Assembly: GCA_030141605.1 (NCBI GenBank)
Contig: JAQGDQ010000254.1
Location: 1 to 64,000 of the forward strand
Reading direction: 5' to 3'
Origin: Tubiluchus corallicola
Lineage: Eukaryota > Animalia > Priapulida
DNA: 64,000 nt
Both the position numbers and the translations under genes were made by a program. The notes under the pieces are model-generated. The model had not been told where the DNA came from. It saw nothing but the letters and a program-made list of their open reading frames with translations, and made no database searches. Below, one piece after another: positions 1 through 64,000 of this stretch; position 1 is the stretch's first letter, and each line of letters opens with the position of its first letter.

Positions 1-3000
1 GAGGATATTGAACAAGTAACCAAAGATGTTGTCGAAGAGCTTGATGACATTCCTGATTTGGTTACTGTGGACGAATCAGTTGATGTTATTTTAGATGATG
101 CTACCTTAATGCCCAAAGATGTTGAGCTTGAAATAACATCTGCTGAGGCAGAACAGGTTGTCCTGTCTGATGCGGAACTGCCTCAACTGGTTATCGCTGG
201 TGAGGATATTGAACAGGTATCCAAAGATGTTGTCGAAGAGCTTGATGATATTCCTGATTTGGTTACTGTGGACGAATCAGTTGATGTTATTTTAGATGAT
301 GCTACCATGATGCCCAAAGATGTTGAGCTTGAAATAATAGCTCGTGAACTGCAGCCTGAGGCTGAACATGTGGTTCTGTCTGATGTTGAACTGCCTGAAC
401 TGGTTAGTGCTGCTGAGGATATTGAACAAGTAACCAAAGATGTTGCTGAAGAGCTGGATGACATTCCTGATTTGGGTCCTGTGGGCGAATCACTTGATGT
501 TATTTTAGATGATGCTGCCTTAATGCCCAAAGATGTACAGCTTGAAATAACATCCACTGAGGCAGAACAGGCTGTCCTGTCTGATGCTGAACTGCCTCAA
601 CTGGTTATTGCTGGTGAGGATATTGAACAAGTAACCAAAGATGTTGTCGAAGAGCTTGATGATATTCCTGATTTGGTTGCTGTGGACGAATCAGTTGATG
701 TTATTTTAGATGATGCTACCTTAATGCCTAAAGATGTACAGCTTGAAATAACATCCACTGAGGCAGAACAGGCTGTCCTGTCTGATGATGAACTGCCTCA
801 ACTGATTATTGCTGGTAAGGATATTGAACAAGTAACCAAAGATGTTGTCGAAGAGCTTGATGACATTCCTGATTTGGTTACCGTGGACGAATCACTTGAT
901 GTTATTTTAGATGATGCTACCTTAATGCCTAAAGATGTGCAGCTTGAAATAACATCTGCTGAGGTAGAACAGGTTGTCCTGTCTGATGCTGAACTGCCTC
1001 AACTGGTTATTGCTGGTGAGGATATTGAACAAGTAACCAAAGATGTTGTCGAAGAGCTTGATGATATTCCTGATTTGGTTACTGTGGACGAATCAGTTGA
1101 TGTTATTTTGGATGATGCTACCTTGATGCCCAAAGATGTACAGCTTCAAATAACATCTACTGAGGCAGAACAGGTTGTCCTTTCTGACGCTAAACAGCCT
1201 GAGTTGGTTAGTGCTGGTGAGGATATTGAACAAGTAACCAAAGATGTTGTCGAAGAGCTTGATGACATTCCTGATTTGGTTCCTGTGGGCGAATCAGTTG
1301 ATGTTATTTTAGATGATGCTACCTTGATGCCCAAAGATGTAGAGCTTGAAATAATAGTTCGTGAACTGCAGCCTGAGGCTGAACATGTGGTTCTGTCTGA
1401 TGTTGAACTGCCTGAACTGGTTAGTGCTGCTGAGGATATTGAAAAAGTAGCCAAAGATGTTGTCGAAGAGCTTGATGACATTCCTGATTTGGTTACTGTG
1501 GACGAATCAGTTGATGTTATTTTAGATGATGCTACCTTAATGCCCAAAGATGTTGAGCTTGAAATAACATCTGCTGAGGCAGAACAGGTTGTCCTGTCTG
1601 ATGTTGAACTACCTGAACTGGTTATCGCTGGTGAGGATATTGAACAGGTAACCAAAGATGTTGTCGAAGAGCTTGATGATATTCCTGATTTGGTTACTGT
1701 GGACGAATCAGTTGATGTTATTTTAGATGATGCTACCATGATGCCCAAAGATGTTGAGCTTGAAATAATAGCTCGTGAACTGCAGCCTGAGGCTGAACAT
1801 GTTGTTCTGTCTGATGTTGAACTGCCTGAACTGGTTAGTGCTGGTGAGGATATTGAACAAGTAACCAAAGATGTTGTCGAAGAGCTTGATGACATTCCTG
1901 ATTTGGTTACTGTGGACGAATCAGTTGATGTTATTTTAGATGATGCTACCTTAATGCCCAAAGATGTTGAGCTTGAAATAACATCTGCTGAGGCAGAACA
2001 GGTTGTCCTGTCTGATGTTGAACTACCTGAACTGGTTATCGCTGGTGAGGATATTGAACAGGTAACCAAAGATGTTGTCGAAGAGCTTGATGATATTCCT
2101 GATTTGGTTACTGTGGACGAATCAGTTGATGTTATTTTAGATGATGCTACCTTGATGCCCAAAGATGTTGAGCTTGAAATAATAGCTCGTGAACTGCAGC
2201 CTGAGGCTGAACATGTGGTTCTGTCTGATGTTGAACTGCCTGAACTGGTTAGTGCTGCTGAGGATATTGAACAAGTAACCAAAGATGTTACTGAAGAGCT
2301 GGATGACATTCCTGATTTGGTTGCTGTAGACGAATCAGTTGATGTTATTTTAGATGATGCTACCTTAATGCCTAAAGATGTACAGCTTGAAATAACATCC
2401 ACTGAGGCAGAACAGGCTGTCCTGTCTGATGATGAACTGCCTCAACTGATTATTGCTGGTAAGGATATTGAACAAGTAACCAAAGATGTTGTCGAAGAGC
2501 TTGATGACATTCCTGATTTGGTTACCGTGGACGAATCACTTGATGTTATTTTAGATGATGCTACCTTAATGCCTAAAGATGTACAGCTTGAAATAACATC
2601 TGCTGAGGTAGAACAGGTTGTCCTGTCTGATGCGGAACTGCCTGAACTGGTTATCGCTGGTGAGGATATTGAACAGGTAACCAAAGATGTTGTCGAAGAG
2701 CTTGATGATATTCCTGATTTGGTTGCTGTAGACGAATCTGTTGATGTTATTTTAGATGATGCTACCTTGATGCCCAAAGATGTAGAGCTTGAAATAATAG
2801 TTCGTGAACTGCAGCCTGAGGCTGAACATGTGGTTCTGTCTGATGTTGAACTGCCTGAACTGGTTAGTGCTGCTGAGGATATTGAAAAAGTAGCCAAAGA
2901 TGTTGTCGAAGAGCTTGATGACATTCCTGATTTGGTTACTGTGGACGAATCAGTTGATGTTATTTTAGATGATGCTACCTTAATGCCCAAAGATGTTGAG

Positions 3001-6000
3001 CTTGAAATAACATCTGCTGAGGCAGAACAGGTTGTCCTGTCTGATGCGGAACTGCCTCAACTGGTTATCGCTGGTGAGGATATTGAACAGGTATCCAAAG
3101 ATGTTGTCGAAGAGCTTGATGATATTCCTGATTTGGTTACTGTGGACGAATCAGTTGATGTTATTTTAGATGATGCTACCATGATGCCCAAAGATGTTGA
3201 GCTTGAAATAATAGCTCGTGAACTGCAGCCTGAGGCTGAACATGTGGTTCTGTCTGATGTTGAACTGCCTGAACTGGTTAGTGCTGCTGAGGATATTGAA
3301 CAAGTAACCAAAGATGTTGCTGAAGAGCTGGATGACATTCCTGATTTGGTTACCGTGGACGAATCACTTGATGTTATTTTAGATGATGCTACCTTAATGC
3401 CTAAAGATGTACAGCTTGAAATAACATCTGCTGAGGTAGAACAGGTTGTCCTGTCTGATGCTGAACTGCCTCAACTGGTTATTGCTGGTGAGGATATTGA
3501 ACAAGTAACCAAAGATGTTGTCGAAGAGCTTGATGATATTCCTGATTTGGTTGCTGTAGACGAATCAGTTGATGTTATTTTGGATGATGCTACCTTGATG
3601 CCCAAAGATGTACAGCTTCAAATAACATCTACTGAGGCAGAACAGGTTGTCCTTTCTGATGCTGAACTGCCTGAACTGGTTAGTGCTGCTGAGGATATTG
3701 AACAAGTAACCAAAGAAGTTGTCAAAGAGCGTGATGACATTCCTGATTTGGTTCGTGTGGGCGAATCTGTTGATGTTATTTTGGATGATGCTACCTTGAT
3801 GCCCAAAGATGTTGAGCTTGAAATAATAGCTCGTGAACTGCAGCCTGAGGCTGAACATGTGGTTCTGTCTGATGTTGAACTGCCTGAACTGGTTAGTGCT
3901 GCTGAGGATATTGAAAAAGTAGCCAAAGATGTTGTCGAAGAGCTTGATGACATTCCTGATTTGGTTACTGTGGACGAATCAGTTGATGTTATTTTAGATG
4001 ATGCTACCTTAATGCCCAAAGATGTTGAGCTTGAAATAACATCTGCTGAGGCAGAACAGGTTGTCCTGTCTGATGCGGAACTGCCTGAACTGGTTATCGC
4101 TGGTGAGGATATTGAACAGGTATCCAAAGATGTTGTCGAAGAGCTTGATGATATTCCTGATTTGGTTGCTGTAGACGAATCAGTTGATGTTATTTTAGAT
4201 GATGCTACCTTGATGCCCAAAGATGTAGAGCTTGAAATAATAGTTCGTGAACTGCAGCCTGAGGCTGAACATGTGGTTCTGTCTGATGTTGAACTGCCTG
4301 AACTGGTTAGTGCTGCTGAGGATATTGAACAAGTAACCAAAGATGTTGTCGAAGAGCTTGATGACATTCCTGATTTGGTTACTGTGGACGAATCAGTTGA
4401 TGTTATTTTAGATGATGCTACCTTAATGCCCAAAGATGTTGAGCTTGAAATAACATCTGCTGAGGCAGAACAGGTTGTCCTGTCTGATGTTGAACTACCT
4501 GAACTGGTTATCGCTGGTGAGGATATTGAACAGATAACCAAAGATGTTGTCGAAGAGCTTGATGATATTCCTGATTTGGTTGCTGTGGACGAATCAGTTG
4601 ATGTTATTTTGGATGATGCTACCACGATGCCCAAAGATGTACAGCTGGAAAAAACAGCTCATGAACTGCAGGCTGAGGCTGAACATGTTGTTCTGTCTGA
4701 TGTTGAACTGCCTGAACTGGTTAGCGCTGGTGAGGATATTGAACAAGTAACCAAGGAAGTTGTCAAAGAGGATGATGGCATTCCTGATTTGATTAATGTG
4801 GACGAATCAGTTGATGTTATTTTAGATGATGCCACCTTAATGCCCAAAGATGTTGAGCTTGAAATAACGTCTGCTGATGCAAAACAGGTTGTCCTGTTTG
4901 ATGCTGAACTGCCTGAAGTGGTTATCGCTGGTGAGGATATTGAACAGGTATCCAAAGATGTTGTCGAAGAGCTTGATGATATTCCTGATTTGGTTGCTGT
5001 AGACGAATCTGTTGATGTTATTTTGGATGATGCTACCTTAATGCCCAAAGATGTTGAGCTTGAAATAACATCTGCTGAGGCAGAAGTTGTCCTTTCTGAT
5101 GCTGAACTGCCTCAACTGGTTATTGCTGGTGAGGATATTGAACAAGTAACCAGAGAAATTGTCGAAGAACATGATGACATTCCTGATTTGGTTACCGTGG
5201 ACGAATCAGTTGATGTTATTTTGGGTGACGCTGCCTTGATGCCCAAAGATGTAGAGCTTGAAATAACAGCTCGTGAACTGCCGTCTGAAGCAGAACAGGT
5301 TGTCCTGTCTGATATTGAGCTGCCTGAACTGGTTATCGCTGGTGAGGATATTGAACAAGTAACCAAAGTTGTTGCTGAAGAGCTTGATGATATTCCTGAT
5401 TTGGTTGCTGTGGATGCATCAGTTGATGTTATTTTAGATGATGCTACCTTAATGCCCAAAGATGTACAGCTTGAAATAACATCAGCTGAGGTAGAACAGG
5501 TTGTCCTGTCTGATGCTGAACTGCCTCAACTGGTTATTGCTGGTGAGGATATTGAACAAGTAACCAAAGATGTTGTCGAAGAGCTTGATGATATTCCTGA
5601 TTTGGTTGCTGTAGACGAATCTGTTGATGTTATTTTAGATGATGCTGCCTTGATGCCCAAAGATGTAGAGCTTGAAATAACAGCTCATGAACTGCCGTCT
5701 GAAGTAGAACAGGTTGTCCTGTCTGATGTTGAACTACCTGAACTGGTTATCGCTGGTGAGGATATTGAACAAGTAACCAAAGATGTTGTCGAAGAGCTTG
5801 ATGATATTCCTGATTTGGTTGCTGTGGATGCATCAGTTGATGTTATTTTAGATGATGCTACCTTAATACCCAAAGATGTTGAGCTTGAAATAACATCAGC
5901 TGAGGCAGAACAGGTTGTCCTGTCTGATGCTGAACTGCCTCAACTGGTTATTGCTGGTGAGGATATTGAACAGGTATCCAAAGATGTTGTCGAAGAGCTT

Positions 6001-8500
6001 GATGATATTCCTGATTTGGTTGCTGTAGACGAATCTGTTGATGTTATTTTAGATGATGCTACCTTAATGCCCAAAGATGTTGAGCTTGAAATAATAGCTC
6101 GTGAACTGCAGCCTGAGGCTGAACATGTGGTTCTGTCTGATGCTGAACTGCCTCAACTGGTTATCGCTGGTGAGGATATTGAACAGGTATCCAAAGATGT
6201 TGTCGAAGAGCTTGATGATATTCCTGATTTGGTTGCTGTAGACGAATCAGTTGATGTTATTTTGGATGATGCTACCATGATGCCCAAAGATGTACAGCTG
6301 GAAAAAACAGCTCATGAACTGCAGGCTGAGGCTGAACATGTTGTTCTGTCTGATGTTGAACTGCCTGAACTGGTTAGTGCTGCTGAGGATATTGAACAAG
6401 TGACCAAAGATGTTGCTGCAGAGCTTGATGATATTCCTGATTTGGTTGCTGTAGATGCATCACTTGATGTTATTTTAGATGATGCTACCTTGATGCCCAA
6501 AGATGTAGAGTTTGAAATAACAGCTCGTGAACTGCCGGCTGAAGCAGTACAGGTTGTCCTGTCTGATGTTGAACTGCCTGAACTGGTTAGTGCTGCTGAG
6601 GATATTGAACAAGTAACCAAAGATGTTGTCGAAGAGCTTGATGATATTCCTGATTTGGTTGCTGTAGACGAATCAGTTGATGTTATTTTAGATGATGCTA
6701 CCTTAATGCCCAAAGATGTTGAGCTTGAAATAACATCTGCTGAGGCAGAAGTTGTCCTTTCTGATGCTGAACTGCCTCAACTGGTTATTGCTGGTGAGGA
6801 TATTGAACAGATAACCAAAGATGTTGTCGAAGAGCTTGATGATATTCCTGATTTGGTTGCTGTAGACGAATCTGTTGATGTTATTTTGGATGATGCTACC
6901 TTAATGCCCAAAGATGTTGAGCTTGAAACAATAGCTCGTGAACTGCAGCCTGAGGCTGAACATGTGGTTCTGTCTGATGCTGAACTGTCTCAAATGGTTA
7001 TCGCTGGTGAGGATATTGAACAGGTATCCAAAGATGTTGTCGAAGAGCTTGATGATATTCCTGATTTGGTTGCTGTAGACGAATCTGTTGATGTTATTTT
7101 GGATGATGCTACCTTGATGCCCAAAGATGTTGAGCTTGAAATAACAGCTCGTGAACTGCAGGCTGAGGCTGAACATGTTGTTCTGTCTGATGTTGAACTG
7201 CCTGAACTGGTTAGTGCTGCTGAGGATATTGAACAAGTAACCAAAGATGTTGTCGAAGAGCTTGATGACATTCCTGATTTGGTTACTGTGGACGAATCAC
7301 TTGATGTTATTTTAGATGATGCTACCTTAATGCCCAAAGATGTTGAGCTTGAAATAACATCTGCTGAGGCAGATGTTGTCCTTTCTGATGCTGAACTGCC
7401 TCAACTGGCTATTGCTGGTGAGGATATTGAACAGGTATCCAATGATGTTGTCGAAGAGCTTGATGATATTCCTGATTTGGTTGCTGTAGACGAATCAGTT
7501 GATGTTATTTTGGATGATATAACCTTGATGCCCAAAGATGTAGAGCTTGAAATATCATCTACTGAGGCAGAACAAGCTGTCCTGTCTGATGTTAAACTGC
7601 CTGAACTGGTTAGTGCTGCTGAGGATATTGAACAAGTAACCAAAGAAGTTGTCGAAGAGCATGATGACATTCCTGATTTGGTTACTGTGGACGAATCACT
7701 TGATGTTATTTTAGATGATGCTACCTTGATGCCCAAAGATGTAGAGCTTGAAATAACAGCTCGTGAACTGCCGGCTGAAGCAGAACAGGTTGTCCTGTCT
7801 GATATTGAGCTGCCTGAACTGGTTATTGCTGCTGAGGATATTGAAAAAGTAACCAAAGATGTTGTCAAAGAGCTTGATGTTATTCCTGATTTGGTTGCTG
7901 TGGATGCATCAGTTGATGTTATTTTAGATGATGCTACCTTGATGCCCAAAGATGTAGAGCTTGAAATAACATCTGCTGAGGCAGAAGTTGTCCTTTCTGA
8001 TGCTGAACTGCCTCAACTGGTTATTGCTGGTGAGGATATTGAACAGGTATCCAAATATGTTGTAGAAGAGCTTGATGATATTCTTGATTTGGTTGCCGTA
8101 GACGATTCAGTTGATGTTGCTTTTGATGATGCTACCTTAATGCCCAAAGATGTTGAGCTTGAGATAACATCTACTGAGGCAGAACAGATTGTCCTGTCTG
8201 ATGTTGAACAGCCTGAGCTGGTTATTGTTGGTGAGGATGTTGAACAAGTAACCAAAGATGTTGTCGACAAGCTTGATGATATTCCTGATTTGGTTCCTGT
8301 GGGCGAATCAGTTGAAGTTATTTTAGATGCTGCTACCTCGATGCCCAAAGATGTACAGCTTGAAATAACAGCTCATGAACTGCAGGCTGAGGCTGAACAT
8401 GTGGTTCTGTCTGTTGTTGAACTGCCTGAACTGGTTAGTGCTTGTGAGGATATTGAACAAGCAACTGAAAAAGTTGTCGAAGGGCGTGATGATTTTCCCA
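1..8500 (+). repeat. Coding tandem array of 201-bp (67 aa), 213-bp (71 aa) and 198-bp (66 aa) units
   Basis: Consensus EDIEQVTKDVVEELDDIPDLVxVDESVDVILDDATLMPKDVELEI(TSA|IARELQP)EAEQVVLSDxELPxLVIAG; unit starts at 1, 202, 415; decays after about 8400. Confidence 0.97.
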
Positions 8501-11094
8501 ATGTTGACTTACCTGAGCTCATCAGCACAGCAGGAGATGTAGAGGCAGTAACAGAAAAGGCAACTGAGGAAACTGATGTTATTCCCGATTTGCCTGAAGT
8601 TACTTTAGAGAGAGTTGAACATGAGTTAATTGCTCCTGTAGTGCCACCTAATGCTAAGGAAATGGTGCTATCAGAACGTGAACTATCTGAATTGATTAGT
8701 ATTGGTGAGGTTATTGAACAAGTAACCAATGAATATGCAGACATTGAACATTATCCACAAAAGACCGAGATATCTGTAGAAGTTCACTGCAAGTATCCTA
8801 GGGAAGTTAGCTTTTTGATAGCAGACAATAAACGTGCTGATGAAGAAGACAAACTAAAGCCCACATTGAAGAAGAAGAAGCAAGTAAAGAAAGTTGCAGC
8901 TGTGGTTAAAAAAGAAACTGAAAAACCTGTTGTAGCTGCAAAGGTAATTCCTCTGTGCTTTGTAGAAATTAATTATGAGCACCCTGTACAGGCGTCATTA
9001 AATGTGTGTCTAGAACATGTCAAGGAGAAGTTGCCATTGCCACATATGCGAAAATCCAAATTCTTTCACGAAACAAAAGCTACACAAACTGCAGGAGTAA
9101 GCAGTTCTCTACCAGATTCACAGAAGATACTCAAAGGTCGAGATACTATTAAGAAAGTTCAAGAATCTAAAGCTTTATATTTAGGCCAATTTCATGCACC
9201 TGACATCTGCGGGATGGAAATAATTGTAGAATCTGACTCGGAGGAAGACTATCCTTGTTATACAGACAAAATTACATATTACAAAGAGGGGAAGTGGGGC
9301 ACTAAATCACCATCTCAGGAAAAGGGTGGACAAAGCACTGATTATTATAATGAACAGTCTGACACTTATCCCATACCTGTGCAAACACAAGTTCCTCCTT
9401 TGGTGGAAGAAACTGATGAAAGCCACATAAAGAAACTACTGCAAGAAGCAGAGGAGTTGAGACTTGAACATGAACGCTCTAAGCAGCCTGAGTATTTTGG
9501 AAGGAGAGACATGAAAGGAGTATTCAGTGAAAAGGGTGACATTTATGAGGAACGTAAGTCATACAAAAGTAATTTGCCAAAACAACAACATGACACTAAG
9601 CAGATCATGAAAAAGCCAATATCAACTTTTAAGAAAAAGTACGAGCTTGAAGTTGATCGGCGACAGAAAGCTTTAGTAAAACATGTCGAAATAAAGATTG
9701 AAGCAGGATCTGCCATTAAATTATCAGAGTGCAATAAAGGAACAGCAAAAGCAAAATCAAAGCCATCAGACCACAAAGAAAAGACGGACAGGCAAGAATA
9801 TTCTTTTGACCTAAAAGTACTTGAAAAGAAGGAACCACAATATAAAGTGAAAGAATCAATTTGGTATGAAGCTAAAGATATGACTGAAGCAGAGCTCATA
9901 CAGAAAGGATTGGCTGAGCATTGGAAGCAATACCGTCTATCTACTGAAGGAAGAGGTGAAGCACTAGTTCAACTCGTGGAAGTTATTGTAGATGAAAATG
10001 AAGATGACGAACGTATTGTGTACAGATTTATGAAGAGATTTAAAGAGGGTGATGAAAAGAAACGCACAAAACCTGAGGTTGTACGTCAAGAACCGTTAGT
10101 TACCTGCAGTACGCATGAAGAAAAGCCAGAACTTTCCCGACCACATTATCAACAGCCAGATATTCGTTTCAGACGGTCTACTGGAGATAAAAATCGCGAT
10201 GTTTGTTTAAGGTTACCAGATTTTTCCTGTAAAACAAATGCATTTGGTTCGCCTCGTCCTAGTAGACGTGATTTTTCAAAACTCTCTGATAATTCTGCTT
10301 TTGATATTTACAAAAGCCATTATTCTCGAGATCCACATAAAGGCTACTTGCATACCTCTTCAGATGACCACAAGTACGGGAGAGGTTCTGATTATAATGT
10401 TCGTCACTTATCTAGTGCCAGTGATTCACTTAGTCAAAGTGATGCTTTAAAACTGTCTTCGTTTGCTATTCCGAAACTTGTCCGGGGTAAATATTTGGCG
10501 GTGCCAGAACCAATGAGAGTTCGAAAGACTTCTGTAAAAAGCCCAAGTCCTTCGAGCAGTCCGCAAACGCCAGAGCAACGGCAGTTGTTTAAGAGAGCTG
10601 TGCAAGGTACACAGCAGCGCTTGGAAGAACTATCACCTAGCCTATATCACCGCACCACAATCACTCCACTACAGCAATCATCTGAGAGATTATCTCAGAT
10701 CAAACCCAAACGATACCACTCTCGCTGTTTGGATCATTCAGATGAAGCGAGTCCTGTGATGGATGCCAAGCAGCCATATCCATCTTCTAGTCAAGCTGCT
10801 GCAACGTGGCTGAAGCGGCAGGAGTTTTTTAGAGCAGAAAGTTCTATTCGGCGGCGTCATGGCAACGAGACCAAACAAAAGACTCCTGTTTACACTCATA
10901 GGACGAGTAGTAAGGAACAGTTATGTACTAGTCCAACTCTTTCGTGGGAATTCAAGGAAGAAACGCAGAGGAGGCGATCATCTGCTGATCTTCCCCAAAG
11001 TCTGCACTTTTCTGCCCGACTTTCTCCGCGAATATCAGTAGCTTCTAAAAGTCGTGACACGTCTCATTTGAAAAGGAAGCCAAAACTTGACTAA
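1..11094 (+). CDS. Giant repetitive acidic protein, 5'-truncated at window edge (probably a giant terminal exon); about 41 tandem repeats then a Lys/Glu-rich and Ser/Arg-rich tail
   Basis: Frame is open from base 1 (GAG GAT ATT...) to TAA at 11092-11094, so the TTG start at 58 in the ORF track is an artefact. Indels between units are multiples of 3 (198/201/213 bp). Family not recognised. Confidence 0.85.
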   Translation, partial: EDIEQVTKDVVEELDDIPDLVTVDESVDVILDDATLMPKDVELEITSAEAEQVVLSDAELPQLVIAGEDIEQVSKDVVEELDDIPDLVTVDESVDVILDDATMMPKDVELEIIARELQPEAEHVVLSDVELPELVSAAEDIEQVTKDVAEELDDIPDLGPVGESLDVILDDAALMPKDVQLEITSTEAEQAVLSDAELPQLVIAGEDIEQVTKDVVEELDDIPDLVAVDESVDVILDDATLMPKDVQLEITSTEAEQAVLSDDELPQLIIAGKDIEQVTKDVVEELDDIPDLVTVDESLDVILDDATLMPKDVQLEITSAEVEQVVLSDAELPQLVIAGEDIEQVTKDVVEELDDIPDLVTVDESVDVILDDATLMPKDVQLQITSTEAEQVVLSDAKQPELVSAGEDIEQVTKDVVEELDDIPDLVPVGESVDVILDDATLMPKDVELEIIVRELQPEAEHVVLSDVELPELVSAAEDIEKVAKDVVEELDDIPDLVTVDESVDVILDDATLMPKDVELEITSAEAEQVVLSDVELPELVIAGEDIEQVTKDVVEELDDIPDLVTVDESVDVILDDATMMPKDVELEIIARELQPEAEHVVLSDVELPELVSAGEDIEQVTKDVVEELDDIPDLVTVDESVDVILDDATLMPKDVELEITSAEAEQVVLSDVELPELVIAGEDIEQVTKDVVEELDDIPDLVTVDESVDVILDDATLMPKDVELEIIARELQPEAEHVVLSDVELPELVSAAEDIEQVTKDVTEELDDIPDLVAVDESVDVILDDATLMPKDVQLEITSTEAEQAVLSDDELPQLIIAGKDIEQVTKDVVEELDDIPDLVTVDESLDVILDDATLMPKDVQLEITSAEVEQVVLSDAELPELVIAGEDIEQVTKDVVEELDDIPDLVAVDESVDVILDDATLMPKDVELEIIVRELQPEAEHVVLSDVELPELVSAAEDIEKVAKDVVEELDDIPDLVTVDESVDVILDDATLMPKDVELEITSAEAEQVVLSDAELPQLVIAGEDIEQVSKDVVEELDDIPDLVTVDESVDVILDDATMMPKDVELEIIARELQPEAEHVVLSDVELPELVSAAEDIEQVTKDVAEELDDIPDLVTVDESLDVILDDATLMPKDVQLEITSAEVEQVVLSDAELPQLVIAGEDIEQVTKDVVEELDDIPDLVAVDESVDVILDDATLMPKDVQLQITSTEAEQVVLSDAELPELVSAAEDIEQVTKEVVKERDDIPDLVRVGESVDVILDDATLMPKDVELEIIARELQPEAEHVVLSDVELPELVSAAEDIEKVAKDVVEELDDIPDLVTVDESVDVILDDATLMPKDVELEITSAEAEQVVLSDAELPELVIAGEDIEQVSKDVVEELDDIPDLVAVDESVDVILDDATLMPKDVELEIIVRELQPEAEHVVLSDVELPELVSAAEDIEQVTKDVVEELDDIPDLVTVDESVDVILDDATLMPKDVELEITSAEAEQVVLSDVELPELVIAGEDIEQITKDVVEELDDIPDLVAVDESVDVILDDATTMPKDVQLEKTAHELQAEAEHVVLSDVELPELVSAGEDIEQVTKEVVKEDDGIPDLINVDESVDVILDDATLMPKDVELEITSADAKQVVLFDAELPEVVIAGEDIEQVSKDVVEELDDIPDLVAVDESVDVILDDATLMPKDVELEITSAEAEVVLSDAELPQLVIAGEDIEQVTREIVEEHDDIPDLVTVDESVDVILGDAALMPKDVELEITARELPSEAEQVVLSDIELPELVIAGEDIEQVTKVVAEELDDIPDLVAVDASVDVILDDATLMPKDVQLEITSAEVEQVVLSDAELPQLVIAGEDIEQVTKDVVEELDDIPDLVAVDESVDVILDDAALMPKDVELEITAHELPSEVEQVVLSDVELPELVIAGEDIEQVTKDVVEELDDIPDLVAVDASVDVILDDATLIPKDVELEITSAEAEQVVLSDAELPQLVIAGEDIEQVSKDVVEELDDIPDLVAVDESVDVILDDATLMPKDVELEIIARELQPEAEHVVLSDAELPQLVIAGEDIEQVSKDVVEELDDIPDLVAVDESVDVILDDATMMPKDVQLEKTAHELQAEAEHVVLSDVELPELVSAAEDIEQVTKDVAAELDDIPDLVAVDASLDVILDDATLMPKDVEFEITARELPAEAVQVVLSDVELPELVSAAEDIEQVTKDVVEELDDIPDLVAVDESVDVILDDATLMPKDVELEITSAEAEVVLSDAELPQLVIAGEDIEQITKDVVEELDDIPDLVAVDESVDVILDDATLMPKDVELETIARELQPEAEHVVLSDAELSQMVIAGEDIEQVSKDVVEELDDIPDLVAVDESVDVILDDATLMPKDVELEITARELQAEAEHVVLSDVELPELVSAAEDIEQVTKDVVEELDDIPDLVTVDESLDVILDDATLMPKDVELEITSAEADVVLSDAELPQLAIAGEDIEQVSNDVVEELDDIPDLVAVDESVDVILDDITLMPKDVELEISSTEAEQAVLSDVKLPELVSAAEDIEQVTKEVVEEHDDIPDLVTVDESLDVILDDATLMPKDVELEITARELPAEAEQVVLSDIELPELVIAAEDIEKVTKDVVKELDVIPDLVAVDASVDVILDDATLMPKDVELEITSAEAEVVLSDAELPQLVIAGEDIEQVSKYVVEELDDILDLVAVDDSVDVAFDDATLMPKDVELEITSTEAEQIVLSDVEQPELVIVGEDVEQVTKDVVDKLDDIPDLVPVGESVEVILDAATSMPKDVQLEITAHELQAEAEHVVLSVVELPELVSACEDIEQATEKVVEGRDDFPNVDLPELISTAGDVEAVTEKATEETDVIPDLPEVTLERVEHELIAPVVPPNAKEMVLSERELSELISIGEVIEQVTNEYADIEHYPQKTEISVEVHCKYPREVSFLIADNKRADEEDKLKPTLKKKKQVKKVAAVVKKETEKPVVAAKVIPLCFVEINYEHPVQASLNVCLEHVKEKLPLPHMRKSKFFHETKATQTAGVSSSLPDSQKILKGRDTIKKVQESKALYLGQFHAPDICGMEIIVESDSEEDYPCYTDKITYYKEGKWGTKSPSQEKGGQSTDYYNEQSDTYPIPVQTQVPPLVEETDESHIKKLLQEAEELRLEHERSKQPEYFGRRDMKGVFSEKGDIYEERKSYKSNLPKQQHDTKQIMKKPISTFKKKYELEVDRRQKALVKHVEIKIEAGSAIKLSECNKGTAKAKSKPSDHKEKTDRQEYSFDLKVLEKKEPQYKVKESIWYEAKDMTEAELIQKGLAEHWKQYRLSTEGRGEALVQLVEVIVDENEDDERIVYRFMKRFKEGDEKKRTKPEVVRQEPLVTCSTHEEKPELSRPHYQQPDIRFRRSTGDKNRDVCLRLPDFSCKTNAFGSPRPSRRDFSKLSDNSAFDIYKSHYSRDPHKGYLHTSSDDHKYGRGSDYNVRHLSSASDSLSQSDALKLSSFAIPKLVRGKYLAVPEPMRVRKTSVKSPSPSSSPQTPEQRQLFKRAVQGTQQRLEELSPSLYHRTTITPLQQSSERLSQIKPKRYHSRCLDHSDEASPVMDAKQPYPSSSQAAATWLKRQEFFRAESSIRRRHGNETKQKTPVYTHRTSSKEQLCTSPTLSWEFKEETQRRRSSADLPQSLHFSARLSPRISVASKSRDTSHLKRKPKLD

Positions 11095-11847
11095 GAGATC
11101 TGTTAATCTGTTTTAGTCTAGGTAGATCTAGACAGCTGTTGTAGAAAATTGTATCAATGAAATTTTTCTCGAAATTATGATTTTTTATCAATTTTTTCAT
11201 TGTACATCTCTATTTTTGTAATTTTCGTATGATTTTTGTTAAGCTTGTATTCGTTTTGTATTCTGTGATGTTGCCTGTTAAATATGAGGAGAACCTAAGG
11301 ACAAACTCGTGGAATGGACAAATTTATACGGATGTAAATTTATTTTATTTAACTTGTAAGAGAAGGACAAATTATGATCAAGTAGAAGTTGTTAAATTAT
11401 TATGGTTTTACGATGCTTAAAGCAAAAGCTTTGATGGCGACTGAATTCATGTGCAAAACTGGCGTGGAGCTGTAACAGTGTATTACCACCTTGAACATTC
11501 TCGATTATTGATACAAATAATTGTGAGTAAATGCTCATTGTTGCATTTATATGTGCAGCTTCGTCTATAGACATCTGTAATAATTTAAGTACTGATTGTT
11601 AATGAATAATTATGTTCATATTCGGGCCTAATCCTCGCCAAAGGAATCAATGGACAATTCTGCAGTAACTGTCTAGGCTGGACCTCTGAACTTGACTGCA
11701 GACAACTAGAAAAGGCACTTAATGGAAAAGGACGTCAGCTCTAATCATGTCACTACTCTACCAGATAGGTGAGCGTTTTTTCGAAAGAACAATAAGATGC
11801 TTTTCAGAACTATAAGGCATTGTTAAGCTGTGAAGAATATAATTTCG

Positions 11848-12018
11848 TTTGTCGTCGTCGTTGTTGTTGTCATCGTTGTTACTGTTTTGTTGTTGTTGTT
11901 GCTGTTGTTGTTGTTGCTGTTGTTGTTGTTGTTGTTGGTGCTGCTGCTGCTGCTGTTGCTGTTGCAGCTCTACTGCTGTGTTGTTGTTGTTGTTGTTGTT
12001 TTTGTTGCTGTTGCTGTT
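11848..12018. repeat. (GTT)n/(GCT)n trinucleotide microsatellite
   Basis: Imperfect GTT/GCT runs directly visible. Confidence 0.95.
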
Positions 12019-13092
12019 AAACTAGACTTTCTATTTTCAGGTAAATCTTTCCATAACTAGTTATCAGAGCAGTTATCAGAAATTCCATAAGCAGTTATCA
12101 GAAATTATCCAACTGATGATTGTTGGCTTTGCTTTAAAACTAATTGCAGTACTTATTTTGTTAATTAGGTCATTCCGACGGAAGTGCCCGATTGCAGACG
12201 CCACACTGTTTTCCCTGCAAGCATTGTTGCTGTACTATCGATCCAGGTTACTTCCAGAAGGAACCACAATATGACTACTTTCCCAAGCGACGCCTCAATC
12301 TGGACAATGTCGAACAGCCGGAGTGTGCTTTTATTTGCATAAATTCGCAATTTTGCGGACTTAGCAGACATTAAATTGTAAACAAATTAAATTCTGTATA
12401 TTGTGAAAGTTGAATGTCCTGACAGTGAAAGAGGTTAACGTGTCTCTGGTTTTTGCTTAGATAATAATAGTGGATTTGCCTAGAATTTTTGTGTGTGGTT
12501 AATGCTCCCTTTATTATACTATTAAAATGTGTCTCTGATGGGTCATCATATTGCTATTATGTTCTTCAGTTTTTTGTGGTCCTAATTGGTGAACGTAATG
12601 CCAATTCTGATTGTCCTATGTTGAAGACTTTATGCAAGCAATGCTGTATTTTTGAGTATGGTCTTCTAGTATGTTGTTTGCGTACTTATGTGCCAAACCA
12701 AAAACAAGGTGCTTTAAATATTTTCTCTTGTTGTAAGTTCATTAGTCTTTTAATCTAGTCAACAGGCTTTTGTATCACATCATTTTGTCCTAGTCATAGT
12801 TCAGAAATCCCGTCAAATTTATAATTATTGTTTTAGTGCATTTCCTTAAGGACTGTTTTTGTGCAATTATAGTGATAGGTGCTTTGAGCTTTTGTAGCCG
12901 AGTAATGACGAATGTGCAATGGATTTTTATTATTTTTAATTTTGACGTCATTGGCATGCATTTTAAATATTAATGCACATTCCGTGTTTGTAAAATTTGT
13001 AGAATTTTAAATAAATTATTATTGCTGTTGCTACATGATTTTTAACGTGATTATTTAATTGTTGGATCTAGATTTCGTCTTCTGTTATTCAA

Positions 13093-13170
13093 TAGCCGAT
13101 AGCGTTGCCCAGTATAGTGTGAGTGGCGAATGCTAAATGTGGTTCCTGTGGGTTCGATACTCGCTCTAAG
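13093..13170 (+). mobile_element. Possible tRNA-derived SINE head
   Basis: B-box-like GGTTCGATAC near 13151 with an A-box-like segment about 50 nt upstream; no clean cloverleaf. Confidence 0.35.
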
Positions 13171-13590
13171 CGATAATTATATATAATAATTCAACATCCG
13201 CAAACCTGGCTGTTTGGCTTGTAGAGTGAGGACGTTTATGCATCCAAATGTGGATGAGACATCTTTGCCAGTTCAGTAGTAATCTTAGAGGGATGTCCTT
13301 AATGAGTCAGCTCTAGTGGTGCTGTGAACACCTCCTTAAACAAGCCCTATCTTTGAGCGCTGAGTGTCCTTTTCGCTTCATTTTGCTTTAGAAACACATT
13401 GGATGTTGCAGTACCTAAACCATCATTTTCAGTTTTTTTGTGTTTTCCATTTCCTTTCCAATGACTGGGGCAATTTTCACTGTTAAATCTATGACAGCTT
13501 TCAGGTTTTAATTATATTTCACTCTATTACTGGGACTGTGGCCCCAGCATTTTTCAATTGTAGATTAGAATGTATTTCAAAAGCCTTATA

Positions 13591-14368
13591 TCGGGTGCCG
13601 GAGAAAAATGTACCGAAATTTAGACTACAATAATATTAGAAACTAGTGCTCTGCAAAGTTGGGATTTTACAAAATGATATTGCAGTGCATTAGCTTTTGG
13701 CTGTGAAAGTTACGAGTTTATAGTTTTAGCATTAAACAGTTTTTGAGTAATGCCAAAAATATTTTACATGTTAAAAATCTAAACGCAATGTAATCACAAA
13801 AAATTCACAAGTAATTGAAAAAAGCCGCTTTGACGTACAAAGCACTCAATGTATGGCAGCAAAAAATAAGCAAAATCAATCAGTTTACATCATGGTCTTC
13901 ATCAGAAAAAATAGAGCTTTGATAAAGATTTGTTATCGAGAATGCCCTGGAATTCCCTTAAAAAGAAATTGCACGATGGCCGTGCAAAGCTGTTTGATTC
14001 AAAGTAACAAGGCAAAAACTGTTAAATGCTGTCCAAATACGCCTTAAAGAAGTGAAAAAGTGTCAGCTGTTGGATGAAACGACTTCATCTAGTTTGTAGT
14101 GAAAATGCTAGACACATAGAGCACTTACTGCAAATTTAAGCAATAGATATTCATCTATTGAATATGACATGTGATTTTTCCGGCATTTATTTTTTGACTC
14201 GTCAATTTAAAACTTCTGTTTCTGGAAAAAATTGAGGTAATGACCTAAAAATTTTGGTGCTTACACACAAGAGTCTACAACGTCAGTGTGGTAATTTTCA
14301 GGAGTCTCCGTTATTTTCTTCTTATAATATCGTGATCAAAAGTTTGGCATATTTTTTGCGCCACCTGA
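13591..14368. mobile_element. Tc1/mariner-like non-autonomous element (MITE)
   Basis: Imperfect TIRs TCGGGTGCCGGAGAAAAATG ... CATATTTTTTGCGCCACCTGA, each flanked by TA; no transposase ORF. Confidence 0.5.
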
Positions 14369-15174
14369 TACAACGTCAAAAATGATGTAGCCTGCATGGC
14401 TGTCGTATTAACATATAAATTCTGAACAGGTTTTTTACAGCGACCTTACACATTAACATTTTTCAGGTCTGAACTTTTTATGATTATTCAAGTCAAGCAA
14501 ACCGTTAAGTACTTGCAATAAGATACTTTCTAATGAGTATCTGTGATCGGTTCTTAAACTCTACGGCAAGATGCACTGCTCATAGTCTGGCAGTAGATGT
14601 CTTTACTACAAAAAATCCACAGGCCCAGGTTCCAATGTTTTTGCGCGCATGCGTTTCATTTAGTCCTGTTTCAAGCTTAATAAACTCAATACAAAATCGC
14701 TTCGGAAAGTTGCGGTCACTAGGCAGCATTCCACAATATATAATAAGAAAATACAAAGCTTTAAAAGTTAATCGAAATCACGTTGTCTCAAGTTTGCTTT
14801 CGCTTTAGACACACAATGAAAAACACACATTACCTCCTGGCAATTATTATGTTATTAAATTCCTTTAGAAGTGCCTATTGAACGCATTTAAAGAGCTGAA
14901 CATCTGCTACTGATTTCGTGCCGCCAGGTTATACGCAGACTCAAAGACAAAAGTATTATTGTGACACATCCAAGTGTTAGCCCTAGGCTTTTATAAGGTT
15001 ATCAGCAAGGGCTTAGAAGCTTTTCTGCGCATTTCCACCTCGGCGATATCAAACGAAGGGTACTTAAGGTTCAGGAGGAATAAGAATCCAACATACATTG
15101 GCAAAATGCTCATGAAAGCATGTTACTAATGCTCTGTACCTAATTGGACATTAGCCTGTGTTCTTAAACACATT

Positions 15175-18100
15175 ATGACGGGGGCAAATCATGCTTTTCT
15201 CAAACTTTCTTTATGTACATGCTTTGTCGTTTTGGTAAAAGCCGTTGTACCACCAGCTGCACTGCAGACTGCTTACATTCTTGAACCAGGTGATCTGATG
15301 TTGGGACTGTTGTTAGGCGTCCATGACTACCACCCCGTAAAACCCTGTGGAGAGAAGATAACTGAGTATCGCCGTGTTCCTGCCGTATATACTATGGAGT
15401 TCTTGAAACAGAAGTTCGAAGCCGACCCCACCATTCTACCGAATACCAGCATCGGTTATGTCTGGTACGACACTTGTTACAAGGATTCTACTGGAATGGC
15501 ACAAACATTGCATTTTATACCAGATTCTTGTACCTCTGACAGCTCTGCCACTACAAGTACTCCGCTTTTGCAGCCTCAAGATAGCAATGATTTCTTGAAC
15601 ATGAAAGGCAATGAATATGTCGATGTCGTAGGAGTAGTAGGCGCAACATTCAGCTCCACAAGTATTCTAATCAATCATATCCTTAATATGTATGAAATAC
15701 CGCAAGTCAGTCAAGCATCAAGCAGTGATACACTAAGTGACATCAGCAGACATGAATACTTCTTTAGAGTTTATCCGCCTGATAGGTATCAGGTGCTGGC
15801 CATCATGAGTGTTATCAAGCATTTTCAATGGAAATACATTTCAATGATATACTCTGAAGGTAGTTATGGTGAAACTGCAGAAAAGTACATTCACGAAGAT
15901 GCCAAAAAAGAGGGAATCTGCATGGCTGTGGTGAGAAAGGTGCCATATAGTGCCACTTATGCCGACTTTGATGCATACGCCAATGAGCTCATCGAAAACT
16001 CCAAGGCAAGGGTGGTAATACTGTTTTGCCTTGGCGACCATGTACCATGGCTTTTCAAAAACCTCCAAGCAAAAAACTACACGAATCATTTCATTTGGCT
16101 TACCAGCGAAGCTTGGGGAGGAACCTTTGCTGATTACAGAGACATAGAGCAGATGTCTCTTGGGACCATTGCCATCACTCCAACTGTCAGAGATGTCCCA
16201 GAATTTGACCAGTGGTTTTCATCACTGACTCTGAACGATTTTACAAAGTATGGGCTGATGAATATCTTTTGGGAGAAGAAATTTAATTGTTCGATAAACG
16301 GAAGTAGTGGCACTCGTACATGTGACCGCAACACCAGATTGGGGGCACAACATGAACCACACCCAGTGACATCCTTGTTACTTGATGCAGCCAATGCATT
16401 AATATACAGCATAGATAAGCTACTTAAGAGAAAATGTCCTGAAACAACAGGTCAGGCTACTAGAAACTGTATAACAGGAAAAGAAGTACTTGAATCTATG
16501 AAGACAATAAGTTATCCCGGGTATACAATGGATACGATTCGCTTTAATGAAAATGGCGATATCCGGGCCCAATATGTGGTGCAAAATTTCCATGCAAAAC
16601 ATGGAAAGTATATTTTAGAGCACATAGGATCTTGGAGTGAGGCTGAAAACAGATTACTCTTGTTCAAAAAAGTGACCTGGGCAACAAGAACAATGGAAAA
16701 CAAGTCTGAAGAATATTTTGTTCCAGAATCTGTTTGTGCAACATCATGTCCGCCAAGACATTACAAGCAACAGTTGGAGGTGTCATGTTGCTGGGAGTGT
16801 AGAGCATGCAGAGAGAATGAATACCTGATTAACAACAATACGAAATGTGTCGCTTGTCCAAAATTCACCTGGCCCCAGGAATCTGACGATACGAACTGTG
16901 AGATTATTCCCCCAAGTTACCTAGATGTGACAGGAACTGCTGGGCTCATCAGTATTGTTCTGACAATCTTTGGGATTCTTTTTACCTTTTTGGTTACCGT
17001 TTTATTTCTGTGGCATCGGAATGCTAAGCTAATTAAAGCATCGAGCAGAGAACTGAGCATCATAATCCTGGTGGGCATTCTACTGTCGTTCTTTGTTGTG
17101 TTTCCTTTGTTATTGAAGCCGAAGTCGGGACACTGTGCCATTGGTCGTTTTGGGTTCATACTCTGCTTTACAACCATCTATGGTCCACTGTTGGCAAGAA
17201 CGAATAGAATCTACCGCATCTTTGAAGCTGGCAAGAAGACAAAGATGGTGCCGAGTTGTATAGCACCAAGATCACAGATGATGCTGAGTGGACTATTCAT
17301 ATTGATCCAGGTACGTCTGTAATGCACATTCCAATAAATATTAATTTTTTTACATTGATCACTTGACAAAATCATGCAAATCGTTTGGAGTTCAAAAATG
17401 ATTCTGCAGTTTGTAATAACAGAACAGAATTAGCCCATGAAGGGATTAAGGACTGGAAAGCCTAGAAGAAATTACTGAACTTAGCCCAGATCCCTTAATG
17501 AGATTTGAATTCAGTGACAGTCTTGGCTTTCTTACTGTAAACAACATTATCCACCCTTACTTTACCTAGAAACAATAAAAATGGTGATAAAGAACATAAT
17601 TGTATAAGATTAGACATTCACTTTGTACTTGCGCATGGTAAAAAGCAGACTTTGTTCATGTCCTGCAATAAATAGACATGTTAGACTTAATGCAAACTTG
17701 GTGCTGACTGAGTCTGAACTCAGGCTGGTTAGAAAGTAAAGGGTTTGATATCACATATTAAGGATAAATGAGAATTGGCAAATTGCCAGAATCACCCAGG
17801 CAAAACTAATCAAAGCTACTGATGGTTTGATTTGTGAGACATCCTCACTCAACCTGCATTCAGTGAATAATTGATAGTGCATAAACTAAGAAATTTGCAA
17901 AACAAACCATTTAATGACTTACTTTACAATGATCTTTAAAAAAATAGTCATTTAATAAAACTTTTGTAGACTGTAAGCAGACAGATCACTGTTTGGTCAT
18001 CATTACCTAACAACATATGCACAATATAAGAAATTTCAAATTTACTCATTAAGTTTGTCAGTTTGATAAAGTCGTGAAAAAATGCTTAATCCATCTCATT

Positions 18101-18934
18101 CTTGTCATTGTATAAGACGACAAAACTAGGTTGAATTTGCAAGATAACTCACTATGATTTTATATACCATAATATTGTTTTTCTTCTTTGATGACACTAA
18201 TCACTTTTAGTTTAACTCTTCACTAATTTGTCTGCACAATTTGTTTGAAATTAACACGTTTCAATTAGTTTAGCCATTTTTTGAAGTACGTTCTGAAGTT
18301 ATTTTCTCATCAATATTCTCACATAAATATAAAACAACAATATTTATTGATATCATTTCATTTGCAGGCAGTAATTAGTACAACATGGGCAATAATAGAA
18401 CCACCCAAAGTTGTCCTGGAGATGCCACAAGTGGTGTTACGCTACGTGGAATTACGCTGTCACATGAGTGCAGGGGAACTCGTTACCTCCGTCAGCTATA
18501 ACCTTTTGCTGATCATCATCTGCTGTTACTACGCTTTCAAGACACGCCGCCTACCAGACAACTTCAACGAGTCCCGTTTCATCTGCTTCTGCGTTTACAC
18601 CACCATGATCATGTGGCTCGCATTCCTGCCCACATACTTTACGACAGCCACGCCGCTGTACAGACCCATCTACCTGTCATTGGCACTTATCATCAATGCA
18701 TACGTAACCACTGCCTGCTTTTTTATACCGAAATTATATGCGATTTACTTTGCGACAGAAGACAAGATGAATTTAACCAAGGATGGTCCGGCAGGTAAAG
18801 TGGGCAAAGCTAAAGCTAAGGTAACACCTGGAGTCTCTGTCACCCAGCCAGGTACAACAGGCCCAACAAATTCTGAATCTGTCAGTACAAGCACAAAGAC
18901 TAATCCACAGCCCTCAACAAAACAGAAGGCATAG
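15175..18934 (+). CDS. Metabotropic glutamate receptor-like class C GPCR, about 900 aa; exons 15175-17310 and 18368-18934
   Basis: Signal peptide, Venus flytrap motifs (PGDLMLG, PQVS, YFFRVYPPDRYQ, GSYGE), Cys-rich domain (PESVC, CCWEC), 7TM (IKASSRELS, RTNRIYRIF, KTRRLPDNFNESRFI, FIPKLY). Phase-0 intron CAG|GTACGT...TTGCAG|GCA joins the two ORFs in frame. Confidence 0.93.
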
Positions 18935-20022
18935 AAATAGATAAATACAATGAAGAAGAAAACCAAATGCAAAATAGCCAAGATGACAAGGTCATGTGAA
19001 AGAAGCCATATCTTCACAGACGTCACTGCAAACTTAAGAAGACACTACACAGTCAACTTTTCTGTAATTGTATTATTAGTAGATTAACAGGCACCCATTT
19101 GCCCATCATAAGCACAGAAATAACGATGTTAATCTATGGCAGCCAAAATGTTGTTTTAGTCAGATGCTGATGTCCATATGATTATGTTCATATGAATTCA
19201 TGTAGCCATAAGCTACAACTACAGAGATATGTGTGACTACACAATGATTATTCAGTTTAGTTTCTAGAGATGGTAAGTTAAAAAGCACAACTTTAATCAC
19301 GTTAGCTGCTTTTTTGTTAAACTTAACTTTCTAACACTACATCATTGCTTACACAAGATACAAAAAGCTAATGGCAAGATTCTCTTCCAAACGAAATCGC
19401 TTCCAAAATAATTTATTGTTTTTATGTTATTTTACAATAGTCACAGTTTCACATACAAGTAAACATGAAAAATCTAATTCCGTAACATGTAACTTTGTTC
19501 TAAATTATTTTCAGCTCTTTGAGATCTTACTTGTAAACTGACATCAGATGAAAAGGTGAATATCACAGCATGCTAAAACTTGTAACTGTTTTCACCTTTG
19601 TATGCATCTTTACGTACTTGTTCACCATTGTATGCATCTTTACGTTGTTGTGTATAAATAAACTATAAACTGTAAGAATGGCAAATACGCAGCCGTATTT
19701 CATTTAAAAATAGGAAAAACCACAGTTCATTATTTATGAAAACTGAAAATAATGTATCTTTATTACAATGCATAAGAAAACAAAGAATTCGCATGTTGTC
19801 AAACTGTTTGCACAAGGCAAGACAGTAAAAAAGATTATGTAACATATTTCTCCAGCAATTCAACATTCTGTATACATATACATTTGGTTGGTGGCCTTCC
19901 TGATTTTACAATTTGTGACATTCAAAAATTCACAAATAGCCAATGGAGTAATAACAGTACCACCACATATCCCGCCATACTGCTTACATTCACTGGGGCA
20001 CTACATGGTTTTTTTGCCTCTC

Positions 20023-28983
<8,961 letters not shown>

Positions 28984-30479
28984 TACAAAGCAGCAAACAC
29001 AAAATCTAAAACAACGAGAACAAAGACTTTTTATACAAATGACAACATATGATATGCATTAAGAGCAAGAGGCAAGAGGCAAGAGGCAAGGCCAAGTGAC
29101 AGGCAATGATCGTGTCTTTACATCTGTTTTAATGGCATTTGTAGATAACAACTCAAATGACACAAAGCCATGTAAATTCAGAAAACTTATCGGCTATGAT
29201 TGGCTGGTCCAATGTCAGTGTAATCGCAAATGAAATTATATACATCATCACATGATCATCACGTCTGTCTTAGATATAGGACAGGCGGAATTCTAAAATA
29301 AAAAAATCTGCCATCAAGACTGGTAAACACAGCAGTAATCCAGCAAAAAAACTAAACATTGGGGTGCCAGTAGTTTGTCAGCACCACTTCCATATGACAA
29401 AACAAGCACAAATTCTGGATGATTTACCGAATCAGGATAGAAATAACCTCAAACTGTTGGCTTTACCTAAGATTCTGAGAAAATATCAACTCTACAACAA
29501 ATAAAACAAATACTGTTTTGGGAGTGAAACCCAAGCATTTGACATGAGCTGTATAGTTTTGTTTAAATTCTAAGTCAAAATTTTATTAATATTAACGTGT
29601 AAGCCTCTTATCTAGAGAAGGTATGAAGCCATAGCATGTAACAAGAACACACAATATAACAATTTAACATAAAAAACATTTTAATACAATAAGATATAAA
29701 GCAGTTTTTATTGGATTCAAAAGAAACAGGGCTGAAAAATGCCTACATGTTTTTTGTTCAATGTGTATACAGTGTATCATATCGTTACAGTGATTATGTG
29801 TTAACTACACAAGCACCACAAAAAGTTGTATAGGCCTAGAAAAATGATGGTATTGTATAATGCAGACTTGGGTTCCTTCTACATCAATATCAATATCAAA
29901 GCCATAATAAGTAAACAATGATGCGGTGGATGCAAAGGTGAATTAAAGAATAACCTGGAATGTCTTTCTAACCTAAAAAAGTCTCGAAGTTTGTCAAATC
30001 CAGGGTCAAATTTCCTCATGCATTTCATTTATTATAAGTACTTACCATAAGTGTTTACCATAACGGTAAGCAAGTTGTGAGACTGGTCATGTAACAAAAC
30101 TATTATCAGAACGTAAATAGCAAAGAATTCACTGTGCCCTTCGTGGATAGATATTTACAAAAAACGTGCTCTGCCTCCAATCATACCTCAAAGGTATTAA
30201 TATAGGAGATCGCTAGTGCATAAATATTTGTCTAAAGCATTTTTAAAACAGATAGTCATTTGTAGTCTTATAACTTCTTCGGGCAGGGAACTTCAGAGAT
30301 CTATTCCCGCCTGACTCACTTAGTCTAAGTGAGGTCTGACAGACAAAGAGGAAGTATGACATGAAATGACCTATCCATAGCCAATGTAAAAGCTAGATGT
30401 ACTAGAGGTACATCCATGGATCACCTGTAATGCCTGTGCTCTACTGGCATTTAGTGTGTATAGCACAAGGAATTTTTTG

Positions 30480-30900
30480 TCATTCCATTCATGTTCCAAA
30501 TTTCTTTTGAATTCATTTATTGACTTAGATGCTACAGTTTTGCTGCTTAAACTATTCCAGCTGTTAATTACTCGGTTGCTAAAGGCATACTTCCTTTCGT
30601 CCAGTCTGGCTCGGGGTTTGTAGAATTTATAAGGATGACCTCTAATTAGAATGAATTCTGAATTCTTAAAAAAGGATGACTTGTCCAAAACGTCAATTTT
30701 ATGATTTGATTGATGAATCTAAAAACCTGAATCATGTTACTTCATTGGCATCTATATTGTAAAGATGGAGTGCTTAATTTTCTAAGTCTTTCTGCATAAT
30801 CCAAGTCACTGAATGATGGAGCTAGCTTGGTAGCCCTTCATTCCACATTTTCTATGAATTGAGTATCTCCTACAAACCTTGGTCCCCAAACAACAGTTTG
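30480..30900 (-). mobile_element. Decayed 3' fragment of non-LTR retrotransposon ORF2 (CR1/L2-like)
   Basis: Translation VWGPRFVGDTQFIENVE*RATKLAP...YAERLRKL..PSLQYR, then after a frameshift RGHPYKFYKPRARLDERKYAFSNRVINSWNSL, a typical CR1/L2 post-RT C-terminus with in-frame stops. Confidence 0.85.
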
Positions 30901-32040
30901 CACTACTTCTGTTTCCGCAAAATTTATACCAGAGGTTTGTTTTTTCGTAATACACTTTCTGTACTCTCGATTCACAAAAGGAGCTTCATGTTTTCTAGCT
31001 CGTTTTGAATTCAGTGGTATGTGTCTGATGTTTCACAACCTCATTCAGTAGCATACTGTATGCCCAGTAACTATCATCAACGTCATCAGAAATCATACCG
31101 TCGAATGGTATACTAGCAATGTCTTGTTTAAGCATATTTATATCAAGGTTTTTGTAACTTCTGTAGGTTATGTCCCTATTCTTAATACATTATACTATAT
31201 TTATACCATACATTATACTATACTATACTATACCCTATACGTAGTCCATTTGGAGTGGTTACTGTAGATACGCTCGATCCTCTTCACCACCAATGACAAG
31301 CAAGCAGACCTCAATAAAATGTGGCTGTTTGCGAGATTAACTTGTTTTAGGGATCACACCAAATATCTTTTACGTCAACTTGCCTTTGCTGTTTCCTCGT
31401 TTTAAATTGTATTTTTAGTTTCAACAGCTCGTTAACAAACATCCTAGTCAGTAGTAATTTATCTATGCTCCATTCACTTATATAGTGAGTGGGACGTGTT
31501 AAATTCCATTTGCTCCAATTTACTGCGGTCTGATCAGACAGTAAAACTCTCTGGGTTAAAAGGATGAGCTCGAGTGCTCCAACCAAGTACAAGACGCTAC
31601 TTATGTGCGGTAGCAGACTAACACGAGTTTCAGTGAGTGATTTGGGTAACTTATTTAACTATACGACTTTACCTGAAGTAATTCACCTAAGCACGCAAAA
31701 ACAGCACAGAATAGATATGATTCACGTTTACAGCTCTCTCCTTTCAAATGAAACAGTATTAAAGTCATTTACTACATTAAATTTAGTAGAAATAAATTAA
31801 ACACAACACGTGAAAGAAGCGTAAGGCAAAAGTACAGTAACAGAGATCTTTGAACATATTTACAAGCTACAAAAGATTTTTATAAAAGATTACTCATATC
31901 GCTAGCACGTGTTTCATACGAAATGTACAATATCCTTGTTATTTTATATTTGAAACTGCAATAGCCTTTTATGCAAGTATCCACAGTCAGCGGCAAGTTA
32001 AACTGACTTAAGTAATTGACGCGAGTTGATTATTAGGACC

Positions 32041-35000
32041 ATGGATAGTGTCGGTAGTCACGCAAATTCCAAACCTGGTAGAAAACGCAAGGTCGACCTT
32101 GCGTCTAACTCTAAGTCTAATCTAGCGCAAGAGAATGAGGAGGACGACATGTCTTCTGATGTATCTGCCAGGCGTCGGAAAGGTTGTTTTCATATTGAAT
32201 TTACGATGCTTAGTAGTGTTATTCGATAGCTATTTGATAATTAACTATAAATTCGTCTTTATTTCAAATTATGTGTGACTTTTCTGCTAAGATCTATTTC
32301 TGATAAATCATTTCCGTTAGTTTTAATGTATTCCCCTTGTACTAATCTATTAACTATAATTATATTGTAGTGTACATAATAACGAGTAACTATAATAATA
32401 TTGTTATAGTACATCTTTTCATCAAAGTGTAAAATTGTTATTATTTTTTCTTCGCAGCTATGAAAAGGGAAGGTAAACACGCAATACAATAGGTCGAAGT
32501 ATGATTGAAATATGTCTTACATAATCTTCAAACAAATCCAGCAGCTACAACAACACTCATTTTTTAGCCATATTGTCTATTTCGTCACATATTCACATTT
32601 CATTACATATTTTGTTTACTCCATTTTTCTGCACTAATTCTTGTGTTCCATAGTCCTTGGCATTATGCCTAACATAATTTAATTAAACACTATTGCATAT
32701 TTTTGTTTCATTATATTTCATTTGATTTTATCATGCATATTTTGTTTCCTTCACTGATTTATTATTTATGTTTCATTTTTTTCTTTTGGTTTGACTTTTA
32801 GCTTGTTTTATGTTTTAATCAGTTAAATGCTTTATGTATTTTGTTAATCATAATTTCATATTTTCCATTTTATTTTAATGCTTTTTTTGCATACCCTATT
32901 TAGTTATTTTGCTTTCAAGTTTAATCTCTTTCCCTATAAATTTATGTTAACCGTTGATTTTCGTAACCTACTCCATAACTATATTACACCTTTCAATTAG
33001 CAGCGCTAGAAATTTTTTACAATTTACACTAACCTGAGAAGGGTAGCTGACTTGATGACAAATTGGTTTTTCACTACCCTTTCTCCTGCACCCCCTAACT
33101 CTTTCCTTTATTCATAATTTATGCTTTTTGATTAATAACTATAGCAATAATAGTCTACTTGTATTCTGGTGTAAATGAGGAGATAAATATAATGTCTATA
33201 TCTATGATGATTAGTTTTACCTGGTACTAAATGCAGTCTTTTGTTCTTTATACATTTGTGCTTCTATGAAAAAAGTGTTTGTTAAACAAATTATTGCAAG
33301 GTTAAAAAAATTAAAAGTAGTAGTTTAACTTGTTGAAAAAATGTTCCAAAAATGGTGCATTTGGAGTTCATGTAAGCCCCTGACTTAAATAATGAGGACT
33401 GTGGCAATTTTTGTATAAGTTTGTTTGTGAGAGTCACCTAAAATGTAAACTAACCTGTTGTGCTGTTTATGAAATGTTATATTTTTCCATCATTTGTGAA
33501 TTACAAACTATTAAACTCTTGCGTAAATTTGTGCTTGTGACTTTTCTTGTGCTTGGGCGGTCCCGTTTTGAATGACCATTATTCCATCAATGACATCATA
33601 CATCGGCCGAAGAAAAGCAGTGCTCTGTTAACTTCTGTCTAAAGCATAATAAGTTTATACAAAAAATGAAATAACTAATTTTTACAGTATTTTTTTGCAT
33701 GAATATTAGGTAAGCTGCAGAAGTTTGAATTAATTTAAGCAGCGCACATTTGCAGAAAGCCACGGTGCCCTTACAGAAAGTCACAAAATCCACCAGTTGT
33801 GTCATAATGTTCAAGTGAATGGCAGTTACCACTGCACCTGAATATTTCCACACTGCTCTGTTATAATTTAACTTTATGCTTTAGAAACAGTTTTTTACAA
33901 ATTTCTTTGTTGTATTTTAAGTAATAACAGTGAAATAAACCCAACATGCTACATGAGTTGTCCTTTCCTTTAAAGCCAAAAAGGGTTAATGTATTAATGT
34001 TTTAGCGTGAAAATTTGAGAATCATTGTCTTTGTTTCTGTTTCTTAAAGGCTTAGCAACCAAATTAGCTGAAAGAAAAAGAAGATCTGTTGAAAACGAAA
34101 AGAAAAAGAAAAGCAGCCATCATAGTTCCATTACTAGTTCTAATGCACAAAAAAAGACAACTAAAAAAACTGGAAAACGGAAATGTAGGCGTGAACCTGT
34201 TGGTGATACTATAGAAACAGACGGCTTTCTCAATGCATCAGGTGGGAGTATGGATCAAACTGACTTGAGGAGTGGACGTTTTCGAAGAAAAGACGTGCAT
34301 TCTTCAGAAAAGCCTGAAAAGAAAAGTCAAGCAAAAAAAAGAAAAACAAGTTCCATAAAAATTAATCGCCAAGATATTTCTGGTAATTCGACAATGCCAA
34401 GAAGTGATGAAATTACCAGAAATAAAGTCAGAAGCAAACACTTTTCAAAAAAGTTGTCTTCAAAAAAGACAAGTGAACATGTTTCCTTGAGTGCACAGAA
34501 GAAAAAAGCAATTGGAAATTCCTCGGAAGGTGCCATTAAAGCTTATGATAACGTCTCAGTGTCAGATGATATGAAGTCTGCAAAATCATCAAAAAGTCCA
34601 AAGAAAAAAAGCGAAATTGTTAGCGACAGTAGCGAATCAGAGTGGGAGGAAGTTGAAGGTTTGAGCACAACACTTTAGTTTAAATCTCATTGACAAAACT
34701 GGTTAATGGCTAATACACTGTGCATTGCATCACATTAAGTGTTCAGAGTTCTAGTCCCCGTTCACATTCAATTTTTCCTCCATTTCTGATTTTTTAAGTT
34801 TTCATGAAATTAGATCTTTTTCAAGAAGACAGGTTTAACTAAAGTGCATAAGACATGATATGTATATGCCAACATAATGTCAGCTGATGTATCTGGTGTT
34901 TCATTCGTGGTTTTGACATCAGCAACTGATTAACTAAAGCAGTTTTTATGTTTAGTACTGCTGATTAAGTTGAATTTCTATATATGTAATGTTGTGAATT

Positions 35001-38000
35001 ATTTAACCAAATTGGAGTAATCCTAAGAAGATTTTTTTCTAAAGTGCTCAGAAATGTAGGTAGCATGTTTCATTTGGAAGCAAAGACGTCACTTTACTAA
35101 TGTTTTTTTACAAAGATTACTAAACCCTTATTGTTTATAAACAATAAAAACTGAAAACGCTTCATTTCATTAATACTTCTAGGTTCTTCTAGGTTGGCTG
35201 TCAATGTAATTGAAATAATAGCAGTGCCGGATTTAAACTCCGTGAGGATGTAAGCTTTATAAAGCCCTGAGGCCATCTTTTTTTAAAATTGCACCAGCTG
35301 GTCCCAGAAAACTTGAAAATGTGTACGCCTTTTAATTATTCAATAATGAAGTAAATAATATTTATTATTTTATGACCAAAATATTACTGAATTTTTACTT
35401 ACTTATAAATATGTGTATAAAACCCAAATTGGAATCTTCTTTGATGCCGCTCGCAAAATGTGAAGCCCTAAGCTGTCGCTTATTTACCTTATACCTAAAT
35501 ACGACACTGAATAATAACTTGCATGTAAATATAAGCAGTTGCTTTTGTTTTAGAACTTGAACATGTTGCATTGACACAAGCAGCGAAAGCAGTCACGCCT
35601 CAAAAGGCAGAACCACTTCAGATTACTATGGATGCAGATGCAGATAAAAAGTATGTACTGACGAGTAGCTAATAGATTCAGATTCAAATACAATTACATA
35701 TTTAAAGATCCAAAGGCTAAATTAAGAGAAAAACATTGTGTAATCATTTGTTCTGAGTCAACGCATGATATTGTGCTTTGTGTACAAAATTAAAGATGTT
35801 ACCAAGGCTGGTCAGTTAGTAGTAGGTGAACCGCTTTGATACGTGCTCTTGGTAGTTTCAATGGCCGTGCTCATTCTGGCTATTTACCTTGTAGACAGAA
35901 GGTGTAATTACATCCGAACAAGCCAAAGATACCTCTGCTAATTCGGAGGCATCTTCGAGGCATCACCTTGATACTGAGTCTTGTTCTGGTCTGCCCATGA
36001 ACATTCTAAGTAAGTAGGCTCTGAAGTGAATGCTGTATTCTGGCTTGCAGTGTGCCAAACTATATATAAAAATGGCTAAGCATTTTTTGCATGTTTTCTC
36101 TTAATTAGATTCTTTTCTTTTAAAAATTAAATGTATTTAACAGGTGATCCAGCAGATGTCATTCACACTTCATCTGCTAAAAGCTAGACCAACCAGCGAA
36201 TGGTCTTTATCCAGAATATTTGATTATGATGTCGGAATACTTGATCAAAATTTCAAAGTGTTTTAATTAACATGTTTTGCATTTAACAAGGTTTTGCATT
36301 TAACATGTTTTGCTATAACAAGGTTTTATATTTAATTTATATATCTTATATTTAAAAATAAATTTTGTTAAACTGTGTATATGTATAGTTTACTATTTAA
36401 TATCCTGTTACTTTTTTATTGTTTTTAAAGCAGCCCTTCAGTCTTTTGTTTTTTATTATTAACCTGTGTATAGCTTTATAGCATGCCTGAATATCTAAAA
36501 CTGTGCCTCAGAAATGATCCACTGAACCAAAAGAGGTATCTTAGCCTTGTGAGGATGTAACTGCATCCTGCCTGTACAAGATAAGGAGCCAGAAGCAGTA
36601 CAGCTGGTGTCAGATGTGTGGCTAAGGTTGTCATCATCTGATCATTTTAACCTTAACTGGCAAATGCTCCAGTTTATGAGCTTCTCTATTAATGTAAATT
36701 AATATTTTTTGCAGAACAAAAAAGAAGTACACAATGGAGTCGTTTTTCAAAACTTTATGGAACAGGTTGGCAAAAGACATCAGGACAAACATTCATCAGG
36801 TTAAAAGGCAATCACTAGACATCTTTACTAATTCTTGTCTCACCAAGGATATTCGGCTCTAAAAGAGAGGGATTAAGGAACCATTTTTACATATGATGAG
36901 AAATGTTAATTGACAATTCTTAAACTCTAGACTCATTCATTTTTCTCCAAACAACTTAGTGATCAGAAAATGGTTGCTTTGGATAATCTAGAATACTTTA
37001 ATGCTCCATGCAGCTTCTTTTGCTGTTTATCCTTGCTTATCTGTAAAAACCTTGTTTCTCTGTCTGTCTAGCTCTAGTAATTAAATGGCCAGACAGAATA
37101 TCCAATGATGATCTATATGAAGTGGTGAAGAAGAATCCATGTAAAAAGATTGCAGTGGATTGGGCATGCACTAAGACCACCTTAAGAGTGTCATCTTCCT
37201 ATAGCATTATGTAAAACTCTTAAAATGACAAAAAAAGCCGAAAGAGGTCAACAACTGCCATATATATATAAAAGCAAAAAGATTTAGTAAATACAATTTT
37301 AGATTTGAGAGATGACCCATCATGACCGGTGGCAGTGGACAGGAATGCAGGGCATCAGCAGGAGGGGCATGCCATGTTTTAGAATGTTGAAACCCCTGTA
37401 TGACGATGATGACGATGATAAAGTATTAAACTCTCAAAGAACTAAGCTAACGTGCTGTGCTGGGACATAATGTTATTAGTAGTGCTCAAAGAAATCACAT
37501 CATGCTCTTAATTTTATATATAATTCAAAGTTTTATATTTTCTGGGATGGATACTAATACTAATGAAACCAAGCTTTACTAGATGCTCATATTTATAATA
37601 AATACAATAAGGTCAAATAATGTTTTGTGGTGTTAACTGTCTTAAATTATTATTCTGGATATGTGAGAATAATAATTAAAACTTGCTACTAAATTGGTCA
37701 GCAGAAAGATTGTCGCATAAGAACAAATTCATCAAGCTAGAATAGAAATTGAAACTGTTGGTTTGCTGTACATTTTTCTGAGTGATAGCGATTATTCAAA
37801 TTTAATACCGCTAACAATAAAGTGAAGAAAAAATCAAAAGAAACAAGTTTTACAGTGAGTTTATGATAAAATAAATTGAATATTCGTAATGAGAGTAGGA
37901 TTTTAAGTTGTAAAAGCTTCTATTATAGTGAGGGTTTAGTTTGACTTTGAATTTTAGAGTACTGCAGATAAGAGACATTTGTTCATTTTTAACAGTCATT

Positions 38001-41000
38001 AATGATGAAATTTATTTTGTTATTACAGGTACATTTACTTTGTCTTGTTGCTCATGCCATTCACTGTAATACTGTGTGTAACAGCTCGGAATTACAAGCT
38101 TTAGCTTTGTCTCTTGTGCCACCTAGTTATAGTACTCAACCGATGGAGCAAAAACTCATTTCAAAATTCATCAACTGGTTCAAACTTTTCATTACGCTGG
38201 AAAGGGATGAATATGAGATGCCAGATGCTGCAGAGCAAGGCACTTTAGTAAGTCACTTTCTCGTCAAAAAACTTTTTTCTGATTTTGCTTTTATTAAAAC
38301 TTCGTGCAGTATTTTCAAAATTTATCTGCATAACTAAGATTGCCATAGAATTTAATAAATTATACTACTGTTTTTACTATCTATATTAGCAATCTCTATG
38401 GTGTAGATTATCTCTTATGTATTACAACAAAATCTTCAACTTAAAATTTGTAATTTTTGTGTACTATGAAACTGTAGTTACAATGTTTTGATTTTGCTGC
38501 CACAAATCAGAAAGCACAAGTATGAATAGTGCCATGTGAGTGTTTGTAGTAGGTAATGTGTGAGACCATCTTTATCCTTCTGTTTTCTAGGAACAGCAGT
38601 TAATAAAAGGACTTCACAAAAGAAAGGTCCAGCAGCTAAAAAACTACATAATGGTACTGTCATTTTTAATACACTATATTTAAATAGACTGTGCTTTGTA
38701 TTTTTTTATGATTGCTGCAGGGAGGCAAGTTCAGTAGACTAGATTTCATGAAACTATTAAAGAAAGCGAATTAAGAAATTTTTAAGGAGTTTGCCTGATG
38801 AGCCGCGGTCCTATATTACCGAGATCTAGTTGCTGAGATTTTAAAATGGCTCAACTAAACTTGAATTATGTAGCTAATAAAAACATAATTTTGAGTTTAT
38901 TAAGGTTATTTAGTCTCTGCACTTTTGCTCTGATATTGCGATGCCGTGGAATTACTAATATATTGTCATAGTGGTTGCTTTTGTTGTCATTTGACAGCGG
39001 TCAATAATTATTTTACTAAAATTCGACAACTTGAAATGTAATATATTTGCTTCTTGCAGACATTAAAACACCTTGCAGCTAAAATAGAAAGTTAAAGTTC
39101 ACCACCAAAAAATCTACCTCAGGGAATAAACAGTGGCTTAGCAGTGAAACAAGTAGTAGGCTTTTTTTCTGTTTAATTATTTACTTAATTAATTAATTAA
39201 CCTGGCAGGCAGAAATTCAAGAATTAACTACAGAATGGCACATATTATCTGTTCAATGTACAAAGCTTCAGAACACTGACACCTTTTAACGGCTTTGAGT
39301 ATGTATCGTGCAGCATTTCGAATTATAAGAGAGCGAAATCCAGTTTAAGTAAAATTGTGCAAAATGGGAAATTGGTGTTTAAAAAAGATAGCACTTATGA
39401 AAAGCCATGAACTTTCCAAATAGTATGTGCTGTTTGATTTTCTTTTCATTTGAATGAGAAGTTTCTATTTACCATAATCCACAAGTCATTAGTCACTCAT
39501 TTTTTGTGCTATTTTGTATTTGATAGGATTGGATTAGTTCTTGAACTTCTCATCAAGATAAAAATATTCCTTGGAAAAATTGTTAATCTCTCTTAATTTG
39601 CCGTTCTGTTATTTTTCAGTTAGTTGCTGTTTGCTTGCGCAGTTTATCAGTTTTGACCAGACTTATGTTCAATTTGCAGCCAAGTCCTCTGAAACCACCT
39701 ACACAAGTAAGTTGGGATTTTTTTTTTGGTTTAAATTATTTGACAGTACAACCTTAAACCCCTGTGAAGTTGAGAGAAAGGGTTAGACGCCCGTTAACTA
39801 ATGCAAGTTGCTAACGTTGCAGCAAGAATATGTAAATAGGCCTATGCACATTGCTTGTTAACTTTTATGAAGTTTCCAAATCGCGAATTCTCGTTCGAAT
39901 TAACAAAAATCGAAAAAATTAGGAGTAATTAGGAGTACAATTCTGAATATTAAGAAGCAAATGTAGTTACCTAGCAATGCCTTCCAAGATTATAGTTGGC
40001 ATTGTAGTTGAATGGTGAATTATTCGTATCCATAATTTTAGGTTCAAATTAAATTCTAATTAAAAACACTTGTTCGAATCGAATTCGAACGTTCAATCCT
40101 CACCCCTGTTCCAAACACGTTGTTTTCAGCCCTAATGCTTTTCGTAATTTTTCTTTCACTCATTCTTAACCTCAACATTTCTTTCTGGGACTTTTCATGT
40201 TTTTATACATTTTGGAATCCAGCACTGGCACCTCGCTCTCAAATCAGATATTTGTGGGGAAACCAAAAGCTGTTTCATTATCAAGGCCATGCCGCTATGA
40301 TGAGGCACTGAATCAGTAAAGGTGTCTTAGCCATGTTAGTCCAGCCTTCCTCTACAAAGTGAACAGCCAGAATCAGCTTGGTAAATGAAACCCCTCAGAA
40401 TAAAAATTGACACGGTTTGTCCATCTTTTAATTACTTTGCATCGACACTGTTCTTAACTTTGGCCACCATTCAGGATGCTATAACCACTCGGCAAACATC
40501 TTGTTTGATAAATCTTGCTAAGTCTTGAATCATGAGTTTTTTTTATTAAACGTCCACACATTTTGACCATTCTGTTCGCATTATGCTGGTCTCACATTCT
40601 AGATAAGGTTAATTTATATTCTATGTATCATATTTAGCTAGCCATTTTCTTTGTTAAACGTGCTGCTTAGCAAATTTCCTTTATATTTTTATGATACTTT
40701 TAAAATTACACTCCATTTTAATCATGCTGAGACTAAAAATTATTTTTTCACCTGTTGAATTTCCTTCACCTCACTAAAGGTGCATTTAAATTCCAAACAT
40801 TTCTTTGGAGGCCCACTTCTTTTTTCGTTAATTTTGTTTAATTTTTTTTCTTTTTCAGACAAACAAGAGTCAAAACAAACATTGTAAAGGTATGGGTAAA
40901 GGAAAATCATCGAAAAATAGTTCTCAAGAAAGTGCTGCTTCAAAAGCGACTATTAAAACTATCGCTAAATCTAAAGTCGAAAAATCAGGTGGTAAATCAG

Positions 41001-44000
41001 AAGTTGCAGAGGCAGCAAGGCAGTCGAAAAGATCGCAGAATGTTGATTATCGGGAATCAGAAACAGATAGCGAATACAGTCCGAATATCGATGACGATGA
41101 AAGTGATGATGAATGTAGTAGAAATCAGTTAAAACGAAAATCGCAACATTTCCAGAAAAAAATGAAATTAACAAAACTCACTACAAAGAGGTACATTATT
41201 AGCTTGTTAATAAACTAATAATAAACTAACAGCTTGTTATAGGCATAATTAAGTGCATTTATTTTGGCTCACTTTTTTGCAGTTTGTAATTTATCTTGAA
41301 ATGACTATGCACCGCTGATGCAACTGCAAATACCTTCATTAATAAAGAAGTTATGCTGGTGTACCTGTACCACTTTGTAGCCAAATCCTAAGGATTTTCT
41401 TTATTGATTGTGAACTGACCTAACAAAAATATTTATGATTATATGTGCATTAATAGCACGATGTAACTGCTGTTATTGTGGCTACTGGAATCTAAAATAT
41501 TAGTTTTTTTTTCAAAAAGAGCCACAACTGTATGAAGAATGGGTTACTCTCGTTTCCCAGAAAAGCTTTTTCCCAAGAAATTTTTTCCCTGACGAAAAAG
41601 CTTCACAGTAAACTTTTTTTACCAGAAAAATGTTCATCCCAGAAAATATTTTTTCCAGAATAGCCAGTTCCCAGAACCATCATTTCCCAGGAAATAAAGT
41701 TCACAGAAAATGTTATATATTCTTTTTAAAGTACAGTTAAATGATGCAAAATAAAAACTAGCTATTTTTTACTACGTGTATTGATTAATACTGATTATAT
41801 GATAAAACATTTAACTCGTTAAGGCAAGAAAGTAGATTTGTCACGTCAGAATGATTATATAGCGAATTTTGTTGATCTTTGCACATACGCAATTGTGTGT
41901 AATCTTAAGGTGTGATTGGCTACCGAAGTGACACAACGTTGAACATGGCAACTGATTAGTTGGGTGGCTGATTAGGAATCTCACTTGAGACAGTTCCTTT
42001 CACTGCCATATGGAAATATTTTGTTAATTTAGGGAATATGTACACTCATCTGATTGTGTCTGTGACACCTTTGCCTGTTCAATATTTCATCTCAGATGAT
42101 TATTTTGAAAATGAACTAGGATGCAGTCCTGCCATAAAAGAACCTGAAAAAATCTTGTGAAGGAGCACAATTTATTTGTGCAAATTTATACTGCAACATA
42201 AGGTTTGGTATTTTCATTTCCTAGATTATTAAAGTTTATTAAACTTTATCTCAAATCCTTTGAAAATCAATTAAATTTGAGGTGATTATATGGCAAATGA
42301 TACAATGTAAATTGATTCTAATTTAATGCTGAAATGAATTGCAATGCGCTGGAAAAAAGTGTACTAAAAATACGGCACATTTTGACTATCTGCCATACTC
42401 AATACACTGCATCATTTTCAATTATTCAGATAGTTCTTAGATAAAGCAATATAAATAATTAGAAGCAAAAAGAGAGAAGGAGAGGGTTATTGAGAAAAAG
42501 AGGGTGGAGAACAGGAATAAACTGAGAGAGAGAACAAGACAGGAGGGAGAGGAGACAGGAAGAGAGAGTAGGAGGGAATCAAGTATAGAGGGAAAAGGTA
42601 AATAGAAAAAAGAAACCAAAGACTTTATCCTACTAAAGTAGCAGATCTTGCAACTAAAAATGCAACCGCGATTTTTCTCTTAAATATATTTTTGGAAAAT
42701 ATTTTTCTGTGAAGCGAGTTTTCTAGGAAAAGTTTTTACTGGGAAGTTGTTTTTTCTTGAAAATATTTTTTCTGTGAAAAAATTTTTTTGGAAAACATTT
42801 TTTGTGGGAAACAGACATAAACCTTGAAGAATTTAAGTCATGATTTTTCATGTGTTTATTCCTTTATATCAGCAATGTTTTTATTACAGTGAAGGTGTCA
42901 GCAATGATACTAAAGCCTCAACGAGTAAACCTGATGGAAATCTGTCTCTGGGATATCAGTGCACAGAACTAAGAGATCTCTGGCTAGAGATCTATGTTAA
43001 AGCTACAAACAGATGGATACGTAAGTCACCTGTTTTGCACTAGATTAAGATGTTAATGCTTTGTTCATAACAGGCAAAAACAGATAACAGCATGTATGCT
43101 CGTTTGTTTCTTTTTTTGGTTTGTATATCAAAATTAAGAATGCTGTGAAAAATAACTGGCCTGACATTGCCTTCATATCCCAGTCAGTGAACTAATCATC
43201 CCAGTGTGTGTTATGCTGCTTAAGAGTTGTTGCTCTAAATCTGTTTAATGAATCCACTTCATGCAAAGCTAGATGGATTTATTAAGTGAATTCTACTGTA
43301 CCTGCTTAACATTTCAAACTAGCACAACAGCGATAGAAAAGATGGTATTTTGGCAGAATTAAATTTCATTTTGGAATTTCATAATCTAATTTACCAGTCT
43401 AACAGTAAGTAATAAAAAATTAATGGAAAAATTCCCTCTGAACGTGCATTAAAAAAATAATGGATGTAAATAATCCAATAAATTTTTTGAGTGCACGTTC
43501 AGAGGGAACTTTTCCATTAATTTTTTATTACTTGCTGTTAGACTGGAAAATTAGATTGGAAATTTCAAAACGAAATTTAATTCTGCCAAAATACCATCTT
43601 TTCTACCGCTGTTGTGTTAGTTTGAAATGTGTTGACATGCACTAGCTCTTGCGTTGTACGCAAAAGCGACATCTTCATTTCTTCCTTCGCGGAGTCATTA
43701 TATCCAACTTACTTATGGTATTTGGTGTGGTCGCTTGTGTGTGTAGAAACTTTATGATTGCAAAAGAAATTTGTCTTAAATGCTTATTAAAGTAATTTAG
43801 AAAAATTAGCAACATTTTCGGTAGTGGCACATAATTTTAATGTGGTTGTTTTTGTATTTTTACATGTTTTCCCTGTGGTAGTTAGTGATTAGTGTTTCAA
43901 AATCAAGCTTTTCCGATGTGTAAAATTGCCACTGCGCCAATTTTGCTGTATTTTTTATAAATAATAGTATCCATTAGCTGGTTGTTTTCTAATGTCTGCC

Positions 44001-47000
44001 ATTTTGCCTTAATTTTTTTATGAAACCATTTGCATTTCTTATCACTAATCAATTTCTAACATGTCTTTTTCTGCAATTTAATCTTATTGTTTATAGCTGT
44101 AGACTGCATAACTGGTTTGGTGAATGATGCCAAATCCATTGAGGAAACAGCTACCAAGCCTGTTCATTATGTACTAGGCATAGACAATAATGGGTGCATT
44201 AGGGATGTCACTTCACGCTATGCATCTGATTGGCTGACTCAGACTCACAAATTGAGAACTGAAGAACAATGGTGGGAAGCAACTTTGGCACCTTATAAGT
44301 CGGATGACCTATTTAGAGAAAAAGAAGAAGAACTGCAATTAAGAGGTATCATTATTAATTAGCATCATAAAATGAGTATGTATATACACCCAAATGTGGC
44401 CAAGACATATTTGTCGGTTCACTCGTTGATCTTAGAGAGATATTCTTAATAATGTGTTTAATTGAATTTAATTGTTGCATTTTTGCAGATAAAAATCAAA
44501 GTTTTTGTTATCCTTTAATTCTAACTAAACAGATGCCTAATTACATTATTTTCAGCGTTTTAGATTTTATAACATTAAATCAGTGAAGTTCATTTATTGT
44601 CTTCTAGCGAATCAAAGTGTCGGGGAGGGTAAACTGTCTGAACATTTACATTTCATCTCCAAGGTTACTAACTTACGGCAAACTAATCCTCTCAAACTAC
44701 GCGTATCATTTTTAATATGCTTTTATATTATAATATTTATATATTTTAATTTTTTATATGCATAAGCATATTAAGAAAAGTAACATTATGTATACAGGGA
44801 GAAACATACTGAGCTAGGATTGACTTTGACTTTCACCTTGAAAGTCAATTGTGATTTATATTAGGTCATTCTGTATTCTCACTGAACTAGGTGCCTTTTG
44901 GCGGTAGGTCTTTTTGAGTGACATTAATTTAAAATCAATAATATTTATAGTGTAGCTGGAATTTACTTTGAAGTTTACAAAAAAGGCTGAAGTACCCTAG
45001 AAGAGTAGTTCAAGTGAGAGAAGCCAATTTCTAAGCAAGTAAAGAAACTCTTACGAATTGTTTTGTAAAGTGTAATTTTCTGGTGTAACGTGTACGTTAT
45101 CAAATTTATACATTTGCTAATATTTTGACCAATTTCCAGTCTTCAGCAAAGAAAGATCACTGAGCAACATTATTTTATTTGTTTGGAATAAATCAAAGGC
45201 AAAGTTCACATTCAAAATATAGTTAGAACAACAATAAATAACAGTTAATAACATACACACACATAAGTTTCTGAAACTACATTTTGGGCTGAGTAACATG
45301 AAACCTATTTGGTATCCCTGTAATATGTCTGCTCTTTCTTTCATTACACAAATTTTTAGCTACAACTTGTGTGATTTTAGAACATCATCTGAAGACGTAG
45401 CATTTTATTGATAGCTTAGGGAGGCCACGCATTTGTCTCACATAAAGCACGACTTAACACAAATGGTCATCCAATTGGCAATTTGTCAAACTTTGTCACT
45501 GCTGTCACAAGTACATTTCAGTGTGTGGACACATTTGCATTTGTTTCTGTCTTTTGATCTAGTAATTTCTGTTTTAACGTAGCTAATTCCTGTTAAATTG
45601 TAGATCAACTTATGGAAAAACCGATGCCTACCAGCATTCAAGCATTTAAAAATAACCAGTTATATGCACTAAAGCGCCACTTACTTAAATTTGAAGACAT
45701 ATACCCCCGCACGGCACAAGTTCTGGGTACAATCAGAGGTGAAGCTATTTATGCCAGAGAATGTGTACACACTGTAAGTACATTTTTCTTATGTCTAGTT
45801 TTCTTTAAGTTTGCTTTTTACCTCTTTCAAGTTTTCATATTCAAACTTTTATTTACAAATTCATTTTGATGCATTAATTTCATTAATTTTTTTGATAACA
45901 CCAAAGAATGCTTATGATGTTATATATTTGATTGTTCAATATTTGAATGATTTATTTATTGATAAAGGTAGCAGATAGTAGCCTTGTGTTGCAGTCTGAT
46001 TCTGTGATGTATTTCTTGAGTGACTTTCGTCTTATGTAGATGCACTCTTATTGGCTGATATTTATTAGAAACCACTGTGGTTGGTCAGTGATGTATTACC
46101 TTGCTGTAATTCGTCTGTATCACTGTGACCATGTTATAGCAATAAATCAGTAAGTGTTCTCGAAGAAACAAAAAATTTCGTACGTATTTGTTCATATCAA
46201 GCATAATATTGTAATGAAATGGGATGGTGCAGATTCACTTGGTCAATGAGATTATGCAGAAAATCGTCAGGTAAGTGTACAGAAACAGAAAAATTTAATT
46301 ATTAACATCTTCTTGCATCCTGCATACCAGTGGAACAGGTGCTGCGATGGAAAAAAGCACCTGCAAGACCACAAAACCGTTTGATCCCAGTATATTTATA
46401 GACCTCAGTATGCAGTGGCTTCATATTACAGTGCAGGGGTTAGAGTGAAAACAAATGGCATTTTGCCCTCATTACAATATTATCTTAAAGTAGATGAAGG
46501 TGATTAGGTCCTGATAATTAGTAATTATATTAGCATTCATAATGTAAGGAGTGAGAACGTTAGAATGTGAGAATAGTGGTAAAGTTTATTCTGTAATTTA
46601 CTTTTCTGTAGTGGCTCATGGCTGTGAGTGCCAGGCATACTTTAAATTTGCAAGTCTCCTTAATAGAAACATCTACCACAAAGCCCAAAAGAAGCTTTAG
46701 CCATCCATCAAGGTTACTTGCAAGACTTTTTGTCAATATTTGAAAGAGATTTTCCATTAATATTGAGCACTCTGTGGTGAGGAATCAATGATAACACTGA
46801 AATTGTCAAATTAACAAAAGCAGGGAGAAATTTGCAGAACTAACATAAACGACAGTTTCTTAATTTGCCTGTTAGTTGAAAACTGTATGTATGTCCAGTC
46901 CTAGCACACTAACTATTTTAAGAGATTTGGTACCTAACCTTAACAACATGATTAAATTCTTTGCTCTGTTACTAATGTTATTTTTGTTCTTCACCTTTTT

Positions 47001-50000
47001 CTATCTTACTGATAAGTTTATTTCATAACTTACCTATTATTGTCAACAGATTTCTGTGACTAACGTAGTAATGTTATCGCATTTTATTTTACATTTAAGC
47101 TACACTCGCGGGAAACATGGCTGAAAGAAGCACGGTCTATTAAAGAAGGCGAAGTACCATACAAGATGGTAAAACCACGACCCAAACCGGGTAAACCTAA
47201 AGGAGAACCATTAGAAGCCACCCTTCAGCTTTACGGAAAGTGGCAAACAGAACCGTATAAACCTCCACCTATAGAAAATGGCAAAATACCACGGAATCAA
47301 TACGGAAACGTTGAGCTATTTAAGCCATGTATGTTGCCAGAAGGAGCTGCTCACTTGAGACGTAAGCATGCTACAGTAGGATTTAACACAATGAAAGTAA
47401 CGAAGCTTTTTTATCACTGGTACAGTAGAATCTTGGTTATTCCTAATAATGATCTCCCTAGCCAGATTTTTGTAGATATAGTGAAGTTTAATTTTTATCT
47501 TAATCGATGCAACAGGAACAGTCTCAATACATGGTGACATACTATGAATATTGTTACATCATACGTTAATATTACTATCATATACACTATCATTACTGTA
47601 AAGGAATAATTGTACTGCAGTGGGCTAGGCAAGCAATACTTGCATGTATAAGTCCAGTGACGTGAACCAAAAAAAGAACAGGGAGAAAGATTAGATCACA
47701 CAGGAAAGGAAGAAAGATGTGTTAGTGGAAGTTGTAAGAAGAAAGGCAGCAGGTTGTACGATGTTTACCTCAGCTCTAGATATCGACTCATCTTTTAAGC
47801 ATAATTTGTACTGGGATTGTGATATATGAATTATATTTTAAAGTGCTTTGACTTTTAATGCTCAATGAATCCTTGCAAGAGATGGGCAAGTGTGAGCCAG
47901 TTTGCATTTTTTTGTGTGTTTGGCACACTTCAAGTCAGTATCCAACATTCAGTGGCATTGTATACTCAGGAAAACATTTTTACCTTGGTGGTGTAACTGT
48001 AACCTAGCTCTTTATTACGGATATCTCTCTAAGGTGAGCCAGTGAACCGGCAAATTTGTTTAGACCACATTTTGGTGGATTTACATCCTCATCTTATGAG
48101 GTAAATGGCTGAGAACCAGTGCTGTGAGTGAAACCTTTAGGGACACATATATCATACCCAAACAGTCACTTAGGGATGCTATCTTCTACTAAAAGGATAC
48201 TGATTTAAAATCTTTCCGACACTTTGTAGATACGCCTCTTGTTTTAGTTGATTTAGGAATATTCTGTAAATAAATTCCAGCCCTTATGGGGCATTTAGAA
48301 CATTCATTCTCAACTAAATCCACAGTAAAACCACATCTTTGAAGAGTTTATTTAATGTGAGTAGTTGTGCAAGGGTTCTTTTCTCTAATTACTGTACTAG
48401 ATTTGTTCAAATTATTTTTATGATCTCTTTAAAACTAATCTTTGATGAGACATTTTTAATATATTACATTCTAATAAAAAGTCTTGTGGTCATTATTTTT
48501 TAGTACCTGGTTTAAATCGAATAGCACAAAAGTTGGCCGTTGATTGTGTACCAGCTATGGTTGGTTGGGACTTTCATGGAGGATACAGTCATGCCGTGTA
48601 AGAATTGCTACTATAATTTTCAAATATAATATTCATTTCAAATTCAGTTTATTTTTATAACTTTGAAAATGACACCTGCTTATAAATAGTCATACATGAA
48701 ATCAATGGGATGTTATTTCCAGTGTTAGAAGGCTAATCATTAAATACCTGTAATTAACACCTTCATGAGTATCCACCTATCATAGCTGGTATGTGAATAT
48801 AAGCACCTGCAGTTTTCTTATATTTAAGTGCGCATAAATAGTATTAAAGCTTTACTAAGTATTATTTGCTTTCTAGTACCTGGATTAAACCGTATAGCGC
48901 AAAAGTTGAACGTTGATTGCGTACCGGCTATGATTGGTTGGGACTTCCATGGAGGCTGGAATCACGCAGTGTAGGTGGAGTGAAAATTTCGAAGTCCACA
49001 CAAAATTTAAAATAATTTTTTTTATTCGTAGTAGGACAAATGAAACTTTCAGATAATCAAAAATCACTAAATACTACCATACTCAATCTATCATTTGTAG
49101 TTAAACTGCACTAGCTTCTGTTGGTTTAATGTTTTCAAATAGATGACAACTTATGTATAATGAAGTGACATCTAGTGACAAGGAAAAGGAAGAGTTATGA
49201 GTGGGAATCTTTTAAACTACAATGGTCGTAAAGGGTGGTCATTGCTTATTATAGAGAGACTTGATTTAGAAAAATTGAAAATGTCAATTTAAAGTTTTTG
49301 TTTGTAACTTGTACATACATTTATAAGAACTGAAAATATTTTATAGTTTTCACTTGTAGATTGAGGCATGTGAATAACGCTCAAGCAAAAATAATTGGTT
49401 ATCTTGAGTTGCGTGATAACAAAAATTGTTTGCGTTAATTTGCATAGACATTAACTCATTAAACATTTCTTTTACCTGGTTGATTAAAAGTTAGGAGTAA
49501 TTAGTCTCAAATAAACTGACTTGACTATAGTAATTTGTGACTGAAATCCATGTGGAATGTTTAATTAACAGTTTAAAGCAAGCTGTTCAACTTATATGCT
49601 GTACACATTCATGTAAAACACTAAATTGTGTAAGTTGTGCAAGTCCATCTCTTGTGCATTTAGACTTGACGGCTACATCGTCTGCGCTGAACATGCTGAT
49701 AGTCTCCGTGAAGCTTGGGAGGCGGAACAGGAAGAATTTGAACGCAGGCAGAAACAGAAACGACAGAAAAAGGCAATAGCAAATTGGAGACTGTTGACGC
49801 GTGGTTTGCTGATCAGAGAGAGATTGCGCAATCGCTATGATCTACAGGTCAGTTGCCTTAGTTGTAAAGGTTGATTGAAAAGTAACTGCTGAATTTTTAG
49901 GCTCATTAATTTTTTTTAATCTAATAAATGTTTAAAAAAAATCTCTACTACAGTATTAAATTCTATTTATAGTATTGTCGTTTTATGACGCTGAGAGCTT

Positions 50001-50188
50001 CTGCCAAACAACTTTAATCTTTCCTGCAATGACATTCACCAGTTTTACACTACGTCGAACATTTTCTTTCACAGAAACCCAAGCCAGTGAATATCAAAGA
50101 AGGAGAAAAAGCAAAAGATGACGAATCATCTTGGCCCAGAAACAGAGGACTTGTGAAACAGCTTGACACTTACAGTGAACAAATGTGA
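32041..50188 (+). CDS. XPC: XPC/Rad4 DNA damage recognition protein, about 945 aa; exons 32041-32182, 34050-34658, 35554-35650, 36715-36799, 38029-38247, 38591-38653, 39620-39706, 40859-41190, 42890-43020, 44097-44345, 45604-45773, 47100-47361, [48504-48597 OR 48877-48970], 49664-49847, 50075-50188
   Basis: All GT-AG with consistent phases (2838 nt). Motifs [102 protein letters not shown]. The low-complexity N-terminal exons 1-4 and exon 6 are less certain. Confidence 0.92.
41541..42824. mobile_element. Non-autonomous DNA transposon (MULE/hAT-like) in XPC intron 8
   Basis: Imperfect TIRs GGGTTACTCTCGTTTCCCAG / GTGGGAAACAGACATAAACCT, subterminal TTCCCAGAAA-type repeats inverted at both ends, and 8-bp direct repeat TGAAGAAT at 41533-41540 and 42825-42832. 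Confidence 0.7.
43309..43630. repeat. Long inverted repeat (foldback, arms about 150 bp, spacer about 25 bp) in XPC intron 9
   Basis: e.g. AAAAGATGGTATTTTGGCAGAATTAAATTTC vs GAAATTTAATTCTGCCAAAATACCATCTTTT; TTCCCTCTGAACGTGCA vs TGCACGTTCAGAGGGAA. Confidence 0.93.
48504..48597 (+). CDS. XPC: XPC exon 13a (BHD3 beta-hairpin): (L)[31 protein letters not shown]
   Basis: TTTTTAG acceptor, GTAAGA donor, 94 nt, phase 1 to 2. Confidence 0.9.
48877..48970 (+). CDS. XPC: XPC exon 13b (duplicate): (L)[31 protein letters not shown]
   Basis: TTTCTAG acceptor, GTAGGT donor, 94 nt, same phases as 13a, no stop codon. Confidence 0.85.
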
Positions 50189-51524
50189 ACACAAGGCGTT
50201 TCCACAGTTGAAGAAAAACTCACTTTTTACGAAATCATGGTTTCTGCTTTCACATTTTGGGAGAAAATTTTCCTAGTTGTTAAATAATTTACACTATTTA
50301 AAAAGTTGTTAGATTGCTGTATGTGTAATCAAGTTTTCTTGGTATACTAATGTGGTTCAAATGCAGAATATTTTCTACGTTGATCATGGACTGAATAACA
50401 AAAAGTGTTAAACTAAGTAATCACAGTTGTTGATGATGTGTAATGCGTAGAATCATGTGATTTTGCATACAGGAATAATTACAGTTGTAAAACGTTTTTT
50501 CATTGAATATTAAATTATTCATCATCACGTACACAATTCTATTGCATAAATCTAGAAAAAAATAATTACAGTTCTTAGCAAAAGACCAGTTTGTGTTCTG
50601 TGTTCACTATTATCAGCCAATAATTACTAACGACCGATAAGCAAGATCCACACGTGACTAAATGATTATCTGATCATGTCGTCCCAAATTTCATTTGCAA
50701 AACGTCTTAAACTTGATCATCTATTCATTCAGGTTGCAAGTCTCCTGTCGTTATGTTTACAATGGTAACAATGTATTTGATGTAGGATTTTTAAAGGACA
50801 CTGTAAGAGCAATACTATCAGACTATACACTAGCAAAACATGAGAAATCTTATTCTTGTTTTACAGTATGGCTAGTACTATTGTACATGTGCAGGTGCTA
50901 AACAAACTAAAACAGTGCTCAGTAACAAAGGTGATAAACCAAAATTAATAAGCTAGAGCTATGTGCTGCATCATTTACACTTGTACGTAGCCCAGCCACA
51001 CTCAGTTATCAGGTTTTGACTGTTCTGCTGACTTGATTACTTTTGTGTACAAGTTTACCTTGCAAAAGATACAGTGTAAAACTCTACTTTCGTGCTCACA
51101 GCTACTGTGTCAGGGCCTTGGGTTCTAATATAAAATAATGGGAAATCCGAGTTTAATCATACAAATTAAGCAGAGTTAACCGAAGAGCATTTCTTATTTC
51201 TGTTTAAACTTAACAACGAAAGTGTTTTTGTAAGCCACAATGTAGAAACAGCTAATGTCAGAGTATGTCTGTGACAGGCTGAAAGCCTGAATTTACGAAT
51301 GATTTAACTACACATGTATTAGCAAGATAAAATGTATGCCAGTGACATGTAACTACATAACAAAACAACTAACTAAATGCTAAATTACATTAACCACTAA
51401 TAACTAAAAAAAAGTGTTGCTTCTAACTATATTCTGTATTGTAAAAGCTTTAAACAAAGCATGTTGTGAGACAAGAGAACAATTATTTGCATTTAGTTCG
51501 CATTAACTAACGAGATATTTAATT

Positions 51525-51530
51525 TTTATT
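51525..51530 (-). terminator. Candidate polyadenylation signal for RBM28 (or for the whole cluster)
   Basis: AATAAA on the minus strand about 220 nt after the RBM28 stop. Confidence 0.45.
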
Positions 51531-51747
51531 TTATCAACATGATTTAATGTAGGTTTATAACATTACTCAATTCAGCAAAGCAAGAAAAAGGCTCAATTTC
51601 TGCACACAAAAAACAATTTTGCATTTAGCTGTAAAATCTCTGCTCGTAATGTGGTAAAACACAAGTTCTAGAATCTGAAAGCGTGGTCTGATGCATGTCT
51701 GCTTACAAAAAACTATAAGCTGTAGAATTTATAAAGAGCATTAAATG

Positions 51748-54060
51748 CTAACTATCAAACCATTTGCTTTCTTTCATACCAATACCCGCAAACTTGTTTT
51801 TGTACTGATTTATTAATTTGTCCAAACTGTCACTTGTCTTCTGCTTAACTCGAATGTTTTTCTGCTTCTCGGGCTTCACAACATCTCTTTTGACCTGCTG
51901 CCTAGACTTTTTCCCAATTGGCTTGTTAGATTTTACTGCCCTGGCTTTGTGCCGAATTTTCGGGCCAAAATGAGAAGGCAAAGTATTTGGTGGTTTTCGC
52001 TTTCCAGATGACATTGCTGTGCCGTCCTTTTGATGCTTCTGAATTTTACTTTTAGTATCCTTAACAATTGTCCCAGTATCTTGCTTGGCTTTTTTGGATA
52101 CACCTCCAACATCATCTTTTATCTTTCGCTTTTCAGCGGTGCCTTGTTTCAGCATATTTCGCTCTCGTTTTCGCTTCTGGGCATTAAGAGCGACCCTGTT
52201 TTCTAACGAAAATTCTACGATGAGCCTTCGGTTGTTAGGAAATAGATTTGGATTGTTATTGGTGTTGTGCAATGCAGACAAAGCATCTTCGTGTTTGGCA
52301 AACTCCACAAAACCATAACCAAAAGACTTGGCGATGCCCTTGCTGTTAACCTGCCTCCTGTCCCTCATTACTCTAGCCTTGGTAATCCTCGTGATTTTAG
52401 TTTCAGCAGCTTTTGCAAATATTTCCTTTAAATTTTTGTCATCAACTGACTTGGGAAGATTTCTCACACATAGACGGACACACGAGATGAAAATATTCAA
52501 GTTTTTCAGTTTCTGTCTTTTCGTCATTTCTAACTGTTGACGTTTCAGGAGGTCCTGTTTTGGTGTTCCAGCAGCTGCTTGCGTTCCCATTCGTATTAAT
52601 CCCACACGTGCAAGGTGGAGGTTACGGTTATCCTTTGGCTCTTTTTCTTTTTGGGTAAGCTTGCTCGCTTCTTCTCGATTAATGGCTTTGGTTATTAACA
52701 GCTTTCTGTTTTTCAAAATCAATGAATTATCGGCTGTATTACTCTTCTGTATGCAATCTTCTGCTGCTTCCACTGTAGCAAATTTCACAAAAGCTGTCCC
52801 TTTTGGATGCTCGGTGAGAGGATCCACACAAACTCGGATGTACACTACTTTCCCAAACTGTTTGAAAATGCCGTCTATATCTGCTTCCTCTGCATCATAG
52901 CTGAGATTTCGTATAAAGACTGTTTTGCCTTCGCCAACATCATCTGGAAGCTTTAATCTCTCTTTTTTTGATTTAGTTTTACCACTTTGTTGCTCTACGT
53001 CATACTCGTCTTTTGTATCACTGCCATCATGATCTAAATCACTATCAGCATTATCATCGTTTGGATCAGAAATACTACCGTCCTCATTGTCGTCATCACT
53101 GACACTGGATTCTCTGCTTTCATCATTGTCGTCAGACTCACTAACTGCACCTTTTTTGTCAGATTCGGTCATATCGTTACCTTGCCCCGTGACCTTGCTT
53201 TGCATTAAAGTCATGTACTGTTGTTTCGGCAAGGCCCAATCAACAGCGATTTTTCGTCCCTTCACTTCCATCATGTTCACTTTGTCCACAGCCTCAGCAG
53301 CAGCGTTAACATCAACAAACTGAACAAATGCAAAACCAGGCATTTTTCCATTGCCCTTTTTTGGTATAACTACTTCACTCAATTCACCGTATTTGGAAAA
53401 GATCTTTGTAAGATCGCTCTCTGAGCACTGAAAGGGAAGATTCCGAACGATTAACCTTGATTTTTTTAAAGACAGCTTCTGCCGAGAAGTTGCTTGTTCT
53501 TTGTCAGCTAGCAAGAATGTTTGCGCTTTGCACTGTTTTATCATTTTTCCACTGAGTTTCTTTCTTGCTTTAATTGCACTTCCAACTGTAGCAAATGTCA
53601 CTAAAGCTGTTCTATCAATGACATCAATACTGGCAGGATACTCTAAAGATCGGACATTCTTCAGCTTTTTCAGAGTTTGCATTACATCTTCTTTTACTAC
53701 AGTTTCATCTAAGCCACTAAGTACTAAAACTTTCTTATCGGCATCTTTTTCATGTATCACGTTCTTTGAATTTTCCTTTGCTTTACGTTTTTCTTTTCGT
53801 TTATCTAATTTATGCTCGGCAAACTGAATGAACACTTTCCTGTTCTCCACAGATTTCACCTCTTTCATTGCGTTTTCCGCATCCTCCCGCATAGCAAACG
53901 TGACGTATCCAAAACCTCGGCATGTATCACTCCCCTTTTCCTTAACTACGAAGCACCTATTTACCGGTCCATATTCACTAAATACATTTTCTAGCTGCTT
54001 ATCTGAGGTTGTATAAGTTAAGTTTCTCACAAATAATGTTTTGCTACAAACACGAGCCAT
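51748..54060 (-). CDS. RBM28: RNA-binding protein 28 (Nop4 ortholog), 770 aa, intronless CDS
   Basis: RRMs (TLFVRNL/RGFGYVTF; RLIVRNL/GFAFVQF/IAVDWAL; TVFIRNL/KGTAFVKF; RLCVRNLP/GYGFVEF), acidic linker, KDNRNLHLA, NNNP...RRLIVEFSLEN and basic tail. Confidence 0.95.
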   Translation of the reverse strand: MARVCSKTLFVRNLTYTTSDKQLENVFSEYGPVNRCFVVKEKGSDTCRGFGYVTFAMREDAENAMKEVKSVENRKVFIQFAEHKLDKRKEKRKAKENSKNVIHEKDADKKVLVLSGLDETVVKEDVMQTLKKLKNVRSLEYPASIDVIDRTALVTFATVGSAIKARKKLSGKMIKQCKAQTFLLADKEQATSRQKLSLKKSRLIVRNLPFQCSESDLTKIFSKYGELSEVVIPKKGNGKMPGFAFVQFVDVNAAAEAVDKVNMMEVKGRKIAVDWALPKQQYMTLMQSKVTGQGNDMTESDKKGAVSESDDNDESRESSVSDDDNEDGSISDPNDDNADSDLDHDGSDTKDEYDVEQQSGKTKSKKERLKLPDDVGEGKTVFIRNLSYDAEEADIDGIFKQFGKVVYIRVCVDPLTEHPKGTAFVKFATVEAAEDCIQKSNTADNSLILKNRKLLITKAINREEASKLTQKEKEPKDNRNLHLARVGLIRMGTQAAAGTPKQDLLKRQQLEMTKRQKLKNLNIFISCVRLCVRNLPKSVDDKNLKEIFAKAAETKITRITKARVMRDRRQVNSKGIAKSFGYGFVEFAKHEDALSALHNTNNNPNLFPNNRRLIVEFSLENRVALNAQKRKRERNMLKQGTAEKRKIKDDVGGVSKKAKQDTGTIVKDTKSKIQKHQKDGTAMSSGKRKPPNTLPSHFGPKIRHKARAVKSNKPIGKKSRQQVKRDVVKPEKQKNIRVKQKTSDSLDKLINQYKNKFAGIGMKESKWFDS

Positions 54061-54178
54061 GATCTCAAGGAATTAGATTCGATTAACTAGCATTCCAAAC
54101 TCTTTATATTCATGAGATGCTAAGCAGCTCTTCAGCTACCGGCTAAATCTTTGTTTCAATTGCTTTGGCTGGATCATG

Positions 54179-54710
54179 CTAATCATTTGATTCTATATTC
54201 TTAAGTTGTGCTATAAACTTTTTCTTTTCTGCCTCTATGTATTCATCCAGATCCTGGAAAAAAGAAAAATATGACAATCTAGTGGAGAACTAATACTGTC
54301 CTATGTTCCTGTAGAGAGTATATGCTTGCATTCATATATCAAAACCATCCTAAGCAATTATTCTGCAACTAAGGCAGATTTATGATTGTACAAAAATAAA
54401 AAAATCTGTCAATTTTATTCATTTTTTACTAAATTCCAATCTCAGGTACTAACCAGGTGAAATATGGATTTGATCGTGTTAGGAAACGTAGAAACCAGGT
54501 CTGATAAAAATGTATTCATCCTATCTCCTGAATTATGCACCATAGATCACCAATATAAAAACCTCAAAATATTTTTATTAAAAACTGTTGAGACAAACTT
54601 ACATCAAGAGGTCTGTAGATCATGTGGACAACTTGTGATCCAGCAAACATGGATAATCCAGCAGCTATTAAAAATCTAAGGTATGCACCCCATGTGACAC
54701 CAGCAGGCAT
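54179..54710 (-). CDS. UQCC6: UQCC6/BRAWNIN (C12orf73, fly Sloth2) microprotein, 60 aa; exons 54710-54603 and 54253-54179
   Basis: MPAGVTWGAYLRFLIAAGLSMFAGSQVVHMIYRPLD|DLDEYIEAEKKKFIAQLKNIESND*; family hallmark MPAGVxW..Y...SM.AG..VVH..YRP; phase-0 intron GTAAGT...TTCCAG. Confidence 0.9.
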
Positions 54711-55284
54711 TCTGTGCAGCAAAATCAGGCTCTGCAAAAATATCAGGTTTAACCTTAATATTAACACCATAATATTAATATCACCGCACTGAAGGGAATT
54801 TCATATTAAACGTTAATGACATAAACACCCTTAAAGCAGTAGATTCTGTATTTCAGCCAGTAAGTGTGTCAAATATTTCAGCCCATGCCTTGAATCCTTA
54901 GTGTTCCTGTTCAAATCCCAACTGGAGTTACCACGTCTTAGCCCAAATCCAAAATGAGTCTCCGGTTGCTTTGGCAAGAGCTCCAGTTGACTGTCATGTT
55001 CACAGTGTGCTAGTGGCAAAGCCAAATTCACATAGAAATGATCCAAAATTTCATCGATTCTTGAGATAGTATTTAACGGTAATTTATTGTTAACTTCAGT
55101 TATATTGTGGTTATTAATACAATAACTTATTGACTATTATTGAAGCTTTGTTATTTCAGCATCCTATTCAAAACTTCCTATGCCACCTTCTATTAAGTGA
55201 CACTAAAAATTCATTACCACAACCACTACTGCGGACTTACTAGGTAATTTCTGTTTTATAACATATTCCTGCACATAATTAACT

Positions 55285-56383
55285 TTATTGTTTGACATTA
55301 ACAGGATTTTCGGTTGTTTCTACAGAATTTTCAATTGTTTCCACTAGCGCTAACTTCTTGGCTCGCTTGGCAGCTTCTTTGCTCTTGAATACCCTATCTA
55401 AAAATAAAGTATTTTTATTTTAATGTGTAATGTGCACAGTGAGCATACAATAGGCAAGAACTAAACTAAAAGCAAAATGAGTCCTGCAGTGGTAATTGCA
55501 CTGTAAGAACAAATGCAGCTAATGTTTAGAACCTAAACTAAAAAAGTATAACATCAAATAAATATTTCTGCATGTAATTATTGGATTAAGTACATTTGCA
55601 AATGTAAATTTATGCAATGTAATATTTTTCTATTGACAGCACAGTACTTTACAATATAGCTCTCTTTCTATATAAAACTAATTACAATTGCTTTGGGAAT
55701 CTTTTAATATTTGGCTAAAATTGAATGTGAAGCATTATAATACATGTTGCAACCACTTTTATTTAGGTTATGTTACAGTCAACCTCGGATATAAGGGACA
55801 CCGCAGGACTCAAAAAAACCGTCCCTTATATCCAATGTCCCTTATAGCCGAAGTTGAGTCAGACCGAGGGTGGATCTAGATCTGTATTTTTACACATATT
55901 TTTATGGATCATTGCTACACATTCAGTGCAAACGGTATGTAGGAAGCAATGAATGTTGCGAGATGTATGTGACTGCGGAAACCGAGCTAATCGAAGATCG
56001 AGTATGCGAAAAATTCAGGTTAAAAATCGATCAATATCACTTTTGATCATAGGGTCCCTTATATGCGAGGTAATTTACCTGGCTTTCTATTACGCGGGAC
56101 GTGAAGATATCGATCCTTATAACTGAAAGTCCCTTATATCCGAGTACCCTATATACGAAGATTTTTTCATAGGACAACAAATAACTCAAAAAGTCAAGCA
56201 ACAATTTCAGTGAATGTTTAACTTACAAAAGTTTGTTTCACCCACAGTCCAATTAATCATCGAAAATTCCAGTGCTGCGCCCAAAACAAAGAAAACTGGT
56301 AAAAATCTGTAAATTCCAAACACTCTTTTTCCAGGCCAGCGGTCCAAAATTTTCCGTAAAGTCTTACTGTATAAGAAAACCAT
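55285..56383 (-). CDS. UQCC5: UQCC5/SMIM4 (fly Sloth1) microprotein, 89 aa; exons 56383-56227 and 55397-55285
   Basis: MVFLYSKTLRKILDRWPGKRVFGIYRFLPVFFVLGAALEFSMINWTVGETNF|YRVFKSK...; family hallmark PGK..FGIYRFLP.FFVLG..E..MI...VG...FY; phase-1 intron GTAAGT...TTTTAG. Confidence 0.92.
55776..56165. mobile_element. pogo/Tigger-like MITE in the UQCC5 intron, right end apparently truncated
   Basis: TA|CAGTCAACCTCGGATATAAGGGAC left end; inverted subterminal GTCCCTTATA(TCC) motifs near 55821, 55837, 56054 and 56129. Confidence 0.65.
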
Positions 56384-56757
56384 ACTAAACGAACTCCACG
56401 TTTCGTTCACGTATAGCAGCTATAGATGTGTTGCAGCGATTTTACACCATACTTGTTCATGCCGCGCCCTCTCTTGTGCAGTTGTGCTCATGCGATAAAA
56501 TGCCAAATATGTCACCTAGTCCGCCCAAGTGCTTCTCTGAAGAAGTAAACGAACTATTCGAAATAAAGTTTTCTTTTCAACTCGCTTTTTCTGAATAAGC
56601 ATGCTCACATTCACGTCTAGTAGTTTTACTTGATTATTTATGAATGAAATTTCTGAAAAAGCCAGTTATGAATTCTGGCTTTTGGCCTAGCCTATCTTGT
56701 CTTAATTTTGGCCTAAAACGTTTTGGTAAAATGTTGTATTGTGTGTTAGGTTATATG

Positions 56758-56997
56758 AAAAATATATAAAATACAAATATTTAAATACAACATTAATATT
56801 TATATATTTAAAAATACTATAAGAATGAGAATATGCAAAAATTTTAAATAATAAAATGGAATCAAAAACAAAGAAATATATATAAAATACAAAATATTTA
56901 AATACAACATTAATATTTATATATTTAAAAACACTATAAGAATAACAATATGCAAAAATATTAAATAATAAAATGGAATCAAAAACAAAGAAATATT
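56758..56997. repeat. AT-rich tandem duplication, about 117 bp x2
   Basis: ...TTTAAATACAACATTAATATTTATATATTTAAAA...TAAATAATAAAATGGAATCAAAAACAAAGAAATAT occurs twice. Confidence 0.9.
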
Positions 56998-57417
56998 TAT
57001 AGACTACAGTGAAATAGACTGCGAAATATACAAAAATATCCGAAATATCCAGAAGAAAAATGCTAATGAACGCGGTACGAAATGCTAAACCAATAAGACA
57101 TGTCTATTGTGTAGCTACACTTATTTACTATTTACACTTTTACACACAAACCAAACAATGAAAAACACATGCACGCAAAAATATCAAATTCCAAATTAAC
57201 AATATGAGCATGAACACACAAATTATGTCTGTTTATAATAAAAATATTAGCAAAAATAATCAATTTGCTAGTTAACCATTTATTTACAACAAAAAGCACT
57301 AGCAGAAATATTGATAACTATTCAACCGAACTTTATAATAAAAAAAACGCTGGTACCACATACAAAATGAAACAAAATTATAGATAAGGATGTGCGCTAA
57401 AACTGCATCTATTTTGT

Positions 57418-57650
57418 ATTTATTCATTCACCAAAAACATGCAGTTACGCAAAACTGCATTAAGTATAAAAATCATAATTAACTCATGAATAAAAAGAGT
57501 TTCCTTGAATAGAGACGGCCAGCAAGGGTAGCTAGAAACTAATGCATTTATTCATCAACAAAAATATACAGTTACGAAAAACTGCACAAGTAGAAAAATC
57601 CTAACTAACTTATGTAAAAAAAGATAGTTCGTTGATAGGAGACGACCAGT
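57418..57650. repeat. Degenerate direct repeat, about 105-bp core with about 128-bp period
   Basis: TTTATTCAT...CAGTTACG.AAAACTGCA...GAGACG.CCAG occurs twice. Confidence 0.75.
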
Positions 57651-60600
57651 TTCAAATTTCAACAACTCTATTCGAACGACTAAAGGAAAATTTGAATACA
57701 TTCAACCTGTAATAATTTTTATATAATTTATAGCCGTGAACCTTAAGGCCTACCGGCGGTAAATACTCAAAAAATCATCAAAATTTAAATCAACAAGGTT
57801 ATTACATAGTTTATACACATTTTTCAAGCAACATTGATAACAGCATTAAAGTTTTTTCTGAGAACTTCATATAGGGAAGTTATACTCAAGCAATGGTCGC
57901 TTCTACGACACATGCCGTGATCAAAGCTACGGTATTTTTAGTTTTAAAACATCGAAAAAACACGTTTATGACTTTATAGGCTTTCGCAGCCTGTTACCTA
58001 CAGTATTTACCAAATTTCAAATTACAGCAAGTAGTATCACTAATCAGCTTTAACACGTTTACTTCAAAGACGTAAAATGAAAAATGTACGAAATGGAAAT
58101 TACGTCATCTTTAAATTTATGCGACGTAGGTCTTGTAACAAAAAATGGGAGTTGGCTTACATGTGTGGCAGCTATAGTTATCAAAAAAATAATTAAAACA
58201 TACGCATTGACATAATAATTATAACACTAATACACGTATGACAATATCAAGCAGCGCACAATGAGAACGCTAGATTGGAGGCTTGTAGGCTTATTTGTGT
58301 CAGTCAAATTTTAACACCGTACCTATTTTTAACTCCTCAACGTTATTATTAGCTTTATAGTAAGTTTTCTAATCAAGTTTTATTCGATTATAAATTTTAA
58401 TGTATATTACTAACACAGCTAGCTTGTCTTAAAGAACAATGCAAAGAGGAGCTGAACATGAAACAAGTTCAGTTGAATAGCTGCCTTGACAAAGAATAAT
58501 TATACAAACTGTTAAAACAATGTGATACTGGCAGCCACGTAGAGGTGCTCAGAGATACTGGGAGAATGTTCTTCGTCAACGTTATGGCCTCAGGCAGAGA
58601 CAGGTCTTGGAAGTGCTCGTTTTTTTCAAAATTCTTACTCACTAATCTAACGTTTCTGAAGCCGATTGAAAATTTCTGAATTCTTAACAACAACTACAGA
58701 TGGCATTAAACTTTGTCAAGCGTATGGTTTGTCTGCTCAGTCGGCAAGTTTCATCGCATAAGGAATTTGAGAATCACAATTCAACATCATGTTTTGCAGC
58801 AGGTTAAGATCTAGATTCGCTACAACATGACTACTTGATCATTAATATTGTGTGCGTAAATAAGTGCAAGCTTTAAGGGAGGAGGAGACGCAAATGGGCT
58901 ATACTAGGACTACGAGCCTATTTCTACATGTGCTAGATTGTATAATAACTAACACCCTTGCTCTCTGAGTTCATCAAGAGCCCTTTCAATGGGTGCTAAG
59001 TACTGAAGTCTCTCAAGAAATACTCAGCTTCGATTCTTTTTATTGTGTAGCAAACATCAAAATAATTAACTTGTGTAGACCTAATGTCTTCGCAGATTTT
59101 AATAATCAAACGTCTGTAATATAGCAAGACAGGGTGGTTTAATTACAAATTAGTATAATATCTCAACTGAATGATCAAGAATACGCTTTCTACAGGGGCT
59201 GAATTTACGATAGAGACAAATGACATTCTGCTACGATAGGATCTGGATAACTAATTATGAAAGTGAGAAGCTGCTAAAGGCAGAGCGGTCAAGCTATTCA
59301 CTGAGGTAGATTAACCCTGTTAAGGCTGCATGAGCAACAAACAAAAAGTTCTGTACTAGAGCCATGATCCAGTAAAATGAAAATTGAAGCATCACCACCC
59401 AAAGGTGAGGTCCAGGTGTATTCAATGATAGAGATGAGGAATTTGCATAAAGCTTTGTAGAAGACTAGTAGCAGTACAGAACAAGTACTTTAACACGATC
59501 TTTAATAACAAAATCAATGAAAAAACCAATTTTTAAGTTTAGTATGATCTTGTAACCACTAATAGCAGCTAAACAAAATCGTGGTAAATTTTGAATGGTG
59601 TAGAATCACAAACTGACGGTAACACTGCTGCGCCACTTCAAACGAAATTACATTGAATGTTGTGAACGTTTTTTAATTAACTCTAATTGTTGCAAAATGA
59701 ATTTGTCACTTCAGTCTCTACTCATAAAGGATCTCAAGTTTAACAAGAGAGGACCTTCTAATGACTTTGCAGAGTTCCACAAAACACACGTTGGTTAAAG
59801 TAAAGGACAAGTCACGTTGCATGTTGGGTTTATTTTATTGTTTCCACTACAAAGAAATTTGCGAAAAACTTCTATAAAGCACAGTTAATTTATACTACCA
59901 TTGTATAGAAATTTCCAGGCGCGGTCGTAGTCGCAATTTACCTGAAAATTATGACGTAACTAGTGGACTCTAGTAACTAGTGTGACTTTTTATTAACGCG
60001 CACTGTTTAACTAATTCAAACTTCTACAGATTACCCAACTTCATGCAAAAATATCACAAAATTAGCTGTGCAATTTATTGCAAGAATTTATTATACTTTT
60101 GACGGAAACTGACAGTGTGCTGCGTATCTTCAAACGATGAACGACGTCATTGGTGGAAGAATGAGTGCTCAAAATGGGAGCGCACAAGCGCAAAATGATA
60201 GCGACTACACGAAAGTAAATTACTGCTAGCTTTTAATCACAAATTTCCTTAAAAATCTGATACAAGAACAGCAAGGCAGTAAAAAAAGGGCGATTTGTTG
60301 GATAATTTTTGACAGTTAAAACAAAAATAGCTTTTGTTCTGCCTCCTGTATAACAACTAAATTTATAAAACTGTCAGTGCTAATTTCGTAATCAGGAATC
60401 GCTAAGCGAGACCAAAAACTATACTCAGACTCGGTGTAAGAGATAACAATATTGTAGTTCATGATTCACGATAATTTGATTTTATTTTGATCACATTTTT
60501 TATGCTTATGTTGTCGTAATTGCGAATCCGAAAACTAAAATTCAAATTTTGAGCGAGCTACTCTCATAACCTGCAGACCAGGAATGCTTCTACTTCATGG

Positions 60601-60652
60601 TTACAACAGCATCACAAAGACTGGAATTTCTCTAAAAATGTATTTGGTATTA

Positions 60653-61422
60653 CCGGAAGTCAGGCGTCAGAAGTACACCCCACTCAAGGCTTATGTCAAG
60701 CCAAAAGCTGTCTAGAGTCGCCAAGCCGTTTTAATTTATCAATAGTTCACTCATTCAACGGTGTGACAAAGGGATTTGATACTTAATGACAGGAATACCG
60801 GAATTCAGTGTAAGGCAAAAAAGCAAAAATACCGAACAACAATCCATAATAAAATTGTATTAGATTCCACATGCGATTAAACCATTCTAGCGATTCCACA
60901 GCAAACGCACAGAGCTGCGTGTGTTTCATTGTCTAAATTAATCAAAAATTACGTTTTCACGAAAACGTTTCCAGTAAATGCAGTATGTTAGTACAAATGT
61001 AGGCCTACATGTACGTCAGTACAGTTTGTCATGTCATGTATAGTAAAAGTTTTAGTGTAGAAGAAAGATATTAAACAAATAAGTTAATAAGAAACTGTTA
61101 GAAAAATATGCTGTATTTACTGGAATCACTTAAATGAAAATAACTGCAGTCACATATCAGCAGCCATATTATCATTACGAATGTGACAACTTTAAAAATC
61201 CACAAACTGAGTACGAGTCCTCAGTCTTGCATGAATAACTTCGTCAAAATTTGATAGACACAAATGTTTGCTGTAAAAATAATAAAAAGGTAGCTTTTTG
61301 TGAAATATTAAGTCATTTGTCACACCATTGGAATGACTAAACTAATGAATTAAAACCACTCGACGACTCTGGACAGCTTTGGCTAATGTCGAATGGCGTG
61401 TACTTCTGGGACCCAATTTCCG
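60653..61422. repeat. Degenerate inverted repeat pair (about 60653-60785 and 61305-61422), probably old transposon TIRs
   Basis: TTTGTCACACC, CGACTCT(A/G)GACAGCTTT and GTGTACTTCTG occur in the same order in the reverse complement of the left copy and in the right copy. Confidence 0.7.
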
Positions 61423-64000
61423 ATGACATCGATTTAGATGTCAGTCCTAGTACTACTTTGCAACTGGTGCAAGCCTAATACAGTCTGACGGAGCTAGTTC
61501 CCTTAAAATAGGAATTTGCTTTGGATTCTATTCGCGGATAAGATAGCATAGGGTCGTGAATGTCAAGAATACAAATATTTAAGATAAAGATCTATTTTTG
61601 CTTACTAAATTCTATGCGTTTAAAAAAGTCCCTTTCCGAGCTAAGAAAGCTGCCTTTTGCTCTTGCTGCTGCATTTGAGAGGAACATACTTAACTGGCAA
61701 GTAGGAATCTAACACTAGAACGTCGATCTATTTCGTGTTCCGTATCATTGAGCTGTTACCGGTGTTAGCCAAGCGATTACTAGAGTGCTCTTGTATTTCT
61801 CAATATTTTTGCTGGCTAGTCATGAATTACTATGTTACAGTGAATTACATGTCCAGTGCTGATTTCCGATTTCCAAATTACCATTGGTTAAATATGTTTG
61901 TAGAAACAACACAGAAATTATTACTAAATATATTATGTCAGCCAAAAATGCCCCAAATTTCTTTTCTCATTGTCCCGTTCAAATGATTTAAAGACCATCA
62001 AGTCCTTCTCATACCATTTAATAAATGTACTAATGCAAAATTAAAACCGTGTTTTTACATACTGTTCGTTGATATCAGATGCGTTTATACTAGGACGAAT
62101 AATTGTGGGTCTGTATCTTAGATTAGTAAAAATCTACCGTTAGCTGAAATGTAGCTGGATGGTTCAGTGGCTCGCTTTAGAGGGATGTCTTTTTTAATGA
62201 CCCAGGCTCTGATCAAACAAAAAATCTCATTGAGTAAGCCCTGCCTTTGGACCTCCAATTTCGCCACATCCAATTCTAACTAAATTTCTAAGCATTTTAT
62301 CTACTAGGATGCATGTTTATTTGATCACATCTAGATTTATTGCTCTGTATTACACGAATCCCATCAGAATTTAGCAGGATCAGTCAAGGTATTCAAAGCT
62401 AGAAGAAATGCGGTTTGAGTAACGAAAAAGTTACAGATTTCGCTTAAAACGAACATTCGTGTTAATTCGTTGTGGAACAGATCAACTCTAAATAAGCAAA
62501 GTTGTTTAGATTCTGTAACAAAAAAATTGTAAGGATTTTGCTTCTCTCAAGTTTTTGTCTAAATATTTACTTTTCAATAAATGTTTGATACGTAGCTTAC
62601 CAATGCACTTACGCTTTGCTTTACCAAACAGTACACTAGATGGTGCGTGCATGATCATGTCGGTCATCAATCTTACTGGGCAACAATGGTCCCCAATGGT
62701 CCCAAATGCTCTAATATTTTCGCTTATCATTTCATACTGGTAGTTAAAAAGGGTTACTGCCAAAGACTGTAGTGACAAATTCAATCCTGGTGCAATTTTG
62801 TTCGTCAATTTTCAACATAATCAGCGGACAGAACAAATTTTTATTCTCAATTTGATTGAAAGAAACTCGAAAATTAAAAACTAAACACAAAGTTACAGTT
62901 CAAAGAACATGAAACTAAAAATGCTATCAGTTTGCGAAAAAAGTTTAGCAGCAAGAGCGGTCCTGTACTATACGAAACTGTATAATGCTGCGCCATGACT
63001 TTAGGGATTATATATGAAATAGAAAAGATAAATTACGAACCATGCATTGCCAGCCACTAGCACGCCATTTTAAATACAAATCTCACAAAGCTACTATCGC
63101 TGCCTATTTGCCCAAATACAGGTTTCGAATACTAGGAAAATTCAAAATATGCACGAAAAGCTCTTGAGATACCTATCGTCTACATGAAAACCAGAGTGCG
63201 CAATAGACCTAAAAATGAAACAGGTAATTAAATTATAAGAAACTGTTTGCTATAGAGTAAACTGAGAGCTAAAGCCATCGAAGTAGTTGATTGATGTAGA
63301 CAATGAATCGTATCGTACCAATATAAAAACAGTACTTAACATCAGTTGCAAGTTTGTTGTGATAAGCGCTACATTCTGGCTTGTTGTGTGCCGAACTGCA
63401 TAAAAAAGTGAAGATTACGAACTAATCCCGAATAAAAAACATCTGGTTACTATTTTTTTCTACCCGACTGCGATTGTGACGTCACGTCATTTGCAACATT
63501 AAAAACTATTAAAAACTTATGACAGGAAGAACAACGAGAACGAAAACAACATCACAGCAAAACAGACCTTCTTATATTTTTGCTTATCAACCATGGCTTT
63601 AGCTATTCGCTAATACAGTTACCCTAAATGCAAAACAGTTTTTGCTTACTTAGTTCTCAGTTTACCCATGGCAGCGCACTTGTTCTTTACAGTCGTTCGT
63701 CTTAATAATTATGGTGCTTTCTTTCAGTGAACGTTCTTGCGTTTTGTACTCTCAGGGTTACTAAAACAGCGAGCACCGTACCTGAAACAACTACATGCAG
63801 TACAGTCTCTACAAAAAATATTAAAATTGAACTCAAAATTTGGGCCCCATTCATAAAACATAATACCGTATCACTGTTATTTCAGCATTTCTAACAAAGA
63901 GGCGCTTCATTAATGGTCTTGCATTTGCGATGAATTAGTTTTGCATTTTTGGGTTACTTGCTTGCAATGCAACTCTATAAACAGATCTTTTCGTCATGAA

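What the first reader, a model, noticed from the sequence alone, without database searches (positions are those of the whole stretch)
48504..48970. XPC has two intact, apparently mutually exclusive copies of the exon encoding the lesion-probing BHD3 beta-hairpin
Seen: two 94-nt exons 279 nt apart, with identical phases and intact AG/GT sites. They differ at 16 of 94 nt: 10 synonymous third-position changes and only 4 changed residues (A>N, V>I, Y>W, S>N). The flanking introns show no obvious similarity, which fits an old duplication with purifying selection on both copies. Including both gives a frameshift and early stop ([13 protein letters not shown]), and skipping both also frameshifts, so exactly one must be used. 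Known: the G[FW]DFHGG segment is the BHD3 hairpin of Rad4/XPC that inserts into the duplex at the lesion, and vertebrate XPC reads [12 protein letters not shown], like copy 13a. Inference: the animal may switch between a YSH and a WNH hairpin, giving two damage sensors with different lesion preference or kinetics (e.g. by tissue, stage or UV exposure). I know of no described mutually exclusive exons at this position in XPC.
Basis: partly seen in the sequence, partly recalled or inferred. Interest (0 to 1): 0.88.

Follow-up and report, generated by a model that had tools for sequence, protein, structure and literature searches.

The report
Swappable lesion-probing hairpin exon in XPC
This animal's gene for the DNA-damage sensor XPC carries two intact, well-preserved copies of the exon for the hairpin that pokes into damaged DNA, likely used one at a time to give two sensor versions, and the same exon appears to come in two versions in sea urchins and in a third animal group.

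Summary
Two 94-nt exons lie 279 nt apart, differ at 16 bases and four residues, and give dN/dS 0.11. Double inclusion and skipping both hit early stops. The XPC groups with Priapulus. No RNA evidence exists for this species.

Two results are new. First, the same exon has two forms elsewhere: RefSeq proteins of four sea urchins (three same-length isoform pairs) differ at the same two tip residues (FN/YI; here WN/YS), and a lophotrochozoan-like contig has tandem 97- and 94-nt copies. The 97-nt tip recurs in two unnamed proteins. Second, an 18-nt intron element between the copies can form an unbroken 18-bp helix with either exon (0 of 600 shuffles), a layout like human ATE1. It was found after the fact, has no counterpart in the second locus, and its conservation is untested.

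One-of-two use is likely (0.85) and the RNA switch plausible (0.55). Different lesion preference is open (0.45): the key DNA-contacting aromatics are unchanged, position 803 is the most variable in the exon, and deleting the yeast tip barely matters in cells. I found no paper describing this.

The parts
44097..44345 (+). XPC coding exon (transglutaminase-like domain, C-terminal part)
   Evidence: Pfam Rad4 hit; splice sites and frame
45604..45773 (+). XPC coding exon (BHD1)
   Evidence: Pfam BHD_1
47100..47361 (+). Common upstream exon (BHD2 and start of BHD3), donor GTAAGC
   Evidence: Pfam BHD_2 and BHD_3 1-25
48504..48597 (+). Alternative exon 13a, tip YSH (equivalent to human Y803 S804 H805)
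   Evidence: covered by a run X1 contig
48544..48561 (+). Arm inside exon 13a that can pair with the intronic element (18 bp, 5 G-U)
48779..48796 (+). Candidate docking element in the intron between the copies (pairing extends to about 48764)
   Evidence: (I10); identical in a run X1 contig spanning 48592-48805
48855..48859 (+). Branch-point-like CTAAG, 22 nt upstream of the 13b acceptor and 257 nt from the 13a donor
   Evidence: motif scan, (motif recalled, site not tested)
48877..48970 (+). Alternative exon 13b, tip WNH
48917..48934 (+). Arm inside exon 13b that can pair with the same intronic element (18 bp, 4 G-U)
49664..49847 (+). Common downstream exon (end of BHD3 and C-terminal helix)
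50075..50188 (+). Last coding exon to the stop codon

Best explanation
The XPC gene of this priapulid-like animal has two intact tandem copies of the BHD3 hairpin exon, which are likely spliced one at a time to give two full-length proteins that differ mainly at the hairpin tip (YS versus WN). Shown by the sequence: only single inclusion keeps the frame, and the pair has been under purifying selection. Inferred step 1 (about 0.85): both copies are used in the living animal. Predicted step 2 (about 0.55): an intronic element between the copies pairs with the body of either exon; pairing with 13a would loop in its donor and favour 13b, and pairing with 13b would loop in its branch point and acceptor and favour 13a. 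In folding runs the 13a helix forms first and the 13b helix wins once 13b is complete, so transcription speed could set the ratio. Inferred step 3: double-inclusion and skipped messages would be cleared by nonsense-mediated decay. Inferred step 4 (about 0.45): the two tips tune DNA opening or dwell time rather than creating a new activity.
For: dN/dS 0.11, p 1.2e-4; a copy evolving neutrally for half of dS kept 4 or fewer changes, no stop and both splice sites in 0 of 20,000 simulations, for each copy. Early stops lie 241 nt (double) and 71 nt (skip) above the last junction. Diadema setosum XP_072181735.1/736.1 and D. antillarum XP_071511099.1/100.1 are 1299 aa each and differ at 3 residues, all in this exon. 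Lytechinus variegatus XP_041459935.1/936.1 differ at 4 residues, from the first to the 28th of this exon; two L. pictus annotation versions carry one form each. FN versus YI is the same in all four species. L015 has 97- and 94-nt copies with AG/GT, open frames, and a synonymous change in 9 of 16 shared-residue codons; its long tip recurs in P0396 and P0406, each 21 of 31 identical to it. Docking element: 18 contiguous pairs with either exon, 0 of 600 shuffles; best duplex windows 0 of 150; pairing score reached by 5 and 2 of 5000 shuffles and 0 of 388 window tiles; the 3 positions where the copies differ within the helix all still pair. The helix is in both the minimum-energy and centroid folds. 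PMC7797038 shows experimentally that a central element pairing with either of two duplicated arms enforces exclusivity in ATE1. The Rad4 tip is residues 599-605, and human 789-815 equals Rad4 589-616, so 803-804 fall in the inserted tip.
Against: There is no splice-junction evidence from this species. A copy silenced recently is not excluded: at branch length 0.1, 12-13% of neutral simulations still look intact. The sea urchin case rests on protein models whose genomic exons and read support I could not see. The element was noticed after the fact among 46 inverted repeats; the whole 13a region folds no better than shuffles (z -1.19, 28 of 200); no exon-pairing element exists between the L015 copies (883 and 915 of 1000 shuffles as good); its conservation could not be tested. 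Function: positions 797 and 799 are the same in both copies; column 803 is the most variable of the 30 (2.49 bits over 147 distinct segments); 29 different tip triplets occur in 206 of 216 proteins; PMC7708039 notes little difference in survival or CPD repair for yeast lacking the tip.
Confidence: 0.7

Rival explanations
1. Both exons are used but the two proteins are functionally equivalent; the pair persists because each is spliced part of the time and so must stay intact.
For: Column 803 is the most variable in the exon. YSH and WNH each occur as the only form retrieved in other animals, such as fish and Priapulus or fireflies. Purifying selection would look the same. The yeast tip is close to dispensable in cells (PMC7708039).
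Against: The FN/YI split is kept unchanged in four sea urchins of two genera while the rest of the exon differs by 0-3 residues among them. Three of 6 non-synonymous changes here fall in two adjacent tip codons. The long tip of L015 recurs in two other proteins.
Confidence: 0.3
2. One copy has recently fallen silent and only one isoform is made now.
For: No junction data; recent silencing passes the simulation 12-13% of the time. The full-length fold favours masking 13b by 3.7 kcal/mol.
Against: Both copies keep all splice signals and the invariant residues; parallel cases in sea urchins have both forms annotated as isoforms.
Confidence: 0.1
3. The pair mainly controls XPC dose: double inclusion or skipping sends the message to decay, and the docking element sets how much productive mRNA is made.
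For: Both aberrant products carry stops more than 50 nt above the last junction; a single central element does not by itself forbid double inclusion.
Against: A poison exon would not need a conserved reading frame, yet dN/dS is 0.11.
Confidence: 0.08
4. The splicing is exclusive by frame and decay alone, and the complementary intron stretch is an inert inverted relic of the duplication.
For: It is 13-14 of 18 Watson-Crick complementary to the exons, as a relic could be; L015 has no such element.
Against: The rest of the flanking introns has lost all similarity and dS is 0.84, so an unselected relic should have decayed too; all non-Watson-Crick positions in the 18-mer are G-U pairs, though the helix was defined by contiguity.
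Confidence: 0.3
5. The second copy is an assembly artefact from two haplotypes.
For: No whole genome was available to check.
Against: The copies differ at 17% of sites with unrelated flanks, whereas the long run X1 contigs differ from the window by 0-6 letters over 173-763 nt.
Confidence: 0.02

Closest known systems
Human ATE1 exons 7a/7b with competing R1-R3 and R3-R4 helices (PMC7797038; passages read)
   Same: Two duplicated alternative exons; one element in the intervening intron complementary to two duplicated arms; frameshift and decay are named there as a separate possible mechanism.
   Different: ATE1 arms are intronic and overlap the 3' splice sites; here they lie in the coding body of the exons. 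ATE1 is conserved across vertebrates and proved by mutation; this one is a single-genome prediction.
Tandem duplicated exon substitution events (PMC9741552; passages read) and the duplication model for competing structures (PMC6071210; first fifth read)
   Same: Homologous exons swapped to fine-tune a conserved region, often arising convergently in orthologues.
   Different: The described enrichment is for ion channels and membrane proteins; XPC does not occur in the main text of PMC9741552 (0 hits; supplements not checked).
Sea urchin RefSeq XPC isoforms X1/X2 (Diadema setosum, D. antillarum, Lytechinus variegatus)
   Same: Same exon and same two tip positions; one form ends in aromatic-Asn-His and the other begins with Tyr.
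   Different: Tips are FN/YI rather than WN/YS; before the tip the copies resemble their own lineage (1-2 differences within a species) more than the window's (6-7), so origin is likely separate or homogenised.
Yeast Rad4 / human XPC BHD3 beta-hairpin (PMC6614856, PMC7708039, PMC4713717; passages read)
   Same: The exon aligns gap-free to human 777-805; the tip inserts into the opened duplex.
   Different: No alternative version of the hairpin appeared in the passages read or in the vertebrate clusters examined.

Membership tests
XPC/Rad4 | Rad4 transglutaminase-like domain followed by BHD1, BHD2, BHD3 | tested here: met
   PF03835, PF10403, PF10404, PF10405 in order on successive exons
XPC/Rad4 | Conserved hairpin aromatics at human 797 and 799 | tested here: met
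   W and F in both copies
Tandem-duplicated mutually exclusive exons | Adjacent homologous exons with the same phase and intact splice sites | tested here: met
Tandem-duplicated mutually exclusive exons | Both copies under coding constraint | tested here: met
   dN/dS 0.11 and neutral simulation; recent silencing not excluded
Tandem-duplicated mutually exclusive exons | Transcripts with either exon and few with both or none | tested here: inconclusive
   no junction data for this species; indirect support from sea urchin isoform models
Competing RNA-pairing control (ATE1/Dscam type) | One element complementary to two alternative arms beyond chance | tested here: met
Competing RNA-pairing control (ATE1/Dscam type) | Arms are intronic selectors or overlap splice sites | tested here: not met
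   arms lie mid-exon, 40 nt from the acceptor; no intron-intron pairing above shuffles (141 and 195 of 200)
Competing RNA-pairing control (ATE1/Dscam type) | Conservation with compensatory changes in relatives | not testable with these tools
   no priapulid genomic locus retrieved; absent in the distant locus L015
Competing RNA-pairing control (ATE1/Dscam type) | Loss of exclusivity on disruption and rescue by compensatory mutation | not testable with these tools
   needs a minigene
Steric (short intron or distant branch point) exclusion | Branch point within about 50 nt of the upstream donor | tested here: not met
   279-nt intron; nearest branch-like motif is 135 nt from the 13a donor; threshold recalled
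U2/U12 spliceosome incompatibility | Mixed U2 and U12 splice sites | tested here: not met
   donors GTAAGC, GTAAGA, GTAGGT are U2-like; U12 consensus recalled

The most novel reading that the evidence does not exclude
Animals from all three bilaterian branches (a priapulid-like ecdysozoan, sea urchins, a lophotrochozoan) keep two switchable versions of the DNA-inserting tip of XPC, always with one aromatic-Asn-His form, because the second tip changes which lesions are opened or how fast. In this animal the choice is made by a kinetic RNA switch in which one intron element masks the coding body of either exon, so that slowed transcription after damage could retune the damage sensor itself.
Probability: 0.2. 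Interest if true: 0.85.

Novelty: new variant of a known kind. Interest (0 to 1): 0.63.

Why it matters
What the BHD3 tip contributes to lesion choice is unsettled: it is needed for full opening in vitro yet nearly dispensable in yeast cells (PMC7708039). Natural isoform pairs that differ at two tip residues in an otherwise identical protein are a ready-made controlled experiment, and sea urchin embryos make it practical. Repeated doubling of exactly this exon in three lineages would suggest that animals gain from two sensor tips. The exon-body docking element would extend the ATE1-type switch to coding sequence.

Tried and rejected
RNA evidence: no RNA holder listed. Run X1 contigs (DNA-like) showed no spliced joint and did not cover 48836-48956, the body of 13b; there are other holes too and no contig joins across it, so I draw nothing from it. 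Run X2 had one piece on the last exon only. A second read-laying gave no result, so use of the junctions stays open. No whole genome was held. Three protein searches and the profile search of 1.84 billion representatives (best 150 of 243 listed) returned no protein from this species and only one named priapulid XPC. Of 30 clusters read (15 of 22 and 15 of 17 members listed for two of them), 8 held two exon sequences: 3 are the sea urchin cases and 5 differ by one residue between species or unnamed records, which I did not count. Of 25 metagenome loci, 1 has two copies; by my reading, 10 have introns with both neighbouring coding segments in view (1 of 10 doubled), 5 show one neighbour, and 10 are intronless there. 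The motif used is biased to typical tips. P0288 and P0298, flagged with two stretches, held no second copy. Intron-intron pairings around the exons were not above shuffles; 13b against the downstream intron gave 6 of 200, one of six such tests, and I did not pursue it. Steric and U12 mechanisms were rejected. A residue-level search for Rad4 604-607 found nothing usable. No structure was predicted: a model without DNA would not settle tip contacts. Earlier-finding look-ups by sequence, XPC words and place were empty.

Full report
Observation. The two exons are as described: 94 nt each, 279 nt apart, AG/GT intact, 16 differences, of which 10 are synonymous and 6 non-synonymous, changing four residues. 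Each matches Pfam BHD_3 positions 27-51, directly after the part coded by the upstream exon. A gene model built by coordinates reads through to the normal stop with either exon. With both it stops at 48914, and with neither at 49777, which are 241 and 71 nt above the last junction; that these would trigger decay rests on the recalled 50-55 nt rule. dN/dS is 0.11 (Fisher p 1.2e-4), the flanks are no more alike than shuffles, and a copy dead for half of the divergence time stayed intact in 0 of 20,000 simulations, though at a branch length of 0.1 it did so in 12-13%. The duplication is therefore real and old, and both copies were constrained for most of their history.

The animal. The BHD region groups with Priapulus caudatus at 100/99 in a 44-row tree and at 99 in a 32-row tree. 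Priapulus is the only named member of its group in those trees, so 'priapulid-like' is the most that can be said. The single Priapulus model has the WNH tip of copy 13b but differs from both copies at 7-8 of the first 21 residues, while the copies differ from each other at 2. The copies are thus younger than the split from Priapulus, or have been homogenised since.

The same exon elsewhere. Cluster look-ups showed same-length RefSeq isoform pairs. Diadema setosum and D. antillarum X1/X2 differ at three residues, all in this exon; Lytechinus variegatus X1/X2 differ at four, spanning its first to 28th residue; two L. pictus annotation versions carry one form each and also differ at 7 places outside it. 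In all four species the tips are FN and YI, at the positions where the window has WN and YS. I saw only proteins; that such models come from two genomic exons with read support is inference from how RefSeq models are built (recalled). These are 3 of 30 clusters read; the Anneissia cluster and the single Amphiura, Holothuria and Glandiceps records showed one form. A motif scan of metagenomes gave 25 loci, of which one, L015, has two copies: 97 nt with a longer, arginine-rich tip, then 94 nt with FNH, both AG/GT-bounded and in frame, with double inclusion and skipping out of frame. L015 falls among lophotrochozoans (SH-aLRT 94, below the 95 mark). Two unnamed proteins that look like exon-plus-intron calls carry the same long tip (2 of 412 proteins held), so that variant is not private to L015. 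Cnidarian-like loci have the same 94-nt boundaries in one copy, so the exon itself is ancient. Before the tip, copies from one animal differ at 1-5 of 21 residues and copies from the window versus other lineages at 6-8, which favours separate duplications; L015's FNH copy is however only 2-5 from the sea urchin copies, and one copy in each lineage ends in aromatic-Asn-His, so an old duplication with conversion is not excluded. That tip is also common in single-form records (23 of 412 proteins).

Candidate splicing switch. The repeat scan listed an inverted repeat between exon 13a and the intervening intron. The intron stretch 48779-48796 can form 18 contiguous pairs with 48544-48561 in 13a or 48917-48934 in 13b, and the three positions at which the copies differ there pair in both. 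No shuffled intron gave an 18-bp run (0 of 600) or an equal duplex window (0 of 150). A gapped pairing score was reached by 5 and 2 of 5000 shuffles, by 0 of 388 window tiles, by none of 10 other exon-flank pairs in the window and by none of 22 in 11 single-copy loci. Duplex energies are -32.0 and -33.0 kcal/mol. In partial transcripts the 13a helix has probability 0.96-0.99 until 13b is complete, after which the 13b helix takes over (0.98; -127.1 versus -123.4 kcal/mol). The 13a helix encloses the 13a donor; the 13b helix encloses the 13b branch point and acceptor. Against it: the find was after the fact, whole-region z-scores are -1.19 and -2.47, L015 has no such element, and conservation could not be tested. 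The layout matches ATE1, where an element between the two exons pairs with either of two duplicated arms and its loss raises double inclusion, and where elongation rate affects the ratio (PMC7797038, passages). It differs in having mid-exon arms. PMC6071210 (first of five parts read) proposes that duplicating one arm of a stem-loop creates such competition. That UV slows polymerase II is recalled, not looked up.

What the swap could do. The exon aligns to human 777-805, so the changes are at 787, 795, 803 and 804. The Rad4 tip that fills the gap left by flipped bases is 599-605 (PMC6614856, passages), human 789-815 corresponds to Rad4 589-616, and simulations there name Phe599, Arg601 and Ser603 as contacts (PMC7708039, passages). 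So 803-804 lie in the inserted tip. However, F797 and F799, named as the flipping residues in PMC4713717 (passages), are unchanged between the copies; 803 is the most variable column of the exon; and the yeast tip deletion has little effect in cells. Retention of FN/YI across two sea urchin genera and of the long tip across three records argues for a selected difference, but none has been measured. I put it at about 0.45.

Print record. Searches for XPC with 'mutually exclusive exon' (4 papers), with sea urchin, alternative splicing and excision repair (3), with duplicated exon, mutually exclusive and invertebrate (20 of 32 listed), with Strongylocentrotus and isoform (4) and with BHD3 and splice variant (0) showed nothing on this in titles and abstract openings. 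XPC is absent from the main text of PMC9013439 and PMC9741552; their supplements were not checked and could list it. PMC9700323 (passages) reports positive selection on XPC in hadal animals, not splicing. PMC10790352 (passages) reviews competing structures. PMC10602858 gave only reference-list hits. Subscription journals are mostly not covered.

Verdict. The feature is real and very probably a functional one-of-two exon pair. The device is a known kind; the gene, its recurrence at the lesion-probing tip in three lineages, and the predicted exon-body docking element are new as far as these searches reach. Interest 0.63.

Noticed in passing
L015 3558-3462 (-), P0396, P0406: A one-residue-longer, arginine-rich BHD3 tip (W[DE]N-x3-RWS[ILV]P) occurs as the upstream copy in L015 and in two unnamed proteins; it drops the usual F799/H800 and would be the sharpest test of tip function.
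   Followed up: partly
P0138 / P0187 (Anneissia japonica XPC X1/X2), residues 267-321: Same-length isoforms differ at 6 residues in the transglutaminase-like region: a second duplicated exon in XPC, or a haplotype duplication.
   Followed up: partly
window 54567-54800 and 56210-56419, - strand: Adjacent small genes matching DUF4516 and UPF0640; from recall these are BRAWNIN/UQCC6 and SMIM4/UQCC5, both linked to complex III assembly, so the pairing may be a functional cluster.
   Followed up: no
window 1-8700, + strand: A 201/414-nt tandem array that is one stop-free frame of at least 2900 codons of acidic repeats.
   Followed up: partly
window 51748-54072, - strand: Intronless 774-codon frame with five RRM matches, RBM28-like by recall, tail to tail with XPC.
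   Followed up: no
window 15130-18934 (+) and about 21973-26532 (-): A class C GPCR gene with a 730-codon open stretch, and exons of an RtcB gene.
   Followed up: no
P0002 (Priapulus caudatus XPC model): Blocks at 671-815 and 1079-1223 are identical, so the 1450-aa model probably reflects a duplicated assembly segment.
   Followed up: no
window 50084-50237: Run X2, under the same species label as X1, differs at 16 of 154 letters from the window while X1 is nearly identical there: perhaps a distinct lineage.
   Followed up: no
P0278: An unnamed exon-like protein with the tip YNHA, a mix of the window's two tips and the best hit to their profile.
   Followed up: no
window about 47580-47750; 44358-44452 with 48012-48106: A very high-copy repeat in the intron above 13a (depth in the thousands) and a 95-nt inverted repeat pair, probably mobile-element remains.
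   Followed up: no

What the first reader, a model, noticed from the sequence alone, without database searches (positions are those of the whole stretch)
51748..56383. Candidate tricistronic mRNA: UQCC5 - UQCC6 - RBM28
Seen: three same-strand genes. The UQCC6 stop (54179) is only 118 nt from the RBM28 ATG (54060, context ATCATGG). That spacer has no AATAAA or ATTAAA (only a TATAAA) and little room for a terminator plus promoter, so the last UQCC6 exon probably runs into RBM28. A candidate AATAAA follows RBM28 at 51530. Known: Drosophila sloth1/sloth2 (SMIM4/C12orf73 orthologs, complex III assembly) are encoded on one bicistronic transcript. Inference: a 770-aa nucleolar 60S-biogenesis factor is attached as a third cistron, linking mitochondrial complex III assembly and ribosome biogenesis through reinitiation, leaky scanning, or operon-style trans-splicing. 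I am not aware of this arrangement being described.
Basis: partly seen in the sequence, partly recalled or inferred. Interest (0 to 1): 0.8.

Follow-up and report, generated by a model that had tools for sequence, protein, structure and literature searches.

The report
One mRNA for UQCC5, UQCC6, RBM28
Two tiny mitochondrial assembly genes and a large ribosome-building gene lie head-to-tail in an animal whose RBM28 groups with priapulid worms, and a close relative's apparently spliced sequence suggests they likely share one messenger RNA, which would be a rare three-protein message if all three are translated from it.

Summary
In detail: UQCC5 (PF15114), UQCC6 (PF14990) and an intronless 770-aa RBM28 lie in that order on the minus strand, 118 nt between the UQCC6 stop and the RBM28 AUG; a second data set bridges the gap. 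The missing AATAAA is weak evidence (69-78% of random windows lack one). Better evidence is indirect: the nearest relatives of UQCC6 (P0249) and RBM28 (P0001) each sit on a single Logan contig of exactly 3,239 nt; P0249 lacks the UQCC6 intron and fits a splice from the UQCC5 3' exon. The predicted spliced tricistronic mRNA is about 3.2 kb. No CpG-rich promoter, Myc E-box or splice acceptor precedes RBM28. Against simple translation: 15 AUGs precede RBM28 (13.4 expected) and UQCC5 has a strong start. No RNA reads could be examined, contig identity rests on length, and a nested RBM28 start (TATAAA at 54108) is not excluded. Verdict: new variant of the known sloth1-sloth2 bicistron. The scan noted the sloth pair before in another genome, with a different neighbour.

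The parts
56384..56683 (-). Likely shared promoter and 5' end, upstream of UQCC5
   Evidence: CpG 13 observed vs 11.1 expected (o/e 1.18), like the XPC promoter (1.13) and unlike gene bodies (0.49-0.54); no gene recognised in 56.4-64 kb by reading stop-to-stop ORFs; start site not mapped
56227..56383 (-). UQCC5/SMIM4 (sloth1) coding exon 1
   Evidence: PF15114 E 7.6e-28; 227 homologues at E <= 0.01, many named SMIM4 or sloth 1
55398..56226 (-). UQCC5 intron, 829 nt, with a high-copy repeat
   Evidence: GT-AG ends that keep the frame; X1 depth up to 3016 over 55750-56271
55241..55397 (-). UQCC5 exon 2 (stop 55287-55285) plus 44 nt of spacer; AATAAA at 55289 overlaps the stop
54732..55240 (-). 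Predicted 509-nt intron inside the UQCC5-UQCC6 spacer; contains the AATAAA at 55088
   Evidence: best donor in the spacer (5.1 bits) and second-best acceptor (5.8 bits) under matrices from 12 local introns; the N-terminal extension of relative P0249 fits this junction
54603..54731 (-). UQCC6/C12orf73 (sloth2) exon 1: 21-nt leader, ATG at 54710
   Evidence: PF14990 E 1.6e-18; X1 piece 54556-54749 has 0 differences
54254..54602 (-). UQCC6 intron, 349 nt
   Evidence: GT-AG; same position in P0245, P0251, P0252; absent from P0249
54179..54253 (-). UQCC6 exon 2, coding part, stop TAG 54181-54179
54143..54178 (-). First 36 nt of the spacer: homologous to the last 12 codons of the relative's UQCC6, ending at the same next in-frame stop (lost tail, or stop read-through)
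   Evidence: 26 of 36 bases fit the relative's codons, none of the control windows reached this (mean 15.4); BLASTP through the stop
54061..54178 (-). UQCC6-RBM28 spacer, 118 nt: three AUGs, TATAAA at 54108, no good acceptor, no unusual fold
   Evidence: fold z -0.41
51748..54060 (-). RBM28/Nop4 orthologue, 770 aa, intronless
51510..51747 (-). RBM28 3' UTR with ATTAAA 51548, AATAAA 51530, ATTAAA 51523: predicted 3' end of the whole unit
   Evidence: cleavage site not mapped

Best explanation
UQCC5, UQCC6 and an intronless RBM28 lie head-to-tail and are likely transcribed from one promoter into one spliced mRNA of about 3.2 kb, from which RBM28 would be translated as the third reading frame, probably by reinitiation. 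In detail: the promoter upstream of UQCC5 fires (inferred from CpG content); three introns are removed (UQCC5 intron, a 509-nt spacer intron, UQCC6 intron; the last two are seen removed in a relative's contig); the RNA ends near 51510 (predicted). UQCC5 is read first. UQCC6 is reached 65 nt later by leaky scanning or reinitiation, as in the fly gene (inferred). RBM28 is reached after short upstream frames, the last of which (6 codons) stops 12 nt before a strong AUG; ribosomes would resume scanning and reinitiate, giving low, damped output (inferred, untested). Every exon junction lies inside an ORF or 44 nt after a stop and RBM28 has none, so the message would escape junction-dependent decay. 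The AATAAA at 55289 and the TATAAA at 54108 may also give shorter one- and two-cistron forms.
For: (1) Nearest UQCC6 relative P0249 (94% over 36 aa, rank 1 of 163) and nearest RBM28 relative P0001 (82%, rank 1 of 630) are each on one Logan contig, both 3,239 nt; chance of equal length about 2e-4 from 58 other short-contig lengths. (2) P0249 reads through the UQCC6 intron position without the intron, an intron that three other animal sequences show at the same place, so the contig is likely RNA-derived. (3) The two residues before the UQCC6 leader in P0249 match the six bases before donor 55240 exactly (6 of 6; the unspliced intron end gives 3 of 6; 1 of 83 GT sites tested reaches 6), so the contig likely continues into the UQCC5 3' exon. 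(4) Length budget: the three ORFs and two spacers of the relative leave 278 nt for both UTRs; the window's model is 2,949 nt plus a 238-nt 3' UTR. (5) No promoter-like CpG before RBM28 (2 vs 8.6) or UQCC6 (4 vs 11.6), unlike UQCC5 (13 vs 11.1) and XPC (8 vs 7.1). (6) No CACGTG near RBM28, though two stand at the RtcB/XPC promoter and most animal ribosome-biogenesis promoters carry one (PMC2570694, passages). (7) The UQCC5-UQCC6 pair is a known bicistron (PMC9681215).
Against: No RNA reads of this species were available, and the 3,239-nt contig could not be read; that the two proteins share a contig rests on equal length only. A short-read contig across genes does not show one molecule. No UQCC5 protein from that contig turned up among the 120 listed of 227 hits (only 31-102 aa searched). 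The junction match fades beyond two codons (2, 2, 5 and 8 of 83 GT sites tie or beat it at 3, 5, 8 and 16 codons) and the two-codon window was chosen after seeing the match. Fifteen AUGs precede RBM28 with no depletion (13.4 expected) and UQCC5 has a strong start context, unlike fly sloth1 and algal bicistrons (PMC9681215, PMC11892635); 89- and 60-codon frames are long for reinitiation (limit of 55 codons quoted in PMC4705651). TATAAA at 54108 could be a TATA box or a variant poly(A) signal. UQCC5's own promoter also lacks an exact E-box. The CpG argument assumes gene-body methylation, which was not tested; overall CpG in the first 600 nt of RBM28 is fairly high (o/e 0.87), though synonymous sites there are depleted as in other genes (ratio 0.53, p 0.14).
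Confidence: 0.45

Rival explanations
1. The long RNA exists, but works only as the UQCC5-UQCC6 bicistron that borrows RBM28's poly(A) site. RBM28 protein comes from a shorter nested mRNA started inside the spacer or UQCC6 exon 2, with the same 3' end.
For: TATAAA at 54108 would place a start near 54078, below all three spacer AUGs, leaving a clean leader of about 18 nt and a strong AUG. It explains the lack of AUG depletion (15 vs 13.4) and is fully compatible with the 3,239-nt contig.
Against: TATAAA occurs in 7-12% of random 118-nt windows; the 500 nt before RBM28 is CpG-poor (4 vs 13.1) and has no E-box; the upstream promoter elements would lie in UQCC6 coding sequence.
Confidence: 0.27
2. 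Two ordinary mRNAs (a UQCC5-UQCC6 message and an RBM28 message) overlap in the spacer, and the assembler merged them; no molecule carries all three frames.
For: Logan contigs are short-read assemblies and the tool warns that a contig across two genes shows no single transcript. TATAAA at 54108 is a known variant poly(A) signal (recalled).
Against: A merge needs overlapping RNAs, that is an RBM28 start upstream of the UQCC6 3' end, in a CpG-poor stretch; the next A[AT]TAAA after UQCC6 is 600 nt inside RBM28 (53574).
Confidence: 0.15
3. An operon: one precursor is cut into single-gene mRNAs by spliced-leader trans-splicing.
For: Spacers of about 100 nt and AT-rich composition resemble nematode operons (recalled); UQCC6 has an acceptor 21 nt before its AUG and UQCC5 has poly(A) signals. 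Contig assembly could hide short leaders.
Against: The best acceptor in the RBM28 spacer scores 1.1 bits (local acceptors -1.6 to 8.8 in leave-one-out, median about 5.8); in the relative the UQCC6 acceptor appears joined in cis to the UQCC5 exon; the search for priapulid plus spliced leader listed 3 papers, none on priapulid trans-splicing by title or abstract start.
Confidence: 0.08
4. The relative's evidence is misleading: equal length is chance, or the contig is DNA from a species that lost both introns; the genes are just close neighbours.
For: No accession was shown for either record; RBM28 here has no introns, so intron loss has happened at this locus if the ancestor had them (recalled for human RBM28).
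Against: Chance of equal length about 2e-4; both records are the top hits; RtcB in this window keeps 10 coding introns, so intron loss is not general.
Confidence: 0.05

Closest known systems
Drosophila sloth1-sloth2 (SMIM4/UQCC5 and C12orf73/UQCC6) bicistronic gene, PMC9681215
   Same: Same two families, same order and strand; linked also in choanoflagellate, sea squirt and lamprey according to the paper.
   Different: Fly spacer is 5 nt with a weak first and strong second start; here 65 nt after a predicted spacer intron, two AUGs in it, and a strong first start. The paper's main text never mentions RBM28 (0 occurrences) and the section read describes two ORFs only. Its methods place the sea squirt pair, unannotated, inside LOC100183920 (XM_018812254.2, about 2.6 kb in supplement 1, mostly cut from view), so a third ORF behind the pair may already exist there; I could not see which.
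Human MKKS with uMKKS1 and uMKKS2
   Same: Two small ORFs and one large ORF on one message (listed in PMC4705651, passage); that the small ones are mitochondrial and that short forms arise by alternative polyadenylation is recalled.
   Different: Unrelated proteins; no homology was tested or is claimed.
SNURF-SNRPN and other NMD-immune human bicistrons, PMC3951408
   Same: All junctions covered by ORFs or within 55 nt of a stop; SNURF ends 45 nt before a junction, UQCC5 here 44 nt.
   Different: Vertebrate; whether decay in this animal depends on junctions is unknown.
Green algal polycistronic genes translated by leaky scanning, PMC11892635
   Same: Short first ORF, long last ORF, short inter-ORF distance.
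   Different: Those show weak first starts and fewer upstream AUGs; neither is seen here.

Membership tests
sloth1-sloth2 bicistronic gene | First ORF is SMIM4/UQCC5, second is C12orf73/UQCC6, same strand and order | tested here: met
   PF15114 and PF14990 above cut-off
sloth1-sloth2 bicistronic gene | Both ORFs on one mature transcript | tested here: inconclusive
   No RNA reads; relative's contig fits the splice from the UQCC5 3' exon to the UQCC6 leader over two codons; AATAAA at 55289 and 55088 allow a UQCC5-only RNA
sloth1-sloth2 bicistronic gene | Weak first start, strong second start, very short spacer (fly leaky-scanning design) | tested here: not met
   UQCC5 has -3 A and +4 G; spacer 65 nt with 2 AUGs
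RBM28/Nop4 | Four-RRM layout with acidic linker and conserved C-terminal end; groups with named RBM28 proteins | tested here: met
   (42-46% identity in the alignment to four named RBM28-like proteins)
RBM28/Nop4 | Nucleolar role in 60S assembly | not testable with these tools
   From yeast and human (abstract start of PMC4859800 in listing)
Polycistronic mRNA (all ORFs translated from one molecule) | Single molecule carries all three ORFs | tested here: inconclusive
   Equal contig length 3,239, spliced UQCC6, length budget; contig itself not read
Polycistronic mRNA (all ORFs translated from one molecule) | Last ORF is translated from that molecule | not testable with these tools
   Needs ribosome profiling or reporters
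Leaky-scanning polycistron (green algal type) | Fewer AUGs than expected upstream of the last ORF | tested here: not met
   15 observed, 13.4 expected in 636 nt
NMD-immune polycistronic architecture | No junction outside an ORF more than 55 nt after a stop | tested here: met
   On the model: two junctions inside ORFs, one 44 nt after the UQCC5 stop, none after UQCC6 (rule from PMC3951408)
SL trans-spliced operon | Splice acceptor just before the downstream cistron | tested here: not met
   Best AG in the RBM28 spacer 1.1 bits
SL trans-spliced operon | Spliced leader on 5' ends; SL RNA gene | not testable with these tools
   No RNA reads, no whole genome
Myc E-box ribosome-biogenesis promoter | CACGTG within about 600 nt of the gene start | tested here: not met
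   5 sites in the window, none near the RBM28 or UQCC5 starts
Retroposed gene copy | No introns | tested here: met
   One 2,313-nt ORF
Retroposed gene copy | Target-site duplication and poly(A) remnant; intron-bearing parent elsewhere | tested here: inconclusive
   A 17-nt flanking match is reached by 11.5% of 253 natural windows and 9.6% of 500 shuffles; parent not searchable

The most novel reading that the evidence does not exclude
In this worm lineage the ancient UQCC5-UQCC6 bicistron has captured an intronless RBM28 as a third cistron, and this essential 770-aa ribosome assembly factor has no promoter of its own: it is translated behind two conserved ORFs and 15 AUGs, without trans-splicing, by serial reinitiation or internal entry, which ties complex III assembly to 60S biogenesis on one message.
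Probability: 0.4. Interest if true: 0.8.

Novelty: new variant of a known kind. Interest (0 to 1): 0.62.

Why it matters
Animal mRNAs that encode three conserved, unrelated proteins are rare, and known cases usually show AUG depletion or are cut by trans-splicing. Neither is seen here, so the locus would be a natural, compact test case for how ribosomes reach a large housekeeping ORF behind two long upstream ORFs. It also shows how a conserved microprotein bicistron can hide in the 5' region of an annotated gene: gene callers would report RBM28 alone. If RBM28 instead comes from a nested start, the finding is a tidy example of promoter and poly(A) sharing, of modest interest.

Tried and rejected
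Whole genome: none held. RNA: no RNA holder listed; run X2, guessed RNA, gave 3 short contigs on RBM28 only, which says nothing on linkage. Metagenome scan: 1 locus from 114 candidate stretches, L001, 69% GC, 45% identity, no UQCC5 or UQCC6 match better than E 0.009; not a relative of use. UQCC6 word search found 5 proteins and missed P0249 because of its length limit. UQCC6-RBM28 fusion by read-through: rejected, the spacer is not a multiple of three and the frame stops 36 nt later; none of 14 longer UQCC6 relatives scanned carries an RRM or UQCC5 domain (14 of 150 listed). Target-site duplication around RBM28: not significant. Pairing of 21-nt inverted arms flanking RBM28 (54088-54108 and 51730-51750): 1.6% of 188 control windows match as well by alignment but 25% of 60 by energy, and it was picked from 54 inverted pairs; left as a curiosity. 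Spacer structure or IRES-like fold: z -0.41. tRNA or Rfam RNA in the region: none. The bacterial promoter scan does not apply to an animal. A first codon-boundary CpG count suggested an undepleted RBM28 5' half (20 vs 21.1); the synonymous C/T test did not support this. Papers: no paper on gene-body methylation in Priapulus with my four terms, none with all five terms on spliced leaders in spiralians; one search listed nothing on priapulids.


Full report
What is there. On the minus strand UQCC5 (89 aa, two exons, PF15114) starts at 56383 and stops at 55285; UQCC6 (60 aa, two exons, PF14990) runs from 54710 to 54179; RBM28 is one 770-aa ORF from 54060 to 51748 whose first residues align with the N-termini of named RBM28-like proteins. 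Contigs of run X1 cover introns, so they are DNA, and one bridges 53617-54269 with 7 differences; the layout and the UQCC6 stop codon are therefore shared by a second data set, which may or may not be independent of the window's source. In a quick maximum-likelihood tree of 40 proteins (38 picked by me from the 120 listed hits, plus the window's protein and P0001) the window's RBM28 and P0001 group with Priapulus caudatus at SH-aLRT 99; the careful search did not finish. The genome is not compact here: RtcB keeps 10 coding introns of 396-1,300 nt and other gaps between coding regions in the window are 1 to 4 kb, so 118 nt is unusual locally.

Between 69% and 78% of 118-nt windows in three control regions lack AATAAA and ATTAAA. 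UQCC5 is followed by two AATAAA (55289 and 55088) and is 574 nt from UQCC6, with 11 ATGs in between. With matrices built from 12 local introns, the best donor in that gap is 55240 and the second-best acceptor is 54732; removing this 509-nt intron leaves 65 nt and removes the AATAAA at 55088.

Evidence from a relative. The nearest RBM28 is P0001 (82% identity, next best 42%), known from one Logan contig of 3,239 nt. A full HMMER search with UQCC6 exon 1 returned P0249 first of 163 (94% over 36 aa), also from one Logan contig of 3,239 nt. No accession is shown, so a shared contig is inferred from length; 10 of 58 other short-contig lengths copied fall within 500 nt of 3,239, which puts an exact tie near 2e-4. 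P0249 continues from exon 1 into exon 2 with no intron, whereas P0245, P0251 and P0252 break off into intron sequence at the same residue; the contig is therefore likely made from RNA. P0249 was called with 23 extra residues in front. The last seven fit the window's 21-nt leader after the acceptor (17 of 21 bases), and the two before them (Tyr-Leu) fit the six bases before donor 55240 exactly, against 3 of 6 for the unspliced intron end; 1 of 83 GT sites between 56200 and 54740 does as well. The signal fades over longer stretches (2, 2, 5 and 8 of 83 sites tie or exceed it at 3, 5, 8 and 16 codons), and I chose the two-codon window after seeing it, so this is support, not proof. The relative's three ORFs and two spacers would leave 278 nt of the contig for both UTRs; the window's model is 2,949 nt plus a 238-nt 3' UTR. 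A UQCC5 protein from that contig was not among the 120 listed of 227 hits, but that search had a length limit of the kind that hid P0249. The relative also shows that the first 36 nt of the 118-nt spacer are a former or read-through UQCC6 tail: 26 of 36 bases fit its last 12 codons and both frames end at the same stop, so the older spacer is 82 nt.

Is there a promoter before RBM28? Gene bodies in the window are CpG-poor (o/e 0.49 and 0.54) and the gene-free 57-64 kb is not (0.90). The 300 nt before the UQCC5 and XPC starts look like the latter (1.18, 1.13); those before UQCC6 and RBM28 look like gene body (0.35, 0.23; Poisson p 0.01 and 0.009 against 1.0), and the GPCR gene is in between (0.65). 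This reading assumes gene-body methylation (recalled for priapulids; my search found no paper). Overall CpG in the first 600 coding nt of RBM28 is higher (0.87), which points the other way, but synonymous sites there are depleted like other genes. CACGTG, found at 77% of human and 21 of 25 fly ribosome-biogenesis promoters (PMC2570694, passages; RBM28 is not named in its text), occurs twice at the RtcB/XPC promoter and not near RBM28 or UQCC5. TATAAA at 54108 could still be a TATA box giving a short AUG-free leader; it occurs in 7-12% of control windows.

How it would work. One promoter, three introns removed, one 3' end near 51510. Shown: the DNA layout and splice-site sequences. Indirectly supported: the spliced RNA spanning the UQCC5 3' exon, UQCC6 and RBM28. 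Inferred: translation. Fifteen AUGs precede RBM28 in the model (13.4 expected) and UQCC5 has a strong start, so the leaky-scanning design of fly sloth1 (PMC9681215, section 5 read whole, other passages and supplement 1 in part) and of algal bicistrons (PMC11892635, passages) is not met. No acceptor above 1.1 bits lies in the spacer, which speaks against trans-splicing. Reinitiation is what remains: the last upstream frame is 6 codons and ends 12 nt before a strong RBM28 AUG; one of the three spacer AUGs (54113) is absent from the X1 allele. Reinitiation after 89- and 60-codon frames is expected to be poor (PMC4705651, passages), so output would be low unless ribosomes arrive through the short frames. 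The model has no junction more than 55 nt after a stop outside an ORF, the architecture described for human bicistrons (PMC3951408, passages); the intronless state of RBM28 is what allows this. I give 0.45 to a working tricistronic mRNA, 0.27 to the same long RNA with RBM28 made from a nested start, 0.15 to overlapping RNAs merged in assembly, 0.08 to an operon and 0.05 to misleading contig evidence; the long RNA thus has about 0.7.

What is known. The UQCC5-UQCC6 bicistron is published. Searches for bicistronic+SMIM4+C12orf73 (2 records, one work), RBM28+polycistronic (15 listed), SMIM4+RBM28 (3 listed of 4) and sloth1+sloth2 (6 listed of 7) showed no title or abstract start on a link to RBM28; I read only listings for all but the fly paper, and subscription journals are missing. 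The fly paper's methods put the sea squirt pair inside a longer annotated mRNA, so a third ORF behind the pair may have a precedent that I could not see. One earlier scan note (e1-9512540) reports the pair beside a different gene in another genome; three other look-ups by place and sequence and one by words returned nothing. Verdict: a new variant of a known kind, interest 0.62; 0.8 if RBM28 proves to depend on this message.

Noticed in passing
window 109-11094 (+): A single 3,661-aa ORF, mostly tandem acidic repeats of about 65-70 aa followed by a basic, serine-rich tail. No Pfam family above cut-off; no Atlas hit at 0.9 or more for the first 500 aa. May be one giant exon of a muscle or cuticle protein.
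   Followed up: partly
window 54143-54181 (-): The UQCC6 stop TAG sits 12 codons earlier than in the relative P0249, is followed by C, is shared by X1, and the downstream codons are still similar: recent truncation or stop-codon read-through.
   Followed up: partly
window 28983-32042: RtcB (-, 508 aa, 11 coding exons) and an XPC/Rad4 gene (+) are head-to-head. RtcB has a strong acceptor 23 nt before its ATG (29006) and a strong donor at 31672, so it likely starts from the CpG-rich XPC promoter, which holds two CACGTG boxes (31807, 31906).
   Followed up: partly
window 27144-27230 (-): The acceptor and first bases of RtcB exon 3 are duplicated in tandem (about 45 nt), giving two possible acceptors.
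   Followed up: no
window 15175-18934 (+): A class C (metabotropic glutamate receptor-like) GPCR with its first 715 codons in one exon.
   Followed up: no
window 55770-56175: High-copy element with short direct and inverted repeats inside the UQCC5 intron; X1 depth up to about 3,000 against 5-30 elsewhere.
   Followed up: no
window 54088-54108 and 51730-51750: 21-nt inverted arms (17 of 21) flank the RBM28 ORF closely, one starting at its stop codon; significance mixed.
   Followed up: partly
window 54097-54116 and 57483-57502: A 20-nt stretch of the spacer recurs inverted, with one difference, 1.1 kb upstream of UQCC5 (E 0.002 within the window). Unexplained.
   Followed up: partly
window 55210-55242: X1 shows a small rearrangement (a joint that goes back 33 nt with 13 extra letters) right at the predicted spacer donor.
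   Followed up: no
window 56775-57008: Two tandem copies of 117 nt, 94% alike, upstream of the UQCC5 promoter.
   Followed up: no
protein P0354 (unnamed record): A 156-aa protein with UQCC6 (PF14990) at the N-terminus and an EFCAB10 EF-hand (PF24548) at the C-terminus: a fusion or a merged gene model in another organism.
   Followed up: no
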